The position numbers and the translations under genes were made by a program. DNA of 59,071 nucleotides, counting the filler, from Acidimicrobiia bacterium (GTDB taxonomy: Bacteria; Actinomycetota; Acidimicrobiia; Spongiisociales; JAHEDJ01), in assembly GCA_029210695.1 (NCBI GenBank). It is 15 parts of 15 records of this genome, joined end to end, with 100 filler letters (N's around TTAATTAATTAA, not from the genome) between each part and the next. Parts side by side here need not be neighbours in the genome. Positions count along the whole stretch, not along the records: positions 25,065 to 56,773 come from JARGFH010000045.1; 14 more parts are not named here. The stretch is one strand, 5' to 3'. This document shows, piece by piece, positions 1-59,071 of the stretch; within the stretch, counting starts at the first letter, position 1; each line of letters starts with the position of its first letter. Below the pieces are notes generated by a model. That model was given only the letters and a program-made list of their open reading frames with translations, was not told where the DNA came from and searched no databases.

Positions 1-86
1 CGACGTCTCGTCCCATCACCCTGATAATCCATAACTCCATCCTCGCTTCCAAGCTCCGGAGTCTCCAACTCTCCCAGAACGATTCA
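1..86 (-). mobile_element. Left end of an IS3-family (IS6110/IS51-like) element, inserted in the relaxase gene
   Basis: Minus strand reads TGAATCGTTCTGGGAGAGTTGGAGACTCC...GAGGATGGAGTTATGGAT, resembling the IS6110 left end plus orfA start; near-identical copy at 10415-10491. Confidence 0.75.
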
Positions 87-2569
87 TAGAGCCATTCTCG
101 GTCAACGCCGTCACCCGCGACGGTGTGGGCACGCCGTGCGGTTGCGCCTTGGGCCTTGTGGCCGGTGAGGGCGTAGCCCCAGTCGAGGTTGCCTTCGTCG
201 ATGTACCAATGCGGAACGGTCACGACGTTGTTGGTGCGGTCGAGTCTGAGCGTGATCGTGCGCCGTTCCGTATCCACGGCCGTGACGGTTGCGAGGTCGC
301 CGTTGAGGACTCCCAGCCGGGATCGGTTCTTGAGGCACACGGCTCTGTCTCCTGCCTGGAAGATACGATCGCCGGCGTTCACCGTAGGTCCGTGGAGCAA
401 TCCGGCTTCAGCGATACGGGCGCGGGCCTGCTGGTTGAGCTGATCGACGGTGGTGTTGCGGTGCCCGATGAGAAGCACCTGGGCAGGGTCACCGGCATCT
501 TCGACGTCTCGGTACCAGGCGTCGACGGCTTGGGTGATGGTGTCATCGGTGGTGGTGGCTACGTTGATCAGTCCGCGCCGGTCATACATGGCCACCGCCC
601 GGGAGATCGAGCCGTGCCGAAGCTCGGCCAGGGCGGTGCGTTCCCATTCCTGGTCCTGGCGGACGTTCTCGGTCAGCTCGATAGCCGTCAGGCGAGCCGT
701 CAGTGCAGCGAATAGGCCGCCGGCGTCGATCTCGGCGAGCTGGTGGTGGTCGCCGATCAGGATGAGCTTGCCGGATGCTGCTTCGACCAGGTCGGAGACC
801 TCGGCGAGCTGGCGGCTGCCGACCATGCCTGCCTCGTCGACGACGACGATGGCACCGGTTGGGAGACCACAGGCGGCCTTGGTTTCCCATAGGAAGCGGG
901 TGATGGTGGCGGAGGGGATGCCGGTGGCGGTTTCGAAGCCGGCGGCTGCTCGGGCGGCCAGCGCCGTTCCAAAGACGGGGGTTCCTGTTTCGGTGGCGAG
1001 TTCCTCGATGACGGCCATGACGGTTGTCTTGCCGGTCCCGGCCGCTCCAACGCCAATGTCGATGGTGTTTCCGGATGTGGCGAAGTGGCGCATCATCGCC
1101 TGCTGCCCTTTGGTGAGGTTTGGTTGAGTTGCGAGGGCGGCTTCGACTTGCGCCTCAGGGGCGGTCCATCGTTCGGCTGCGATGCCGTTCTGGGCGCGGT
1201 CGATGATCCGCTGTTCGATGGTGAGGAGTTCGGTGGTTGTGTAGCGGCGTTCGTTGACCAGTCCCGGGAACGTGTCGCCGTTCGCGCGTCGCATGATGGG
1301 AGCATTGGCCGAGTTGACGACCTCGAGGAGGCGTTCGAGTTCGGACGGTTCGAGGTCGAGCGGCAAGTCACTCAGCGGATCTGTTGTGGGATGGGTGGGG
1401 AGGATCGGGATCACGTCAGCACGGTGCAGGAACGTGTCGGCGAGGCCCTCGATCTGGGCTCGGCGTCCGCCGTCTGGCAACGCCTCTGCGGCGGCTGCGA
1501 CCACGTCCGCACGCCCGAAGGTCGATGCCTGAGCAGTGAGCCCCTCGGCCGACGCCATACGATCGAATACCGGTCCGCGCTCAGGCACTTCGACCTCACG
1601 CCCCCGCTCAAGCAACGCAACCACCGATACTGGGGTCAGCCCGACCTCGGTGCCCCGCTCCAGCCAGGCCGGCATCAGAACATCGACCGGGTGTTCTTGC
1701 TTCGGTGTACGGGTCGCCAGGGTGGCGGCTTCGTTGGCAGCGGGGGTGTCGGCAAAGCCATGAGAGTCCCGCCATGCCTCGATCTCCTGCCGCCGCTGGG
1801 AGAAGGCAGTGATTTGGGCGCGGGTGAAGCCTTCGATATCGGCCATCCCGTTGCGAACGGGCTGCCAGCGAACACCGAGACGCTCGGTCAATCGGGCCCT
1901 GAGTTCGGCTTCGTGAAGGTATCCAGCGTCGAGCTGATGCCGGTACAAGAGTCGCCCGTCGATGGCCCGCCAAACGCCGTCGACACCCTCGACCCGGTTG
2001 CCCACCACCACGTGGGTGTGGAGCTGGGGGTCGTCGCTGCGACTCGTGAACTCGGTGAACCACGCCGCCACATACCCGGTGGTCCGGATCGACCAGGTCT
2101 CGACCCGCTGACGGGTCGTCCCGTCCTCGTCGAGGATTGGGTTGCCGTCGCGGTCGGTGACGGGCACCCGGGATGCTCCCCGGGTCGAGGAAGCCACCGA
2201 CTCCAGATAGGCGACCGCCTCGGCGGTGGCTTCCTCGAACGCCTCGACCACGTGGCGGCGGACCTCATCGTCCCCGAAGGCCCACAACAGCGACACCGAC
2301 TTGTCCGCCGAGAACGTCAAATCCCACGCCGCCACCCCGTCCTTGCGAAGCTGCCGCCCCAGCTGCTCCCCCGTCGCCGGGTGCTGACCATCAAACAAAC
2401 GGACCAGACCCTCCGCCGACACGGTTCCCGCTAGGTCCTGTTCGGCAGCGCCGCTGCCGTGCCAACGACCCGTGGCGGTTCCACCTCGCAGGTAGTAGTC
2501 CTCCCTGGGTGTGATCTCGCCCAGTTTCTGGAGGTAGTAGTCCTTGTGGGCCTTGGCGAGACTCAGCAT
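86..2569 (-). pseudogene. MOBF (TrwC/TraI-type) relaxase-helicase, 3'-truncated by an IS
   Basis: Missing from the ORF track because it runs off the window. My translation: MLSLAKAHKDYY...EDYY, DLTFSADKSVS, TSRSDDPQLHTH, Walker A GAAGTGKTT, Walker B VVVDEAGM, GYALTGHKAQG; breaks at WLY just before helicase motif VI. Confidence 0.9.
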
Positions 2570-2604
2570 CCGGACACTCCCGAACGGTCGACCAGGAGAC
2601 ACCG

Positions 2605-2678
2605 GGCAACTTGTCAGTGGTTTACCTTCGGGTGGGAGCGCCGGTTGGTGCTCTTGGAGACTGGTGATGGCCACGGTG
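2605..2678 (+). repeat. Repeated IS-like terminus (GGCAACTTGTCAGTGG...)
   Basis: Reverse-complement copy at about 22741-22814; both copies sit at contig ends. Confidence 0.65.
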
Positions 2679-2778
2679 NNNNNNNNNNNNNNNNNNNNNN
2701 NNNNNNNNNNNNNNNNNNNNNNTTAATTAATTAANNNNNNNNNNNNNNNNNNNNNNNNNNNNNNNNNNNNNNNNNNNN
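2679..2778. other. Artificial contig linker (Ns + TTAATTAATTAA); first of 14
   Basis: Same 100-bp linker starts at 5249, 7787, 10315, 12740, 14909, 16848, 18577, 20238, 21461, 22638, 23805, 24965 and 56774. Confidence 0.99.
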
Positions 2779-2850
2779 CCAGTGTGACCGAAAACGACCT
2801 CGAACGCGAGCACCCCCGACCCACAACCACCAACTTTTTCGGCAGCCACC
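2779..2850 (+). mobile_element. IS terminus (IS5/IS1182-like) next to a CTAG target
   Basis: Near-identical copy at 5349-5422; both end ...ACTTTTTCGGCAGCCAC followed by CTAG. Confidence 0.65.
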
Positions 2851-3326
2851 TAGAGATACACCCCGGGGAACTCGTCCTTGTCCTCGACCGGCGGCAATGC
2901 CGGCTGCTGTTGAATCTGCTGTAGTTGCGCCCGGGTGGCCAGTTGCTGGCTGAACAACGAGGCCTGGATGCCGTGGAACAGCCCTTCGAGCCATCCGATC
3001 AACTGTGCTTGGGCGATCCGCAACTCCGACTCGCTCGGAGTTTCGGTGTGAATGGGAACAAAGATGTCGTTGAATTCCTCGCGGAGGTCTTCGGACAGCA
3101 CGTCTTCGAGTTCGGCCAGCGTTCGCTGGTGGACGTCCAGCAGCCTGCGGCGTCCTGCTTCGTCGAGCGGCGCCTGGCGCACCTCGTCCAGCATCGCTCG
3201 CGTCATCGAGGCCAGGCGGATCAGCTTCGTCGGGTGTGTGACGAAGCTCTCTTCCTTGGCCTCCACGGTTGACTCCGGCGTCTCCACGACTTCCGGATGC
3301 AGCGGCTGTTCGGGTTCGGCGATCAT
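2850..3326 (-). CDS. bpa: Bacterial proteasome activator Bpa/PafE (DUF2587)
   Basis: PTKLIRLASM...LDEVRQAPLDEAGR...ELRIAQAQLIGWLEGLFHGIQ; C-terminal HbYX-type tail GVYL. Confidence 0.92.
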   Translation of the reverse strand: MIAEPEQPLHPEVVETPESTVEAKEESFVTHPTKLIRLASMTRAMLDEVRQAPLDEAGRRRLLDVHQRTLAELEDVLSEDLREEFNDIFVPIHTETPSESELRIAQAQLIGWLEGLFHGIQASLFSQQLATRAQLQQIQQQPALPPVEDKDEFPGVYL

Positions 3327-3376
3327 TTGGCTCCTCGAAGGTGTCTCCTTTGAAGCCTAGCCAGGCTCGAGATTTC

Positions 3377-4117
3377 TCATCCCCGACTTGCTTTCTCCGC
3401 AGAGAGACGTTCCAGGAAGCGCTCGGAGTCGACGCCGGCATCCGGTCCGAACACCCTGGCGCGTAAAGGGTCGGCGATCGTTGCTGCGATTCTGCGCCGT
3501 GTGTCCGGGTCGAGTTCGTCGCGGCGTTCGAGGAACTGGCGAACGACGGCCACTTCCGCGGAGGTGACTCCGCTCACGTCCCAGGCCGGGCCAGTCGTTG
3601 CCGGTATGTCCTCGAGGAGGGTGCCGGTGTTTCTCGCCCCGCGCCGATCGCGGATCACGACCGTCGAGGCCGCGATATCTCCGAGGCGCTGGTGTTTGGC
3701 GGTGGTGGCGATGGCGATGATTCCGATGAAGTAGACGCCCGGCAGGAGGTCGACGATGCGAATGATGTTCCGAATGGCGCTGGTGGTGAACCCAACGGGA
3801 CCGCCCCCGACGGTGACGACGCGTATGCCGGTCGCCTGTTTCCCGGGTGTTCGTCCCGAGTTCAAGGTTTCGAAGGCGATGTCGTACACAAAGAACAGCG
3901 AGAAGAACACGATCCATACGAACGCGGTTGCCAGAGCTGAGCCATCCTCTCCCAGTCCGGAGAGGAACCAGCTGAAGATGAGAACCACCAGAAGCACGAA
4001 GCCCTTGATGATCGTGTCGAGGAGGCTGGCGGCGGCCCTGGAGCCGAGACCCGCTAGCGTCAGCTCCAGCGTGACACCCTCGGGAGTTTGGATGGTGATG
4101 CGATCGTCGAGTTCCAC
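3377..4117 (-). CDS. RDD family membrane protein
   Basis: GTG start ELDDRITIQTPEGVTL..LAGLGSR, GRTPGK, QRLGD motifs; the longer 590-aa ORF is an antisense extension. Confidence 0.88.
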   Translation of the reverse strand: MELDDRITIQTPEGVTLELTLAGLGSRAAASLLDTIIKGFVLLVVLIFSWFLSGLGEDGSALATAFVWIVFFSLFFVYDIAFETLNSGRTPGKQATGIRVVTVGGGPVGFTTSAIRNIIRIVDLLPGVYFIGIIAIATTAKHQRLGDIAASTVVIRDRRGARNTGTLLEDIPATTGPAWDVSGVTSAEVAVVRQFLERRDELDPDTRRRIAATIADPLRARVFGPDAGVDSERFLERLSAEKASRG

Positions 4118-4120
4118 GGC

Positions 4121-5080
4121 ATGAACCTTAAACGGTTCGTCGATGAACGCAGCGCTCGATGGGGCGAACTTGCCGGGCTCGTTGAGCAAGCAGGGACCCG
4201 TCCGGAGAAGCTCGATCCCGGCGCTCTCTTGAGACTCGGGTCGCTCTACCGGAGCACGACGGCCGACCTCGCCCTGGCGCGGAGGAGATTCCCGCGCGAT
4301 CCGATCGTCGGCCGGCTGGAGGACCTCGTCGGCAGGTCCAGGCACTCCGTGTACGAGGGAGGCAATCGCCGGCAGACGGTGCGCGAGTTCTTCAACCGCA
4401 CCTACTGGAGGTTGCTGACTGAGCGCTCTTCGATGCTGGTGCTGGCGGGGGTTGTGTTGTTCGCCCCGGCAATTCTGGCGTCGGCCTGGGCGCTTGCCGA
4501 GCCCGAAACGGCACGGGCCGTGGTTCCGGCAGGTTTCCTGTGGGTTACCGAGTCGCGACCGGAAGGGACGGATATGGGCCTGTCGACGCTCGGTCTCGCC
4601 GGGTTCTCGACGTTCGTCTTCGTGAACAACATCCAGGTGACGCTCCTCGCCTTTGCGCTCGGCATCTTCTGGGGAGTCGGCACCGGTTGGGTGCTCTTCC
4701 AGAACGGTCTGATTCTCGGCGCCGTGGCCGGGTTGGGGGTGGAGGCCGGGAACGGAGATCTTCTCGTTGCCGCACTGGCCGGTCATGGCATCCTCGAATT
4801 GAGCTGCATAGTCGTGGCGGGGGCGGCGGGTTTGTCGCTCGGTCGTTCCATACTCCGCCCCGGCCGTGTGACCCGCCGGAAGTCTTTGGTGATTGAAGCG
4901 CGGGCGTCCGTCCAAATCGTGCTGGGCACCATTCCCTGGCTGGTATTGGCCGGATTGCTGGAAGGTTTCCTGAGCAGGGTCGGCATCGGCCCGGCTCCCG
5001 TGACGGTGGTCGGAGTGACGGTCGGAGCGGTGTTCTGGGGCCTCCTCGTATGGCGAGGCAGACCCCCGCTTCCGCGATAG
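4121..5080 (+). CDS. Stage II sporulation protein M (SpoIIM/DUF95) membrane protein
   Basis: MNLKRFVDERSARW..., FVNNIQV, HGILEL, AGLLEGF; usual divergent partner of RDD genes. Confidence 0.88.
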   Translation: MNLKRFVDERSARWGELAGLVEQAGTRPEKLDPGALLRLGSLYRSTTADLALARRRFPRDPIVGRLEDLVGRSRHSVYEGGNRRQTVREFFNRTYWRLLTERSSMLVLAGVVLFAPAILASAWALAEPETARAVVPAGFLWVTESRPEGTDMGLSTLGLAGFSTFVFVNNIQVTLLAFALGIFWGVGTGWVLFQNGLILGAVAGLGVEAGNGDLLVAALAGHGILELSCIVVAGAAGLSLGRSILRPGRVTRRKSLVIEARASVQIVLGTIPWLVLAGLLEGFLSRVGIGPAPVTVVGVTVGAVFWGLLVWRGRPPLPR

Positions 5081-5169
5081 CCCGCCGCTCCACTGCCTAC
5101 TGCTTACTGCAATGGTGCGTATGGCAAGGTGCCAATTGCCAATTGCCAATTGCCAATTGCCTATGGCTT

Positions 5170-5248
5170 ATGGGGGAACCGCCAGGACATCGTTCCTCTG
5201 TTCCGCCATGACATCGTTCCTCTGATCGTGCGAGGAGGCATGTTGTGG
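5170..5248 (+). mobile_element. IS481-like left end
   Basis: Two GACATCGTTCCTCTG repeats, then GAGGAGG RBS and ATG at the contig end. Confidence 0.55.
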
Positions 5249-5421
5249 NNNNNNNNNNNNNNNNNNNNNNNNNNNNNNNNNNNNNNNNNNNNTTAATTAA
5301 TTAANNNNNNNNNNNNNNNNNNNNNNNNNNNNNNNNNNNNNNNNNNNNCTCCAGTGTGACCGAAAACGACCCCGAACGCGAGCACCCCCGACCCACAACC
5401 ACCAACTTTTTCGGCAGCCAC

Positions 5422-6538
5422 CTAGCAGGAGAGCGCGTTCTTGCATGCCCACGATCCCCTGGCCCGATCCCGGCAGCGTGTTTGGGGCCGTCCCCGTGTC
5501 GGTCACTTCAATGTCGAGGTGACCATCGGATTCTTCAACGCGCACCTGTGCCGTGGCGTCGACACCGCCGTGCTTGAGCACGTTGGTGAGTGCTTCTTGG
5601 ACAATGCGATACGCAAACAGATCCACCCTGACGGGAAGCTCGGACGGTACATCTGCGGCCAACGAGACGCTCATCCCGGTGTGTCTCAGTTGATCCACGA
5701 GTTCGTGAAGCTGGCTCAGGGCCGGTTGGGGACCGAGCTCGCCGGATGCTGTCTCGGGACGAAGCACACCGAGAAGATGGCGGAGTTCATCGAGCGCCCT
5801 ACGTCCAGCTTCCTCTATTGCACGAATCGCCCCCTGAGCTTGTTCGGGATCGTCCGCAACCACGAGTCGGGCGACACTCGCCTGCACGGTCATCACGCTC
5901 ACGTTATGTGCAACAACGTCGTGGAGCTCACGGGCAATGCCGGCGCGGGCGTCGGCGATGACTCGCTGGGCCTCGGTGGCCCGCTTCGATTCCAGATACT
6001 CGGTACGCTCCCGAGCGACGTGGCGTCGGATTCGGATCCGACGCCCCACGTACCACGGCAGCGTCGTCACAACCAGTGCCGTGACTACCTCAGTGACAGT
6101 GTCGCCATCGGTCACCTGGACGAAACCGACAATGGCGAGTGCGACGGCCAGCGCCGCCAGGCTGATCCTCCCCTCCGGGAAGTACCGACCAACCGCATAC
6201 AGCGACACCAGGATGTGAAATACCGGATTGCCCGGATAGCCGAACGCCGTCCAGGCGACCGTCATTGCGAGCACAACCCCCAACACGGTTGGGGACCGGC
6301 TGCGCCGCCAGAACAGAGCGACGCTGCCGATGGCCAGCATGAGAAACCCGGCAACGGGGATCTCCGAGATCCCCGCCGCATCCTGGGCAGCGACGTTCAC
6401 GACACTGGCGCCGAAGACAACGACCGCCACAGCGACGTCCACCCCACGCGCCGGAAGACGCAAGGGATCGCCGATCGCCCAGCCGCCAACACCCGTCGGA
6501 CTGGTCTCGATATCGCCGCTGTACCGCGGGTCAGTCAT
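5422..6538 (-). pseudogene. Membrane sensor histidine kinase (HisKA_3), C-terminus cut by an IS
   Basis: IARELHDVVAH, IVQEALTNVLKH, GSGQGIVGMQERALLLG, then the IS end at CTAG. Confidence 0.88.
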
Positions 6539-6924
6539 GGGGTGGCTTCTCCCGCGGTGACACCGAAGGTGTCGGCGTGGTAGGCCAGTTTCCAGTCGAG
6601 GTGTTCCAGATTGCTTTGCAGCTCAGCGGTTCGGGCCACGACGTTGGTGCGGTGCTCATGGAGCAGCAGCACCCGCTCGGGAATGGCCTCGTCGCCCGTG
6701 AAGGACAGTTCGGCGCAGCGCTGTATGTGCCGAACCGGGATGCCCTTCTCCCGCAGGCACTTCACCAGCTCTAGCCATTCGATGTCGGACTCGCCGTAGC
6801 GTCGGTGCCCGTTGGGGAGCCGTTGCACCCGAGGCATGAAGCCCGCCCGCTTGTAATAGCGAAGTGTGTCCAGCGACAGGTCCACGTGCGTCGCCATTTG
6901 CGACGGTGTCAGTGTTGTCGCCAT
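6535..6924 (-). CDS. MerR-family transcriptional regulator
   Basis: TLRYYKRAG...RLPNGHRRY...LVKCLR..GIP; ATG at 6924. Confidence 0.85.
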   Translation of the reverse strand: MATTLTPSQMATHVDLSLDTLRYYKRAGFMPRVQRLPNGHRRYGESDIEWLELVKCLREKGIPVRHIQRCAELSFTGDEAIPERVLLLHEHRTNVVARTAELQSNLEHLDWKLAYHADTFGVTAGEATP

Positions 6925-6937
6925 GGTCGGTCCTCTC

Positions 6938-6958
6938 ACCTGGAATCGACTCCAGGTT
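6938..6958. promoter_or_regulatory. MerR-type palindromic operator
   Basis: ACCTGGA-ATCGAC-TCCAGGT inverted repeat directly upstream of the merR-family gene. Confidence 0.6.
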
Positions 6959-7049
6959 ACCGGTGTCAGTGAGACCGAGACGCCTGCCTGGAAGAGCAGG
7001 GTGCTCTTCGGCGACGGCAATAGAAGGCCGCCCAGATCGCCCAAGCCGC

Positions 7050-7440
7050 TGCAATCCTTCGCGACCTTCTCAGCGAACACCTCGACCAACACGTGCCCCA
7101 CGAACCCGACGCACTGGTGTTCACCCCACCGCTGGTGCGCCACTTCGCAACAGCAACTTCCGGCGGCAGGTCTGGTACTCAACAGTCGAGCGGGCCGGAC
7201 TACCGGAAAGCCTCAGGATTCACGGTTAACGCCACACCTGCGCCAGCCTCCTCATCGCCCGCCGGCGCCAACCCCAAAGCCGTTCAGGAGCACCTCGGCC
7301 ACTCGTCGATCTCGGTGACCATGGACCGCTTTGCCCACCTGTCCCCTCCGACGTGGACGACCTCGTTAGACGGCTCACCGACATCCGGGCTCGAAGTCTC
7401 GCGGCCCAGCCGCGGCCCAGAGACCGGTCACGCGGAATAG
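7050..7440 (+). pseudogene. Degraded tyrosine integrase C-terminus
   Basis: Frameshifted pieces GAPLRNSNFRRQVW, LRIHG*RHTCASLL, NPKAVQEHLGHSSISVTMDRFAHL (catalytic Tyr position reads F). Confidence 0.8.
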
Positions 7441-7490
7441 AACTCGGGGGAAGATGACAGAAAGCCCCTGCAAACACAGGGGCTTCACTA

Positions 7491-7533
7491 GCACGCCCGG
7501 AGGGACTCGAACCCCCAACCTTCTGATCCGTAG
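7491..7533 (-). repeat. att-site copy of the tRNA-Arg(ACG) 3' half
   Basis: CTACGGATCAGAAGGTTGGGGGTTCGAGTCCCTCCGGGCGTGC: anticodon loop to acceptor stem only, no 5' half; hairpin AAGCCCCTG..CAGGGGCTT at 7462-7485. Confidence 0.8.
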
Positions 7534-7886
7534 GCAGAATCAGACACGTTCTCCTGGTGGTGGCAAGTGCCGCCTCGTGCCGTCTTGCAGGGACTTTCCT
7601 GGAGTTTCGGGGTCATCCGGTACGACGCGACATCCGACGACACGACACGTATGCATACATTCGACATACATCGACAATCAAAAAAGCTGCTAGTGGTCCG
7701 TCGCGGATGTGGTGACTTGGTCTCCTGCCGGACGATCCCCGCTGTGGCAGGGTTCGTGGCACTGCCTACCCCGGTCATCAAATAGCNNNNNNNNNNNNNN
7801 NNNNNNNNNNNNNNNNNNNNNNNNNNNNNNTTAATTAATTAANNNNNNNNNNNNNNNNNNNNNNNNNNNNNNNNNNNNNNNNNNNN

Positions 7887-7963
7887 CCATCTACTTTCCC
7901 GGACGAATCAACATCGTCTAAATGACCACCGCCACCCACTTACACAGAATCCCTGACAGGCCC
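7887..7963 (+). mobile_element. IS256-family right end
   Basis: IYFPGRINIV* transposase tail, then TTACACAGAATCCCTGACAGGCCC terminus. Confidence 0.7.
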
Positions 7964-8456
7964 GAAGTTCCTGGGGAGCGGTGAACACCAGGTGGCGCAT
8001 CTGCACCAAGGTGGAGATGCGATGATTACGCGCCGACCGGCGCGCTACCAGCAGCGCCCGGATGGCTTCCACCGGCCCGTCCTTGGTCTTAGCCAACCCG
8101 GTTGCCCGACCCGACAGGGCCGCCCGAGCAGCTTCTATGGCATCGACGGGGTCGGATTTGCCGGTGCGCGATCGCGCTTGCCGGTTGGGGCGGTCAACCT
8201 CGATCACCTCCACGTCGTGTTCCATCAAGAACTGGGCCAAACCAGCCCCATAGGATCCAGTGCCCTCCACCCCGACCCGATGGGGGACACCGAATCCGCT
8301 CAACCAGGCCAACAGTGCCTCATACCCTGCCCGGGTGGTATCAAATGACGCCACTCCGAACAGGCCCCCAATCGGGTCCAACGCCGCTGCCACATGAACA
8401 TCCAGATGGGTATCCACCCCACCAGTCACAACACGCTCTGTCTCTACCATGATCAC
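7964..8456 (-). pseudogene. IS110-family recombinase N-terminal (DEDD) part, interrupted by IS256
   Basis: GGVDTHLDVHVAA, GVEGTGSYGAGL, GKSDPVDA. Confidence 0.9.
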
Positions 8457-8853
8457 GTTGCCATCCCTTTCTATCGCTAAATGGGCAAGGGGTGGCACGC
8501 ACTTGCCGGAACGGCGGAACTGGATCAGAACGCCTCGGCTAAAAGGCGCACTGTGTCCACCGCCCGACCGGTGAGTGCCGGGGCCCCCAGGGATCTGACC
8601 GACGCGTCATTCGCAAGACAACCAAACAGGTGTCAGCCGGTTCGTTGGTCAGGCCCGATCCCCGGAGACCACCCGACCGTAACCGTCCAACCGCCGGCAA
8701 CGGTGGACCCTCCGATCAGGCCCCCACATCATCACCCTGCCGGATATCTCTCGCTGGAGGGTGTCCGATATCGCTCGATGCTGTGAGCGATATGTGCGGC
8801 CGTGCAAACTGTGGCTTGTTTCGATGTGCCGCGGCACCGGAACTCCGTTTGAG

Positions 8854-8882
8854 TTGAAGGATATTTCGGAAACCGATATATT
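8854..8882 (+). promoter_or_regulatory. Putative promoter and overlapping PadR operator
   Basis: TTGAAG-17 bp-TATATT, 7 bp before the ATG at 8890; imperfect palindrome ATATTTCGGAAACCGATATAT. Confidence 0.55.
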
Positions 8883-8889
8883 ACGGGTC

Positions 8890-9234
8890 ATGAAGTCTCT
8901 GCGTCGGCCTACTCGGCTCATCCTGACCGCTCTCGCGAGTCGCCCCATGCATGGCTACGGCATCCTCCGGGTGGTAGAGGAGCTCTCGGCGGGTTCGGTG
9001 AGGTTGGCGGTCGGGACCCTCTACGGAGCGCTGGAGCGTCTCGAATCGGAGGGCGCGATCGTGGAGGACCGGCAAGAAGTCGAGAACGGTCGACTCCGCC
9101 GTTACTACCGGCTCACCGACCACGGGCGAGAAGTGCTCAGCACCGAGATGGCGGTCCTCGAAGCCGACGTTCGGGCCGCACGACGGAGTCTGGCGTCCCA
9201 TTCGGTGATCCCAGCGGTCGGGGGCTCGGCATGA
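8890..9234 (+). CDS. PadR-family regulator
   Basis: LILTALASRPMHGYGI...GTLYGALERLE...RRYYRLTDHG. Confidence 0.93.
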   Translation: MKSLRRPTRLILTALASRPMHGYGILRVVEELSAGSVRLAVGTLYGALERLESEGAIVEDRQEVENGRLRRYYRLTDHGREVLSTEMAVLEADVRAARRSLASHSVIPAVGGSA

Positions 9235-10127
9235 CCAATCGCGAGTTGTGGTTTCGAATCGTTGTCCGTGCCTTCCCGCAGGAGTATCGCGTCGAGCACG
9301 AGAACGAGATTGTCGAGGCGGTACTGACAACTTCACCAGACGGGTTCTGGTCTGGTGTCCGAGAGTCCGTAGCGCTGGTGCGCGCCGGTGTCGGCATGAC
9401 GGCGCGACACAGCGGAACCAAGATGCCTCTCTTGGCGGTCACTGCTTGGGGTGCGGCGATCTGGCTGGGTGGGCTCTTGGGTGCTGGGGCTTTTGTCCGT
9501 CCGCTCGTCGGCGCGAGCGAGTCGAGTTCCGTTGCCGAGTTCGCCACCGGTTATTGGGCGGCGCTACTGGGAGCTGTGCTGCTGTTGATAGCCGTGGTGC
9601 TCGCTCGACGGAGCATATGGATGGCAGCCGTCGCCGGTGCAGCCGGGGTTGCCCTGACCGCGCTGTGGAACTCCGATCCGTATTGGGGGTTTCCCTCGTC
9701 GCTTTGGTACGAGTTCCGGTGGTTGGGTCTCGCTCTCATCGGGTATGCGCTTGTGGCGCGCCACTCCGCCGCCCCTGTGTGGGCGTTCGCGCTCGCCTCC
9801 GCGATGGCCACGATCGCATTCAGCCTTCTCGCGGGCGTCGTGCGGTTGGGTGAGTCCTACAGCACTCTGTGGTGGAACGAAACCGTGAGGGCCTCCACAG
9901 TGATCCTGGTGATCGTCGCCGTTGTACTCGTATGGTTCGTGCGCGGGCTGGGAGCAGTAGCGATCGTCCCGATCGCCCATCTCACGATGGCCCTCGCCCT
10001 GCGGTTGACCGGAGAAGCGCTAATCGGGGGGGCTGCCCTCATCTACTTCGCAACCGCTGCCTACCTCAGCCTCAAGCGACGACCGCAGGTAGCCAACCTT
10101 CAGCCGTCCTATCCGGCCAAAGGATGA
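9231..10127 (+). CDS. Multi-pass membrane protein, PadR partner
   Basis: ATGA overlap with padR; RAFPQEYRVEHENEI N-terminus; many hydrophobic segments. Confidence 0.8.
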   Translation: MTNRELWFRIVVRAFPQEYRVEHENEIVEAVLTTSPDGFWSGVRESVALVRAGVGMTARHSGTKMPLLAVTAWGAAIWLGGLLGAGAFVRPLVGASESSSVAEFATGYWAALLGAVLLLIAVVLARRSIWMAAVAGAAGVALTALWNSDPYWGFPSSLWYEFRWLGLALIGYALVARHSAAPVWAFALASAMATIAFSLLAGVVRLGESYSTLWWNETVRASTVILVIVAVVLVWFVRGLGAVAIVPIAHLTMALALRLTGEALIGGAALIYFATAAYLSLKRRPQVANLQPSYPAKG

Positions 10128-10205
10128 CGTCACCAAGGCAGGACCATTCGACCCCGAACAACCAATCCCGGACAGGAACGCACCTCACGCCAAACCGAGC
10201 AGAGC

Positions 10206-10314
10206 GAGGCCTGTTTGGTTGTCAAGGGGTGTTTTGTGCGCGGTGGAGTGCCTTGCCGGATCGGCAAGCTCGGTGGTGTGGGCGTAGGCTGGGGGTTGGC
10301 CCGGGGTGGCTTTG
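10206..10314 (-). mobile_element. IS110-family right end
   Basis: GCCTGTTTGGTTGTCAAGGGGTGTTTTG matches the reverse complement of the IS110 end at 11166-11193. Confidence 0.65.
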
Positions 10315-10414
10315 NNNNNNNNNNNNNNNNNNNNNNNNNNNNNNNNNNNNNNNNNNNNTTAATTAATTAANNNNNNNNNNNNNNNNNNNNNNNNNNNNNN
10401 NNNNNNNNNNNNNN

Positions 10415-10491
10415 GTCCCATCACCCTGATAATCCATAACTCCATCCTCGCTTCCAAGCTCCGGAGTCTCCAACTCTCCCAGGGCGATTCA
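10415..10491 (-). mobile_element. IS6110-like left end, second copy
   Basis: Matches 10-86 with 2 mismatches. Confidence 0.75.
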
Positions 10492-10860
10492 TCTCGGTCG
10501 GTTAGTTCGCGTTGCGGGTGTAGGACAGCCCGTGTTCGATGAGGGCTGCTTCCCATGGTGTGGTTGTGTCGATTTCGGTGAGGGTCCCGGAGATGGGGTC
10601 AAAGCGCAGGGTGCCTTGGGTTCCACCGTCGATGTAGATGGCGTCTCCGTTGGCGGTTGGCTGAAGGTACTGCGCCCATGCCACGTTTACGTCGTGAGTT
10701 TCAATGATTTCGAGTGTTTGTGGGTCGATGACGAGGAGCCCGCTTGTGGTTTGCTGGTCGGTGGTGATGTAGGTGCCGACGTGGCCGGATTCGAATCTGC
10801 CACCTCCCAGGAGGTAGCCACCGTTCGGGACAGCTGTCACGAAACCTACTGGTGCTTCGC

Positions 10861-11197
10861 CAGCTGCGTCACCCCAACACCGAGGGCCGCATCTTCTACG
10901 AACGCAAACTCGAAGAGGGCAAAACACCCAAGGAAGCGATCCGGGCGTTGAAACGGCGCCTCTCCGACGTCGTCTACCGCCATCTCCAAACCGACCAACA
11001 ACGCAACAACCAGTAGGGCCCGGGGGGCACCCAGGAACGTCTCTGACGCTTGCGTGGCCGGTATTCCATCCTGATCACCGGCTCTTCAGCGCAGCCACCC
11101 CGAGCCGTTCCTAAGCCTACGCGTCACCAAGCACCTCGGTTCAGCCGAGACACCCAACCGCGCCCCAAAACACCCCTTGACAAACAAACAGGCATCG
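10861..11197 (+). mobile_element. IS110-family 3' remnant: recombinase tail (10861-11016) plus non-coding right end
   Basis: QLRHPNTEGRIFYERKLEEGKTPKEAIRALKRRLSDVVYRHL; ~180-bp non-coding tail ending near an outward-facing TTGACA. Confidence 0.8.
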
Positions 11198-11266
11198 ATC
11201 CCGGACACTCGGCGAAATGCTCGATCTGGTACCCGATTTGGCGATCGGGTACCAGAACGCAATGTT

Positions 11267-11896
11267 TCAGCCCGACGCTTCTGACAGCGATCCGATCTCA
11301 TCCACCTTGCTGCCCGAGAGTTGATGCGCTGGTCGGTTCTCACCATGCAAAGGGGTGGTGAGCCGACCGTCGGCGCCGACAAACAGGATCCCGTCAAGAG
11401 TGTTGAGCCGATGACTGATCTCTCCACCGAAGAAATCACTGCGCTCCCTGGACTCCTCGAGGAGATAGAGCAGGACCCGCATGCCGAGCTCGGGCATGCC
11501 AACGCCACTCCGCTCAACGCGGAGGGTTCGATTTCCGGACCCATCGGTTATGAATCCTTCCCATGCGATTGTGACGGCGGACGGAGCCGTGCCCTTGAGG
11601 GTCTTCTCGGGTTGCACTGTGACCATGAAATACTCGGACGCGTGTGGATCCTCAGCCTCGTCCGGTGTTCCAATGGACCTGACCGCCAAGACCTCACCAA
11701 CTATGACGAGATCCGAAGCGTCGGTCAGACTTGCGATATTGTCGTACGGTGTCTCATTTACCTCTGAGTTGGTAACTGGCAGGTCATTCACCGTTGACGA
11801 TCCGACGGTGTCAGTGCCTTCTGTTGTGCCACAGCTCACTCCTGCAACAGCCACAAGGCATACAGCCAGAATCGATCGAGTTGATAGTGTGCGCAT
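11267..11896 (-). CDS. Putative lipoprotein
   Basis: Signal peptide with lipobox-like VAGVSC; LTDASDLVIVGEV motif. Confidence 0.7.
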   Translation of the reverse strand: MRTLSTRSILAVCLVAVAGVSCGTTEGTDTVGSSTVNDLPVTNSEVNETPYDNIASLTDASDLVIVGEVLAVRSIGTPDEAEDPHASEYFMVTVQPEKTLKGTAPSAVTIAWEGFITDGSGNRTLRVERSGVGMPELGMRVLLYLLEESRERSDFFGGEISHRLNTLDGILFVGADGRLTTPLHGENRPAHQLSGSKVDEIGSLSEASG

Positions 11897-11916
11897 CAGG
11901 GCTCTCCTGGTTGCTG

Positions 11917-12495
11917 TCAGTACTGTGCGTTGATGTGGCCGATTTCGTGCGATGAGAGCACGCCCTGGCCGCCTCCACTCATGCAGCCTGTGTTGTTCTC
12001 AGGCTGCGAGTCGTCAAACCCCACCGAGTGGCCAATCTCATGACAAGCACCCTGTTGCCGCTGGGCCGACGAATAGGTGTAGGCCCAGGTAGTGTTGAAT
12101 CGAACCCTCACCTGATTGCAGACGAGCGACGAAGAGAAATCGACGCAGGTTGCGTCGGCAGTGCCAACTGACGGCGTCACATACCAATAGACGTCCGTGT
12201 TTGTGTTGTAGGTCTGTTGTCCGACGCTCATATCGGTTCGATCTCGGAGTTGCCCGTTAATCGCGGCAAGCCACGAGCCGATCATTGCGTAATACTCACC
12301 ATCCGAGCTCTCTGTCTCCGCCCATGTGTGGTACGAGCTGTCAGCAACGTAGTGGTCGGGGTTCGCTGAAGTCCCGAAACCGTGTGCGAGTGCTGTTGCG
12401 GTCGGAATCCCCACGAGGAGGGCCGTTAGCAAGGCCACCGCCCTCCATCGAGAATAACCGACACGAAGTAGAACCATGGATGATGCTTTGCTCAT
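11917..12495 (-). CDS. Secreted metzincin-like Zn peptidase
   Basis: Signal peptide ending ALA; CHEIGHSVGFDD and downstream CM Met-turn; start uncertain. Confidence 0.7.
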   Translation of the reverse strand: MSKASSMVLLRVGYSRWRAVALLTALLVGIPTATALAHGFGTSANPDHYVADSSYHTWAETESSDGEYYAMIGSWLAAINGQLRDRTDMSVGQQTYNTNTDVYWYVTPSVGTADATCVDFSSSLVCNQVRVRFNTTWAYTYSSAQRQQGACHEIGHSVGFDDSQPENNTGCMSGGGQGVLSSHEIGHINAQY

Positions 12496-12839
12496 CGTTT
12501 CCCCTTCCCGGCGCAGTCATCTGTCCTTGATGACTAGTTCTTTCGTGCAAACATACCCCCCCCTCCGAGACACCTCCAGAGTAGAAGGTCCCTTTCCTGC
12601 TGCGAGAAGACCACTCGGGCCTCATCGCCGTAGCGCTACCTCGCAGGACGCCGAGGTTGGGGCCGCACATGTAAGTGACTTCGGTGGCTGATCACTGCCG
12701 GGTCCTGGGTGCATGATGCATCCTGGCTGGTCCGGGTGGNNNNNNNNNNNNNNNNNNNNNNNNNNNNNNNNNNNNNNNNNNNNTTAATTAATTAANNNNN
12801 NNNNNNNNNNNNNNNNNNNNNNNNNNNNNNNNNNNNNNN

Positions 12840-13369
12840 TGGCGTTGGACTCGGTAGGTCGGGTGCGATGTTGGCGCCTCGGATCGGGTCGGTTGTTGGT
12901 CGTCGGCTCGCTGCCACTGCCCCTCATCGATGTCCAGCACCGGCTGAGCGGACACGTCGATGAGGGAAGCGGCCAGCGGGGTTGCTGCTGCTGGTAGGGC
13001 TCGCATCGGTCCGAGGGTGGCTACAGCGAGGGTGATGGCGGCGACGAGTTGAGCGACGGCTGGCTGGAGCCCGGGCAGGACGGGGAGCCGGCGTGCGGTG
13101 TGGCCTCGGAGCGCGGCGACAGTCTCGACGGTGAGGACGATGGCAAGCTGCACCCAGATGACCCAGACCACGACGGCCAGCGTGTTGATGATCAGGTTGG
13201 GGTCGATGCCGCTGCGCAGGGCGAGCTGGATCTGGTCGAAGCTGGGGATGCTGGTGGGTAGGGGCCAGCCGACGTAGACGGTCAGCCCGGCCGGGACGGC
13301 GATGGTGAAGAGTGCGAGGGCGATGAGGGCGGCGAGCCCGCTGATGGCGTGTTTGGCGTGTCGCATCAT
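12840..13369 (-). CDS. Membrane LysM(-BTAD) protein, 5' part only
   Basis: GWPLP..., two or three TM segments, cut at YRVQR (start of LysM) by the contig end; typical last gene of actinobacterial tad clusters. Confidence 0.7.
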
Positions 13370-13770
13370 GGCTCCTCGGTGATGGCCGCGGCGGTCTCGG
13401 TTGCGGTGACGGTGATGGGGCCGGTGGGAAGCAGTACTGGGTCGACGGTGAGTTCGACGGTCACGGTGATGGTGTCGTCGGCGACGGTGACCTCGCTGGC
13501 GGCGTGCCCGAGCTCTGTCAGGTAGTCGCGGGCTTCTTGCTCTGCGGCGCCGGGGAGTAGCCGGACGGTACCGTCGGTGCGGAGGGTGTCGAGGTCGATG
13601 GCCTGGGCTCCGGCTCGGGCGGCGTTGTCGGCGAGGTTGCTGGCCTCTCGGAGCGTGTTGACCTTGCGGCCGCCGTCGACGACGAGTCCGGCTGCGGCGA
13701 GGAGGGCGAGGGCGAGCACAGCCAGGAAGGTGGAGACCGCTCCCCTCTCGTTGTGGAGTCGACGGGTCAT
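13366..13770 (-). CDS. TadG-like pseudopilin
   Basis: ERGAVS..GLVVDGG..ADNAARAGAQAIDL. Confidence 0.85.
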   Translation of the reverse strand: MTRRLHNERGAVSTFLAVLALALLAAAGLVVDGGRKVNTLREASNLADNAARAGAQAIDLDTLRTDGTVRLLPGAAEQEARDYLTELGHAASEVTVADDTITVTVELTVDPVLLPTGPITVTATETAAAITEEP

Positions 13771-14198
13771 GGTGTCGCCTCCTGATTGGCCCGGTAGGCG
13801 TCGATGATCTCGACCGCCGTCGATGAGAACGTGCGACTCCCGGGAACGGCGAGCATGGCCAGGTCGGCGAAGTCGGCGTCGCAGCTGACGGTCACGGCGA
13901 CCCTTCCCCCCGCCGTGAAGTCGGAGGTGTCGATGGTTACCTCGATCTGCCGGCAGCTCACTGTGGCTGCGGCGAGGTTCGCCGAGACGGTGGTGGCGGC
14001 GGCTTCGTCGGCGGCCTGTGGGCCGGCGGTGAGGGAGGCGGCACGGGCGGCTTCTTGGGCGGCGTTGGCTACGTCACCTTCGGCTTGGGTGACCCGACCG
14101 GCGAACACGACCAGCAGTACGAACCCGATCAGCAACGGGGTGAGCACGGCCAGTTCGGTCGAGACGGCGCCGTCTTGGCGGGAAGGGTGGCGGATCAT
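13767..14198 (-). CDS. TadE-like pseudopilin
   Basis: DGAVSTELAVLTP...AAQEAARAASL. Confidence 0.88.
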   Translation of the reverse strand: MIRHPSRQDGAVSTELAVLTPLLIGFVLLVVFAGRVTQAEGDVANAAQEAARAASLTAGPQAADEAAATTVSANLAAATVSCRQIEVTIDTSDFTAGGRVAVTVSCDADFADLAMLAVPGSRTFSSTAVEIIDAYRANQEATP

Positions 14199-14596
14199 CG
14201 GTCGGGCTCTTCAGGAATGAAGCGTTCGACCGGGCCGGACGCATGCGCGGCGACCTGCCAGTCGAGGCCAGGGATGATGCGTGGTGCTCGTCCGGTCACA
14301 GCAACGGTGACCGTGTCGGTGGTTCTGGTGACCGATACGTCCGGGTCGGTGAGGTTGCCGGCGGCGTCGAGGAACCACTCGGCTGCGCGTATGCCGTCTT
14401 CTTCGGTGGCCGTGATTACTTGGGCGGCGTCGAGTCCTTCGCGGGCGGCGGCTTCGGCGACCTGGCGAGCGTGCCACCAGAGAGCGATCTGGAATGGGAC
14501 GAGGACGAGGGCGATGATCACCGGCATGACCACGGCCAGTTCGGTCGAGGTCAGCCCGCGTTCGGTTCTGTGCGGTCCGGTCACCGTCATGTCCAT
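14195..14596 (-). CDS. TadE-like pseudopilin
   Basis: ERGLTSTELAVVMP...AEAAAREG. Confidence 0.88.
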   Translation of the reverse strand: MDMTVTGPHRTERGLTSTELAVVMPVIIALVLVPFQIALWWHARQVAEAAAREGLDAAQVITATEEDGIRAAEWFLDAAGNLTDPDVSVTRTTDTVTVAVTGRAPRIIPGLDWQVAAHASGPVERFIPEEPDR

Positions 14597-14603
14597 ATCC
14601 CGT

Positions 14604-14822
14604 TCAGGGTGTGGGTGGGGTGACGTTGTCGGGGATCGCTTCGGCGTTTGACCGCATCTTGGCGATCAGAATCACACCGGCGGCGATGGCGATGGCGACC
14701 AGCACGCCGGTGAGCACGGCGGCCTCGGTCGACATCGCTCCCTTCTCGTCCTGGATGTCGATCCCGAGACGGGTCAGCCCGACCTCCACGAGGAGGCGGG
14801 CGTAGTCGATGTAGGCGGTCAT
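14604..14822 (-). CDS. Flp-type pilin
   Basis: 72 aa; DEKG|AMSTE prepilin cleavage motif followed by a hydrophobic helix. Confidence 0.8.
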   Translation of the reverse strand: MTAYIDYARLLVEVGLTRLGIDIQDEKGAMSTEAAVLTGVLVAIAIAAGVILIAKMRSNAEAIPDNVTPPTP

Positions 14823-15008
14823 GGATGGTGCTCCCTTCGCTGTGTGATGTGGTTCCTCCGCTGGTGGAAGGTGTCGTGGTTGGGTGTCATGGGATCGTTC
14901 CGGGGGTGNNNNNNNNNNNNNNNNNNNNNNNNNNNNNNNNNNNNNNNNNNNNTTAATTAATTAANNNNNNNNNNNNNNNNNNNNNNNNNNNNNNNNNNNN
15001 NNNNNNNN

Positions 15009-15085
15009 CTCGACACGACCGACAGGGTGATCAAACGCCAACGATGTCCTGAGCCTTTCCGCCAACGATGTCCTGAGCCTCTCCC
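15009..15085 (+). mobile_element. IS481-like right end
   Basis: Two CGCCAACGATGTCCTGAGCCT repeats at the contig start. Confidence 0.55.
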
Positions 15086-15133
15086 TGTAGGTTCTACCGC
15101 GCCGATAGGGCTGCCGGGGGCCAGAGATCATTG

Positions 15134-15934
15134 TTACGGCATCGGGTGGGTGGGTGAGCCGTCCGGATTGAGCCACACGGCCACGACCCGCTCAAGACCG
15201 CGGTCAGATCCCACTGCCACCTCCACACGCCAGCGATCATCCGCCACTCCTCCGCCGATGATGGTTCCCACCCCCCATGGGGAGACAACGTCGAGAGCCG
15301 CGGAGGCAACCGCCTCGGGTACCTCGGTGGGATCAACCGGCGGGGAGATCACGGGCACCGTGCCCACCCGGGCCGGACTCGGCAGATCAAGGACCGACAC
15401 CGACTCCTCATCGATCAGGACCATCACCTCTATCCCCTCGACCGGCAATCGCACGGTGCCATCTTCGCCACCATGAAGGAGCTGCATCAGTAGGCGCACC
15501 CGAAAGAGGCCCTCCCCTACGTCCTCGGTGGATTCGACCGCAACCCATTCGACATAGGTCCAGGAGTCGTCGGACCGGCCCTCTGCCCATTGACGTGCGT
15601 AACGCTCCGCGGTTGTCGCCACGCTCTGTTCGATGTCACGGGGAGGCAAGGCGGCCAGCAGGTCTGCCTCCGAGTAGAGCGCCGGAGCGGAAGGAGGGTC
15701 CAGAATCGTGACAGCCGGCAATGGAACCGTCGACATGAGGGAAGGCACGGCAACAGCCACTTCGGGTTGCCAGATCATGCGGGCGATGACGGCGGCGATC
15801 GCCGCAGCTACCAGGAGCGCGGTGGCGAAGTACATCCACTTGCCTCTATCTGCCGTCTCGTTTGTCAGTGTGAGCTGACTCCACGGAATGTGCTCATATG
15901 TTTCGGTCTCGGTCTCGGGAAGCTCGTCTCGCAT
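15134..15934 (-). CDS. Hypothetical single-TM protein
   Basis: MRDELPETETETYEHIPWSQL..., one TM segment, protein-like composition. Confidence 0.7.
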   Translation of the reverse strand: MRDELPETETETYEHIPWSQLTLTNETADRGKWMYFATALLVAAAIAAVIARMIWQPEVAVAVPSLMSTVPLPAVTILDPPSAPALYSEADLLAALPPRDIEQSVATTAERYARQWAEGRSDDSWTYVEWVAVESTEDVGEGLFRVRLLMQLLHGGEDGTVRLPVEGIEVMVLIDEESVSVLDLPSPARVGTVPVISPPVDPTEVPEAVASAALDVVSPWGVGTIIGGGVADDRWRVEVAVGSDRGLERVVAVWLNPDGSPTHPMP

Positions 15935-16069
15935 GATGCCTCTCCAGGGAAATGCGGGGGCTTGTCGAACGTACGACACCACGGCGAACTGTTCAAGGGG
16001 GTCGTCGGCGACTACTTCCGCCTGCATTGTTCGGGAACCCGAAACCGGTCGACTATCGTTGGACTGCCG

Positions 16070-16678
16070 ATGGCACGAAATCCAGATCCCAGACCGGGGC
16101 GGTGGATCCTTCCCCTGATCATTGTCGGAATGGTCGGGTTCACCTACCTCTTCACCAAGAGCATCGATACGGTCCCCGCGGTACCCGACAACGAGGCTTC
16201 TTCTTCTTCGACGACGACGTCGACGAGCGAACCGTCCGACACCTCGACGGAGACCACCCTCCCGGTGGTCGTGAGCCCTGAAGTGCAGGCGTATGCCGCC
16301 GGCCTTGACAACTTCGACCTTGCCCTCGCAGAACTCGGGATCCGGATGGTCACGGTGAACGCAGCTTGGGACGGTCGTACGGCGGACTACTCGGACACAA
16401 AGGCGGCCTTGGAAACCCTGGTCGTCGACACAACGGCCTTTGCAGATCAGGTGGCCGCGGCAACGCCACCGGCCGGGGATGCCAACCTCGCACTCGAACA
16501 CGAGAAGATCGTGACCGCCGCCACCGCAGCCAAGACGGCGGCGGAGAACGTGCTCGACGGCCTGGTCAACAGCGAGGGATCGGCCGAGCGCCTGGCGGCA
16601 CTCGACGCATTCAATGCCTCCGTTACCAACTTCACCGACACCGTGGCTGCTGCCAAAGCCGTCGCCGGAGTGTCGTAG
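16070..16678 (+). CDS. Hypothetical membrane-anchored protein
   Basis: MARNPDPRPGRWILPLIIVGMV, Ser/Thr linker, helical domain. Confidence 0.75.
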   Translation: MARNPDPRPGRWILPLIIVGMVGFTYLFTKSIDTVPAVPDNEASSSSTTTSTSEPSDTSTETTLPVVVSPEVQAYAAGLDNFDLALAELGIRMVTVNAAWDGRTADYSDTKAALETLVVDTTAFADQVAAATPPAGDANLALEHEKIVTAATAAKTAAENVLDGLVNSEGSAERLAALDAFNASVTNFTDTVAAAKAVAGVS

Positions 16679-16772
16679 GTAACCCTCCCGACCCCAGCGG
16701 AGGCTGTTCGAATTCTCTCCTGCCGGTCGGCACCCGCCGTTGGGCAACGATATTTGGCCCCTGTGCACCCTC

Positions 16773-16847
16773 CTAGTGGTCTGTCGCTGAAATGGCGAAC
16801 CGGTGTAGTGTTGGGGGATGGTTGCTACTGCTGAAGCGTTGCGGATG
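16773..16847 (+). mobile_element. Possible IS630-like left end
   Basis: CTAGTGGTCTG... followed by ATG MVATAEALRM at the contig end. Confidence 0.35.
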
Positions 16848-16947
16848 NNNNNNNNNNNNNNNNNNNNNNNNNNNNNNNNNNNNNNNNNNNNTTAATTAAT
16901 TAANNNNNNNNNNNNNNNNNNNNNNNNNNNNNNNNNNNNNNNNNNNN

Positions 16948-17021
16948 AACTAGCATCCAAACCCAACCCAAGGTGAGGAATTTCGATGAGCAACCCTGGG
17001 GAATTTCAGCGAGCGGCGTCA
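16948..17021 (+). mobile_element. IS21-family right end
   Basis: Repeated GGAATTTC(G/A)..GAGC units ending ...GGCGTCA; partial copy at 21178-21218. Confidence 0.75.
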
Positions 17022-17251
17022 AAGCATTTGTCCGTCACGCTGCATTGCAGTGTGGTTTCTGCACTCCGGGGTTTCTCATGGAGGCGTTGGCCCTGATACG
17101 CCAGTCTCCGCGTCCGAGCCGGGGGGAGGTCACTGCGGCTCTGTCATCGAATCTGTGCAGGTGCACGGGCTATGGGCCGATCGGCGCGGCGGTTGGGGAG
17201 TGCTTGGACCAGATCGAAACCCCTGGCGGTTCATCAGCTCTCGGTACGTAA
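17022..17251 (+). pseudogene. CoxS/CutS-type [2Fe-2S] subunit, 3' fragment
   Basis: QCGFCTPG...NLCRCTGY; 5' part replaced by the IS21 end. Confidence 0.88.
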
Positions 17252-17390
17252 AGATCTGACTTGGACCTGATCCTGGGTACTGGTTGACGGTCCATCGATG
17301 TAATCGTAAACTATTCTGAATCAGTTAGGTATTCAAGGTCGGCCTCGACAGAAGCCACCGCCGAACTGACAACGGAGGGAGTCGGAGTTC

Positions 17391-18500
17391 ATGAAGCTTC
17401 TCAAGCGTTGGCCAGCACTACTTATCGCGTTGGCACTGGTTCTGGCCGCATGTGGCGCAGACGAAGGGTCAGATACCACAACGTCCACCGCGCCTGCAGA
17501 CGAACCAGTAGTCACCGCGACGACTGCGTCGACTGAGCCCGGAGACGAACCAGCAACCACTACTACGAGTACTACGTCGCCAGATGAAGCCATGGAGGCC
17601 GAGGTCGCGGCCTTCTACTCGGACAATGACATACACCTCATGAGTGGTGGAGGTGTCGGCGGTGGAGCCTATACCTACACAGAGTTGGTGGGCAGGTACA
17701 TCGGACAATACATCCCCGGTAACCCCGAAGTCATCGTTGAGGCACGGCCGGGTGCGGGGACCATGATCAACGCGATCGCACTCTTCAACACCGACGAGAA
17801 GGACGGGACTTTCTTCGGCACGACGCATGCGAACATGATGCTTGCGGAGGCTACGGGGATTGAGGAGGCGAAGTTCAGTTTCCTCGAGTTTGGCGTTATT
17901 GGGGCTGTGGACAGTGCGTACCTCGCCTGTGGCGCCCTTGAGAGCTCCGGCATCACCGACATTCAACAGCTCATCGATGGCGGCGAGACGTTGCTCGTCG
18001 GGGCTTCCCAGCCGGGTTCTGGGAACCACGACACTCCTGCGGCGCTGAACGCTGCCATCGGCTCCCACTTCGAGATCATCTCGGGTTATGACTCGGGTGG
18101 CGGCCCCATCCTCCTGGCAATGGAACGTGGAGAAGTCGACGGCGGTTGCGGGACGGCGAGCACGTTCGAGGTGGCATTCCGCGATCTGATGGAAGACGGG
18201 AGCATGAAAATCCTCGTCACGATCGGTGACACGCCCGAAGGGAATCCGTTCTTGGAAGGTGTCCCCCATGCTGAAGACCTTGCATTGAGCGAAGACGACC
18301 TCGCACTTCTCAAGGTCGTTGCGGCCCCGGCCGCTGTTGCATGGCCATTCGTGATGCCCCCGGGAGTCCCACCCGAACGACTCGCCGCGGTTCAGAAGGC
18401 CTTTGCCATGACCCTTCAGGACCCGGACTTCCTCGCAGACGCGGCACAAGCCAATCTGGCTATCAACTACCAATCCCCTGAGGCTGTGCTAAGTGTATTC
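17391..18500 (+). pseudogene. Tripartite tricarboxylate transporter substrate-binding lipoprotein (TctC/Bug-like), 3'-truncated
   Basis: Lipobox LAAC; IPGNPEVIVEARPGAG, LAMERGEVDG, PPGVPPER, DPDFLADA; IS begins at 18501. Confidence 0.85.
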
Positions 18501-18576
18501 TGTCGCCACCGGGTGAATACTGACCCTTTATCACCGCTCGAATTTTGACCCCCTCCTGGTCGGGTCCACCACTGAT
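18501..18576 (+). mobile_element. IS21-family terminus
   Basis: TGTCGCCACCGGGTGAATACTGACCC...CCGCTCGAATTTTGACCCC repeats. Confidence 0.7.
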
Positions 18577-18716
18577 NNNNNNNNNNNNNNNNNNNNNNNN
18601 NNNNNNNNNNNNNNNNNNNNTTAATTAATTAANNNNNNNNNNNNNNNNNNNNNNNNNNNNNNNNNNNNNNNNNNNNCGGAACTTGTCAAGCTTTTTGAGA
18701 CAGACGGTTCATTGTT

Positions 18717-19727
18717 TCATTGGGTCGGCGTGTCCTCCTCTGGTTTGTTGATCCACGCGGTCTGCGGGAGCGGCGGTGGTGTTGGCGGTTTATGGACGAA
18801 CCGTTCGGGATGTGTCTGGTAGGCGGCGTCGAGGACGGCTCCTCGTTGTCGTTGGATGGCTTCGGCTCGGCCGTAATGAACGTCGGCGGGGGTGTGGTAT
18901 CCGATCCCGGAGTGGCGGTGTTCGTTGTTATACCAGTCGAAGAAGCTTCTGGTGAAGGCCTGGGCGTCCTCGAACGACCCGAAACGTTTCGGGAAGTCGG
19001 GCCGGTACTTCAGCGTCTTGAACTGGGACTCGCTGTACGGGTTGTCGTTCGACACATGCGGACGGGAGTGGGACTTGGTGACACCGAGATCGCCGAGGAG
19101 CAGGGCTACCGGTTTCGATGCCATCGAAGCGCCCCGGTCGGCGTGGATCGTCAACTCGCCACGATCGACACCCTGCTGCTGGATCGTGTCGGCGAGGAGC
19201 CGCTCGGCGAGATGAGCCCGCTCGGCCCGAGCGAGCATCCAGCCCGGTATGTACCGCGAGTAGATGTCGATGATCACATACAGGTAGTAGTAGGTCCACT
19301 TCGCAGGTCCCAACAGTTTCGTGATATCCCACGACCACACGACGTTCGGGCCCGCAGCAACCAACTCGGGTTTGACCCGGGCTGGGTGGGTGGCCTGGCG
19401 GCGACGCTCGGACACCTCGCCGGCGTCACGCAGGATCCGGTACATCGTTGCGGTCGATGCCAGATACACACCGTCGTCTAACAGTTTGGCGTAGACGGTG
19501 GCGGGAGCCTCATCGACATGTTCGGGTTCGTGAAGGACCCGCAGTATCTCTTTTCGTTCAACGTCGTCGAGCGCTCGAGGCTGCGACGCCGCAACCCGGT
19601 CGGGTTTGGGCGGCAGTGGGCTTTTGCGATGCCACCGATAATGCGTGGCTCGGGGACGACCCACCGCAGCGCATGCCGCCGTGACACCCACCATCGGGGC
19701 CAGCTCGGAGATGGCGTCGTCGATCAC
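18717..19727 (-). CDS. DDE (rve) transposase OrfB
   Basis: [32 protein letters not shown]. Confidence 0.93.
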
Positions 19728-20158
19728 TTCGGCTCGCCGTCGGTCTTGTGGGCGCTGTCGGTGGCGAGTTCCTCCAACAGCGCCGAGAGTTTCCCCTGGA
19801 CCTCGATCACCCGACGTGCCGTCCCCAACTCTTCTTCGAGTCGGTCCACACGTCGGCGGAGCCGGGCGTTGTCCCGCTCGATCGGATCAAGCGGTGCCCG
19901 CCCAGGTTTCGCTGCCAACGCTGCAAGCGCACCCCGGTCGCGTTGTTTCCGCCACTCCGAGATCAGCGACGTATACAAACCTTCCCGACGCAACAACGAA
20001 CCTTTGGCGTCACGATCCAAGCCCTCGTACTCGGCCAGGATCTCCAACTTGTACTTCGCCGTATATGACCGGCGCTTGGCCCGTTCCGGGACCTCAGGAT
20101 TCGGATCGTTCACCAGCCCAGCATGGCCCAGCAACCGATCCTCTGCAGTGATAGACAT
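19724..20158 (-). CDS. Transposase OrfA (HTH)
   Basis: [13 protein letters not shown]...[16 protein letters not shown]; 4-nt GTGA overlap with orfB. Confidence 0.9.
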
Positions 20159-20338
20159 TCAGGGATTCTCCCATCCCGCCCTCTCAACACAGTGATACAC
20201 CTACACGACCCGTCTCACGAAACGTTGACACAGAGGGNNNNNNNNNNNNNNNNNNNNNNNNNNNNNNNNNNNNNNNNNNNNTTAATTAATTAANNNNNNN
20301 NNNNNNNNNNNNNNNNNNNNNNNNNNNNNNNNNNNNNC

Positions 20339-20635
20339 ATCGACGATGCCGCTCACCGCCTCGCACAACACGCCCTCCAAACCAACAACCCAGCCCAGGC
20401 AACATGGGCAGCCAGAAAAGGGCTCACCGCCAGCTGGGCTTGCGAAGAGTGCTACCGCAACCTCATGCGCGCCGCCATCACCCAAGACAACCAGACAGCA
20501 CTCGACGCCATCTACAACGAGCTCACCGCCATCGTCGACGCCGACCAAGGCCCCGACGCCACCAGCTGGCTCGACCCCGAAACCATCGACCTCTACGAAC
20601 AATACAGCCGAAACCGTCGCCGCCCCACCCGATGA
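20339..20635 (+). CDS. BTAD-domain protein, 3' end only
   Basis: My translation: IDDAAHRLAQHAL...ATWAARKGL..CEECYRNLMRAA...LDPETIDLYEQY; not in the ORF track. Confidence 0.7.
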   Translation: MDDAAHRLAQHALQTNNPAQATWAARKGLTASWACEECYRNLMRAAITQDNQTALDAIYNELTAIVDADQGPDATSWLDPETIDLYEQYSRNRRRPTR

Positions 20636-20759
20636 CCAGGAGAAACCGAACAGCGAGCCAACCCGCCAGCTCCAACTCGACCAGATCCACACCCAGCTCG
20701 AACGACTGCCCCGAGAAGGTGTGGAGAGGCTTCCTTCGGATCCCGGAGGTATACATCAA

Positions 20760-21040
20760 CGATGCACGTTGGACGGTAAGCAGCTGAAACCGTCGTATGT
20801 GCGAAACGTGTTGGTGAGGCAGGCGGCGAAGGTAGGGATTGAGAAGAGAGTTCATCCTCACGGACTAAGCCTGGATCCACCGATTCGGTTCGGGTGGGTG
20901 TCGGGTCGGTCGGCGCTGGGATGTGGTGATCGATGTGGAACCCGCGTTTCTTGCGAGCTCAAATGGGTCTACGTGGCGATGAGCCGCGGCCGGCAAACCA
21001 ACACCCTCTACCTCACCAACCCCCAACACGAGGATGAACA
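20760..21040 (+). pseudogene. Mosaic remnants: integrase piece, IS1380 end, relaxase-helicase motif VI piece
   Basis: KVGIEKRVHPHGL, then CCTGGATCCACC at 20870, then WVYVAMSRGRQTNTLYL. Confidence 0.6.
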
Positions 21041-21257
21041 GTGCACGCACCCACCTCACCCACCAAGGTCGCCCCGATCCCCTCGATGGGCTCATGGGGA
21101 CATGGCGTGTACGCCTGAAGAATCCTTGTGCACTATTTGATCTCGTCCGCCCCATCCATAGGATGAAGGTCTGCCCGTGACGCCGCTCGCTGAAATTCCC
21201 CAGGGTTGCTCATCGAAAATAGGGTCATATGACCTCTGAGTTGGTGTGGGGATGGGG

Positions 21258-21458
21258 TCACGAGGATATCTCAAGGGTCGTTGTGTCTGTTGTTATGAGT
21301 TCGTATTCCTCGATGAGGGTGAGGTACTCGTCGATGAGGCGTTCTGGCATTCCGGTGAGGAGGGGGAGCTCGTGTCGGGGGAACTTCTCTGAGAGGAGCC
21401 GGACCCGTTCGAAGCTGCGGATGTAGCGATCGACGGCGTGTTTGGAGTGGTAGGTGTT
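21258..21458 (-). CDS. DUF1670-like protein, 3' end only
   Basis: My translation: TYHSKHAVDRYIRSFERVRLL...TGMPERLIDEYL. Confidence 0.6.
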   Translation of the reverse strand, partial: NTYHSKHAVDRYIRSFERVRLLSEKFPRHELPLLTGMPERLIDEYLTLIEEYELITTDTTTLEISS

Positions 21459-21560
21459 GTNNNNNNNNNNNNNNNNNNNNNNNNNNNNNNNNNNNNNNNN
21501 NNNNTTAATTAATTAANNNNNNNNNNNNNNNNNNNNNNNNNNNNNNNNNNNNNNNNNNNN

Positions 21561-21637
21561 ACGCCGGACCTGACCGAACCCCAACCCGGTCCCATCACAC
21601 TGGCGAACCGGTGGTCCCATCAAGCTGGCGAGCGACA
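21561..21637 (+). mobile_element. IS21-family right end
   Basis: Two GGTCCCATCA..CTGGCGA repeats ending GCGACA. Confidence 0.65.
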
Positions 21638-22567
21638 ACCCAGGCGGACGCCGCCCGGAAGTGGGGCGTGGACACCTCGGTGGTGATCAAGCTGCGTCGG
21701 GATGCCAAGGACGCAGCGATGGCGGCGTTTGCTTCTTCTCGGCCGGGCGGATCGCGTGATCCCCGTGATGTCGAGATCGAGATGCTGAAAGCTGAGATCG
21801 CCCGACTGTCCGAGGCGATCAAGGAACAGGCGATCGAGCTGGCGTTGATCCGAGGAAAATCGCGTTGGGCCTGAACCTCGCCCGGGTCCCGCTCCGCTGT
21901 TCAGGCGAGGTCAAAGAGGGCTTGTTGAAGCTGATCGACCAAGCCACCGATGCCGGGTGGTCTCATGCCCGCGCCTGCCGGGTTCTCGGGGTCTCTGATG
22001 TGAGAGCACACCGCTGGCGAGTCCGCCGCCGTATCGTCGGCACGCTCACCGATCTGGCTCCGGGCGGAAACCCGGTCCATCGGATCCTCGATTGGGAACG
22101 CCAAGCAGTGTTGGAGCTGGTCGAAGAATGGGGGCCTGTCGACCGCACCCACCGCAAGCTGGCGAACCGGGGCTCGTATCTGGGTCGAGTGTTTGTGTCT
22201 CCTTCGACAGTGTTACGCATCACAGACGACGCTGGAGTGTCGCTGCCGGGTGAACGGGCCCGACCAGGGAGACCGGCCCCGCAGCTGCCGGAGATCCCCT
22301 GGGAACCCAACCGCATCTGGATATGGGACGCCACCCACTTCACCAGATGCGATCGAGCGGTCTATGCAATCGTCGATGTCGTCTCGAGGTTCTGGATCGA
22401 CACCCTCGTCACCACCGAACAGGCCTCCACCCAGGTGCAGCTGCTGTTCACCCAGGCACTCGAATCCCAGGGGCTGTTGGACCCAGAGGGCCGCCCGATC
22501 AGACGACCCCATGGCGGGGCGGGAGATGACGGGGAGGGTCCGGTGTTGGTGGCCTGGTCGGATAACG
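21638..22567 (+). pseudogene. IS3-like orfA/orfB fragment, cut on both sides by other ISs
   Basis: TQADAARKWGVD; PNRIWIWDATHF..VDVVSR..SDNG, then ISL3-like end GGCGCTTCGGAATTGAGCGGGGTG. Confidence 0.75.
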
Positions 22568-22847
22568 GGCGCTTCGGAATTGAGCGGGGTGTAGGGGTTC
22601 CCGGTTGATTAGGAGGGCTCTGCCAATCTGATGGTTANNNNNNNNNNNNNNNNNNNNNNNNNNNNNNNNNNNNNNNNNNNNTTAATTAATTAANNNNNNN
22701 NNNNNNNNNNNNNNNNNNNNNNNNNNNNNNNNNNNNNCGTCACCGTGGCCGTCACCAGTCTCCAAGAGCACCAACCGGCGCTCCCACCCGAAGGTAAACC
22801 ACTGACAAGTTGCCGCCGGTATACCGGTATACCGGAAAGGTAAGGCG

Positions 22848-23294
22848 ATGGCGCTGGAACGAGGCACGCTCGCCAAGATCGATCGGCGGATCTTCACAGA
22901 ATTGCATCACTGTGAGGGCATGCAGTTGGTGAAGGTCCCCCTGCCAGAGGCGGTATGGTCGACGTGGCGGCGCTACTGCCAAGCGATTGGACTCACGATG
23001 GGAGCAGGCATCGCCGGCCTCATCGATCAAGAACTCGGCGCACTCGTGAGGGAGGACGAGCCTCCTGGAGTGGTGTTCGCTGCGGAGCTGGAGCACCGGC
23101 TGGTTGTCCGGTCTGAGGCTCTCGACATACAGGAACGCCGTCTGGACGAACGAGAGCAGTCACTGAGAGCATCGGAGCGTCTCCTGCGGGCCAGAACCAG
23201 ACCGCTTGAGCTACCGAGCAAGTCGAGTGTCGGTCGGAATGATCGCTGCCCGTGCGGTTCGGGCTACAAGTACAAGCGGTGCCACGGCAACTGA
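22848..23294 (+). CDS. Hypothetical protein with C-terminal SEC-C motif
   Basis: VGRNDRCPCGSGYKYKRCH after a coiled coil. Confidence 0.8.
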   Translation: MALERGTLAKIDRRIFTELHHCEGMQLVKVPLPEAVWSTWRRYCQAIGLTMGAGIAGLIDQELGALVREDEPPGVVFAAELEHRLVVRSEALDIQERRLDEREQSLRASERLLRARTRPLELPSKSSVGRNDRCPCGSGYKYKRCHGN

Positions 23295-23904
23295 TTCGCT
23301 GCTGAGAGAGAGTCAAGACCCTGAAGGTGTTGTGTCAATGGGAATGATTGTGGAACAGGTCGTGGTGTTGATCCAGTGCCTAGCGCAATGACTTGACCAG
23401 TGATACCAGCTCGTCGAGGGACAGGTGCCGAACCTGTTGGGCTACCGGGTCAGCAAGAATCATCGGGGCTTCCTCTAAATACCCTTCATGCTCGGAGCTG
23501 ATGGGATTCCATGCGCCGATGAGAGCATTCACAAACAGGCCCTGAGATGACACCAGGCAGTAGCCTGCCCGATCCCAGGCTTCGATGGCCTCCGGGGTGG
23601 TCTTGCCCCATCCGTCCTCGTAGCTCTGACCTGTCCACCGCAGGAACATCAGTGCGGGTTGGGAGGAATAGTCATCTGGCGTAAGGTAGGTGGAAAGCTG
23701 AATGGTTTTCCCCCCAACGGGCAGGGAACCCTCTGTGTCAACGTTTCGTGAGACGGGTCGTGTAGGTGTATCACTGTGTTGAGAGGGCGGGATGGGAGAA
23801 TCCCNNNNNNNNNNNNNNNNNNNNNNNNNNNNNNNNNNNNNNNNNNNNTTAATTAATTAANNNNNNNNNNNNNNNNNNNNNNNNNNNNNNNNNNNNNNNN
23901 NNNN

Positions 23905-23980
23905 AGAGCCCTCCTCTACGCCGGAAAACCCAACTGGAATCTACTCGCCACCATCACACCCCGCTGAAATCCGATGAGCC
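23905..23980 (+). mobile_element. ISL3-family right end
   Basis: RALLYAGKPNWNLLATITPR*, then terminus ATCCGATGAGCC. Confidence 0.75.
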
Positions 23981-24523
23981 GCCAAAGCGTTGTATTCGGT
24001 TCCGGGGAATCTGATCGGCACCCGGGTCGACGTCCGCGCCGACGCCCAGCTGGTCAAAGTGTTCTCCCGTGGTCAGTTGGTCAAGGTCCACCCCCGTCAG
24101 AAGCCGGGCCACAGGTCGACCGACCCCGAGGATCTGCCGTCGGAGAAGACCGCCTACGCGATGCGGGACCTGGACAAGCTGCAGAGGATGGCCGCATCGT
24201 ATGGCCTGGCCATCGGCGTCTACGCAACCGCCCTGTTGGACATCCCTCTGCCCTGGACGAAGATGCGTCAGGTTTACGCCCTCCTGGGATTGGTCAAAAA
24301 GTGGGGTGCGGAACGTGTCGACGCCGCCTGTCAAAGGGCTCTCGACGCCGAGGCGGTCAACGTTCCACTCATCGGACGGATGCTCGAACGAGGCACCGAA
24401 ACCGGCGCCGAGACCGAAGACCGCGGAACCCAGCTGCCCACCAATGTCGTCGCTCCACGGTTCGTCCGAGACGACAGCCACTTCGCCGTCCGCACCGGCA
24501 CCACCAGCGAGGAGGTGAACTGA
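23981..24523 (+). pseudogene. istA: IS21 transposase IstA, 3' part
   Basis: YSVPGNLIG..VDVRAD; GAERVDAACQRAL. Confidence 0.85.
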
Positions 24524-24892
24524 TGGCCACTCCGATGGTGACACCGGAACTGAAGGCGCTGCTGCGGCGGGTCAAACTGGGCCAGTGTCTCGACACACTC
24601 CCCGAACGGCTCGCCCTCGCTCAAACCAGCCAGCTGGGTCACGCCGAGTTTCTCGAACTGGTCTTGGCCGATGAGGTCACCCGCCGGGAAAACACGTCCG
24701 CGGCGCGGCGAGCCAAGACAGCAGGTCTCGACCCGGCCATGACCCTGGACCGTTGGGACGACACCGCCAACATCACCTACGACCGGGCGGTCTGGAACGA
24801 GCTCTGCTCCCTACGGTTCGTCGAATCCGGCCACAACGCCATCATCATGGGACCGGTCGGGGTCGGCAAGACCTTCCTCGCCACCGCCTTAG
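24523..24892 (+). pseudogene. istB: IS21 helper ATPase IstB, truncated by IS1380
   Basis: LRRVKLG..EFLELVLADE..GPVGVGKTFLATAL. Confidence 0.88.
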
Positions 24893-24964
24893 CCTGGATC
24901 CACCGGTCTGATCGGTGTCTGACGGTTGGGATTGACATAGAAAATGCCTTCTGACCTGGGAGAA
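24893..24964 (+). mobile_element. IS1380-family left end
   Basis: CCTGGATCCACCGG...; identical copy starting at 58995. Confidence 0.7.
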
Positions 24965-25141
24965 NNNNNNNNNNNNNNNNNNNNNNNNNNNNNNNNNNNN
25001 NNNNNNNNTTAATTAATTAANNNNNNNNNNNNNNNNNNNNNNNNNNNNNNNNNNNNNNNNNNNNAGGGATTCTCCCATCCCGCCCTCTCAACACAGTGAT
25101 ACACCTACACGACCCGTCTCACGAAACGTTGACACAGAGGG

Positions 25142-25979
25142 AGCTGAGGATCACGACCTCGGTCGAGCTCCTCACCTCGATCACTTCTGGGTGGGTCGTT
25201 GGTTGACCACGAAGAGCCGCACCTAGGGCTGCGTGCTCGTCGAGGAGACCCGTGATGAAGCTCAGCTGTGGCTCCGTCAACACCTGTTCCAGCAGCGGGC
25301 TGGAGGGATTGGGCGGATCCCAGAAGTCCGCCTCGGCCTCGTAGTACGCCTGGTATCCCTGAATCGCGGCGTCGGCCATCTCTCGTGGTACGCAGCCCGA
25401 TGCGCTCCGAATCCGGACCGCATCGACCTTCCAACCTTGGTCCGATCTGACCAGGTCAGCCTCGTACCAGACGCCGACATTGTCAGTGAATGACGGAGCC
25501 AGCAGCACGCAGTCCTCGATGGTGGCGCTATTCCCCTGCTCGGCCGTGACAGTCGGGTGTAGCGACACATCAGTCTCGATCGGGCCTTGTCCGGACTCGC
25601 GCTGCCGTTCGAAGAGAACAGTCGCGCCTTCGACAACCTGCGCCGATGCGACTGCCTCAAGCGGCGCGGGATCGAGATCCTCGGAAGCCCGGACCTCGGT
25701 CCACGCCTCCCAATACGACGACCACGCCGCCTCAACGCCGGTATCTGTCGGAAGCTCCGTCGTCGAGGTCGTAGCCGCCGATGTGGACGTTGACGTTGCC
25801 GGCGGGTCGGCTGTGGTCGTGGTGGAAGTCGACGATGTGGGCACAGGCGTGGTCGTGGTCGTCGTGCCCGCCGCGTCCGTACAGGCGCCGAGCGCCAGCA
25901 GCGCCGCCAAGGCAACGCTGACAACAGACGGCGGCCGGAAAGGACCACCGAACCCCGCTAACGAGCGTCGTGTGCTCAT
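25142..25979 (-). pseudogene. Lipoprotein with Thr-rich linker, 3'-truncated by the IS3-like element
   Basis: Lipobox LGAC, poly-Thr linker, two similar domains; IS end at 25141. Confidence 0.75.
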
Positions 25980-26594
25980 ACAGCTACTCCCCGTGGCTAT
26001 CAACCCTACGCTCCTCGAACCAGATCTGGGCAGGTGGAACGCGATCGTGCATGTCTCCCTGTAAGGGGCGCGGGTGCCCGAGAGACGCGACAACCCTGTC
26101 ATTTCGATGTCACAGACCCTCCAACCGCTGCTGGAGGGTGTGCAACGCCAAAGAACCGCCAGCCTCATGCCCGGACGATCCCACGACACCCTGTCACCAG
26201 AGTGTCAGCAACCCTGTCAGAAACCCTCCAACGACCGTATCGGGACCGTCGTTTCGGCCGATCTTGCCTTTTGGGCCGGGATGGACACCTGGATGATCGT
26301 GGTCCTCCCCGCAACCGGTGAGCGGGCGCCACACCGACACCCGGGTGACACGCCCGCGATGGATCATCGCTGAGATGGCGGCTGTAATAAGAGCGGCGCC
26401 TCGTCGGCCTGTCGATCGCCACCAGGGAGATCCCGGACATGCGACGGTGTCGCCGTTTGATCGCGTGACTTCGTGATCGTGCGTTCGCTCCGACTGGTCG
26501 TCCCGCTCGCGCTGTTGGTTGACCAGGGAGACAGTGAACACCAGACCCACGTCGCAGATGTTCAAGACCGTGGTTGCACCGGCACGGCCGCTCC

Positions 26595-27353
26595 CTAGCT
26601 GGCCAGCAGCTGAACCTGAAACTGGCGGGGAAGGAGGTCGTGAAGCCCCAGCTCATCCACGAGCCGAGCTAGGTTCTGCCAGACCCGCCGTCGTATGGCT
26701 TCGGGACGGAATCCAAGTTCGTCGGCGAGCCGACGCTCGACGATGCTCACGTTGCCCGGCCGTCGGGGTGGCTCCTCCCCACGGTCGCCAAACGGATGAT
26801 CCGTCTCAGTGAGAATCCTATCGAGTGGAACAAGGCGCAGAGCGGCCCATTTCCCCACCTGTGATGCGTTCACCGAGAAGTATGCACCAAGGTCGACCGC
26901 GCGCTCGGTTGCCGCGTCGTTGCCGAGCCACCAGTGCAGCACAACGCCCTCAGGCCGATGCCGCTCGAGGATGTCAAGCACTTCCTTCGTGGCGCGGTAA
27001 CTATGTACCGAGACGATTCGAGGTGTTTCGGCAAGCACGCCGATCACCTGATCGAACACATCTTTCTGAGCGTCGAGCGGCACCCTCGCGCTGCCGTCGA
27101 GCCCGACCTCACCAACAACCGCGGTGGCGGCAAGCGCGGCTCTAAGGACATGAGGTGAGAAGGTCCGGACTGCTCTGGCTAGGCCCGGATGGCAGCCCAC
27201 ACCCCACGCGACGGCACGATCCGTACGCATTTCGACTTCCCGGAACTCCGCAAGGCTCCGAGTGACCGACACGATGCAAGCACGTAGATGGTCAAGTTCG
27301 GCCGGGGCTATGCCCGACTCGATGTGTGCGTGCATGTCGAGCGGCAGCAACAC
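26595..27353 (-). CDS. qatD: QatD, TatD-family nuclease
   Basis: LDMHAH, GCHP, GEVGLD, SVHS, LHW, ETDHPF; last gene of the four-gene operon. Confidence 0.9.
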   Translation of the reverse strand: MLLPLDMHAHIESGIAPAELDHLRACIVSVTRSLAEFREVEMRTDRAVAWGVGCHPGLARAVRTFSPHVLRAALAATAVVGEVGLDGSARVPLDAQKDVFDQVIGVLAETPRIVSVHSYRATKEVLDILERHRPEGVVLHWWLGNDAATERAVDLGAYFSVNASQVGKWAALRLVPLDRILTETDHPFGDRGEEPPRRPGNVSIVERRLADELGFRPEAIRRRVWQNLARLVDELGLHDLLPRQFQVQLLAS

Positions 27354-28667
27354 CTAGGTGACCCGTGCGAGGTCCGGCAGGATGTCCACAACCGCCGCAA
27401 GCTCTTTCAGTCCGCGATTGGCGACGTCGAGGGCATCACCAACCAACACGTGATCGGGCAATCCCGCTGACAGTAGATCGGCGGCGCTCACCCCTCGACC
27501 CCCTGCGTATCGGACCGTCAGGATCTCCCGGCGCGCGGCGCTCCGAAGCCGAGCAGGCTGACTCCCAGGATTGATCGCCGTGTGGAGATAGGTCGTCTGG
27601 TCCTCCAACCCGGCGGCAAGAAACGCCGACCGACGCACCAGACAGCCGAAGCAGACTCCACATTGAGTGTCCGGGCTAAGGCCCGTCCCGGTTGCCCAGC
27701 GAACGTGGGCGCATGAGTGCGACATAGAGAGCAGCTTCGAGGCCGGACCAGCCCCGAGTAGACCCGCAACCTCGGTGTACATCTGGCCCTTCGTCATCTT
27801 CTCGAACGGGTTGGCCAGCTCGCCGTATCCACCAAGGCTCGCAGTCACCCTCTGGATGTTGTTGAGCACGACAGGATGTGTTGTGCGGGTGGAGAGCGCG
27901 CCTCGACGCTCCCCGGCGAGCGGAGGATTCAGCGCGGCATAGCCGTTCTCGGCGACCCATAGGGGCACCCGCGGTTCGATGGATGCGTGGGCAAGACCCA
28001 ACGAAATAAAGAGCAGGCTGCGGCTGCGGCGTGTGGGCTCGTCGCCGAAGGTTCCGCCCCCGAGCTGATTCGAACGACGCTGGAGCTGATGTTGGCGCAG
28101 GTGAACCTGATCCGGGAATCGTCGAGCAAGCCACCGGGCAAGCCGCGTCTGGTAGGCCGAATGGCCGGCCCAATCCCAATGCGAGATGAGTAGCAGACGC
28201 TCACCAGCCGCGAGTGATCGGACTGCACCGCAGAGTGAGTCGGCGCCACCGCTGAATAACAGCACTCGGTCGACCTCGGGCCGCTCTGACAGCCGCTGGG
28301 GCTTCCTCGCCGCTCGTCTGCGGAATGTGAGCATCCACCCGTCGGCCGACAGTATCTCCAGCGTCTTAGCGAGCTCCTCGCTTACGCGCTCCCAACGATC
28401 GACATCGAACACGGGCAAGTGGAGATCGATGTCCCGGGCCCAGCCCTTCGATGGTCGCCTCACGGTTCGATCGGCCAGGAACACCAACACCGCCAGCGCC
28501 ACAAGATCGGTATTCGCATCACCAACGTCGCCGATGGCCGCCAGCTGCGGGTCAAGCGTGGTGCGGAACGAAGTCTCCCTGGATGCCGACCGCCATAGGA
28601 ACTCCGTAGTCGTCAGGGGCCGCGCTCGCGGCCACTTGCCGTCGATGATAAGTCGACGAGCGGTCAT
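27354..28667 (-). CDS. qatC: QatC, QueC-like protein
   Basis: LFSGGADS, ENG...STRTTHP, NPF..TKG, SC..CGVCFGCLVRR. Confidence 0.92.
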   Translation of the reverse strand: MTARRLIIDGKWPRARPLTTTEFLWRSASRETSFRTTLDPQLAAIGDVGDANTDLVALAVLVFLADRTVRRPSKGWARDIDLHLPVFDVDRWERVSEELAKTLEILSADGWMLTFRRRAARKPQRLSERPEVDRVLLFSGGADSLCGAVRSLAAGERLLLISHWDWAGHSAYQTRLARWLARRFPDQVHLRQHQLQRRSNQLGGGTFGDEPTRRSRSLLFISLGLAHASIEPRVPLWVAENGYAALNPPLAGERRGALSTRTTHPVVLNNIQRVTASLGGYGELANPFEKMTKGQMYTEVAGLLGAGPASKLLSMSHSCAHVRWATGTGLSPDTQCGVCFGCLVRRSAFLAAGLEDQTTYLHTAINPGSQPARLRSAARREILTVRYAGGRGVSAADLLSAGLPDHVLVGDALDVANRGLKELAAVVDILPDLARVT

Positions 28668-29482
28668 GATGAAGGTCCTCCGACGCGTTCGAGACTTCCG
28701 AGCGCTGAAGCGATCGCGGTCTCGAAGTCACCAGCGGTAAGTGGTCTGTCATCCGGAAGGCCACCAGCTTCGACGGTCGCCTCCAGCGCGGCCCGCATCT
28801 CGGCCTCGACGCGCCTGCTGTCGTAGCCGTTGGCTGCATGGTTGCGAATGGTCGGACCGGCTTCAGTGATCCAAACCTGCCAGACATACTCGACGACCCA
28901 ACGATTCGCCAGGTCGATAGGCAAGGGCTCGGACTCTTCATTCAGGGCCCACAGAATCAGCTCGGCGTTGGCCAGCCGCAACTCGCTTTCATTAACTCCA
29001 CCGCTTGGCCCCATTGCGGCTTCAAGCAGGCGCTTGGCTTGCTCATGCCTCGGTAAGCCGGTCAGCTCGTCCAGCGACAGCCCGAGCTCTTGTAGCGCAC
29101 CTGCGTGGCCGCCTCGCAGACCGTACACACCAACTGCTGCCCGACCGCCGACTGACGATGCGCGGGCGGTCGAACGTCCGCGTCCTCCACCTTGGGTACC
29201 GGAGCCGCGCCCGACGCCTCCTCCACCGCCGGTGCCTCCACCTCCACTTGACATGGCAAGGCGACGGCCGAGGCGACCGACCAGAGTCGCGAGCGCTGGG
29301 CTCATCGGTCGGCGATCCCCTGAGCCAGGCGGAGCAGTGTCAACCGGAGTAGGCGTGTCAGCTGGATCCCCGTCGCCAGATCCGCTTCCCGCTCCACCGC
29401 CACCGCTGTCAAGCCACTCCTGAGTCTGGCTGCCAATGCCTGACCAGCCAGCGGATCCGCCGTACGCACCGGACGTTCCCAC
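28664..29482 (-). CDS. qatB: QatB
   Basis: MGTSGAYGG N-terminus, Gly-rich; lies between the KAP ATPase and QueC-like genes. Confidence 0.85.
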   Translation of the reverse strand: MGTSGAYGGSAGWSGIGSQTQEWLDSGGGGAGSGSGDGDPADTPTPVDTAPPGSGDRRPMSPALATLVGRLGRRLAMSSGGGGTGGGGGVGRGSGTQGGGRGRSTARASSVGGRAAVGVYGLRGGHAGALQELGLSLDELTGLPRHEQAKRLLEAAMGPSGGVNESELRLANAELILWALNEESEPLPIDLANRWVVEYVWQVWITEAGPTIRNHAANGYDSRRVEAEMRAALEATVEAGGLPDDRPLTAGDFETAIASALGSLERVGGPSS

Positions 29483-29485
29483 CTG

Positions 29486-31195
29486 CTACGTCTCCCTCAG
29501 GGCTTCGCGGCCAGCGTTGCGAACCAGATCACTCACGTCGGGACTGTCGACCCACTCGCGTACTAGCGCCTGAAACTCGGCTGGCTGATTCTGCGCAAGG
29601 AGCGCTATCGGTACTCCAGCAGTGATCGCTCCGTGCGCCATCCGCCTCAGCTCATCGACCACGGTGCCCGCCACACCAGCTGTCACCGCCAACCCAGAGA
29701 TCGATTCGGCAAGCGCCTTCTGGGCGTCGGGAGCCCGCTGCTGGCGAAGCGAGACCGCGAGGAAGCCAGCGATCGCCGCCTGTTTCGCGTCGTCAAGCTT
29801 GAGCGCCTCCTTCAAGCCCTGACGTCGCTTCACTGCCGATGCCTCGCCCAGGTCCGAGGCAATCGGACGCAGTTCCGCAGGAAGCGAGGCGGCCTCGATG
29901 GTCTCTCCGCGTAGAGATGCCGCGAGGAGGAGGTATTGGGACAGATCCTCGCCGGAGAGGTCAGGCGGAAGCTGGCCCCACTCGCGCACGCCCTGACTGT
30001 GGTCACCCCCGCCCTTCTCGAGTTCGGCGACCTTCTCGGCGACGGAGCCCGCTGCCAGCCAGCTCAGCATCTGGCCGAATAGCTCGGGGTAGTGCAGTTC
30101 GGCGAGCATCAGCTTGGCGAGGGCGTCGGGGTGCAACACGATGCCACGGGCCGATGCGAAGGACATCCGGAGCCAGTACGCATTCAGGAACCGTTTGAGA
30201 CGACGGGGGTTGCCAGCGCTTTGGCGATGCAACAGAGGTGTCAACTGCTGCGCAAGCACAATGTCTGCGCGTCGATCGTCGGGCATCGTATCGCCGAGTC
30301 GCTCAGTGATCCGGCCGCAGGCGGACGGCCGCGTGGCCTTGATTCGGTCGACCGCGGCGTCAACCTGATCGACGTCCGCCAGCATTAGGAGCGCCAAGTA
30401 CTCCTCTGTATGTTCCCTGCTGAGAGCGGGGACGCGCACGGGAACCTGGACGATCTTCTCCATGTACTGCCGAGCGGTGATCGGCTGCCCGGTGGTGGCG
30501 AGGCGGCGCCCGATCGCATTGGCTACGTTGTCCTCGTCGGCTGCGATCACGAAGGCCATCCGCTTGACGGATAGGAAGAGCTTGATGGCCTCCAGGGTCT
30601 CGACGACGGTATCTGGCAACGACCGGTCGAGGTCGTCCACGAGCACGACTACCCGTTCGAGTGGGGCGAGCTTCGGATCCTGCATTAGTGCTTCGAACTG
30701 CGAGCGGAACCCCTGCAACGTTGGGTCCGAGGGTTCCGCCTTGTCCTCGGCGTTTTCGTCGAACAGATCGATCAGGCTGCCGACGCCAGGAAGCGTGGCC
30801 GTCAATGCAGACGAGGCAGCCAGCTTCATGGCCTTCGCAAACTTCACTCGACGGCGCAGCTTGTGGAGCGCGTCCTTGACGGCATCAAACCGTGACTGGT
30901 TCTTCTTGAGCGCAGCCTCGAGCCCACCGAGGACCTCGTCGATTAGTCCCGTAGTGGGGTCGGTCTTGTTGTCGTACTCCCAGGGACTGACGAAGAGACA
31001 GAGCACGTCCTCGCGATCGGCGAGCCGCTTCTTGAGTAGGTGGAGAACGGTGGTCTTGCCGCCGCCCCACGGTGCGTTCACCCCGACTGTAACCGGATCG
31101 AGATCGCGGCGGCGGACGATTTCATCGACGACGTCGACGACGTCCTCGAAGCCCAGCAAGTCGACTGTGCTCGGGTTGTCGTCCCGAAGTGGCAT
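29486..31195 (-). CDS. qatA: QatA, KAP-family P-loop NTPase
   Basis: DNPSTVDLLGF, APWGGGKTT, VVLVDDLDR, LEAIKLFL, YMEKIVQVP, GNPRRLKRFLN. Confidence 0.92.
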   Translation of the reverse strand: MPLRDDNPSTVDLLGFEDVVDVVDEIVRRRDLDPVTVGVNAPWGGGKTTVLHLLKKRLADREDVLCLFVSPWEYDNKTDPTTGLIDEVLGGLEAALKKNQSRFDAVKDALHKLRRRVKFAKAMKLAASSALTATLPGVGSLIDLFDENAEDKAEPSDPTLQGFRSQFEALMQDPKLAPLERVVVLVDDLDRSLPDTVVETLEAIKLFLSVKRMAFVIAADEDNVANAIGRRLATTGQPITARQYMEKIVQVPVRVPALSREHTEEYLALLMLADVDQVDAAVDRIKATRPSACGRITERLGDTMPDDRRADIVLAQQLTPLLHRQSAGNPRRLKRFLNAYWLRMSFASARGIVLHPDALAKLMLAELHYPELFGQMLSWLAAGSVAEKVAELEKGGGDHSQGVREWGQLPPDLSGEDLSQYLLLAASLRGETIEAASLPAELRPIASDLGEASAVKRRQGLKEALKLDDAKQAAIAGFLAVSLRQQRAPDAQKALAESISGLAVTAGVAGTVVDELRRMAHGAITAGVPIALLAQNQPAEFQALVREWVDSPDVSDLVRNAGREALRET

Positions 31196-31311
31196 CGCCT
31201 GATGGGAGGTAGTCCGCGCTCCGCTCATCGGCCGGCAACACTCCCTCGAGTCGGTCGGCCCCATCTCGCAGGCCAGACATCTTGTATCGGCACGACAGCC
31301 CGGCTCATGGA

Positions 31312-31509
31312 TCAGCAATCGTCGTTTCGGCGGATCTTCTTATCAGCGCCAGCGAACTCCCCGGCGATGATCCGATCTGCCATGTTGCGCGCGTCGGCCT
31401 CGTTCTCGTAGCCCTGACTCCCGTCAGTTGCGATGACTTGCCCATTGTCGGCAGTGAGTTGCCACGCCCACCTGCAGTCCTTGCGCTGGTACAGCAGTCG
31501 AGTTGCCAT
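31312..31509 (-). CDS. DUF1508/YegP-like small protein
   Basis: WAWQLTADNGQVIATDGSQGYENEADA. Confidence 0.85.
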   Translation of the reverse strand: MATRLLYQRKDCRWAWQLTADNGQVIATDGSQGYENEADARNMADRIIAGEFAGADKKIRRNDDC

Positions 31510-31514
31510 GAGGG

Positions 31515-31760
31515 CTACCTCCGGTCTCGGGGTGGGTAGGGGTCATTGCCGGGGGCCACCGTGTCCGAATCTCGGATCCGACCGTCTCGGCCGTGTATCA
31601 CAACCTCGCCGCCGCCGACGTTGCCGACGATCTCGCGAGCGCGGCCTATCGCATCGGCCTGTGTGCCGTGGTGACTGCTGGCGCGTTCGGCATTGGGTGC
31701 AACGACGTCCCAGCCGCCTTCGGGGTTCGGTACGACGTGGCGATCGCTTGGCTTGCTCAT
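31515..31760 (-). CDS. DUF2188 small protein
   Basis: RHVVPNPEGGWDV...TQADAI..AREI...EVVIHGRDGRIRDSD. Confidence 0.88.
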   Translation of the reverse strand: MSKPSDRHVVPNPEGGWDVVAPNAERASSHHGTQADAIGRAREIVGNVGGGEVVIHGRDGRIRDSDTVAPGNDPYPPRDRR

Positions 31761-32123
31761 TGGTACAGTGCTCCTTTCCGCCTCATAGAGAACCGCTCGA
31801 CAGTCTGGACCTGGTCCCATCGGGGCTCGGGATTACCGGAAACCACGCGGGATTCCGTCACCTCAGATTACACGCGTGTTGTTTATGGTGGAACACTTTT
31901 CCGCGGACGGACGCAGCATGGGGTCAACCCCGTGCGAGTCCCGTGTGACTCCATTTATCAGATTGTCACGGCCTGTCAGCAGCCCTGTCACAGATCCTGT
32001 CACAAACCCTCCAACTGCACATGTAGCCGGCAGTTTTGGCCGATGAGACAGGACACTTTGTGACCCACCGTCTGGGCACTCTGGTAACAGTCCGATGACA
32101 GGGTCGGTCCTCACGATGCAGCC

Positions 32124-32324
32124 ATGGATACCTTCGATCGCCTTCTCACCACCCAGCAACTGGCCGAGTACCTGGCGGTGCCCGTCGCGACCCTGTACGC
32201 CTGGAGACACGCCGGCGAGGGTCCACCCGGCTTTCGTGTGGGGAAGCACATACGCTACCGCTGGGGTGATGTCGACCAGTGGGTACGCAGCCAACTCCAC
32301 TCAACCGCCGGACGAACTCGTTGA
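32124..32324 (+). CDS. Excisionase-like HTH protein
   Basis: LLTTQQLAEYLAVPVATLYAWR..GEGPPGFRVGKHIRY. Confidence 0.9.
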   Translation: MDTFDRLLTTQQLAEYLAVPVATLYAWRHAGEGPPGFRVGKHIRYRWGDVDQWVRSQLHSTAGRTR

Positions 32325-32387
32325 CCGGACCTCGCACCAGCATCTACGGTGAACACGAGTGCTGCCACAGGGTGAAGGAGGCTGCGC

Positions 32388-33536
32388 GTGGCCCACATTC
32401 GACGACATCCCAACGCCCGTCATCGGTGGCAGGTCCGCTACGTCGACCCACATGGCAAGGAGCGATCGAAAAACTTCGCCCGCAAAGTCGACGCCGAGAA
32501 GTTCGTCCACACGGTGGAGGTCCAGAAGATCCGAGGCGAGTGGACCGACCCGGCCGCCGGAAAGGTCAACTTCTCCGAATGGGCCGCCCAGGTCGATGCC
32601 ACCCGCCCCAACCGACGCGAGTCGACCAGAGCACGCGACTCCTCCTACCTGAGGAACTTGATACTGCCGACCTTCGGCGATGCGGAGATCGGTGCGGTAC
32701 GACCAAACGAGATCAGAGCCTGGATCGCCGATCTGCAGGATCAAGGCTATGCCCCCGGTACGATCGCCAAGGCCTATCAGATCCTGTCACGCGCCTTCCG
32801 AGTGGCGGTCACCGACGGTCTCATCGCCCGCACCCCGTGTCGGGAGATCAAACTCCCCAAGGACGACCGCGACGAGAAACGCTTCCTGACCGTCTCTGAG
32901 ATCGAGCAACTCGCCGACGCCATCGGCCCCCGTTACCGGGTCTGGGTTCTCACCGCCGCGTACACGGGACTTCGATTCGGCGAACTCGCCGCTCTTCGCA
33001 CCGACGACCTCGACCTGCTCCGTCGCACCCTCCGCGTCGACGAGCAGCTCAGCAGGCAGGGCTCCTGGCAGATGGTGGCCGGACCACTCAAATCCAAGAA
33101 GGCCTACCGCACCATCGGCATCCCTGGCTTCCTCTGCGACGAGCTGGCGGCCCACCTCACCGATTACCCGTCGGCGTCGGACCTGGTGTTCTCCCACGCC
33201 CAAGGCGGGCCGCTTGACTACAACCGGTTCCGCCGCCGCCACTGGAACCCCGCCGTTGCCGCCTCCGTATGCACGCCTTGCACCCCACATGATCTCCGGC
33301 ACACCCACGTGGCCATGCTGATCGCCGAGAAGCAATCACCGCGATACATCGCCGACCGGCTTGGACATGAGAGCACAAGAACGGTGCTCGACGTCTACGG
33401 ACACCTTTACGAAGGCGTCGACGAGGCGGCGATGGAGGGTCTCGATCGCCTCCGATCGGAAGGCGTGGCCGACCTCGGGCGGCCGCCAGACGGGTCGAAT
33501 GTCGTGTCGATGGACACCAGATCGACGAAGCCCTAG
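32388..33536 (+). CDS. Tyrosine integrase
   Basis: YTGLRFGEL, HDLRHT, LGH..TVLDVYGH; catalytic residues intact. Confidence 0.95.
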   Translation: MAHIRRHPNARHRWQVRYVDPHGKERSKNFARKVDAEKFVHTVEVQKIRGEWTDPAAGKVNFSEWAAQVDATRPNRRESTRARDSSYLRNLILPTFGDAEIGAVRPNEIRAWIADLQDQGYAPGTIAKAYQILSRAFRVAVTDGLIARTPCREIKLPKDDRDEKRFLTVSEIEQLADAIGPRYRVWVLTAAYTGLRFGELAALRTDDLDLLRRTLRVDEQLSRQGSWQMVAGPLKSKKAYRTIGIPGFLCDELAAHLTDYPSASDLVFSHAQGGPLDYNRFRRRHWNPAVAASVCTPCTPHDLRHTHVAMLIAEKQSPRYIADRLGHESTRTVLDVYGHLYEGVDEAAMEGLDRLRSEGVADLGRPPDGSNVVSMDTRSTKP

Positions 33537-34292
33537 TCAGTTGGCCTGCTTGGCTGGGCTCCAGCGTCCTGGGCAGCCGTCGCAGTCCGACCACACGCGC
33601 TCGGCAGGTTCGCCGTTGACGAGCTGGCGGGCGTCGTCGGCGAGGACGACACCGACGAGGTGCCCTTGAGGGTCGGAAACTACCACGAGCCTGGTGCCGC
33701 GTTTGTCCATCCGCTCGAGAAGGTCGTGCAGAGACCCGTCGGGCCTGACCGTGGTCGGCCCGAGTTCCATGACGGTGTCGACAGCAACTTCGGCGTCAAC
33801 GTCCCAGGCTGACCCCCTGAGGCGCCCAATCACGATGCCGTCGCAGTCGACCACGAGCGCTTCATCCCATCCCGCCTCATTGGCTCGTCGGCGTGCGATG
33901 CCGAGTAGTTCATCTGGTTGGACGGTCGGGATATCAGGTCGGGTGGCATTGGAAATGCGGTGATCGGGCTCTTCGGTGCCCTCAACATCGAGGCCGGCGG
34001 CCTTCCAGTCGGCAATACCAGCGGTGTAGTCATAGACCTGTTCAAATCCGAGTGCTTCGAGCCGGCACGCGGCTCGTGGAGACATGTCTCACAAACCATC
34101 GTGTCAGTACACGACCACCGGTTTATCCCGACGCAACACCGACGTGGACTCAGCGTCGAGACGGCGAAGCGGAATGCTGACCGCACCGGGGATGTGTCGC
34201 GAGGTGTACTCGGCGTCGGGAAGCACATCCACGACTTGGGCCTGCTGGTTGATGAGTTCGAGTAGCCGGGCCCGGTCGATGGCGGTGACCAT
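33537..34292 (-). CDS. Rhodanese + CBS-domain protein with two in-frame UGA codons (putative Sec63 and Sec68)
   Basis: One frame from ATG 34292: VDVLP..EY..HIPGAVSIP..KPVVVY-TGA-HDGL-TGA-DMSPRAACRLEALGFEQVYDYTAGIADW, then CBS-like domains; 251 aa if read through. Confidence 0.75.
34058..34076 (-). promoter_or_regulatory. Candidate bacterial SECIS hairpin
   Basis: CGAGCCG-CGTGC-CGGCTCG: 7-bp stem with GU in the loop; 19 nt and 34 nt between the two UGAs and the loop. Confidence 0.6.
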
Positions 34293-34293
34293 G

Positions 34294-34596
34294 TCAGCTC
34301 GCCGCTTCGATCGCCGCTCGGAGTTGGTCGAGGCTCGGCGACCCAGCATAGCCGTCGTCGGCCGCATATACCCGGCAGGACAGACCCACCGGGGCATCAG
34401 GGTCGGCGAACGGATCGACCCCATCGATGAGGACGGTGGGTGAGCCTCGGAACCTGTGCCGTTCGGCTGCTTCCGGTGTTTCGATCAGCTGCCGGGCGAG
34501 GATCAGATCGAATCCCTCGGATCGGAGAGTCTCGAGGTGGGCGTCGGTCTCCTTCCAGTTGGGACAACCGTTGAAGTACTGCAATGTGACTCTCAT
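34294..34596 (-). CDS. Thioredoxin-fold protein of the type found in actinobacterial mer loci
   Basis: LQYFNGCPNW...FRGSPTVLIDGVDPF...LSCRVY. Confidence 0.8.
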   Translation of the reverse strand: MRVTLQYFNGCPNWKETDAHLETLRSEGFDLILARQLIETPEAAERHRFRGSPTVLIDGVDPFADPDAPVGLSCRVYAADDGYAGSPSLDQLRAAIEAAS

Positions 34597-34606
34597 GACA
34601 TCTACC

Positions 34607-35005
34607 TCACGTTGTCTCATCGATGACATGGCACACACAGGACTGCGGCCAATGGTCAACGATCGAGTCCATGCGCTCCTGTAGGGCCTGTAGTTCAGAA
34701 CGGAGACGGGTCAATTCAGCGATCCGATCATCGACCGCCTCCACCTCGCGAGTAATCGCGTCGCGGACCGGTTGACACGGCGCCTCGCCCGACGTCCACA
34801 GCTGGACGATCTCCCGGACGTCATCGAGCGGCAACTCGAGCGCACGCAGCCGGCGCACGAACCGCATCAACTCGACGTCGCCCTGGTCGTAGTCGCGATA
34901 TCCGGCGTCGCTGCGCGCCGGTGCAGGCAGCACACCAGCGGACTCGTAGAAACGAATCGCCGACGCCTCCAGAGATGCTTGTTCTGCAGCGTGTCCAATC
35001 CTCAT
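34607..35005 (-). CDS. Heavy-metal-responsive MerR-family regulator
   Basis: MRIG..IRFYE..GYRDY; metal-binding Cys in APC and the C-terminal CVCHVI. Confidence 0.9.
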   Translation of the reverse strand: MRIGHAAEQASLEASAIRFYESAGVLPAPARSDAGYRDYDQGDVELMRFVRRLRALELPLDDVREIVQLWTSGEAPCQPVRDAITREVEAVDDRIAELTRLRSELQALQERMDSIVDHWPQSCVCHVIDETT

Positions 35006-35012
35006 AGTCAAT

Positions 35013-35043
35013 ACCCTAAACCTTCGAGCTACTCGAAGGTCAA
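35013..35043 (-). promoter_or_regulatory. MerR-type promoter/operator
   Basis: TTGACC-19 bp-TAGGGT with the perfect palindrome ACCTTCGAG-TAG-CTCGAAGGT; ATG 7 bp after the -10. Confidence 0.85.
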
Positions 35044-35401
35044 GCAGGAACCGCCGAAAGCTCACCGCGAACCCGACAATGCCGGGGCCGGACAGATCAA
35101 CCTTCCCGAGGAGCTATAGCGCGCACTCACCCGCGTTTGGGATCCGGGAATCTCGAACCCATCGCGGCTACCACTACCCGGCGATCAGCCTTCCACCGAC
35201 CTGCAAGAGGGCCTGGCGAGGTCGAAAGCCGACATGTGACATCGGGAACGGAAGCGTCCGAAAAGCGTCGCCTCGCAGTTGCCCGGCGGCGCCGAGGACG
35301 CGGGCCCAGGTGATCTCTAGCCAGGTCCTATCCGGAACTCTGACGGACACTAGACGGACACCAGGGCCAACAGGAGGCCCACTGCTAGACCCGAAAATGC
35401 C

Positions 35402-35429
35402 AGAATCCCCTGTGTTTACAGGGGATTCT
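35402..35429. terminator. Hairpin 3' of the tRNA-derived att site
   Basis: AGAATCCCCTGT-GTTT-ACAGGGGATTCT, perfect 12-bp stem. Confidence 0.6.
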
Positions 35430-35431
35430 GA

Positions 35432-35478
35432 GGTGGGCGCTACTGGGATCGAACCAGTGACCTCTGCCGTGTGAAGGC
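35432..35478 (-). repeat. att direct repeat: 3' 47 bp of tRNA-Val
   Basis: Identical to 56396-56442. Confidence 0.95.
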
Positions 35479-35697
35479 TTGTCGGGGCAGTTCCGTGACC
35501 TGGGAGTCTTCTCAGAAATGCCTTCTGAACAGGGCTTTCGTGCTTTGCTCCCCTTCGTCGTTTCGCACTGTTTCGCGCCCGTCTGTGTCAGATCGGTGTC
35601 GGATTCAATCACTGGCCAGTGCATCGGTCAATGCTTCGTATCCGCCCTGGCATCTAGTCTCATCAGTGGCCGGTCAAAACGCCAGAGTGGAGCGATC

Positions 35698-37776
35698 GTG
35701 AAATCCGATACCGTCGACCTGAGGCTGCTCTTTGGGAAGGACGTGCGATACCTCGTCCCTCTCTTCCAGCGCCCATATGTCTGGAATCAAGTAGAGCACT
35801 GGGAACCCCTCTGGGCCGACGTGTTGACAATCGTCGACGCCTACCTCCGCGATCCGAAGCAAGCGGCCCCCCATTTTCTTGGCGCCGTGGTACTTGATCA
35901 TGTATCGACGCAGGTGGCCGAACTCGAAGCTCGCCAGGTCATCGACGGCCAGCAACGGCTCACCACACTGCAGATCCTGATTGCGGCTTGTCGAGATGTC
36001 GCAGACAAGGCGGGCTTCGATAAGCAGGCTCGCGTCCTGGCAAAGCTCACCGACAATGACGAGGATCTGATCGCCGAGACCCACCACATGCTGAAAGTCT
36101 GGCCGACGAACGTCGATCGATCCTCCTTCAGTGCTGTGATGGCCGGAGAAGCCAAACAGGCCGACAGACGGTCGCCGATCACGCGGGCCCATGAGTACTT
36201 CGTCAAGACCACCTCACTATGGCTCGATGAAGTTGACGACACCGAGGACGCCCTCGCTGCATTGTCGGCCGTTCTCCGGTCCTTACTCAAGATCGTCGTG
36301 ATCGATCTTGAGCACAACGACAACGCCCAGGTCATCTTCGAGACGCTCAATGCCCGCGGCACTCCCCTACGCGCGTCTGATCTGATCAAGAATCTCCTAT
36401 TCCAGCGGGCGACAGATGCCGGCGAGGACGTCGAGAAACTGTACGAGACCTACTGGCGCGAGTTCGAGGAACCCGGATGGCGAAAGGAGGTCAGACAGGG
36501 CCGGCTCAAGCGCCTCCGCTTGGATGTCTTCCTAAGCCATTACCTCACGATGGAGAAGGGCTCAGAGATCGGCGTCAGCTCTCTCTTCGAGGAGTTCCGA
36601 TCGTTCACCGCTGCATCCACCGAATCGGTCGAGCATCTCCTCATAGACCTTCGGAAGTACGGCGCCATCTATGACCTCTTCGATGAGCTGCCACCCGATG
36701 ATCCCCGTGGGCTCTTCTTCTATCGGCTCCGGACCATGCAGGCCACAACCGCTGACCCGCTGCTCCTGTACCTATTCGGATTGGACGAGGAGACCCTCCC
36801 GAAGGAGTCCCTCAACGGGATCCTCCGAAAGCTCGAGGCGTACCTCGTTCGCCGGATGGTGTCGCGACTCACTACCAAGAACTACAACGTAGTGTTCCTC
36901 GGGCTCCTTCAAGCGGTGAAAGAGGACCCGACCGACGCCGTAGGTGTCGTCGAGAGGTACCTATCAGGGCTTGAAGGCGACAGCCAGTTCTGGCCCGCTA
37001 ACAACACCTTCCGCAGGGCACTCGAGACGGGCGAGCTGTATCGGACACTGTCTCGCGCTCGACTTCGAATCGTCCTCGAGGCTCTCGAGGACGCCACAAA
37101 GAGCAAATACGCCGAGAATCTCCTCGTGCTCGACAAGCTCACCATCGAGCATCTCATGCCCCAGTCGTGGGAGGCACATTGGCCCCTACCTGCAGACAAG
37201 CATCACCTCGAGGCTGAGCAGGCCCGCGAACAGCGGATCCACAGACTTGGCAACCTCACCTTGGCGACCAAGAAGCTCAACCCCAAGCTTTCCAACGGCC
37301 CGTGGAGTACGAAGCGTTCCGACATCCTCGAACACAGTGCCCTCGCTCTGAATCGGAGCCTCCCCGATGAGTGGCATGAAGACTCGATTGACCAGCGCGG
37401 GGCTGCGCTTGCAGAGGTCGCGATCGGCATCTGGCCAGGACCCTCGGAAGACGGCACGAAGCGCGAGGTCGCTGGGGCTGCGGACGAGGCCCAAGAGGAG
37501 CCGTTCCGCACCGAGCCGATCACAGCTGACGATCTGACGGTGGGCCGCCTACGAATCCCAATCGAATCGGCCGTACTCCTGCCGGCCGACGACGACGAGG
37601 TGGACGTTGTCCTTCGAGGGACGCAAGCGTCAGCGTATTGGCAGGTTGCACTCGCAGGCGACGGTGATGGCCTCGGCTTGCTCACGCTCGACGCCAGTTT
37701 GCTCGGCCGACTTACGGAAGTGGACGATTCGCTGATCCTCACCGACTCAGAAGGTTCCGAGATCTACCTCGACTGA
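35698..37776 (+). CDS. DUF262-DUF1524 (GmrSD-like) nuclease
   Basis: FQRPYVW, IDGQQRLTT, FETLNARG, TIEHLMPQ..LGNLTL..N..LSN; GTG start at 35698. Confidence 0.9.
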   Translation: MKSDTVDLRLLFGKDVRYLVPLFQRPYVWNQVEHWEPLWADVLTIVDAYLRDPKQAAPHFLGAVVLDHVSTQVAELEARQVIDGQQRLTTLQILIAACRDVADKAGFDKQARVLAKLTDNDEDLIAETHHMLKVWPTNVDRSSFSAVMAGEAKQADRRSPITRAHEYFVKTTSLWLDEVDDTEDALAALSAVLRSLLKIVVIDLEHNDNAQVIFETLNARGTPLRASDLIKNLLFQRATDAGEDVEKLYETYWREFEEPGWRKEVRQGRLKRLRLDVFLSHYLTMEKGSEIGVSSLFEEFRSFTAASTESVEHLLIDLRKYGAIYDLFDELPPDDPRGLFFYRLRTMQATTADPLLLYLFGLDEETLPKESLNGILRKLEAYLVRRMVSRLTTKNYNVVFLGLLQAVKEDPTDAVGVVERYLSGLEGDSQFWPANNTFRRALETGELYRTLSRARLRIVLEALEDATKSKYAENLLVLDKLTIEHLMPQSWEAHWPLPADKHHLEAEQAREQRIHRLGNLTLATKKLNPKLSNGPWSTKRSDILEHSALALNRSLPDEWHEDSIDQRGAALAEVAIGIWPGPSEDGTKREVAGAADEAQEEPFRTEPITADDLTVGRLRIPIESAVLLPADDDEVDVVLRGTQASAYWQVALAGDGDGLGLLTLDASLLGRLTEVDDSLILTDSEGSEIYLD

Positions 37777-37879
37777 GCGGCCACTGGAGAGGACGTATCG
37801 GACAGCCGCACTTCGAGTCGTCAGTTCGGGTTGCTCGACGGCGCTACCCTTGGATCTCATCCAAGAACGGGGTCCTTGC

Positions 37880-38116
37880 ATGGCTTCCAAGAAGCGGCTG
37901 TTGCCGACCGGCGAGTGCTGGTGCGGATGCGGAAATGAGACCGGTATCGGATCGTTCTTTAAACCCGGGCACGACAAGCTCGCTGAGTCTGCCGTCATCC
38001 TCACACAGTTCGGTGGCATCGCCGAATTCCTCGACCACTTCGGGTTCGGACCGGGAGGGAAGAACCCCTCCGAAGAGCTCGAGGCCTGGAGGGCGAGTGG
38101 CGGGCAGATACGGTGA
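37880..38116 (+). CDS. Small Cys/His protein
   Basis: 78 aa; ECWCGCG..FFKPGHD; co-oriented within the defence cluster. Confidence 0.7.
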   Translation: MASKKRLLPTGECWCGCGNETGIGSFFKPGHDKLAESAVILTQFGGIAEFLDHFGFGPGGKNPSEELEAWRASGGQIR

Positions 38117-38150
38117 TGCGCAGCCTGTGCCGACCGGGGAGGAATCGGGT

Positions 38151-39689
38151 TTGGTCAGCGTGACGCACGGATCCCCACAGCGCCGGCCAGGGCCGGTCGA
38201 CCTTTCTCGGCTGAAGTCCCACCTCTGGAACTGCGCCGACATCCTGCGGGGCAGCGCTGTCGATCGGACCGATTGGAAGGGGTACATCCTTCCGCTGTTG
38301 TTCTTCAAACGGATCTGCGACGTGTACGACGAAGAGACGGCCGAGGCGACTGAGTTGTTCGGCGATGTCGAGCCGGTCGACTTCCCGGAGGTTCACCGGT
38401 TCACTATTCCTGATGGCGCTCACTGGCGGGACGTTCGTGAAACCCCTGCCAACGTGGGTGCTGCTCTGTCTCATGCGATGCGTGAGATCGAGCTTGCCAA
38501 CCCCGACACCCTTTACCGGGTCTTCGGTACCGCCGACTGGGGCAACCGGGAGATGCTTACCGATGAGATCCTCAAAGACCTCATTGAAGCCCTGTCGGAG
38601 GTTTCGCTCGGCAATCGGGCGGTTGGTTCCGACATCCTGGGCGACGCCTATGAGTACCTGATCGGGAAGTTCGCCGATATCACCAAACGTAAGAAGGCTG
38701 GTGAGTTCTACACGCCCCGAAGCGTCGTGCGGATGATGGTTGACCTGCTCGACCCTAGGGAGGGCGAGAGCGTCTACGACCCCGCCTGCGGTACAGGAGG
38801 CATGTTGTTGGGCGCCATCGAGCATGTAGAGCGCGCCGGCGGCGACCCGCGCACATTCTTCGGGAAGATCTTCGGACAGGAGAAAAACCTCACAACCTCG
38901 TCCATTGCTCGCATGAACCTCGTGCTTCACGGCATCGAGGACTTCCAGATCGTCCGTGAAGACACGCTGCGGAATCCGGCCTTCACCGATTCGGCCACCG
39001 GCGGGCTCGCCACGTTCGACTGCGTCATCGCCAATCCACCGTTCTCGCTCAAGGAGTGGGGTATTGAGATCTGGGAGTCTGACCCGTGGGGCCGAGCGGT
39101 GTTCGGACTTCCACCCAAGAGCTACGGCGACTTTGCCTGGGTGCAACACATGACCGCGTCGATGGCCGACGGCACCGGGCGCATGGCCGTCGTTCTCCCT
39201 CAGGGGGCACTGTTCAGGAAGGGTGCGGAAGGCAAGATCCGCAAGGCCATGCTTCAAGAGGACCTGATCGAAGCAGTGATCGGTCTGGCCCCAAACATCT
39301 TCTATGGCACCGGCCTCGCTCCCGCCATCCTGACCCTCCGCCGCACCAAGCCGGCCGACCGCAAGGGCAAGGTCTTGATGGTCGATGCGTCGAGCCTCTT
39401 CCGAAAGGGCCGGGCGCAGAACTTCCTCGACTCCGAGCACGCCGACCGAATCGTCAAATGGGTGCAAGCCTTCGAAGACGTCGAGGACCGGGCCAAGGTC
39501 GTCGACCTCAAAGAGATCGCGAAGGAGGACTGGACGCTCAATATCTCGCGCTATGTGCTGCCGCCGATCGGCGAAGACATCCCGCCACTACCCGAAGCGG
39601 TCGCCGCGTTCAAAGAAGCTCTTACGGAAGCCCGCGCCGCCGAAGACCGGCTCCGCGAGATACTCATCGGGGGAGGATGGCTCCAATGA
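38151..39689 (+). CDS. hsdM: Type I RM methyltransferase 1 (NPPF)
   Basis: LWNCADILRG, GEFYTP, YDPACGTGG, IANPPF; TTG start after GGAGGA (GTG at 38160 is an alternative). Confidence 0.93.
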   Translation: MVSVTHGSPQRRPGPVDLSRLKSHLWNCADILRGSAVDRTDWKGYILPLLFFKRICDVYDEETAEATELFGDVEPVDFPEVHRFTIPDGAHWRDVRETPANVGAALSHAMREIELANPDTLYRVFGTADWGNREMLTDEILKDLIEALSEVSLGNRAVGSDILGDAYEYLIGKFADITKRKKAGEFYTPRSVVRMMVDLLDPREGESVYDPACGTGGMLLGAIEHVERAGGDPRTFFGKIFGQEKNLTTSSIARMNLVLHGIEDFQIVREDTLRNPAFTDSATGGLATFDCVIANPPFSLKEWGIEIWESDPWGRAVFGLPPKSYGDFAWVQHMTASMADGTGRMAVVLPQGALFRKGAEGKIRKAMLQEDLIEAVIGLAPNIFYGTGLAPAILTLRRTKPADRKGKVLMVDASSLFRKGRAQNFLDSEHADRIVKWVQAFEDVEDRAKVVDLKEIAKEDWTLNISRYVLPPIGEDIPPLPEAVAAFKEALTEARAAEDRLREILIGGGWLQ

Positions 39690-41203
39690 GCAAAGCACCC
39701 GAACACCTCAGCCAACAAGAGCTTGAGTCCTACCTGTGGGGTGCCGCCAACCTGCTACGCGGCCTTATCGACGCCGGCGACTACAAGCAGTACGTCTTCC
39801 CGCTGCTCTTCTTCAAGCGCCTCTCTGACGTCTGGGACGCGGAGTACCACAACGCCCTCGCTGAGACCGGCGATGAGGTCTACGCCCGCTCCACTGCCGA
39901 CGACCGCTTCAACATCCCCGACGGTGCCCACTGGTCCGATGTCCGCAACGCGTCACGCGACGTGGGGCGGGCGCTGCTGAATGCTTTCCGGGCCATCGAA
40001 GCCGCCAATCCCGAGCGTCTAGCCAGCGTCTTTGGTAATGCTTCGTGGACCGACAAGGCACAGATGCCCGATGAGACGCTCAAGAACCTGATTGAGCATC
40101 TCTCCCGACACCCCCTGAGTCTTGCCGCGGTTCCCGAAGACGAACTCGGGAACGCCTACGAGTACCTCATCAAGCAGTTCGCCGACGACAGCGGACACAC
40201 CGCCCAGGAGTTCTACACCAACCGCACTCTCGTCCACCTGATGACCCAGATGCTCGAACCGCAAGCCGGCGAGCGTATCTACGACCCCACCGTCGGAACC
40301 GGCGGCATGCTCATCTCGGCCCTCGCCGAAGTGAAGCGGCGCGGTGATGACGCCCGCACACTCGGCCTCTACGGCCAAGAGCTGATCCACACCACGGCCT
40401 CGATTGCCCGCATGAACCTCGTTCTCCATGGCGTCGAGGATTTCCGCATCGCCACCGGCAACACACTCAGCGAACCCGCCTTCATCGAACGCGACCGGTT
40501 GATGACCTTCAACGTGGTCCTCGCCAACCCGCCATATTCGATCAAGAAGTGGAACCGCGAGGCGTGGCAGACCGACCCTTGGGGCCGAAACTTCCTCGGC
40601 GCTCCACCCCAAGGCCGCGCGGATTATGCCTTCTTTCAGCACATCCTCAGAAGCCTTGATCCCGAGACCGGCCGCTGCGCCGTCCTCTTCCCCCACGGCG
40701 TGCTCTTCCGCAACGAAGAAGCCGCAATGCGCCACAAACTGATCGAACTGGACCTTCTCGAATGCGTCCTTGGCCTCGGACCCAACCTCTTCTACAACTC
40801 GCCCATGGAAGCCTGCGTGGTCGTCTGCCGCACGCAGAAGCCGCCTGAACGGCAGGGTCGCATCCTGTTCATCGATGCCGTGCACGAGGTCGCCCGCGAT
40901 CGCGCCCAGAGCTTTCTCAAGCCCGAACACCAGGAACGGATCCTCAAGGCCTACCAAGCATTCGACGACCAGCCCGGCTTCGCCGCGGTAGCCACCATCG
41001 ACGAGGTCCTAGCCAAGGACGGCAACCTCTCAATCCCCCGCTACGTGCGGCCCGTCGTCGAGGCATCCGGAAGCAATCCCCACGGCGACGTCAAGACCCT
41101 GTGGTCCGGGCTAGAAGCGAGCGGCCGCGAGTTCTGGCAGCAGATGGACGCGGTCGTGGACATGCTCGACGGCATGCTCACTGCGGAGGCCAACCATGGT
41201 TGA
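39686..41203 (+). CDS. hsdM: Type I RM methyltransferase 2 (NPPY)
   Basis: LWGAANLLRG, QEFYTN, YDPTVGTGG, LANPPY; ATGA overlap with M1. Confidence 0.93.
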   Translation: MSKAPEHLSQQELESYLWGAANLLRGLIDAGDYKQYVFPLLFFKRLSDVWDAEYHNALAETGDEVYARSTADDRFNIPDGAHWSDVRNASRDVGRALLNAFRAIEAANPERLASVFGNASWTDKAQMPDETLKNLIEHLSRHPLSLAAVPEDELGNAYEYLIKQFADDSGHTAQEFYTNRTLVHLMTQMLEPQAGERIYDPTVGTGGMLISALAEVKRRGDDARTLGLYGQELIHTTASIARMNLVLHGVEDFRIATGNTLSEPAFIERDRLMTFNVVLANPPYSIKKWNREAWQTDPWGRNFLGAPPQGRADYAFFQHILRSLDPETGRCAVLFPHGVLFRNEEAAMRHKLIELDLLECVLGLGPNLFYNSPMEACVVVCRTQKPPERQGRILFIDAVHEVARDRAQSFLKPEHQERILKAYQAFDDQPGFAAVATIDEVLAKDGNLSIPRYVRPVVEASGSNPHGDVKTLWSGLEASGREFWQQMDAVVDMLDGMLTAEANHG

Positions 41204-42383
41204 GCCAGCGACAAAGCGGCGCTGGACGCGGGTCGCGTTTGGCGACGTCGTGCGAAAGGTCTCGGACCGCGTCGATCCTGAGACATCCGGCCTGGAGCGC
41301 TATGTGGCCGGCGAGCACATGGACACTGACAACCTGCGGATTAGCCGCTGGGGAACGACCGGCGACGGTTACCTCGGTCCAGCATTCCACATGCGCTTCA
41401 AGCCTGGCCAGGTGCTGTACGGCTCGCGTCGTACCTACCTTCGAAAGGTTGCTGTGGCCGACTTCGCGGGGATAACGGCGAACACCACGTTTGTGCTCGA
41501 GCCCGAGGATCCGAACGTCCTACTTCCAGAGCTTCTACCGTTCATCATGCAGACGGAGTCGTTCCACGACCACTCAATCAAACAGTCGAAGGGCTCAGTT
41601 AACCCATACATCAACTACTCGGACCTCGCATGGTACGAGTTCGCCCTGCCGCCTGTTGAAGAGCAGCGCCGAATCGCGGAGGGCATCGCTGCACTAGGCA
41701 CCACCGTCGAGACTCTCAAGGCGGTTGTCGATTCGTCCACGAGGGTAGCGCTTGCTGTCGTGGATGACAGTCTGCGAGCGACGGATGCCGTGGAAATGCG
41801 CGTCGATCAAGCGTTCGAAGTGCAGATCGGTCGACAACGCGCGCCCAAGTATGCAACTGGGACTCAAGCCTGTCGTTATCTCAGGGCAGCGAACATCAAG
41901 GACGGACGTCTGCTGCTTGATGACGTACTGGAGATGGACTTCACCGCTGACGAGAGAAGGACGTTCCGTCTGACAACGGGCGACGTTCTGATTACCGAAG
42001 GTTGTGGTAGTCCTGAAGAGTTGGGAGCCACGGCACGGTGGAGTGGCGAGCTGTCGGACGACGTTTGCTTCCAGAACACGCTGCTGAGACTTCGGCCGAG
42101 GAAGGGCGTAACGACAGCAGGATTCGCATACGCCTGGGCACGTCATGCATACAAGTCGGGGAAATTCCTGCGGGTCGCTCGCGGTTCGAACATCCTGCAC
42201 ATCGGTAGTAAGCGGCTCTCTGCGATGCCCATGAAGGTTCCACAACTGCGAGCCCAGGATGATCTCGAAGAGATGTTGGTTCGCGTCGAAATCGCCTCCA
42301 GCAACGCCAGTCAGCGGCGGAGCGCTTTGGAATCAGCACGGCGCCGCATACTCAACGAAAACTTAGGTGAGAGCAGTGAGTAA
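41196..42383 (+). CDS. hsdS: Type I RM specificity subunit
   Basis: Two TRD-sized regions with LPPVEEQRRI and VPQLRAQ conserved segments; sits between hsdM and hsdR. Confidence 0.9.
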   Translation: MVEPATKRRWTRVAFGDVVRKVSDRVDPETSGLERYVAGEHMDTDNLRISRWGTTGDGYLGPAFHMRFKPGQVLYGSRRTYLRKVAVADFAGITANTTFVLEPEDPNVLLPELLPFIMQTESFHDHSIKQSKGSVNPYINYSDLAWYEFALPPVEEQRRIAEGIAALGTTVETLKAVVDSSTRVALAVVDDSLRATDAVEMRVDQAFEVQIGRQRAPKYATGTQACRYLRAANIKDGRLLLDDVLEMDFTADERRTFRLTTGDVLITEGCGSPEELGATARWSGELSDDVCFQNTLLRLRPRKGVTTAGFAYAWARHAYKSGKFLRVARGSNILHIGSKRLSAMPMKVPQLRAQDDLEEMLVRVEIASSNASQRRSALESARRRILNENLGESSE

Positions 42384-45345
42384 TTTCAGCGAAGCCAACA
42401 CCGTGGAAGCATTCATCCGTGACCTGCTTTGCGGTGGCGTCACCCACCACACCGCTGTCGGTCCGGGCCTCGCCCATCGGCTCGGCCAGGTCTCAGGAGC
42501 CGGCTGGCACTACCTCTCGCCGCATGACTTGCCGCGCCAGCCCACCGAGATCCTCGTTGAGGGTCATCTCAGGGAGGCGCTGATTCGACTTAATCCCGAG
42601 GTCGCAGCAGAGCTAGACCGTGCCGACGATGTGCTCTACAAGTTGCGCGCCATCCTTATGGGGGTTCGCAGCGATGGGCTGGTCAAGGCCAACGAGGAGT
42701 TCGCAGCTTGGCTAACCGGCGAGCGGTCGATGCCTTTCGGCAAGAACGGCGAGCACGTCACCATTCGCCTCATCGACTTCGACGACCTCGAACAGAACCA
42801 GTACGTGGTCACCACCCAGTACACGGTGCGTGCCGGCGGAGCAGAGAAGCGCGCCGATCTTGTTCTGCTAGTGAACGGCATCCCGCTAGTCGTGATCGAG
42901 GCCAAGACGCCGGTGCGTTCGAGCGAGAGCTGGTTCGATGGAGCGATTCAGGTGCATGACGACTATGAGCGCAACGTGCCCGAGCTGTTCGTACCAAACG
43001 TGTTCTCGGTTGCGACTGAGGGCAAGGAGTTCCGTTACGGATCGATCGGACTGCCAGTCGATCTCTGGGGTCCATGGAGGATCGACGCCGACACCCGAGC
43101 GCCAAGTCTTCAGCAGATCGAACAGGCCGTATCCTCGCAGCTCGGTCCGCATGTCGTGCTCGACCTTCTCGCCAACTTCACGGCGTATGCGACGGACAGC
43201 AAGAAGCGCCGCATCAAGATCATCGCCCGCTATCAACAGTATGAGGGCGCCAACCTGATCGTCGAACGAGTCGTGGCGGGACAACCGAAGAAGGGCCTCA
43301 TCTGGCATTTCCAGGGCTCGGGCAAGTCGCTGTTGATGCTCTTCGCCGCCCGCAAGCTGCGCCTGCACCCGGCTCTGAAGAATCCCACGGTGATGATCGT
43401 GGTCGACCGGATCGACCTCGACACACAGATCTCGAGCACCTTCTATGCCGCCGACACCCCGAACCTGGTGAAAGCCGAGACCCGCGCCGAACTGCAACGG
43501 CTACTCGAACAGGACGTCCGCAAGATCATCATCACGACGATCTTCAAGTTCGGTGAAGCCGACGGAGTGGTGAACGACCGCAGCAATATCATCGCTCTGG
43601 TCGACGAGGCTCACCGCACGCAGGAGGGCGACCTCGGCCGCAAGATGCGTCAGGCGTTGCCCAACGCCTTCCTTTTCGGCCTCACCGGCACGCCCATCAA
43701 CCGCGCAGACCGCAACACCTTCTACGCCTTCGGGGCCGAGGGCGACGAGCACGGATACATGAGCCGCTACGGGTTCGAGGAGTCGATCCGAGACGGGGCC
43801 ACCATGCCCCTCCACTTCGAGCCACGGCTGGTGGAGCTCCACATCGACAAAGACGCCATCGACGAAGCGTTCAAGGAGCTCACTGGTGGCCTGAGCGACC
43901 TCGACCGCGAGCAGCTCGCCAGGACCGCCGCACAGATGGCGGTACTCGTGAAGGCGCCCGACCGGGTGCAGAGGATCTGTGCCGATATCGCCAAGCACTA
44001 CCAGGACAAAGTCGAGCCGAACGGCTTCGGCGCCCAGGTCGTGACCTTTGATCGCGAAGCGTGCATGCTTTACAAGAGAGCCCTAGACGAGTATCTACCG
44101 TCCGAGGTCTCCGACGTCGTCATGACCGTGAACAGCGGCGAAGACGACTATGCGCCGTGGCGTCGGGGTCGTGACGACGAGGAGAAGCTACTCGACCGCT
44201 TCCGCGACCCAGCAGACCCGCTGAAGATACTCATCGTCACCTCGAAGCTCCTCACCGGCTTCGACGCCCCGATCCTGCACGCCATGTACCTCGACAAGCC
44301 ACTTCGCGACCACACTCTGCTACAGGCGATCTGCCGAACCAACCGACCCCATGGGAAGGCCAAGACCCACGGGCTTATCGTCGACTACCTCGGCGTCTTC
44401 GACGACGTCGCCCAGGCGATCCAGTTCGACGAGGAAGGCATCACCCGGGTCGTCACCAATATCAACGAACTGGTCGCACAATTGCCTGGGGCCATCACGA
44501 GGTGTCTCTACCGCTTCGCCGGCGTTGATCGCATGGTTGCGGGTTACGAAGGTCTTATTGCTGCCCAAGATTGCCTTCCCGACAACGAGACCCGCGACAG
44601 ATTCGCGGAGGACTTCAGCTACCTGAGCCGGCTATGGGAGGCCATCTCGCCCGACCCGATCCTGGGCAGCTATGAGACCGACTACCGGTGGCTGACCCAG
44701 GTCTACGAGTCGGTGAAACCCTCCACCGGCACCGGCAAGCTGCTCTGGCACGCACTTGGTCCCAAGACGATCGAGCTCATCCACGAGCACTTGCAGGTCG
44801 ATGCGGTGCGCGACGACCTCGACACCCTGGTATTGGACGCCGATCTCCTGGAAGCTGTGCTCGGGACGCCAGACCCGAATAGGAAAGCCAAGGAGATCGA
44901 GATCAAAGTCGCACGTCGGCTCCGCAAGCATCTGCATGATCCGCGTTTCAAGGAACTCGGCCAACGGCTCGAAGACCTGAAGCTGAAACACGAACAGGGA
45001 GTCCTGTTGAGTGTTGAGTTCCTGAAGGAGTTGCTCAACCTGGCCCGCGACGTCGTACAAGCTGAACGAACCGCCGAACCGATCGCCGAGGAGGACCTGG
45101 GTAAGGCGGCCCTGACCGAACTGTTCGAAGAAGCGAAGAACGAGAAGACCCCAATCATGGTCGAGCGGGTCGTCAACGACATAGACGAGATCGTTCGGGT
45201 CGTCCGGTTCGACGGATGGCAAAACACCCACGCCGGCGAACGCCAGGTCAAGCTGGCGCTCCGCAAGACCCTGTTCAAGTACAAGCTCCACCAGGACCAG
45301 GAGTTGTTTGACCGCGCCTACGGCTACATCAGGCAGTATTACTGA
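42376..45345 (+). CDS. hsdR: Type I RM restriction subunit
   Basis: RADLVLLVNGIPLVVIEAK, HFQGSGKS, DEAHR, TGTP, LLTGFDAP, QAICRTNR. Confidence 0.95.
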   Translation: MSNFSEANTVEAFIRDLLCGGVTHHTAVGPGLAHRLGQVSGAGWHYLSPHDLPRQPTEILVEGHLREALIRLNPEVAAELDRADDVLYKLRAILMGVRSDGLVKANEEFAAWLTGERSMPFGKNGEHVTIRLIDFDDLEQNQYVVTTQYTVRAGGAEKRADLVLLVNGIPLVVIEAKTPVRSSESWFDGAIQVHDDYERNVPELFVPNVFSVATEGKEFRYGSIGLPVDLWGPWRIDADTRAPSLQQIEQAVSSQLGPHVVLDLLANFTAYATDSKKRRIKIIARYQQYEGANLIVERVVAGQPKKGLIWHFQGSGKSLLMLFAARKLRLHPALKNPTVMIVVDRIDLDTQISSTFYAADTPNLVKAETRAELQRLLEQDVRKIIITTIFKFGEADGVVNDRSNIIALVDEAHRTQEGDLGRKMRQALPNAFLFGLTGTPINRADRNTFYAFGAEGDEHGYMSRYGFEESIRDGATMPLHFEPRLVELHIDKDAIDEAFKELTGGLSDLDREQLARTAAQMAVLVKAPDRVQRICADIAKHYQDKVEPNGFGAQVVTFDREACMLYKRALDEYLPSEVSDVVMTVNSGEDDYAPWRRGRDDEEKLLDRFRDPADPLKILIVTSKLLTGFDAPILHAMYLDKPLRDHTLLQAICRTNRPHGKAKTHGLIVDYLGVFDDVAQAIQFDEEGITRVVTNINELVAQLPGAITRCLYRFAGVDRMVAGYEGLIAAQDCLPDNETRDRFAEDFSYLSRLWEAISPDPILGSYETDYRWLTQVYESVKPSTGTGKLLWHALGPKTIELIHEHLQVDAVRDDLDTLVLDADLLEAVLGTPDPNRKAKEIEIKVARRLRKHLHDPRFKELGQRLEDLKLKHEQGVLLSVEFLKELLNLARDVVQAERTAEPIAEEDLGKAALTELFEEAKNEKTPIMVERVVNDIDEIVRVVRFDGWQNTHAGERQVKLALRKTLFKYKLHQDQELFDRAYGYIRQYY

Positions 45346-46391
45346 TGCCTCCCTTCTCTCCTGGCAAGCGTGTGATCGTCCTCGGCGCCGGTGCTAGCCG
45401 CGGCGCCAGCACCAGCGAGGGGAAGCTGTGCCAGCCACCTCTGAACGCTGACTTCTTCACTCAGCTGCAGCGAATCGCCACCTCGAAGCATGAAGACAAG
45501 GTTGCCGCGATCGTTAAAGACATCGTGGGCCTGTTCGGACCAAATTTCAGTCTGACGATGGAGGAGTACTTCACACAGCTCGAATCCATGGCTCTCATGT
45601 CCCGGATGGCGGCATCCAAGGACCGCAACTTCTCTCCGGCCGAGATCCGGGAGAAACGAACCAGGTTGATGGCTGCGCTGGCTGCTGTCCTCGAGGTGTC
45701 GACAGATGTTTCGAAGAAGGCAAGCGCCGTGTGCGATCACCATGCGGCAATCGTCAATCGCTTGCAGCCACAGGACACCATCATCAGCTTCAATTACGAC
45801 TGCGTCGCAGATCATGCTCTCCGCCGCGGCGGAAACGGCAAGTGGTCAGCCAAGTACGGGTATGGGTTCTCCAAACCGGGCCGGATCGTTGGCCATGACA
45901 ACTGGGACGCCGCTGATCCGCCGAAGAAAGTCCAAGGGACGATCAACTTGCTCAAGCTCCACGGCTCTCTGAATTGGCAGCTACCCCCCGCCAACGATGC
46001 GGAGACGGGCCCCATACGGCTCAAACAGCGCCTGTACGAGCAGAACGGGATTCCGAAGTTCACGATCATCCCGCCGGAGTTCATCAAGCAGATCGACGCT
46101 GACCCGAACTTCGAAGCACTATGGAGAAACGCAGAGCGGGCTATTCGAGGTGCCGAGGTAATCGCCCTCGTCGGGTTCTCCTTCACACCCACAGATCTTC
46201 ACGTCGAATCGCTTTTCCGGATCGCCCTCGCGAAGAGCCCTCTCAAGACGCTCGTGATCGCGAATCCGTCACCGACTGACAGACGCCGGATCCGGTCCGT
46301 ATTCGCTCGACCGCTCGAACGGGGCTGTGTCGTGCGCCAGTACGACTACCTCAGTGACTTCGCGAAATACGTCGCCACCAACCCATTCTGA
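45345..46391 (+). CDS. SIR2-like (SIR2_2) protein, putative NADase
   Basis: VLGAGAS, IISFNYD, LLKLHGSLNW, IIPP..K, VGFSF; TGATG overlap with hsdR. Confidence 0.85.
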   Translation: MPPFSPGKRVIVLGAGASRGASTSEGKLCQPPLNADFFTQLQRIATSKHEDKVAAIVKDIVGLFGPNFSLTMEEYFTQLESMALMSRMAASKDRNFSPAEIREKRTRLMAALAAVLEVSTDVSKKASAVCDHHAAIVNRLQPQDTIISFNYDCVADHALRRGGNGKWSAKYGYGFSKPGRIVGHDNWDAADPPKKVQGTINLLKLHGSLNWQLPPANDAETGPIRLKQRLYEQNGIPKFTIIPPEFIKQIDADPNFEALWRNAERAIRGAEVIALVGFSFTPTDLHVESLFRIALAKSPLKTLVIANPSPTDRRRIRSVFARPLERGCVVRQYDYLSDFAKYVATNPF

Positions 46392-47009
46392 ATGCCAGAT
46401 CGATCCATGCAGCTGGGTCCCGAAGCGAGACGACAGAAAGTAGATATCGCTGGAATCCGAACTGCCACCGCGCACCCGCTGGATCCAGATATGGTCGAGT
46501 CGCACCTGCTGCCGGAAAAAGAGGGCGATCAGCTCTTCGCCCACGCTTGGCACGATGGCCTCTCCTCGCTGCCGATCGGCAGTCGTCGAGGACGGCTCGC
46601 CGGCACCACCGGCCACATTGCCGAGTCAATCGTAGAAACCGTCCTCGTGGATATCGGCTACACACCGCTCTGGCATTTCGCTGCCGGCGGGCACGGGGTG
46701 GATTTGGTCCTGATCACACCGCAATTCGACGCAGTTCTTGCCATCGAGGTCAAGGGGACACTGAGGCCCGGCCGATTGCCGAGCCTGCGCCGAGCCGACC
46801 TTGATCAGATGACACCCGAATGGTTGGAGAAGTCAGACAATCCCGGCATGAAGGAGTGGAATCTCACCGCTGAAGATGTCTTCGGCGCGGTGTTCCTCGT
46901 CAACTTCGCGGACCGCCTGATCAAGGCGGGCGTCACCAGTGACTTCAGAACAGTACTCCCTGTCGATCGGTTGGACGATCTCGCCGACCTGAGTTGGCTG
47001 GACGCCTGA
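46392..47009 (+). CDS. PD-(D/E)xK-like nuclease
   Basis: GHIAE...GVDLV...AIEVKGT; abuts the SIR2 stop codon; start uncertain. Confidence 0.65.
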   Translation: MPDRSMQLGPEARRQKVDIAGIRTATAHPLDPDMVESHLLPEKEGDQLFAHAWHDGLSSLPIGSRRGRLAGTTGHIAESIVETVLVDIGYTPLWHFAAGGHGVDLVLITPQFDAVLAIEVKGTLRPGRLPSLRRADLDQMTPEWLEKSDNPGMKEWNLTAEDVFGAVFLVNFADRLIKAGVTSDFRTVLPVDRLDDLADLSWLDA

Positions 47010-47033
47010 CAAGGACTCGGAGCGAGGCGGTTT

Positions 47034-47810
47034 CTACCGCAGCAGTCGCCCGATTCGTTGCTCGGCATAGGGATGCGAACGGCCACGCCTGAATGGGGTG
47101 GCACCGTCGAGGGGCCGTTCGTACACGTCGAGATACTCGATCAGCTCGAAGGCATAGCCGAGCTTCTTGGCGTACCGGTCGGCGCTGAGCTCGCCGTGGC
47201 GGAGGTAGGCCGCCCAGAGTGACCGCATGATCGGCAACTCCCACGAGCCGCCGCCCGAGAAGATCCGCACAATCCGTGCGGCGATGAACTGGCCCTCCAT
47301 CTCCAGGTACACGCGAAGTGCTCTCAAACCCAGGAATTCGAGGCGGACCAGTGCGAGGAGTATGTCACCGGTGAGGGTGGCGATGTGACCGCACTCGTGG
47401 GCCAGGGCAGCCTCCATTGACGGATGGCCGATCATCCCGCTGTGAACGTAGATGGTCCGTCCAAGCGTCTGTGCGTTTGGCACGGGGTCGTCGATCACGA
47501 ACCATGCCATTGGAGTCGTGGCGCCTCGCTTCTTCAGGCCCTCCAGCACCGGCTTGACGATCGCTTTCTCCCGAGGGCTCGGCCTCCGGGCACCCAGCTC
47601 CCAGTACAGCCCCCAGCCACCTGGCACGCCTACGAGGAACGTCGCCCACGACAGCGCCAGGGGCAACAGCCCTGCCGTGGTTGCCACGGCAAGTGCGATC
47701 TCCTCCGGCGCACCAAGAGCGCGGGCAATCCCGTATCCGGCGAGACCGCGGGCGAGCACGTTGAGCTGCTCCAGCATGAGGCAGAGAAAGAAGAGCGGCG
47801 CTGCGATCAT
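47034..47810 (-). CDS. M48/HtpX-like membrane Zn peptidase
   Basis: PNAQTLG, AALAHECGH, ELSADRYA, SHP...RI; N-terminal TM segments. Confidence 0.85.
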   Translation of the reverse strand: MIAAPLFFLCLMLEQLNVLARGLAGYGIARALGAPEEIALAVATTAGLLPLALSWATFLVGVPGGWGLYWELGARRPSPREKAIVKPVLEGLKKRGATTPMAWFVIDDPVPNAQTLGRTIYVHSGMIGHPSMEAALAHECGHIATLTGDILLALVRLEFLGLRALRVYLEMEGQFIAARIVRIFSGGGSWELPIMRSLWAAYLRHGELSADRYAKKLGYAFELIEYLDVYERPLDGATPFRRGRSHPYAEQRIGRLLR

Positions 47811-48970
47811 CGTGTCCTCCTCGCCTCGATTGTCGAGATCTCTCTATCCAATCGCAGAGGTGTGACAGAAACGCGAGCCGCCCGGCCTTGGGAGATGACG
47901 AAACACTCCCCTACCTCGAGCTGACGAACCTTGTCCGGGTGCACTCGGAAGGCGTCCTGCTGGCGAAGGCTACCCAGCCCCGTAGGTCCACCCTCGGTCG
48001 AAACCTGGATGGTGCGCTCGATGCTCGGCCGCGTACCGGCTCGCCCCGCCAGACGCTCCGGATCGGCGCTCTGGTGACAGATGAGCCCCGCCGCGGCGTC
48101 GAGGATCCGGTCTGCACCTGCGCCCAGCCCGGCGTAGGACTGGCTCGACACAATCACCGCCGCCCCAAGGCTCCGCACCCGCTCGAACAGGTTTGCGGCG
48201 TCGGCGTCCATCGACAGCGCCGAGAACTCGTCCACGATCAGCAGCACCCGGCGGTCGATCGGCTTGCGTCGGGCGACGTAGTGGGCGAAGTCCTCAACCA
48301 GGAACCGGCCCAGACCGGCGGCCTCCTCCTTGAGGGCGAGTCCGTCAAGCAGCACGTAGGCAGCATCGGCGTCTTCGAACGCCCACCTCCCGTCGAGCTT
48401 CCCTTCGAGCACCTCGAAGAACCCCCGATACCGTGCCACAGCGCCCTGCGCCTCCTTGCCTTGGCCCCGTGCCTGCAGTCGGTCGATCAGATCAACAGCC
48501 GAGCGAGGTGGGCCGATCGGGTGTTTCACCGCTTCGGCCAGCAAGAGCTTGGTGACTGCGCGGTAGTAGGGCTCAGAGAAGTCCTCGACCGCCATCAGTC
48601 GGTTGAGCAGGGCAAGGGGTTCGCCCCGCCAGCCGTCGTACGGCTCGTCCGGGAACACCTTCAGCCGTTGCACGCCGGCCTGCCCCATTGCCCCAACGAA
48701 TCGGTGAACGTTCGACGGGTCTCCCTTGGCGTCGATGTAGAGGATCTGCCAACCGAGATTTGCCGCCGCACCGTAGGCGAGGCGCAGCAGTGTCTCGGTC
48801 TTGCCGGAGCCGGTTCCACCCACGACGACGAGGTGTCGGCCGAGCACCGTCGCCGGATAGAAGACCGTCCCGTTGTGGATCCAGTCGATGAGGTCGCCGC
48901 CTTGCGCCTCGCCAAGCAGAATCGACGCCGGCGCCGCCCTCGCTGTGCTCCTCGGTCGCAGCAACCTCAT
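47807..48970 (-). CDS. VirD4/TraD/TrwB-like coupling ATPase
   Basis: HLVVVGGTGSGKT, IDAKGD, LLIVDEFS, RSLG..V..SQS, VHPDKVRQLEVGE. Confidence 0.82.
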   Translation of the reverse strand: MRLLRPRSTARAAPASILLGEAQGGDLIDWIHNGTVFYPATVLGRHLVVVGGTGSGKTETLLRLAYGAAANLGWQILYIDAKGDPSNVHRFVGAMGQAGVQRLKVFPDEPYDGWRGEPLALLNRLMAVEDFSEPYYRAVTKLLLAEAVKHPIGPPRSAVDLIDRLQARGQGKEAQGAVARYRGFFEVLEGKLDGRWAFEDADAAYVLLDGLALKEEAAGLGRFLVEDFAHYVARRKPIDRRVLLIVDEFSALSMDADAANLFERVRSLGAAVIVSSQSYAGLGAGADRILDAAAGLICHQSADPERLAGRAGTRPSIERTIQVSTEGGPTGLGSLRQQDAFRVHPDKVRQLEVGECFVISQGRAARVSVTPLRLDREISTIEARRTR

Positions 48971-49683
48971 CAGGCACCGTCCAGGGGAACGACCTGGATT
49001 CGCTGTTGCTGGTCGGGGGTGAGCTTCTCGATGGCTCGCCGAACGCCCCGTTCCGCTGCCGGCGCTGTGTAGTAGCGGGTCTGCTGGTAGTCGTGGGAGT
49101 GCCAGGCCACGATGTCCACCAGGCGCTTCAGGTGCTTCGGGGTCAGCTCCACCTCGACCGCCACAGTGACGTTCCCGAGGAGCAGTTCGGCATCCGGTAG
49201 GTGGTGCGGATCCAATGCCGACCCGAAGGTGTGCATAAGACGCTCGGACTGCCATCCGAGATCACTGTTGCTGGCCTCCAGGCCTCTCCTGACTTCGCCG
49301 CACCAGAAGACGTGGGACAGCCACATGGGCCTCGGCACGAGATACTTGACCTGCAGACCGACGGCTCGCAGCCCTGCTCGGGACAACCACACCCAGCCGG
49401 GCTCGGCGTAGAGGATCTTCCGCGTCTCGACCAAACCGGCCCGCGTCCACCGCTCAACGACCCGTCGCGTGCGCCGCTCGGACAGAACGCCCTCGACGCT
49501 CGTCTCAGAGCCCGGCTGGGACCCCAGCAGCCGGGCCAGCTGATCGATCCGAACCGCGTACTGCTCACCGATCCACCGCAACGCCCACAGGTCCCGATCC
49601 GTCAACCGAATCTCCCCCGCATCCCTTCTTATCCCCCTTACCCCACCCTGACTTACCCCCAACAACCTCACACTCACCACCAT
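48970..49683 (-). CDS. Replication-relaxation (Replic_Relax)-like protein
   Basis: RLTDRD wHTH start, WLSRAG, H, WQSE, PDA, VAVEVELTPK; start uncertain. Confidence 0.75.
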   Translation of the reverse strand: MVVSVRLLGVSQGGVRGIRRDAGEIRLTDRDLWALRWIGEQYAVRIDQLARLLGSQPGSETSVEGVLSERRTRRVVERWTRAGLVETRKILYAEPGWVWLSRAGLRAVGLQVKYLVPRPMWLSHVFWCGEVRRGLEASNSDLGWQSERLMHTFGSALDPHHLPDAELLLGNVTVAVEVELTPKHLKRLVDIVAWHSHDYQQTRYYTAPAAERGVRRAIEKLTPDQQQRIQVVPLDGA

Positions 49684-50153
49684 CTCCCCTCTCCCCTACT
49701 ACTCACTTCCACCGCCCCCAATACCCGACCCCGGCCACGCAGGATGCGGGGGTGGGGTCGGGGATTTGCGCCTTGCGCACCAGGGGCGGTGGAAGCCCGT
49801 CGTGACAGGCTCATCCGGGGATCCAAGGTGGACCGAGCTCCGGTCCGCGGCGGGTTCAGGGTCCGGGCCGTCTTTCGGACCGGCGAAACACCTAGCAGCT
49901 GGCGGAGCATCGACGGCTGAACCGGCTCGGTGCGCTGATCCTCGAGCCACCGCTCGACGTCGGATCGGCTGAACCGGACGTGCCGTCCGACCTTGTAGCT
50001 GGCCGGACCGGTGCTGCGGTACCGCCAGGCGTAGATCGTCCCCACCGGCACCCCGAGCCACTCGGCGACGTCCTCGACGCTGAGGAGCCGCTCTCCCTGG
50101 CCGCACGCCACCAGGACGCTCGGCCGATTCGCTGAAGCTGTGTTACTAGTCAT
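49674..50153 (-). CDS. Excisionase-like HTH protein with a long, possibly spurious, C-terminal tail
   Basis: LLSVEDVAEWLGVPVGTIYAWRYRSTGPASYKVGRHVRF. Confidence 0.8.
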   Translation of the reverse strand: MTSNTASANRPSVLVACGQGERLLSVEDVAEWLGVPVGTIYAWRYRSTGPASYKVGRHVRFSRSDVERWLEDQRTEPVQPSMLRQLLGVSPVRKTARTLNPPRTGARSTLDPRMSLSRRASTAPGAQGANPRPHPRILRGRGRVLGAVEVSSRGEGRWW

Positions 50154-50175
50154 GCCATCGACCGTACGCCGGCCC

Positions 50176-50205
50176 TATGACGGGGTCGACCCCCGGCCCG
50201 TCATA
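50176..50205. promoter_or_regulatory. Inverted repeat between divergent xis and repressor genes (putative operator)
   Basis: TATGACGGG...CCCGTCATA. Confidence 0.6.
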
Positions 50206-50253
50206 TTGGTCATCCTGCGGAATCCGTCACTGCCGGGTGATACGTTCGGAGGC

Positions 50254-50766
50254 ATGGACGACCTCACTCCGAATGCCGTCATAGCCTGGAATGTGCGCCG
50301 GCTCCGCCGTGAGCGAGGTTGGACGCAGGCCGCGCTGGCCGAACGGCTGGGCGAGCGGGACGACAAGCCGTGGACCTTCTCGATGGTCTCCGACGCGGAG
50401 ACCGCCGGCCGGACGGACCGGGATCGGCAGTTCACAGCCAACGAGGTGAGCGTCCTCGCCCGCGTCTTCCAGGTGTCGGTCATTGCCCTGTTCGTGCCCG
50501 ATCCGATGCAGCTGGTCAGGATCGGCAACGGCGTTTACACCCGTGAGGACTACGTCGACCTGGTGCTCCAGTTCCCGCCAGAAACGATGCCCGACGGCTT
50601 CGAGCGGCGCCTCCAGAACCAGTACGCCGTCCGCAACCGGGAGAGCACCGACCGTCTGGCTCGCAGCCGACCGGCTCGGACGGCGGATCCGAGCAGCGAC
50701 CTCGCGCAACAGCTGCTCCAGCAGTTCTTCCACTTCGACCGAGGAGAGCACGATGTCGAGCGTTGA
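50254..50766 (+). CDS. XRE-family HTH repressor
   Basis: NVRRLRRERGWTQAALAERL; GGAGG RBS before ATG 50254. Confidence 0.87.
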   Translation: MDDLTPNAVIAWNVRRLRRERGWTQAALAERLGERDDKPWTFSMVSDAETAGRTDRDRQFTANEVSVLARVFQVSVIALFVPDPMQLVRIGNGVYTREDYVDLVLQFPPETMPDGFERRLQNQYAVRNRESTDRLARSRPARTADPSSDLAQQLLQQFFHFDRGEHDVER

Positions 50767-51841
50767 CAAGACCGAGTACGGCACGTACCGGGTCCGCTTC
50801 CGCACCCCAGACGGTCATTCCCGATCCAAGACCTTCAAACGGCGAGTAGACGCCGACGCCTTCGCCGCCACAGTCGAGACCTCGAAGCTCTTCGGCACGT
50901 ACACCGACCCGTCGCTCGGCAAGACCCGGTTCGGCGAGTGGGCGCCACATGTCCAAGCTTCTCGGATCAACCTGGCTCCCTCTACGCGCGCTCGGGACGA
51001 TACCTACTTCCGGAGCTTCATCCTCCCGTACTTCGCCGACGAATCGTTGTCGAAGGTGAACCCGCTGCATGTCCAAGGCTGGGTGAGCGCGCTGCTCGCC
51101 AAGGACTACGCCCCAGCCACCATCCGCAAGGCGTACCAGCTGCTGAGCGCCGTGTTCGATGCGGCCGTCACTTCTGACCTGATCGCCCGCTCCCCGTGCC
51201 GAGGGATCAAGTTGCCGAAGGACTCCCGAGAGGAGATGCGGTTCCTCTCGCCGGATGAGATCGAGAAGCTAGCCGACGCCATCGACCCGCGCTACCGAAC
51301 GCTCGTTCTCACCGGTGCCTACACCGGCCTTCGGCCTGGCGAGCTGCTCGGTCTGAAGGTGAGCCGGCTCAACATGCTCAGACGCCAGGTACAAGTCGTC
51401 GAGACACTCACCGAAGTGAAGGGGCAGGTCCGGCTGGGCCCTCCGAAGTCGAAGGCCTCCCGTCGGACCGTGACGATGCCGGCATTCCTCGTCGAGGAGT
51501 TCGCCCAGCACCTTGCACAGTATCGGGATCCCGACGACTGGGTCTTCTCATCGCCGCAGGGCGGACCTGTTCGCCGAACGAACTTCCGCCGCCGGTTCTG
51601 GCTGCCAGCGGTGCGGGCATCCGTCGGCGAGCCGCTCCGTTTCCACGACCTCCGCCATAGCCATGCAGCCCTCCTCATCGCGCAAGGTGTTCATCCGAAA
51701 GTCCTCCAGGATCGCCTTGGTCATGCTTCAATCACAACGACTCTCGACACATACGGGCACCTGATGACGGGGTTAGATGAGGCCGCGGCAGACGCTCTGG
51801 ACGCGTCACGACGCGAGTCACCCACAAGAAACACGCGGTGA
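50753..51841 (+). CDS. Tyrosine integrase
   Basis: YTGLRPGEL, FHDLRHSH, LGHASITTTLDTYGH; clearly related to 32388-33536. Confidence 0.95.
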   Translation: MSSVDKTEYGTYRVRFRTPDGHSRSKTFKRRVDADAFAATVETSKLFGTYTDPSLGKTRFGEWAPHVQASRINLAPSTRARDDTYFRSFILPYFADESLSKVNPLHVQGWVSALLAKDYAPATIRKAYQLLSAVFDAAVTSDLIARSPCRGIKLPKDSREEMRFLSPDEIEKLADAIDPRYRTLVLTGAYTGLRPGELLGLKVSRLNMLRRQVQVVETLTEVKGQVRLGPPKSKASRRTVTMPAFLVEEFAQHLAQYRDPDDWVFSSPQGGPVRRTNFRRRFWLPAVRASVGEPLRFHDLRHSHAALLIAQGVHPKVLQDRLGHASITTTLDTYGHLMTGLDEAAADALDASRRESPTRNTR

Positions 51842-52237
51842 GCCTGACGCCAATTCCCTTGTGGAGTACTTCAGTCGTCCTCCCATGGCAACAAGCCCTC
51901 TGGCCTGCGCTTCGCTAGGAGCTTGGGTACCCACGCCAGCGTTCGGCTCGCAATGAGTGTCCGCGGCACGGGATGACCCATCTCAGCCAACCTGGCTGCT
52001 ACCACCACTGGGATGTCAGCTAGGGGGAGGTGACGTCGGCCGAATGTTCGATATGGCTCCGTATTTGGTGATCGGAGTGCTTCTGTCTCCGCCCGATCCG
52101 GTGAGGGCTTCGTCAGGGCTGGTCTGTGTAGTGCTGAGAAACGGGTAGATCAGATGAAGAACAGGTTTCCCTGGCAGCCCGTGTTAAAGGCGAGCGCGAT
52201 AATGGATGACAATCACACCTCGACGAAACGGCAGTAC

Positions 52238-55200
52238 ATGGACCCATTCAGCCTTTGGCTCCTAGGCAGTGTCGTCGTCCCCGACGCGTACGAGCACGTC
52301 GTGAACGCTCTCAACTCTACGACCGCTGAAGACCGCCTCGCAGAGCGCGTCCGGGTCGATGCCGGCCGGTACCCCAAGCGTGTATTCCGCCGCTGGTACC
52401 GGAGGGAGGAGACCTGGAAGGCCCTCGTCACCGGGGGTCAAGAGTCGTTCGACTCGCTCGTCGACCGGCTTTTCGCGGCGTCCGCCAACCGCCTCGTGGG
52501 CAGAGAGCTTCGTCGCGAACAAGCCGAGGCCATCGTGCGCGCTGCCGTCGCGGGCTTCGTGGGGAGCCTTGATCCATCCGATGCGGTCGCAGTAGCTGAC
52601 CATCGCTCCGCGGAGAGGGATGCCTTGATAGACCAGAACGCAGAGCAGCGCACGATCCGGCTACGCGACCATCTCGACACGCGCTTCGCCTCCGTGGAGA
52701 GGCAACTCGGGGCCGCCGCGGACTTCGACGCGAGGGTAGCCGCGTTGCCAGGACCGGCTCGACCGCTATTCGAAAAGCTTGGATCGACGCATGAGTCCAC
52801 GCTGCTGCTGGATGTCGCTGCAGCGGCCGTCCCACGCGAAGCTCTCGTCCAGCTAACGGCGGACATCCCATCGTGGCTCCGCGATACAAATGCAGCGACG
52901 TTGTTGGCTGCAGCCGAACTCTGTCGCTGCTACCGCGTGCACCTCGGCGCTGGGCGGCTATTCGAACTTGCTGCGGACATTTCAGCGGACCGTGCGTACT
53001 GCTACGCGCGGGCGGCGGTGGAACACGAGACGGTAGGAGACAGCGATCGGGCCAATGAGCTGATTCGGCAGGCAACGGCTCTCAGCACTGCTACGGGCGT
53101 CGAGGCGATCGCTGCAGCACTCGCCGAGGATCCGACGCGCGTGCTCGCCCTGCTTCCTGGCGACGACGCTCTCGCTGAGCCGTACTTCGTGGTGCTACGT
53201 CTCTACGGTCTGCGCGCGACCGGCGCCTTCGATGAGATCATCGGCTTTTTGACGTTGGCTCTCGAGCGCTACCCCGAGTCGCCGGGACTGATGATTGAGC
53301 TGGCTTGGGCATACCTCCGCCGCAGCCAAGCACCGACGACCACCAGTCGGACCGCGGACCGAGAACGGGCACTGGACCTCGGCCTCGAGGCGCGACAGCT
53401 ACGGCGCGAATGGAGGGCTGATGCCGGTGATGCCGCTCGCGTCGCCTGCCAGGCTGGGCTCGTACTGGGGGCGTACGACCGCGTCATTCAGATCGGGATG
53501 GCACCGCCCGACGGAGAGGCGCTGCCAACAGAGGCCTCCAATACGCAGGTGAGGTTGTCGGTGGCTCAAGCAGCGGTTGCTACGGGCAAGACCGATGTCC
53601 TTCGGATCGTCGTCGATCTCGTCCCAGAAGGATTCCACCGGGCGATCATCCAGGCGGAGGTATTGCTACACACCGACGCCGACGCGGATGCTGTGCAGGC
53701 GGCATACGACGCCGTCTGGAATGAAGCCCGCGAGGAGGAGCACCGAGTTCTCTACTGGCTTTCGGGAGCGGCGGCTGGTGTCGACCTTCACGGCGTTGAC
53801 GAGATCAAAGAGCGTGCGGACGATGTGCCGATTCTCGTGGAGGCGCAGCTGCACATCGCCAGGGGTGAGCACGAGGCTGCCGTCACTCTGCTGCGGCGAA
53901 GCCCGCGAACCGAGCACGCAACACGGCTCTTGGTTGGTGCGCTCATTGGGGTCGACGACACCGACGGCGCTGTCGACGAACTCAAGGCTGCCGCGACCCG
54001 GTTCAACGACACGGCTCATCTGGTGCGAGCCGTCGAGGTTCTCGGGCGGGCAAACCGGCTGCATGACGCCGCAGCTCTGGCTCAGGAGGCACTTCAACGT
54101 GTCCCGCGGACACTTGGCGAAGCACGTACCATCCTACATGAGGTTCTAGTCGAACGAGCGGGAGTCGATGCCGCTTGGGGCGAGATGGCCCTTCGTAGCC
54201 GCGCCTGGATCGAGGACCTAGGTCCATCGACTCGAAACCGGTGGCACCTCGCGCTCGCGCTCTATCACGGCGGGGATCCGGGGAGCGCCTGGCGGACTCT
54301 CCAAGATCCGCCGATACTCCATCCCTCAACATCGAACCAGGCACACCTTTGGATTGTGCTAGCCGCGCACGAATCACCGAGTCCAGAGCTCGCTGATGAG
54401 ATCGTTGCGCTTGTCGACATCCATCCGGACGATGACGCGCTCGCCCAAATCGCTGTCGGCGTGTTCTTCGGTCGGGGCGACGGGGTCTGGGGCGAGGTTC
54501 GACCGGATACGGTCAGCCGCTTTCAAGCACTGCTGAGGAGCCACGCCGTCGACTACGGGTCGGATGAAGACGCGGCTGTGTATGTCCTCACGGGCACCGC
54601 GGAGGAAATGCTCGAGAAGCTTAAGCCGTCGCTTGAAGCGAACGCGCGAGCGATCGACGAGATGACAGCCAAGGTTCGCCAGGGTTGGCCCTACGGGCTT
54701 CTAGCAGCCGTGGGGCACCGGCCCTATGCGGCGGCGTTGATTCATCGCGCTGCTGGCTGTCTGCCGATCGCAACGGTGGACCGGGTTCGGGTCGAGGCTG
54801 AAGTCGCAGCCGCTCGCGCGGCTCTGGGCAAGCCCGTCGCGGTCGACGTGAGCACGCTCGTGGTAGGCGGCTACATCCGGGGCTCATGGCCAGACCTGCG
54901 CGGGTCGTTCGCTCGGCTTGACCTGCCCCAGCCAGCGCACGCTGACATCGTCAGCACGGTCGAGGACTTTCGCCGACCCGTGAACGGGACGCTGTACTTC
55001 GATCCATCAGTGCAGGCCGTCCGTGGCGCCGACGCAGATCCGGACATCCAGGCGCGGTTGCTCGAGCATGGAGAGTGGGTTGCGGCACAGGTAGGCGATC
55101 TCATCGTCGTGGACTGGCCGCGGCTCACAGCACTCAGCGAAGCACCCGACGACACGTTTTTGCCTTGGCTGTCCGCTCTCGACATGGCCAAAGCACTCGG

Positions 55201-55888
55201 GCTTCCTCTCTGGTGCGACGACCTCGGCGTGAGGACCCTTGCGGCGAGCGACAACGTACCTGCCTTCGGGACCGCCGCTCTCATTGCGGCGCTTGTTGAG
55301 AGGTCGGCGATCGAACCGGGTGCGGCGCAGGGAGCGCTCCGCTCGTTGCGCGAGGCATACGCAGTCGACCTCCCTCTGGACGCCGATTGGGTTCGTCTAT
55401 CCGCCGCCTCCGACGAGTGGCGACCCGGGCCGAGCGCGTTTTACTTCGCTCGATCCGCTGCCTGGGTGGACTTCGAGAGCGCATACAGGCTCTGGTCCGA
55501 GCTCGCGCAATCGTCTGCAGAAGCGGAGAGCATCCGTGTGGCTGGTTGGGTACATGCAGCGGCGCTCGGGCTCGCTTCTGCAGTGGACGCCGCGAGAGCG
55601 CCGCACGTGCTTGCAGCCATCGCGGCGAAGGGCATCGCCGTAGCAAGTTTCGACCCAGAAGCGATCGCCGCATGTGCAGCGCGGGTGCGCGAGGTTGCGC
55701 ATATCGCAGGTGTCCAGAGTCCTGTGCCGACACTGATGGCAACCTTGCTCGAACACCTCACCGCGGCGGTCGGAGCAGAGGCCGCCGCCCGGCTCGTCAT
55801 GTCGGAGAATCTCGCCGACGAGGATCGGGCCATCGTGCGCGATCTCGTATTCGGGATCACGCCAACCAAGGGACCGCTAGAACCGTAG
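52238..55888 (+). CDS. Large TPR-like helical protein with a C-terminal PIN-like domain
   Basis: ~1200-aa Ala/Leu-rich helical repeats; VAVDVSTL...LPLWCDDLGVR; alternative starts at 52154 and 52202. Confidence 0.7.
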   Translation: MDPFSLWLLGSVVVPDAYEHVVNALNSTTAEDRLAERVRVDAGRYPKRVFRRWYRREETWKALVTGGQESFDSLVDRLFAASANRLVGRELRREQAEAIVRAAVAGFVGSLDPSDAVAVADHRSAERDALIDQNAEQRTIRLRDHLDTRFASVERQLGAAADFDARVAALPGPARPLFEKLGSTHESTLLLDVAAAAVPREALVQLTADIPSWLRDTNAATLLAAAELCRCYRVHLGAGRLFELAADISADRAYCYARAAVEHETVGDSDRANELIRQATALSTATGVEAIAAALAEDPTRVLALLPGDDALAEPYFVVLRLYGLRATGAFDEIIGFLTLALERYPESPGLMIELAWAYLRRSQAPTTTSRTADRERALDLGLEARQLRREWRADAGDAARVACQAGLVLGAYDRVIQIGMAPPDGEALPTEASNTQVRLSVAQAAVATGKTDVLRIVVDLVPEGFHRAIIQAEVLLHTDADADAVQAAYDAVWNEAREEEHRVLYWLSGAAAGVDLHGVDEIKERADDVPILVEAQLHIARGEHEAAVTLLRRSPRTEHATRLLVGALIGVDDTDGAVDELKAAATRFNDTAHLVRAVEVLGRANRLHDAAALAQEALQRVPRTLGEARTILHEVLVERAGVDAAWGEMALRSRAWIEDLGPSTRNRWHLALALYHGGDPGSAWRTLQDPPILHPSTSNQAHLWIVLAAHESPSPELADEIVALVDIHPDDDALAQIAVGVFFGRGDGVWGEVRPDTVSRFQALLRSHAVDYGSDEDAAVYVLTGTAEEMLEKLKPSLEANARAIDEMTAKVRQGWPYGLLAAVGHRPYAAALIHRAAGCLPIATVDRVRVEAEVAAARAALGKPVAVDVSTLVVGGYIRGSWPDLRGSFARLDLPQPAHADIVSTVEDFRRPVNGTLYFDPSVQAVRGADADPDIQARLLEHGEWVAAQVGDLIVVDWPRLTALSEAPDDTFLPWLSALDMAKALGLPLWCDDLGVRTLAASDNVPAFGTAALIAALVERSAIEPGAAQGALRSLREAYAVDLPLDADWVRLSAASDEWRPGPSAFYFARSAAWVDFESAYRLWSELAQSSAEAESIRVAGWVHAAALGLASAVDAARAPHVLAAIAAKGIAVASFDPEAIAACAARVREVAHIAGVQSPVPTLMATLLEHLTAAVGAEAAARLVMSENLADEDRAIVRDLVFGITPTKGPLEP

Positions 55889-56394
55889 GACTGGGAGCAT
55901 CACAGCGCCAGGATGTTGCTCACGGCGCCTGAGCATCACACTCCTCGTTCCCATCGCTCGACGATCTCCCAGGCAACGGCCACTGTCCGTTCTCGATCCG
56001 GGTGACCCGTAGAGGTCGGACGACGGGAACCTCGGCAACGGGCCGAAGACACCAGGCGGTCGGTCCACCGACAGTTCGACGCCATCCGAGGAGCAGCCAC
56101 CTCCCGCATCCCCACGCTGTTTTCGTTGCGAGATCCGTTTCGGGCAGCGCGTATTCCCGCCGGGTTGGAGTCGGCGCGCGCCGCACGGCTCAAGTGAGGC
56201 GCACCAACCTTGCGGCGATCGATCAACCCTCAACGGTTTCGTACACTCCCCCGGTGTTCTGGCCACATCAAGGACATCCAATCCGCGTCGCCCCCGCGAC
56301 GGATTGTGTCAGATCCGTGTCAGATCGGCTGCCGACGCAGGACGACTCGAAGAGGTATGGCAACCAGAGACCCCCGTCTACAAGGGGTTTCGTG

Positions 56395-56469
56395 TGGTGG
56401 GCGCTACTGGGATCGAACCAGTGACCTCTGCCGTGTGAAGGCAGCGCTCTCCCGCTGAGCTAAGCGCCC
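56395..56469 (-). tRNA. tRNA-Val(CAC)
   Basis: GGGCGCTTAGCTCAGCGGGAGAGCGCTGCCTTCACACGGCAGAGGTCACTGGTTCGATCCCAGTAGCGCCCACCA: full cloverleaf with encoded CCA. Confidence 0.97.
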
Positions 56470-56611
56470 CAGCCAATGGGTCGGGCTGTGGCGTGAGATT
56501 GTAGCGATGAGCCAGACCGCCTCGGAATCGACCGAACACCTACCACAGGTCGCGAAAACCATGCATAGACAGATTCGGCAGGTCGTGATTCGATGAGAAA
56601 AGAGGGGGTCG

Positions 56612-56752
56612 ATGTTGAATGCGATGAATCCATTCGATGTCAGCGGCCGGAACCACTGGTCGGCGCTGATGCTCACCGAGATTGTGGCCGCCATGGCGCT
56701 CTTCCTGGCAGTCATTGCCTCGGTATGGTTCATTCTCGGCACGCTGGGCTGA
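56612..56752 (+). CDS. Small single-TM protein (46 aa)
   Basis: AGAGGGGG RBS; MLNAMNPFDVSGRNHWSALMLTEIVAAMALFLAVIASVWFILGTLG. Confidence 0.5.
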   Translation: MLNAMNPFDVSGRNHWSALMLTEIVAAMALFLAVIASVWFILGTLG

Positions 56753-56873
56753 TCGACGACGCGCGCCGCCGTGNNNNNNNNNNNNNNNNNNNNNNNNNNN
56801 NNNNNNNNNNNNNNNNNTTAATTAATTAANNNNNNNNNNNNNNNNNNNNNNNNNNNNNNNNNNNNNNNNNNNN

Positions 56874-57589
56874 GTTAGTAGCAGCCCTGCCAGCCCTTCC
56901 CGGAGGCCGCTCGATGCTGCTGCTTCGACCGTGAAGGCCGGCAGACTGGTGGCTGCAGCCATGGCGAACAGCATGCCTGTCGTGAGGAGCCCCAGGCGTG
57001 TAGAGCCGGTTGTTCCACGGCGGTTCGAGCGATCGATGGTAGGCGTCTTCGAGTGATCGCTCTGAGCTGCTATCGCTACCGCCGAAGCAGCCACGGCGGC
57101 CAGGGCGAACGCCCATCTCCAGCCGACAGTCACTGCCAGAAGCGGCACCGTCAATCCGGCTAGGAGCGCGCCGATGGGTAGCGCTGACTGCTTCAGTCCA
57201 AAGGCCATCCCTTGCTTTCCGTCTTCTACTCCGCGAGCGAGGGTGAGATTGGCGCTCGCCTGGCCGAGGGCGTTGGCGGTGCCGGCGACGATCAGGAACA
57301 CGACGAGCGTGACCGGGCTCCGAGCGAGGCCGGCGGTCCCGGCAGCTGCAACCGCAGCGATCAGAGCGGCGATCCGCATCGAGGAAGCCGGGCCGATTCT
57401 GTCGGCTAGTCGCCCAAGCGGTACCGCCACGAGTGCGCCGCTCCCCCTGAATACCGCTATGAACAATCCGAGCATCGTCAGGCTGAAGCCGAGGTCCCCC
57501 CGCATCTGGATGCTTAGTGCTCCCAGCAGGAAGACGGGGAAAGCGCATACCACAGTTATTGCCAGACTCAAGAAGATCGGTCTTCGCAT
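56874..57589 (-). CDS. MFS transporter, partial
   Basis: GRLADRIG motif A, GMAFGLKQS; cut by the contig end. Confidence 0.9.
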
Positions 57590-57717
57590 GGGAACTCGCC
57601 TTCCTGCGGTAGTCTCATGGAGGGTAGCGCCGGCCAGAGGCGTTGGCCTTGTTATCGTCTAACCTATTGATGTTGTTTTCCATGGGGAGTCGCGAGATTC
57701 AGAAGGTTGAGTTGGCA

Positions 57718-58503
57718 ATGAAGGACGCACAAATGCAGGCCAGTGATCAGGTTCGGGTGCCGAAGATGGCAGAGTTGATCGCGTCCAAGCTCCGTCGCCG
57801 GATTGTCCGTGGTGAACTGGTCGAGGGTGATGCTTTGCCTTCGGAAGCTACGTTGATGGAGCAGTTTGGGGTGTCACGTCCGACGTTACGTGAGGCGTTT
57901 CGCGTGCTGGAATCCGAGGGGTTGGTGACTATCCGGCGAGGGGCCCGCGGTGGGGCTCGTGTGCACGTGCCAGATGGGGAGGGAGCGGCGAGGTATGCGG
58001 GGTTGGTCCTGGAGTATCGGGGTACGACTGTCAAGGACGTGCACGACGCTTTGCTGGTGCTCGAACCGGCCTGCGTGGTGATGCTCGCGACGGAACATAG
58101 TGTTGAGCAACTCGAGGCGTTGAAGGACCATGTGGCACGGGCCGATAATGCGGTCGATGATCTAGACGCGCTCATCCGTATCCAGACCGAGTTCCACACG
58201 CTGGTTGTCGAGTTGGCAGGGAACGAGACCCTGCGGCTGATGTCCTGGATGTTGAGGTACATCGTTGACCGGGCGAACTGGTCAATGTTCGGTCGTGATC
58301 ATGCGACACCGACGAGCATCAACGCGACGCGACAGGGGATGCGGGCTCACGCCCGCATCGTTGAAGCTATTGAGGCCCACGACCCACAACAAGCCGAAGC
58401 GCTGTGGCGGCACCACCTCGCGGCGGCGGGGGAGTATCTGGTCGGTGACCGTGAAACCGCCGGGTCCATTATCGATATTCTGGATTGGTCCTCAAACACA
58501 TGA
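57718..58503 (+). CDS. GntR/FadR-family regulator
   Basis: LPSEATLMEQFGVSRPTLREA..LESEGL; FCD domain. Confidence 0.92.
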   Translation: MKDAQMQASDQVRVPKMAELIASKLRRRIVRGELVEGDALPSEATLMEQFGVSRPTLREAFRVLESEGLVTIRRGARGGARVHVPDGEGAARYAGLVLEYRGTTVKDVHDALLVLEPACVVMLATEHSVEQLEALKDHVARADNAVDDLDALIRIQTEFHTLVVELAGNETLRLMSWMLRYIVDRANWSMFGRDHATPTSINATRQGMRAHARIVEAIEAHDPQQAEALWRHHLAAAGEYLVGDRETAGSIIDILDWSSNT

Positions 58504-58532
58504 TCAAGGATTGGTGTCTGGCCCGAAGGGGC

Positions 58533-58994
58533 TAGACACCCCAGGGTTGTATCTTGTCAAGCGGCGGCTTTGTCTCGTGTTGTCTGGCGGTGGGCCCAGG
58601 CGGTGTTTTCGTTGTAGAGGGTCTGGTGTTTGAGGCAGCCGTGGAGGATGCCGACGAGGCGGTTGCCTAATGCTCGTAGCGCCTGGTGGTGGAGGTCTCC
58701 GGCTTCTCGCCGCTGGTCGTAGAATTGGCGACATCCGGGACTCGCTTGTAGTGAGCAGAAGGCCCATTGGTCGATGGCGTCGTAGAGCCGCCGGTTTCTG
58801 ACATGACGGGCGAACACCGCCTTTTTCTTGCCTGAAGCGACCGTTATGGGCGACGTTCCCGCATAGTTTTTGCGAGACTTGGCGTCGGCATAACGGTTCG
58901 GATCGTCTCCGAATTCGCCGAGCGCCCGGGCGCCGAGCACATCACCGAGTCCTGGGATGGAGAGGTAGATGTCGGCGTCCGGGTGCTGTCTAAA
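58533..58994 (-). pseudogene. IS110-family recombinase 3' part with right end, cut by IS1380
   Basis: YAGTSPITVASGKK, ALRALGNRLVGILHGCL; end TTGACAAGATACAACCCTGGGGTGTCT. Confidence 0.88.
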
Positions 58995-59071
58995 CCTGGA
59001 TCCACCGGTCTGATCGGTGTCTGACGGTTGGGATTGACATAGAAAATGCCTTCTGACCTGGGAGAATGACG
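58995..59071 (+). mobile_element. IS1380-family left end
   Basis: Identical to 24893-24964. Confidence 0.7.

Follow-up and report, generated by a model that had tools for sequence, protein, structure and literature searches.

We describe a gene for a rhodanese and CBS-pair protein in 59,071 nucleotides of joined DNA, filler included, from an Acidimicrobiia bacterium (the window), and conclude that it very probably encodes a genuine selenoprotein that annotation has missed, with both in-frame TGA codons most likely read as selenocysteine. To the reading as a whole, namely a genuine selenoprotein in which a single SECIS serves both UGAs, encoded by the last gene of a MerR-controlled operon on an ICE-type island and having a role with soft metals, we assign a probability of roughly 0.8. 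In the mechanism that we propose, SelB and Sec-tRNA(Sec) would recode both UGAs to selenocysteine, and one hairpin inside the coding sequence (7 bp, loop CGUGY) would direct both recodings. The product would be a protein of 251 residues, in which an N-terminal rhodanese domain with the loop U63-H-D-G-L-U68 is followed by a CBS pair and, at the C-terminus, by a CxxC knuckle. U68 would be the conserved Sec of the family and position 63 would alternate between Cys and Sec, while the selenol(ate) pair in the loop may serve as a metal ligand or a redox centre.

Gene, reading frame and protein architecture

The gene (33537..34292, minus strand) runs in a single frame from an ATG at 34292-34290 to a stop TGA at 33539-33537 and has 251 codons plus the stop. 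The sequence-only reading had treated two ORF-track entries as one frame split by two TGAs; the frame is indeed continuous on the minus strand, and these two in-frame TGAs are its only interruptions, with no further stops or frameshifts. The residues around them read PVVVY-U-HDGL-U-DMSPRAAC when both are written as the proposed Sec. UGA codon 63 (34104..34106, minus) lies at the canonical position of the rhodanese catalytic Cys, and UGA codon 68 (34089..34091, minus), the conserved one, at position 6 of the active-site loop.

Residues 9-99 match Pfam Rhodanese (PF00581) with 63 bits (cut-off 22.2), and a single match to Pfam CBS (PF00571) covers residues 173-223 with 42.9 bits (cut-off 24). 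In an AlphaFold model of the protein (pLDDT 93.4) the active-site loop comes after strand 59-62 and the rhodanese domain superposes on 3nhv with an rmsd of 1.5 A. Residues ~115-225 of the model superpose on solved CBS pairs, for example 3k2v, 2ef7 and 5ks7, and are assigned as a CBS pair. The C-terminal knuckle C237-x-x-C240 (33573..33584, minus; W-x-D-C-D-G-C-P-G-R-W), seen in both alignment and model, forms a beta-hairpin with strands 232-237 and 240-246. C237, C240, P241, G242 and W244 are invariant in the family alignment A1; the Micromonospora-type orthologues are without the CxxC tail.

Conservation of the two TGA codons

Database searches returned 707 relatives in the first round and 1213 in the second, and we compared codons 63 and 68 in 80 related loci from public genomes (records of Acidimicrobiia, Micromonospora, Solirubrobacterales/Thermoleophilia, Gaiellaceae and Chloroflexota). 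The frame is kept in all 80. Both codons are TGA in 49 loci (UU), a Cys codon precedes TGA in 30 (CU), and only one locus has Cys at both places. Counted by codon, this gives TGA in 49 and TGC or TGT in 31 at codon 63; at codon 68, TGA stands in 79 loci and TGT in the remaining one (L037). The same pairing of Cys and TGA appears from the side of the proteins: among 110 full-length database homologues position 63 is Cys in every one, 106 have Cys at position 68 too and so carry C-x4-C, and the other 4 have W there. This agrees with the expectation of the sequence-only reading that homologues should have Cys or TGA at these two positions. The same reading had held that residues such as Trp or Arg there would speak against it; position 63 is always Cys or TGA, and the exceptions are the four W residues at position 68, to which we return below.

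Could the two TGAs be nonsense mutations or sequencing errors, and might M70 be the start of a CBS protein in its own right? Annotation appears to favour this, since gene callers as well as GenBank and RefSeq give members of the family as entries of 149-196 aa, labelled 'CBS domain-containing protein' or 'hypothetical protein'. Among the best 120 matches to the window protein, 117 are pieces of 177-196 aa spanning 69-73% of it, and all inspected pieces start at M70 (MSPRAAC...), directly past codon 68. Against it, 79 of the 80 assemblies, independent of one another and spread over two phyla and several classes, share these TGAs; the gene has no other stops or frameshifts, and the 62 codons upstream, still in frame, show purifying selection. 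The entropy at the three codon positions is 0.89/0.71/1.49 in codons 3-62 and 1.01/0.85/1.64 in codons 106-230, and median identity to the window gene is 59% and 58% in the same two regions. The region 5' of the TGAs, judged by these patterns, thus evolves as coding sequence. Two independent nonsense mutations had been called unlikely from the window alone, and the recurrence of the TGAs in relatives, with the frame kept and the upstream part coding, strengthens that argument. The comparative data already contradict a pseudogene, and we consider it the least probable of the explanations discussed here.

Alternatively, a local or genome-wide reassignment might make TGA a codon for tryptophan or some other standard residue. 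The four full-length proteins with W at position 68, all JGI-sourced and from contigs of 901-1091 nt, would fit this. The codon has its usual meaning nearby: the 81 orthologues end in TGA (47), TAG (25) or TAA (7), with two incomplete, so that TGA terminates 47 of the 79 complete orthologues at normal protein length, and in the window the neighbouring DF gene stops at TGA as well. Moreover, the counterpart of TGA in full-length proteins is Cys and not Trp, in 106 of 110 at position 68 and in all at position 63. The W forms themselves keep AACRL, the peptide encoded by the SECIS, in four of four cases, whereas Cys76 is found in only 17 of 106 C-x4-C forms; this fits a TGA rendered as W by the gene caller, and we read the four proteins as probable products of a code-4-type gene call. 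Reassignment therefore seems very improbable to us, if slightly less so than a pseudogene.

Returning to selenocysteine at both positions, the distribution of the two states is informative. The tree requires at least 7 changes of state at 63 and 68, and well-supported branches force 4-5 of these. A clade of 50 sequences, 46 of them UU, with 55-80% protein identity has kept TGA63 throughout; outside one Acidimicrobiia clade the family is mostly C-x4-U. Position 63 thus appears to have switched between Cys and Sec several times with the hairpin unchanged.

We searched the window and all loci (~1.03 Mb in total) for selA, selB, selD and tRNA-Sec and found none. ARAGORN gave no tRNA-Sec in the window or the 80 loci, Pfam annotation of 58 window ORFs gave no sel gene, and scans of ORFs and six-frame translations for SelA, SelB and SelD motifs returned two EF-Tu genes only; missing matches in these motif scans carry little weight. 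Sec machinery has precedents in the class (10.64898/2026.04.03.716425, 10.64898/2026.03.03.709296), and the former source, in its available text, reports selA/B/C/D for an Acidimicrobiia order. Twelve of the related loci have a second gene, for a DsbD_TM-like membrane protein, with a conserved TGA/Cys pair, which may be taken as support for Sec decoding in these lineages. Apart from this DsbD-like gene, a stop-versus-Cys scan of neighbour genes gave mostly noise.

The SECIS-like hairpin

A 7-bp hairpin with the loop CGUGC had been noticed behind the two TGAs, and it is present at 34058..34076 (minus strand), where it encodes R73-A-A-C-R-L78. Its 5' arm is CGAGCCG (34076-34070, minus), the loop CGUGC occupies 34069-34065 (minus) and the 3' arm CGGCUCG lies at 34064-34058 (minus). 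The spacing of 19 and 34 nt first given for it is correct as the distance to the loop from UGA68 and UGA63, respectively; the stem itself begins 12 nt past UGA68 and 27 nt past UGA63. Folded in isolation, the hairpin has an MFE of -12.1 kcal/mol (z -3.0), and 1 of 200 shuffles was equally stable. An 84-nt stretch of the window folded alone was unexceptional (z -0.85), and its MFE structure, which differs from the hairpin and is not significant, was set aside. The case for the hairpin consequently depends on comparative data.

RNAalifold kept the 7-bp hairpin and no other structure whether run on the 47 UU sequences or on the 28 CU sequences, and the hairpin is identical in the two groups. Across the family 538 of 539 stem cells (99.8%) are paired, compared with 14-45% when the partner is slid, and the loop consensus is CGUGY. 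Changes from A-U to G-U occur in 15 distinct sequences, and a compensatory change from C-G to U-A is found in two (L040 and L051), where it costs the replacement of R by Q. Covariation is thin, because three of the seven pairs never vary and double changes are confined to one pair in these two sequences. Synonymous variation is more telling: codon entropy at R73, A74, A75, C76, R77 and L78 is 0.71, 0.17, 0, 0.88, 0 and 0.10 bits, against 1.5-2.4 bits at other conserved four- and sixfold codons. Residue 76, whose codon supplies the loop bases U-G-Y, is invariably Cys in the 129 Sec-type pieces, while the 110 full-length forms have A in 40, T in 37, C in 21 and other residues in 12. The low synonymous entropy, the two compensatory changes and the behaviour of residue 76 together indicate an RNA structure that is conserved beyond the needs of the protein. 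The peptide RAA(C)RL is largely retained in Cys forms too, so that conservation of the region is partly at the protein level, and L037, the sole Cys/Cys locus with DNA, still has a perfect hairpin.

The bSECIS model, as given in the available text of PMC13188914, has a loop of 3-9 nt, a stem of 4-16 bp, a UGA-to-loop distance of 16-37 nt, G within loop positions 1-2 followed by G or U, and an MFE of -7.5 kcal/mol or lower. Compared by hand, the window hairpin, with its loop of 5 nt beginning C-G-U, its 7-bp stem, the distances of 19 and 34 nt and the MFE of -12.1, lies within these limits for both UGAs. The SECIS and covariation checks that the sequence-only reading had proposed thus came out in its favour, with a conserved hairpin, synonymous constraint, two compensatory changes and a bSECIS fit for both codons. 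An Rfam scan over 33950-34200 with E-values up to 10 gave no match to SECIS or any other family. As to further structures, RNAalifold on codons 56-100, run separately on the UU and CU sets, gave no second conserved one. An extended lower stem was rejected on inspecting the alignment by eye, the pairing of S71/P72 with G82 being inconsistent, and a 3-bp helix near codons 64-67 was weak, with one pair broken in 12 of 81 sequences.

Does one hairpin direct both recodings, or is UGA68 alone SECIS-directed and UGA63 decoded poorly or otherwise, by near-cognate read-through or a second signal? In the latter case the product of UU genes would mostly be truncated or would have something other than Sec at position 63. 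The stem lies 12 nt from UGA68, which is near-ideal, and 27 nt from UGA63, a gap that is long by the spacing rule of E. coli fdhF; moreover, U68 is near-universal and position 63 flips between Cys and TGA. Yet the UU group has no extra conserved structure, and wherever TGA is missing at 63 the residue is Cys (31 of 31 loci, 110 of 110 full-length forms). TGA63 is retained in 49 of 80 loci and throughout the clade described above, which is not what one would expect if the stop were leaky or harmful. The distance of 34 nt from UGA63 to the loop also falls within the bSECIS range of PMC13188914. We therefore regard UGA68-only decoding as unlikely, if clearly the strongest of the competing explanations, and we infer Sec insertion at both codons from one SECIS. 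If this is true, the family offers natural tandem UGA recoding from a single bacterial SECIS and a natural system for studying SECIS reach, in which a single hairpin is set against UGAs at two distances and the Cys/Sec switches at one of these act as built-in controls.

Operon, promoter and mobile context

Upstream of the rhodanese-CBS gene lies a DF-family (seleno)protein homologue in its Cys form (34294..34596, minus; FNGCPNW), which matches NCBIfam NF049942 with 67.2 bits (cut-off 70) and whose TGA stop is 1 nt ahead of the rhodanese ATG. The first gene is a MerR-family metal-responsive regulator (34607..35005, minus; likely ATG at 35005) with Pfam MerR_1 and MerR-DNA-bind; its NCBIfam matches to CadR-PbrR, CueR and MerR, like those to every metal-specific subfamily, are under the cut-off. 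A putative MerR-type promoter (35013..35043, minus), 7 nt before the merR ATG, consists of TTGACC, a 19-nt spacer and TAGGGT; it was found by eye, and its spacer contains the dyad ACCTTCGAG-N3-CTCGAAGGT. A related motif stands ahead of the operon in 15 other loci. Promoters that MerR-type regulators activate are marked by an over-long spacer of 19-20 nt holding a dyad operator, as in this sequence; a promoter and terminator scan, with a tool limited to spacers of 16-18 nt, returned nothing. On the other side a convergent tyrosine recombinase/integrase (32388..33536, plus; Pfam Phage_integrase) abuts the rhodanese-CBS gene, and elsewhere the window has a TrwC relaxase, a coupling protein, Tad pilus genes, a second integrase, transposases and restriction-modification genes. 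The rhodanese-CBS gene is thus the last of a three-gene MerR-controlled operon (merR, DF, rhodanese-CBS) on an ICE-like island.

Neighbour genes were counted across 81 loci by tblastn. In 48 of them the DF gene immediately precedes the rhodanese-CBS gene in the same orientation, and MerR is found near 38 and ArsR near 28. A MerB-like gene (Pfam MerB, 75.6 bits, cut-off 27) is within 4 kb in 30 of the 81, and MerA within 4 kb in 4. Seven 'MerA' matches at distance 0 on the opposite strand were dropped as antisense artefacts; with them, 66 loci would have a metal-context gene nearby, and 63 have one after L009, L012 and L021 are lost.

Inferred function

The context points to a protein for soft-metal handling of the mercury or organomercury type, or to a redox protein. 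Pfam annotation of the 58 window ORFs gave neither MerA nor MerB, so a metal function rests on the neighbours of the relatives. The invariant Sec would be at the sixth loop position and not at the position of the catalytic Cys; in many rhodaneses the sixth position is Arg, Ser or Thr. We hypothesize, tentatively, that these are mobile, MerR-switched selenoproteins of Actinomycetota whose U-x4-U or C-x4-U loop captures or transforms Hg(II) or organomercurial products together with the DF protein, the MerB-like protein and sometimes the DsbD-like selenoprotein, with one SECIS giving both Sec residues; we hold this to be possible rather than probable. It would link selenocysteine to MerR/MerB-type metal-detoxification cassettes on mobile elements. 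How does a selenoprotein gene that moves horizontally stay compatible with the SelB of the recipient?

Comparison with known systems

The family appears to be uncatalogued. It is common among environmental Actinomycetota and also occurs in cultured Micromonospora, there as the C-x4-U form; carriers in this genus include M. coerulea JCM 3175, M. rhizosphaerae and Micromonospora sp. U21. The closest relatives of the window protein are mostly mis-called as truncated CBS proteins. It is unlisted in the available text of the 2026 review PMC13188914, where 'CBS' occurs zero times, and our searches of main texts on rhodanese-CBS selenoproteins, TsoB, mer-rhodanese and Micromonospora selB gave nothing on it. 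For annotation, the DNA word TGA GAC ATG NNN CCN CGR GCC GCG TGY CGG CTC marks its members.

The E. coli fdhF SECIS is a comparable stem-loop within the ORF just 3' of the UGA. The window stem-loop resembles the bSECIS consensus in lying in the ORF just 3' of the UGA, in its small G-then-U loop and in spacing and energy within the limits; it differs in apparently serving two UGAs 15 nt apart, in its loop CGUGY and in having no Rfam family. In the main texts of the literature examined we found no statement on two UGAs sharing one bacterial SECIS.

Actinobacterial mer loci are similar in having a MerR-type promoter whose 19-nt spacer holds a dyad, and MerB-like or MerA genes are near some of the relatives. 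The window cassette, in contrast, is without MerA and MerB, its regulator is under the subfamily cut-offs, and it does not qualify as a mer operon; a rhodanese-CBS component of mer operons was not found in the literature searched.

As to structure, the N-terminal domain of the model superposes on the BH2092 rhodanese (3nhv; E 1e-10, 33% identity). The structure comparison gave no solved protein uniting a rhodanese domain with a CBS pair (TM-score by query length at most 0.44). TA0289 (PDB 1pvm/2qh1) resembles the window protein in that a small knuckle, Cys-rich and metal-binding in type, comes after its CBS pair, but it has a four-Cys rubredoxin-like site instead of one CxxC.

The single-Sec rhodanese-like selenoproteins, forms 1-4 of PMC13188914 (UxxS, UxxG and CxU/'LYCAU' NF041203 among them), share the rhodanese fold and carry Sec within the catalytic loop or next to it; in UU forms of the window type Sec would replace the catalytic Cys. 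The window family differs from them by its invariant Sec at loop position 6 (codon 68) and its CBS pair. From 'LYCAU' it also differs by score (27 bits, cut-off 115) and by the motif U/C-x4-U in place of C-x-U.

The nearest parallel is TsoB (NF045694), rhodanese/DsbD fusion-like, listed in the same review, citing Haft & Tolstoy 2025, as 'rhodanese-like form 5, UxxxxU, 2 Sec'. Bacterial proteins with two Sec residues had been called rare from the window alone; they are indeed rarer than single-Sec ones, but TsoB, itself U-x4-U and catalogued, shows that they are not unheard of. Both proteins have a rhodanese domain with a U-x4-U active-site loop (U63-HDGL-U68 in the window), window residues 15-116 align to TsoB profile positions 59-169 (E 6e-9, rhodanese part only), and some rhodanese-CBS loci have a separate DsbD_TM-like membrane protein with a TGA/Cys pair. 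At 34.5 bits against a cut-off of 805, however, the window protein is not a TsoB member. In its 251 aa a CBS pair and a C-terminal CxxC take the place of the fused DsbD membrane domain, and its family, unlike TsoB, is found in Actinomycetota and Chloroflexota beside MerR/ArsR, DF and MerB-like genes and is mostly C-x4-U outside the one Acidimicrobiia clade.

Results

In this work we followed up a gene on the minus strand (ATG at 34292, stop TGA at 33539-33537) which the sequence-only reading had described as one reading frame split by TGA codons only. This description was borne out: its 251 codons lie in one frame, whose sole interruptions are the in-frame TGA codons 63 (34106-34104) and 68 (34091-34089), and the read-through is PVVVY-U-HDGL-U-DMSPRAAC, where U is the proposed selenocysteine (Sec). 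Pfam recognises two domains, a rhodanese (residues 9-99, 63 bits) and a CBS (residues 173-223). An AlphaFold model based on an 87-sequence alignment (pLDDT 93.4, pTM 0.78) predicts a rhodanese domain with its active-site loop immediately after strand 59-62, a CBS pair, and a C-terminal beta-hairpin bearing the invariant C237-x-x-C240, a tail which is missing from Micromonospora-type forms. In Foldseek the two halves matched separately, with hits to the BH2092 rhodanese (3nhv), many CBS pairs and the CBS-rubredoxin-like TA0289.

Is this a broken gene? The read-through product was used to search 5.8 billion proteins, which gave 707 relatives. Among the best 120 of these, 117 are fragments 177-196 aa long that span 69-73% of the query, and all those inspected start with MSPRAAC... 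at M70, where the first Met past codon 68 stands; the remaining three are full length and read VVVYCHDGLCDMSPRAAC. A genome scan gave 80 related loci in which codons 63 and 68 were read from the DNA in frame: 49/80 have TGA at both (UU), 30/80 combine a Cys codon (TGC or TGT) at position 63 with TGA at 68 (CU), and one (L037) has Cys at both (CC). An extra regex match in L049, frame 0, was a chance match and was left out of the counts. The record titles name Acidimicrobiia, three species of Micromonospora, Solirubrobacterales/Thermoleophilaceae, Gaiellaceae and Chloroflexota; a few MAG loci are labelled Acidobacteria or Proteobacteria, which could reflect binning or transfer. A second protein search, with a Micromonospora orthologue as the query, brought in many more full-length forms. 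Whether homologues have Cys or TGA at these positions had been put forward as a check, and the answer is yes for 80/80 loci and, as C-x4-C, for 106 of the 110 full-length proteins collected. The other four read C-x4-W (P0139, P0145, P0169 and P0198) and come from JGI, as full-length gene calls from contigs 901-1091 nt long. Since all four retain AACRL, the peptide encoded by the hairpin discussed below, whereas Cys76 is uncommon in C-x4-C forms (17/106), their W68 probably arose when a code-4-type gene call translated TGA on these short contigs.

The orthologues terminate with TGA (47), TAG (25) or TAA (7), two being cut by contig ends, and the adjoining DF gene of the window, a homologue of DF-family (seleno)proteins (NCBIfam NF049942), likewise ends in TGA, so these organisms use TGA as a normal stop codon. 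The 60 codons 5' of the TGAs behave as coding sequence in evolution: their codon-position entropy is 0.89/0.71/1.49 versus 1.01/0.85/1.64 for codons 106-230, and, measured against the window protein, the two sides of the TGAs have nearly equal median identities (59% upstream, 58% downstream). Judged from these alignments, the rhodanese-CBS gene is not broken.

The SECIS-like hairpin CGAGCCG-CGUGC-CGGCUCG (34076-34058, minus strand) has a perfect 7-bp stem starting 12 nt past UGA68 and 27 nt past UGA63, and its loop starts at 19 and 34 nt; the sequence-only reading had reported these last two figures, which are confirmed as UGA-to-loop distances. Folded alone it reaches -12.1 kcal/mol (z = -3.0), and a longer stretch of the window folded by itself is unremarkable and adopts a different structure, so that a single sequence proves little. 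The codon-aligned DNA of 81 sequences (the loci and the window) contains the near-invariant TGA GAC ATG NNN CCN CGR GCC GCG TGY CGG CTC, and RNAalifold recovered the same 7-bp hairpin. Over 77 distinct sequences 538/539 cells are paired, compared with 14-45% after shifting the partner by 1-3 columns. An A-U to G-U change occurs in 15 of these sequences and a G-C to G-U change in one, and the closing pair is broken in one sequence (L054). Covariation, proposed as a check together with a bacterial SECIS search, yielded a compensatory C-G to U-A change in two sequences (L040 and L051), at the cost of an Arg-to-Gln replacement, and lineages keeping C-G stand between these two on the tree; with 3/7 pairs invariable, it is thin by itself. 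Synonymous constraint is the stronger argument from the alignment. Along the gene, conserved residues with four- or sixfold degeneracy mostly have codon entropies of 1.5-2.4 bits; the values drop to 0.71, 0.17, 0, 0 and 0.10 bits at R73, A74, A75, R77 and L78, and C76 varies freely (0.88 bits) at its third base, with which the loop ends. The codon of residue 76 supplies loop bases U-G-Y. Cys occupies this position in 129/129 Sec-type pieces, and the full-length forms divide into Ala (40), Thr (37), Cys (21) and other residues (12), as would be expected if RNA, not protein, holds that codon. The bacterial SECIS model, as given in a review (PMC13188914), allows loops of 3-9 nt, stems of 4-16 bp and UGA-to-loop distances of 16-37 nt; it asks for a G within the first two loop positions with G or U after it, and for an MFE no higher than -7.5 kcal/mol. 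The hairpin agrees with every clause, for UGA63 as for UGA68. Rfam had no match in the hairpin region.

Could one hairpin serve both UGAs, as had been proposed? They are just 12 nt apart, so a separate hairpin cannot fit between them, and Alifold, run separately on 47 UU and 28 CU sequences, found no conserved structure in codons 56-100 besides the 7-bp hairpin. That both UGAs share it we infer. A maximum-likelihood tree was built from 79 proteins, with 2 cut rows omitted and the two trait columns removed, and on it the state at 63/68 changes at least seven times, 4-5 of these being forced by well-supported branches. One Acidimicrobiia clade comprises 46 UU and 4 CU forms, a Chloroflexota pair is UU within a CU background, L037 is nested among CU forms, and the hairpin and its spacing are identical across the UU, CU and CC groups. 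The simplest reading would be that U68 is the constant Sec of the family, with its SECIS at the classical distance, and that codon 63 underwent single TGC-to-TGA changes decoded through the same hairpin. By the E. coli fdhF rule, 27 nt from UGA to stem, as for UGA63, counts as long, and for this reason we keep the alternative that UGA63 is decoded differently or poorly, which we consider improbable. Under decoding of both codons through one hairpin, SelB·GTP·Sec-tRNA(Sec) on the CGUGY hairpin would deliver Sec with UGA63 in the A site and then again with UGA68, and for the second delivery the SelB complex would have to bind anew within five codons or remain tethered.

Discussion

The rhodanese-CBS feature is real, and the earlier double-Sec interpretation, that both UGAs encode Sec rather than being nonsense mutations, is supported by TGA/Cys pairing, the coding character of the upstream part and the constrained hairpin, all of them comparative sequence evidence. 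As for the decoding machinery, tRNA-Sec, selA, selB and selD were not found in the window or in ~1.03 Mb of related loci. Twelve related loci (L007, L010, L011, L015, L020, L032, L033, L046, L056, L057, L058 and L060) have a second gene, which is not present in the window, for a DsbD_TM/CcdA-like membrane protein of ~278 aa, and in 12/12 an in-frame TGA is conserved at the second TM Cys (for example L058:4091-4927, TGA at 4658-4660; context …GYLLAGFG-U-TGPLLAGLA…). On the 3' side of this TGA lies the invariant GCC GGT CTG GC, a small hairpin with a CGCC/GGCG stem and a GGUCU loop. Among the best 120 database matches of the membrane protein 109 stop exactly before the TGA, and at least six full-length forms have Cys there. 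The protein matched no Pfam or NCBIfam model, and 'CcdA' does not occur in the review PMC13188914; it looks like a second candidate selenoprotein family of the same operons. According to two preprints, selA/B/C/D are present in all 84 complete genomes of Actinomarina, a group within class Acidimicrobiia (10.64898/2026.04.03.716425), and selC in 42% of 244 mycobacterial genomes (10.64898/2026.03.03.709296). Together with the second TGA gene these support Sec decoding indirectly and are not evidence on the window's own host.

The rhodanese gene is third in a tight operon, behind a MerR-family regulator (35005..34607, minus) and the DF gene in its Cys form (34596..34294, minus; 67.2 bits against a cut-off of 70), and starts 1 nt past the DF stop. 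A MerR-type promoter/operator (35013-35043, minus) consists of TTGACC, 19 nt holding the dyad ACCTTCGAG-N3-CTCGAAGGT, and TAGGGT; 15 other loci have a related motif. It stands 7 nt upstream of the likely merR start (ATG 35005), suggesting that the transcript is leaderless or nearly so. In the ORF list this gene begins 20 codons too early (GTG 35065). By tblastn within 4 kb, the DF gene was found in 48/81 loci, nearly always directly upstream on the same strand, MerR in 38/81, a MerB-like lyase in 30/81 (Pfam MerB 75.6 bits), ArsR in 28/81 and MerA in 4/81, and 63/81 have one or more of these. Seven further 'MerA' matches (L009, L012, L021, L008, L013, L033 and L044) were removed as artefacts at distance 0 on the opposite strand, an antisense ORF having clustered with MerA. 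Just 5' of the Thermoleophilaceae orthologue, on the same strand (L076:~9860-10040), lies a small Cys-rich ORF (…CPVCGH…CQRFYQCEGC…GDCCVFCSY…) which appears to encode a further metal-binding mini-protein of these cassettes, and in the Actinomycetes MAGs L070, L071, L073 and L079 the DF-rhodanese pair has a further companion ~1 kb upstream of the orthologue.

From its gene content the whole window (1-59071) looks like an integrative/conjugative element or island. It contains a TrwC relaxase (4-2674), a T4 coupling-protein-like gene (47810-49255), TadE/Tad pilus genes (13369-14198), two tyrosine integrases (32388-33536 and 50483-51838), several transposase genes (IS110, IS21, rve), type I restriction-modification genes (37935-45342), GmrSD (35479-37773), a KAP NTPase (29489-31318), a second MerR-family gene (6538-7182) and, near one end, a tRNA-Val (56395-56469). 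Two long ORFs in different frames, 37935-39686 (+) and 39086-41200, overlap by ~600 nt and each match N6_Mtase/HsdM; this may mean that hsdM is duplicated or frameshifted here, or that greedy ORF picking produced the pair.

What might the protein do? The loop U/C63…U68 would offer a selenol/thiol or diselenol pair, either redox-active or chelating soft metals, and perhaps accepts Hg(II), as one example. That it handles mercury or organomercurials is suggested by the MerR/ArsR control and by the MerB-like genes nearby in related loci. All MerR subfamily scores of the window's regulator are below cut-off, and MerA and MerB are both absent from the window. We give a metal-detoxification role of some kind roughly even odds.

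Five rhodanese-like selenoprotein forms appear in the May 2026 review of prokaryotic selenoproteomes (PMC13188914); the fifth, TsoB (NF045694), joins a rhodanese to DsbD and has two Sec in a U-x4-U motif, and thus the motif and double-Sec rhodaneses are already known. The window protein belongs neither to TsoB (34.5 bits versus 805) nor to the LYCAU form (NF041203; 27 bits versus 115), and no NCBIfam model claims it. In the review 'CBS' and 'Actinomycet' do not occur; in GenBank/RefSeq the Micromonospora and MAG orthologues are truncated ORFs named 'CBS domain-containing protein' or 'hypothetical protein'. We found no report of a rhodanese-CBS selenoprotein in the literature searched; an earlier mention of the family, in Haft & Tolstoy 2025, may exist. 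Compared with the known forms, the new elements would be a rhodanese selenoprotein of distinct architecture with a constant Sec at loop position 6, a position 63 that appears to switch between Cys and Sec, apparently one shared SECIS, and a mobile metal-regulon context.

Follow-up and report, generated by a model that had tools for sequence, protein, structure and literature searches.

What does a MerR-controlled operon do when neither merA nor a transporter gene belongs to it? The question is raised by a three-gene cassette from an Acidimicrobiia bacterium (GCA_029210695.1), which lies in a window of 59,071 nucleotides (the whole stretch of DNA analysed, filler included). A first-pass annotation had described the cassette as a metal-inducible operon of a MerR regulator, a thioredoxin-fold protein and a putative selenoprotein, possibly a mobile module distinct from classical mer operons. 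The features of the cassette and its surroundings are compiled in Table 1.

Table 1. Features of the operon and its island setting (positions count along the window).
Feature	Position	Strand	Remarks
Excisionase-like HTH_17 protein	32124-32324	+	PF12728
Tyrosine integrase	32388-33536	+	PF00589, PF22022, PF14659; convergent with the operon, abuts the rhodanese stop codon
Rhodanese + CBS-pair protein gene	34292-33537	-	251 aa, predicted Sec63 and Sec68
SECIS-like hairpin C-GAGCCG-CGUGC-CGGCUC-G	34076-34058	-	7-bp stem, 5-nt loop with GU
UGA codon 68	34091-34089	-	TGA in 77/78 loci typed
UGA codon 63	34106-34104	-	catalytic-Cys position of the rhodanese loop
DF-family thioredoxin-fold protein gene	34596-34294	-	100 aa, Cys form
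MerR-family regulator gene	35005-34607	-	132 aa; translated from sequence
-10 hexamer TAGGGT (TAnnnT type)	35018-35013	-	read directly; ATG 7 nt downstream
Promoter spacer, 19 nt	35037-35019	-	read directly from sequence
Operator dyad ACCTTCGAG-TAG-CTCGAAGGT	35020-35040	.	perfect 9-nt arms, 9-3-9, within the 19-nt spacer
-35 hexamer TTGACC	35043-35038	-	read directly; TTGACC kept in 16/17 related loci
att repeat, 47-nt copy of tRNA-Val(CAC) 3' part	35432-35478	-	identical to 56396-56442
Intact tRNA-Val(CAC) with other att copy	56395-56469	-	att copy 56396-56442 inside

The genes follow each other with gaps of 10 nt between merR and DF (34597-34606) and 1 nt between DF and rhodanese (34293), confirming the tight spacing claimed at first pass. 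The MerR promoter with its 19-bp spacer and perfect operator was likewise recovered, and a dyad operator within a -35/-10 spacer of 19-20 nt is the arrangement of the metal-sensing MerR branch. Within the window, ACCTTC-N9-GAAGGT occurs once against 0.05 expected from shuffles. The zero-mismatch operator pattern has a single occurrence across the 3.9-Mb genome, which is the operon's own. A regulon search returned 12 sites with one mismatch; these are treated as chance, since a reversed control already gives 7. The outer dyad bases ACCTTC...GAAGGT resemble CueR-type boxes. Dyad and promoter were present upstream of MerR in 17/17 related loci examined; counting gave a spacer of 19 nt for the window and for the loci L017, L026 and L031. 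A sigma-70 scan with 16-18-nt spacers gave no site in 33300-35500, as expected for a MerR-type spacer of 19 nt, and a terminator scan of the same interval gave none. Because only 7 nt separate the -10 hexamer from the merR start codon, the merR-DF-rhodanese transcript is probably leaderless. This distance is 6-8 nt also in the related loci L017, L018, L021, L023, L038 and L048.

The analysis showed a three-gene operon with its own merR, the autoregulated cargo of an island integrated at tRNA-Val in an Acidimicrobiia-like actinobacterium. As had been claimed, the cassette lies between an integrase on one side and the 47-nt att repeat on the other, and a tyrosine integrase accompanied by a direct repeat of a tRNA 3' end identifies a tRNA-integrated island. 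The window holds only two att copies, and the operon cassette is located outside the 21-kb island that they bound. The integrase adjacent to the operon is 53% identical to a second integrase (50483-51841). A repeat search detected no convincing third att copy or long direct repeats left of the cassette; the contig begins in a repeat. The cassette is assigned to a second, adjacent island, the far end of which is lost in an assembly break. The rhodanese gene was found in none of six same-genus genomes. The proposed mobility stands as far as accessory DNA beside an integrase and an att site is concerned, absent from these six genomes, and falls short at the second boundary repeat enclosing the cassette, which was not found.

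The regulator possesses the N-terminal MerR helix-turn-helix and the dimerisation-helix domain, with Pfam matches above cut-off to PF13411 (58 bits), PF09278 (58 bits) and PF00376 (40 bits). Its best solved relatives in the PDB are PbrR (5gpe), CadR (6jgv), Bacillus MerR (4ua1) and CueR (1q05). Residue C77, at the start of the dimerisation helix (the position of C79 in MerR and C77 in CadR), aligns with the liganding cysteine of 5gpe, 6jgv and 4ua1. C77, P120, C123 and C125 are invariant in 26/26 aligned MerR homologues, which share the loop motif D-x-W-P-x-S-C-V-C-H. The C-terminal cysteine pair is C-x-C at 123/125, or C-x5-C in a divergent subtype. It is placed about 10 residues later than the loop cysteines of the solved relatives, where C-x7-9-C starting near 112 is usual (112/119-122 in CadR, PbrR and CueR). 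Unlike these regulators, the protein scores below all NCBIfam equivalog cut-offs considered: 94 bits against 151 for CadR/PbrR, 90 against 147 for CueR, 76 against 151 for MerR (Hg), and 73 against 168 for ZntR. Given these scores and the C-x-C at 123/125, metal specificity is not readable from the sequence. The earlier call of a cysteine-bearing MerR of metal type is upheld by C77 at the liganding position and by the invariant C123 and C125. The regulator is predicted to be a three-cysteine metal-type MerR.

The second gene encodes a protein without any Pfam match. It shows C11 in a GCPNW motif, a cis-Pro-like GSP53 and C74. Against the DF-family model NF049942 it reaches 68 bits (cut-off 70) and is a borderline member, while the orthologue in locus L091 reaches 105.7 bits. 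The window protein represents the Cys form of the family, and Cys11 occurs in 30/30 aligned orthologues. The AF2 model (pLDDT 95.9) was searched against solved structures; among the matches listed, the best were E. coli thioredoxin structures (E from 1.9e-3, probability 1.00, TM 0.53-0.59), and the thioredoxin fold assigned at first pass is thereby corroborated. An Atlas look-up with the DF protein returned thioredoxin and DF-family clusters only, a lead agreeing with the fold search.

The third gene carries two in-frame TGA codons (63 and 68), not one. The first occupies the catalytic position at the start of the active-site loop of a rhodanese domain (PF00581, 63 bits), and the loop reads VVVY-U-HDGL-U-DMSPRAAC. 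The protein ends in W-x2-C-x2-C-P-G. In the AF2 model, residues 1-110 form a single rhodanese domain that spans both positions (pLDDT 90-97), and Foldseek places the model next to BH2092 (3nhv; 33% identity, rmsd 1.5). One CBS repeat was recognised by PF00571 (43 bits); the second half of the model matches many solved CBS pairs with a TM to target of 0.7-0.87, as in a Bateman module. Codons 63 and 68 are TGA/TGA in 48, Cys/TGA in 29 and Cys/Cys in 1 of the 78 loci typed. Codon 63 is accordingly TGA in 48 and Cys in 30, hence Cys or Sec in all. The remaining 2 of 80 loci have in-frame stops at equivalent places, which brings the full set to stop/stop in 49, Cys/stop in 30 and Cys/Cys in 1. Three full-length homologues (P0017, P0020, P0024) carry Cys at both TGA positions. 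Frame, rhodanese fold and codon-68 stop are retained in 79/80 loci, from Acidimicrobiia to Micromonospora and Chloroflexota. TGA also ends all three operon genes and thus is not a sense codon in general. The genome encodes SelB (298 bits), SelD (399 bits), SelA (434 bits) and a tRNA-Sec (selC, 73 bits) with the anticodon TCA. With the two TGAs, the cysteines of homologues, a downstream hairpin and selA, selB, selC and selD, the putative selenoprotein of the first-pass annotation has proved real: on all computational criteria the third gene qualifies as a selenoprotein, with Sec incorporation predicted.

Downstream of UGA68, the stem of the SECIS-like hairpin starts after 13 nt and the GU of its loop lies 24-25 nt from the U of that codon. 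Pairing is kept in 100% of 329 alignment cells, including a compensatory change from C-G to U-A in 2/47 sequences. Synonymous-site entropy is 0-0.24 bit within the hairpin and 0.8-1.95 outside; part of this conservation is at the protein level, since the hairpin overlaps the invariant residues RAACRLE. From UGA63 the loop is 34 nt downstream, at the upper limit of the distances usual for a SECIS. The conserved hairpin may serve as SECIS for both UGAs, which are 15 nt apart. An Rfam gathering scan of the window reported no RNA family, SECIS included, within the operon. An alternative hairpin close to UGA63 (34103-34066) is present in the MFE fold and is not claimed: it has a z-score of -0.25, is 91% paired and shows covariation not beyond shuffles (149 of 500).

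The protein scores above the cut-off of no NCBIfam model (June 2026). Five rhodanese selenoprotein forms are listed in excerpts from the table of a 2026 review, and a rhodanese with CBS domains is not among them (PMC13188914). A limited set of papers searched contained no description of linkage between MerB or MerR and a selenoprotein of the rhodanese/CBS type. The rhodanese plus CBS pair with a (Cys/Sec)-x4-Sec loop appears to be a widespread, previously uncatalogued selenoprotein form.

Linkage was followed in 80 related loci, with MerR counted within 4 kb. The order MerR, DF, rhodanese on the same strand recurs in 15/80, each with the same promoter, so the three genes do co-occur elsewhere, as the first-pass annotation had asked to be checked. 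A DF gene was found in 47/80 loci (directly upstream of the rhodanese gene in 37/80) and a MerR homologue in 36/80. In 24/80 loci a MerB-like gene is nearby (23, plus 1 from the neighbour scan). Aligned to solved MerB and MerB2, its product retains WCALD (C96, D99) and CPQVNFF (C159). A Sec-containing, CcdA-like membrane protein accompanies the module in 12/80 loci; it is multi-pass, with the motifs SPC and G-U-TGP, and whether searched split or read through it matches no Pfam or NCBIfam family significantly. Its match to TsoB (E 0.11) is a lead only. None of DF, MerR, MerB and the membrane protein was present within the DNA examined in 22/80 loci. MerA, MerT, MerP, MerC and HMA were absent from the 135 other neighbours scanned. 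In the window's genome merA scores at best 305 bits (cut-off 454), the genes of the window's contig include no MerT, MerP, MerC or HMA, and the genome has neither a cluster-3 MerB nor the Sec membrane protein. A cassette free of merA and of any transporter gene was therefore described correctly. Its separateness from mer loci was described correctly only in part: no MerA, MerT or MerP was found near the module in the 80 loci, but MerB in 24/80 and the membrane protein in 12/80 loci make the window a minimal version and not a self-contained novelty. The refuting case named at first pass, a fragment of a larger mer locus, is thus borne out in part. This conserved accessory selenoprotein operon represents, in its smallest version, a larger mer-like neighbourhood that lacks MerA.

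In classical mer operons (Tn501/Tn21, Gram-positive), a MerR activator with three conserved cysteines acts at a dyad inside a 19-nt spacer, and the operon resembles them in both respects. The mer operons of Gram-positive bacteria begin with merR, co-transcribed with its targets. The regulator in the window is co-transcribed in the same manner, and in relatives the cluster also includes a MerB bearing the C96/D99/C159 triad. Differences are the lack of a MerA over cut-off in the genome and of MerA, MerT, MerP, MerC and HMA around the relatives, the score under the MerR equivalog cut-off together with the C-x-C loop, and structural genes for a DF protein and a double-Sec rhodanese/CBS protein instead of mer genes.

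TsoB (NF045694) is tabulated as a rhodanese/DsbD-fusion selenoprotein with U-x4-U and two Sec (Haft and Tolstoy, 2025, via PMC13188914), and as far as this review table goes the window protein is alike in its rhodanese, its U-x4-U and its two Sec. Beside a Sec membrane protein (12/80) or a DsbD_TM protein (2 loci), the family looks like TsoB in separate pieces. Where TsoB has a membrane domain, the window protein has a CBS pair followed by a CxxC tail, and its match to the TsoB model (34.5 bits; cut-off 805) is limited to the rhodanese part. The selenocysteine-assisted organometallic (SAO) system combines selenoproteins with the MerB-like SaoL (Haft and Gwadz, 2023, via PMC13188914). In the review's outline of it, several selenoproteins including a thioredoxin-like one cluster with a MerB-family lyase, and an organometal role is proposed; to that extent the systems are similar. 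Unlike SAO, the module matched none of the SaoB, SaoC, SaoP, SaoT and SaoX models and occurs in a different phylum; by the same outline, it differs also in having, in relatives, a MerB of the Cys form, and in having a rhodanese as selenoprotein.

The preferred reading is a metal-switched MerR operon, in which the Sec rhodanese and the DF protein handle a soft metal in a MerA-less mer-like system; as a whole it is given a probability of about 0.5. A MerR-family dimer would sit on the dyad inside the over-long 19-nt spacer and bind a thiophilic metal by C77 of one subunit and C123 and C125 of the other. The metal-bound regulator would untwist the promoter and turn on transcription of merR-DF-rhodanese/CBS. 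The likeliest inducer would be Hg(II) or an organomercurial, with Cd or Pb as possible others. The third gene would be translated through its two UGAs as selenocysteine, with the downstream hairpin as SECIS. Sec-x4-Sec in the active-site loop would capture or process the soft metal through exchange of selenolate and thiolate ligands, so that the thiols of the cell are spared. The single-Cys DF protein would act as exchange or reduction partner of the rhodanese, whose C-terminal CxxC tail may take part. Several observations count against this reading: the regulator's scores under every equivalog cut-off and its C-x-C pair, the lack of the cluster-3 MerB and of the membrane protein in the window's own genome, the 22/80 loci with none of the four partners, the loci that carry sulfur or redox genes instead, and, for the hairpin, its overlap with invariant residues and its distance from UGA63. 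Of the selenium-based metal module first proposed, a conserved selenoprotein operon under a metal-type MerR stands; sequestration or detoxification is its putative chemistry.

A reading in terms of sulfur and redox chemistry is unlikely, if well worth weighing. The regulator would sense reactive sulfur species, disulfide stress or electrophiles by its cysteines, and Sec rhodanese-CBS and DF would work as sulfurtransferase or persulfide reductase in a redox relay of persulfides or (di)selenides, without a direct metal role. Rhodanese domains are sulfurtransferases by family (PF00581), Sec-x4-Sec is listed for TsoB in the review table (PMC13188914) with the weak match noted above, and the CcdA-like Sec membrane protein of 12/80 loci fits such a relay. 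A DsbD_TM protein and a TlpA-like redoxin are encoded directly upstream in L044 and L077, and DsrE and type III SQR-like genes occur near the module in L096, L087 and L088. These sulfur genes are confined to 3-5 loci, however, whereas MerB with a complete triad is the commonest functional neighbour (24/80). The metal-binding branch in which the best solved relatives place the regulator, its C77 at the ligand position and the conserved 19-nt-spacer dyad promoter of the CueR/MerR kind also argue against this relay.

An operon responding to selenite, tellurite or arsenite, with a rhodanese loop that reduces or carries the metalloid, for instance as perselenide, is distinctly improbable. The rhodanese fold does include arsenate reductases and in-vitro selenium carriers, and selenium trafficking would be needed in a bacterium that has several selenoproteins besides a Sec-type SelD. 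The 135 neighbours scanned include no ars, ter or selenium-uptake gene, however; the loop has Asp69 where the C-x5-R motif of phosphatases and arsenate reductases has its Arg (+6), and MerR-family sensors of oxyanions are not among the regulator's best matches. It is scarcely credible that the TGAs represent genuine stops or errors of sequencing, which would leave a 62-aa rhodanese stub and a 182-aa CBS protein, or a pseudogene. Public gene calls point that way: among the best 120 database homologues, 117 have been called at a length of 177-196 aa with a start at Met70, as all six short calls aligned have, and are mis-called as 'CBS domain protein' of about 180 aa. Frame, fold and codon-68 stop nevertheless persist in 79/80 loci, with Cys codons at exactly these positions otherwise, and the compensated hairpin, the complete Sec machinery and the single rhodanese domain folded over both positions speak against an artefact.

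Within the metal-switched reading, the DF and rhodanese proteins, found in relatives beside a complete MerB and a Sec membrane protein without MerA, would be the Hg(II)-handling half of a selenium-assisted mer-like system. A narrower proposal is that DF and the double-Sec rhodanese/CBS protein accomplish a MerA-independent, selenium-dependent disposal of Hg(II), together with MerB and the Sec membrane protein in fuller loci. It is tentative, and unlikely in this specific form. Sec-x4-Sec would take Hg(II) from MerB or cellular thiols, and the metal would end in inert Hg-Se or Hg-S species or be passed outward. To spend an expensive selenoprotein on a stoichiometric Hg sink makes no obvious economic sense, a point against the metal-switched reading. 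Many genomes encode a MerB but no MerA, and an excerpt of PMC8261052 names what becomes of the Hg(II) product in them as an open problem. If true, the disposal proposal would answer how MerB-only bacteria survive their own product. With a metal-type MerR and a frequent, complete MerB without MerA, the fate of Hg(II) in such organisms becomes testable. The proposal would also imply that one SECIS hairpin suffices for decoding two UGAs 15 nt apart, and two Sec codons five apart with one strongly conserved hairpin offer a compact natural test of bacterial SECIS spacing rules.

Reading through two in-frame TGA codons, the third gene of the operon encodes a rhodanese domain (PF00581, 63 bits), a pair of CBS domains (PF00571) and a C-terminal W-x2-C-x2-C-P-G motif. 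The TGAs occupy codons 63 and 68 (VVVY-U-HDGL-U-DMSPRAAC). In the rhodanese loop, codon 63 takes the place of the catalytic Cys, and codon 68 follows five residues later. A database search yielded 707 homologues; among the best 120, three are full-length (248-251 aa) with Cys at both positions, and the remaining 117 are gene calls of 177-196 aa. The short calls begin at Met70, just past the second TGA (6/6 aligned). In public protein databases this predicted selenoprotein family is systematically mis-annotated. The 117 short entries are labelled 'CBS domain-containing' or hypothetical proteins of ~180 aa. Of 178 confirmed related loci, 80 were kept; their DNA derives from Acidimicrobiia, other Actinomycetota (cultured Micromonospora among them) and some bins with a Chloroflexota label. 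Codons 63/68 are TGA/TGA in 48 of the 80 loci, Cys/TGA in 29 and Cys/Cys in one; the two loci missed by the pattern also have in-frame stops, L043 at both positions and L075 at the second. In an AlphaFold model (pLDDT 88.8, pTM 0.58), residues 1-110 form a single rhodanese domain spanning both Sec positions, followed by the CBS pair and a less confident C-terminal beta-hairpin bearing the CxxC. Among solved chains, BH2092 (3nhv, 33% identity) comes nearest.

A SECIS-like hairpin, C-GAGCCG-CGUGY-CGGCUC-G, is located 13 nt past UGA68. Across 47 TGA/TGA sequences, 329/329 pair cells are paired, and two sequences carry a compensatory change of one pair, C-G to U-A on both sides, which entails an Arg-to-Gln replacement. 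The same change was seen by eye in L062, a locus of the Cys/TGA set. The four-fold degenerate third positions of codons 74, 75, 77 and 78, all in the hairpin, have entropies of 0.24, 0, 0 and 0.10 bit, far below the 0.8-1.95 bit of other such sites in codons 41-105, which argues for RNA-level constraint beyond protein-level conservation. From the U of UGA68 to the loop GU is 24-25 nt, close to the E. coli fdhF geometry; from that of UGA63 it is 39-40 nt. An alternative hairpin starting right after UGA63 is possible; covariation was looked for in it and none was found. The genome harbors adjacent selA and selB genes, a tRNA-SeC with anticodon TCA, and a selD with one in-frame TGA, hence a Sec-type SelD. 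TGA is not a general sense codon, since all three operon genes end in it. The first-pass annotation had proposed a putative selenoprotein; the two TGAs, the Cys in homologues, the conserved hairpin and the Sec machinery bear this out and indicate a double selenoprotein.

The operon promoter on the minus strand consists of TTGACC, a 19-nt spacer, TAGGGT and 7 nt to the ATG of the MerR gene. The spacer encloses the perfect dyad ACCTTCGAG-TAG-CTCGAAGGT. Its pattern, ACCTTC-N9-GAAGGT, is present once in the window (0.05 expected) and, without mismatch, once in the whole genome, so that the operon's own promoter appears to be the sole target of its MerR. MerR-type promoters are poor until distorted by the activator. 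The blank result at the operon of a scan limited to 16-18-nt spacers fits such a promoter. Genes, promoter, dyad and scan all agree with what had been observed initially, which is confirmed in every detail down to the intergenic gaps of 10 and 1 nt. Upstream of co-directional MerR genes, the same dyad in the same register was found in 17/17 loci inspected, preceded by TTGACC in 16. Some of the 17 have the ATG 6-8 nt past the -10, as in the window; others have a leader with GGAGG.

Features of the operon, its surroundings and related genes (window positions unless a locus or contig is named; G000, the window's genome; L, related loci)
Feature	Position	Strand	Remark
Contig C121	25065-56773
Repeated start of C121	25065-26240		~1.17 kb
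Imperfect direct repeats	26203-26232 / 31974-32015		77-83% identity, 5.8 kb apart
Operon-side integrase	32388-33536
Rhodanese/CBS gene	34292..33537	minus	251 codons; third operon gene
Hairpin	34076..34058	minus
DF gene	34596..34294	minus	100 aa; second operon gene
MerR-family gene	35005..34607	minus	132 aa; first operon gene
Perfect dyad	35020-35040
Distal att copy	35432-35478		47-nt 3' part of tRNA-Val(CAC)
Defence island	35479-56395		21 kb
Defence-island integrase	50483-51841
Intact tRNA-Val(CAC)	56395-56469		contains second copy of the 47 nt
Ms_AS-4 match	58878-58960
selD	G000:C94:13659-14588 (L105)
MerB-family gene of contig C159	G000:C159:56685-57041 (L106:1213-1990 or so)		PF03243, 57.9 bits
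Membrane-protein gene of relatives	e.g. L027:1084-1920		278 codons; L023, L026, L027, L031, L036, L043, L051, L052, L073, L074, L075, L076

The regulator matches three MerR-family Pfam domains and stays below every NCBIfam equivalog cut-off (CadR/PbrR, CueR, ZntR, MerR). Its closest solved relatives are PbrR (5gpe), CadR (6jgv) and Bacillus MerR (4ua1), then CueR. C77 aligns with the metal-liganding Cys that starts the dimerisation helix in these structures. An alignment of 26 homologues from related loci shows no variation at C77, P120, C123 and C125. Co-directional regulators, the window's included, share D-x-W-P-x-S-C-V-C-H, and those transcribed divergently from their targets P-x2-C-x5-C. 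Within the MerR family, sensing of Hg(II), Cd(II) and Pb(II) relies on three conserved thiols. The metal-binding loop of the operon regulator is unusual, so its sequence does not name the metal.

The DF protein has no Pfam match and, with 68 bits, falls just under the cut-off (70) of the 'DF family (seleno)protein' model (NF049942); an orthologue in L091 reaches 105.7 bits. The deep-Sep paper (PMC12013277) gave the name 'Hypothetical protein DF' to a selenoprotein that it predicted, with no known function. The window's protein and 29/29 aligned orthologues are Cys forms, with invariant C11 (GCPNW), F49-x-G-S-P53 and C74. The assignment of a thioredoxin fold to the second gene holds, since the AlphaFold model is confident (pLDDT 95.9) and E. 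coli thioredoxin structures rank first among its listed PDB matches (E from 1.9e-3, TM 0.53-0.59). The model supports a divergent single-Cys thioredoxin-fold type.

The three genes recur together elsewhere, a point set beforehand for checking. DF is found in 47/80 related loci, in 37 of them immediately before the rhodanese gene (same strand, gap of at most 50 nt), and a MerR homologue in 36, divergent upstream in 12. The exact gene order of the window recurs in 15/80. DF, MerR, MerB and the membrane protein described below are all absent in 22/80 loci, some on short contigs. A MerB-family protein accompanies the module in 23/80 loci and in one more, L028. It exceeds the Pfam MerB cut-off (71 bits), falls under the NCBIfam equivalog cut-off (103 vs about 200), and retains WCALD and CPQVNFF, corresponding to C96, D99 and C159 of solved MerB and MerB2. 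Two small 'membrane ORFs' proved to be one multi-pass membrane gene with an in-frame TGA in 12/12 loci carrying them. Its motifs, F-F-S-P-C-S-F-P and then A-G-F-G-U-T-G-P-L-L (AGFG-U-TGP(L/I)LAG), recall CcdA/DsbD. No Pfam or NCBIfam family model matches, the sole hint being the membrane part of TsoB (E 0.11); it may be a CcdA/DsbD-like protein with Sec that has yet to be catalogued. Eight of the 80 loci have F420-type PPOX proteins and five have DUF3237. DUF3179 proteins were seen near the module in L017, L032 and L069; one table of a review includes DUF3179 among families with Sec forms. Within 2.2 kb, 213 ORFs of at least 90 aa gave 186 non-redundant candidates, of which 135 other neighbours were scanned; these included no HMA, MerT, MerP, MerC or MerA-type protein, and the rest were unrelated housekeeping genes.

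The window's own genome has neither the module-linked MerB nor the membrane protein. A MerB-family gene on its contig C159 carries one in-frame TGA (RPFR-U-ANMNLF), aligning by eye with the CPQVNFF motif, and may encode a MerB-like lyase in Sec form. It neighbours genes for a luciferase-like oxidoreductase and a fumarylacetoacetase-like protein.

The operon may be a metal-responsive thiol/selenol detoxification module, a reading given a probability of about 0.5. A thiophilic metal would induce it, with mercury the best guess in view of the MerB linkage and a sensor with three thiols. The Sec-x4-Sec (or Cys-x4-Sec) loop and Cys11/Cys74 of DF would form a ligand-exchange or redox relay taking up the metal, perhaps joined by the C-terminal CxxC. 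Of the metal module proposed initially, the conserved selenoprotein operon under a metal-type MerR stands and gains a link to MerB, while the metal role and the inducer are inferred. The main rival, a sulfur/redox relay unrelated to metals, is rather unlikely. Membership of the rhodanese family itself speaks for it, as do genes beside the module in a small share of the loci: L044 and L077 have, ahead of the rhodanese gene, a bona fide DsbD_TM protein plus a redoxin of TlpA-like type, and DsrE or SQR-like genes occur in 3-4 of 80. The U-x4-U motif is also common to TsoB, a rhodanese/DsbD fusion-like selenoprotein (NF045694), whose architecture and score nevertheless differ.

In its regulation the operon resembles a mer operon, but it contains neither MerA nor Hg uptake genes and falls outside that class. 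Selenoproteins also cluster with a MerB-family lyase in the selenocysteine-assisted organometallic (SAO) system, an earlier example of this theme described in passages of PMC13188914. No description of the rhodanese/CBS selenoprotein or of its MerR/MerB link turned up in NCBIfam release 20 or in full-text searches of the literature collection covered, a negative on which the supplements of two papers by Haft and colleagues could bear. According to a study of mer gene diversity (PMC8261052), many genomes contain MerB without MerA, and the way such cells deal with the resulting Hg(II) has yet to be explained. The rhodanese/CBS module is a concrete candidate for handling this product in such cells.

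The window strings together several contigs with runs of N between them; the operon's contig, C121, belongs to a 3.9-Mb genome of 63% G+C. The operon lies near the distal of two copies of the 3' part of tRNA-Val. Between the att copies, a defence island encodes GmrSD, type I restriction-modification (hsdM, hsdS, hsdR), a SIR2-like protein and an integrase. The island also encodes two proteins resembling M48 peptidases and HerA/TrwB ATPases, respectively, and one of 1244 aa that faintly matches PIN-TPR-GreABC. The MerR operon, another integrase and an excisionase-like gene lie left of the distal att copy, and therefore outside this island. Both integrases (53% identical) are oriented toward an att copy with cargo between. 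The sequence suggests that a single tRNA received two islands in tandem, the operon being integrase-proximal cargo of the older. The far end of the older island could not be found because contig C121 opens in a stretch with further copies in the genome, which is probably an IS-like repeat and the reason for the assembly break. This start is 80% identical on C171 and 65-69% on C148, C6 and C96; C94, C49, C53 and C104 each have an exact (100%) copy of its first 77 nt. Just to the left of the excisionase gene, imperfect direct repeats (TGTCAG/C..CCCTGTCA..AACCCTCCAAC) flank a segment with TatD, an unknown gene, a KAP NTPase and DUF2188.

Six same-genus genomes lack any counterpart of the 7 kb to the left of the excisionase gene. 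The rhodanese gene occurs in 0/6 of these and in 8/54 other same-order genomes (6/52 without G010 and G021, flagged unpublished), and integrases lie within 4 kb in 4/80 loci, IS21-type genes in 3/80; the module is thus accessory, sometimes but not always beside mobility genes. The proposed mobility holds insofar as the operon is accessory and adjoins an integrase and att site. On another contig of the chain, an Rfam match to the actinobacterial sRNA Ms_AS-4 (80 bits) was observed.
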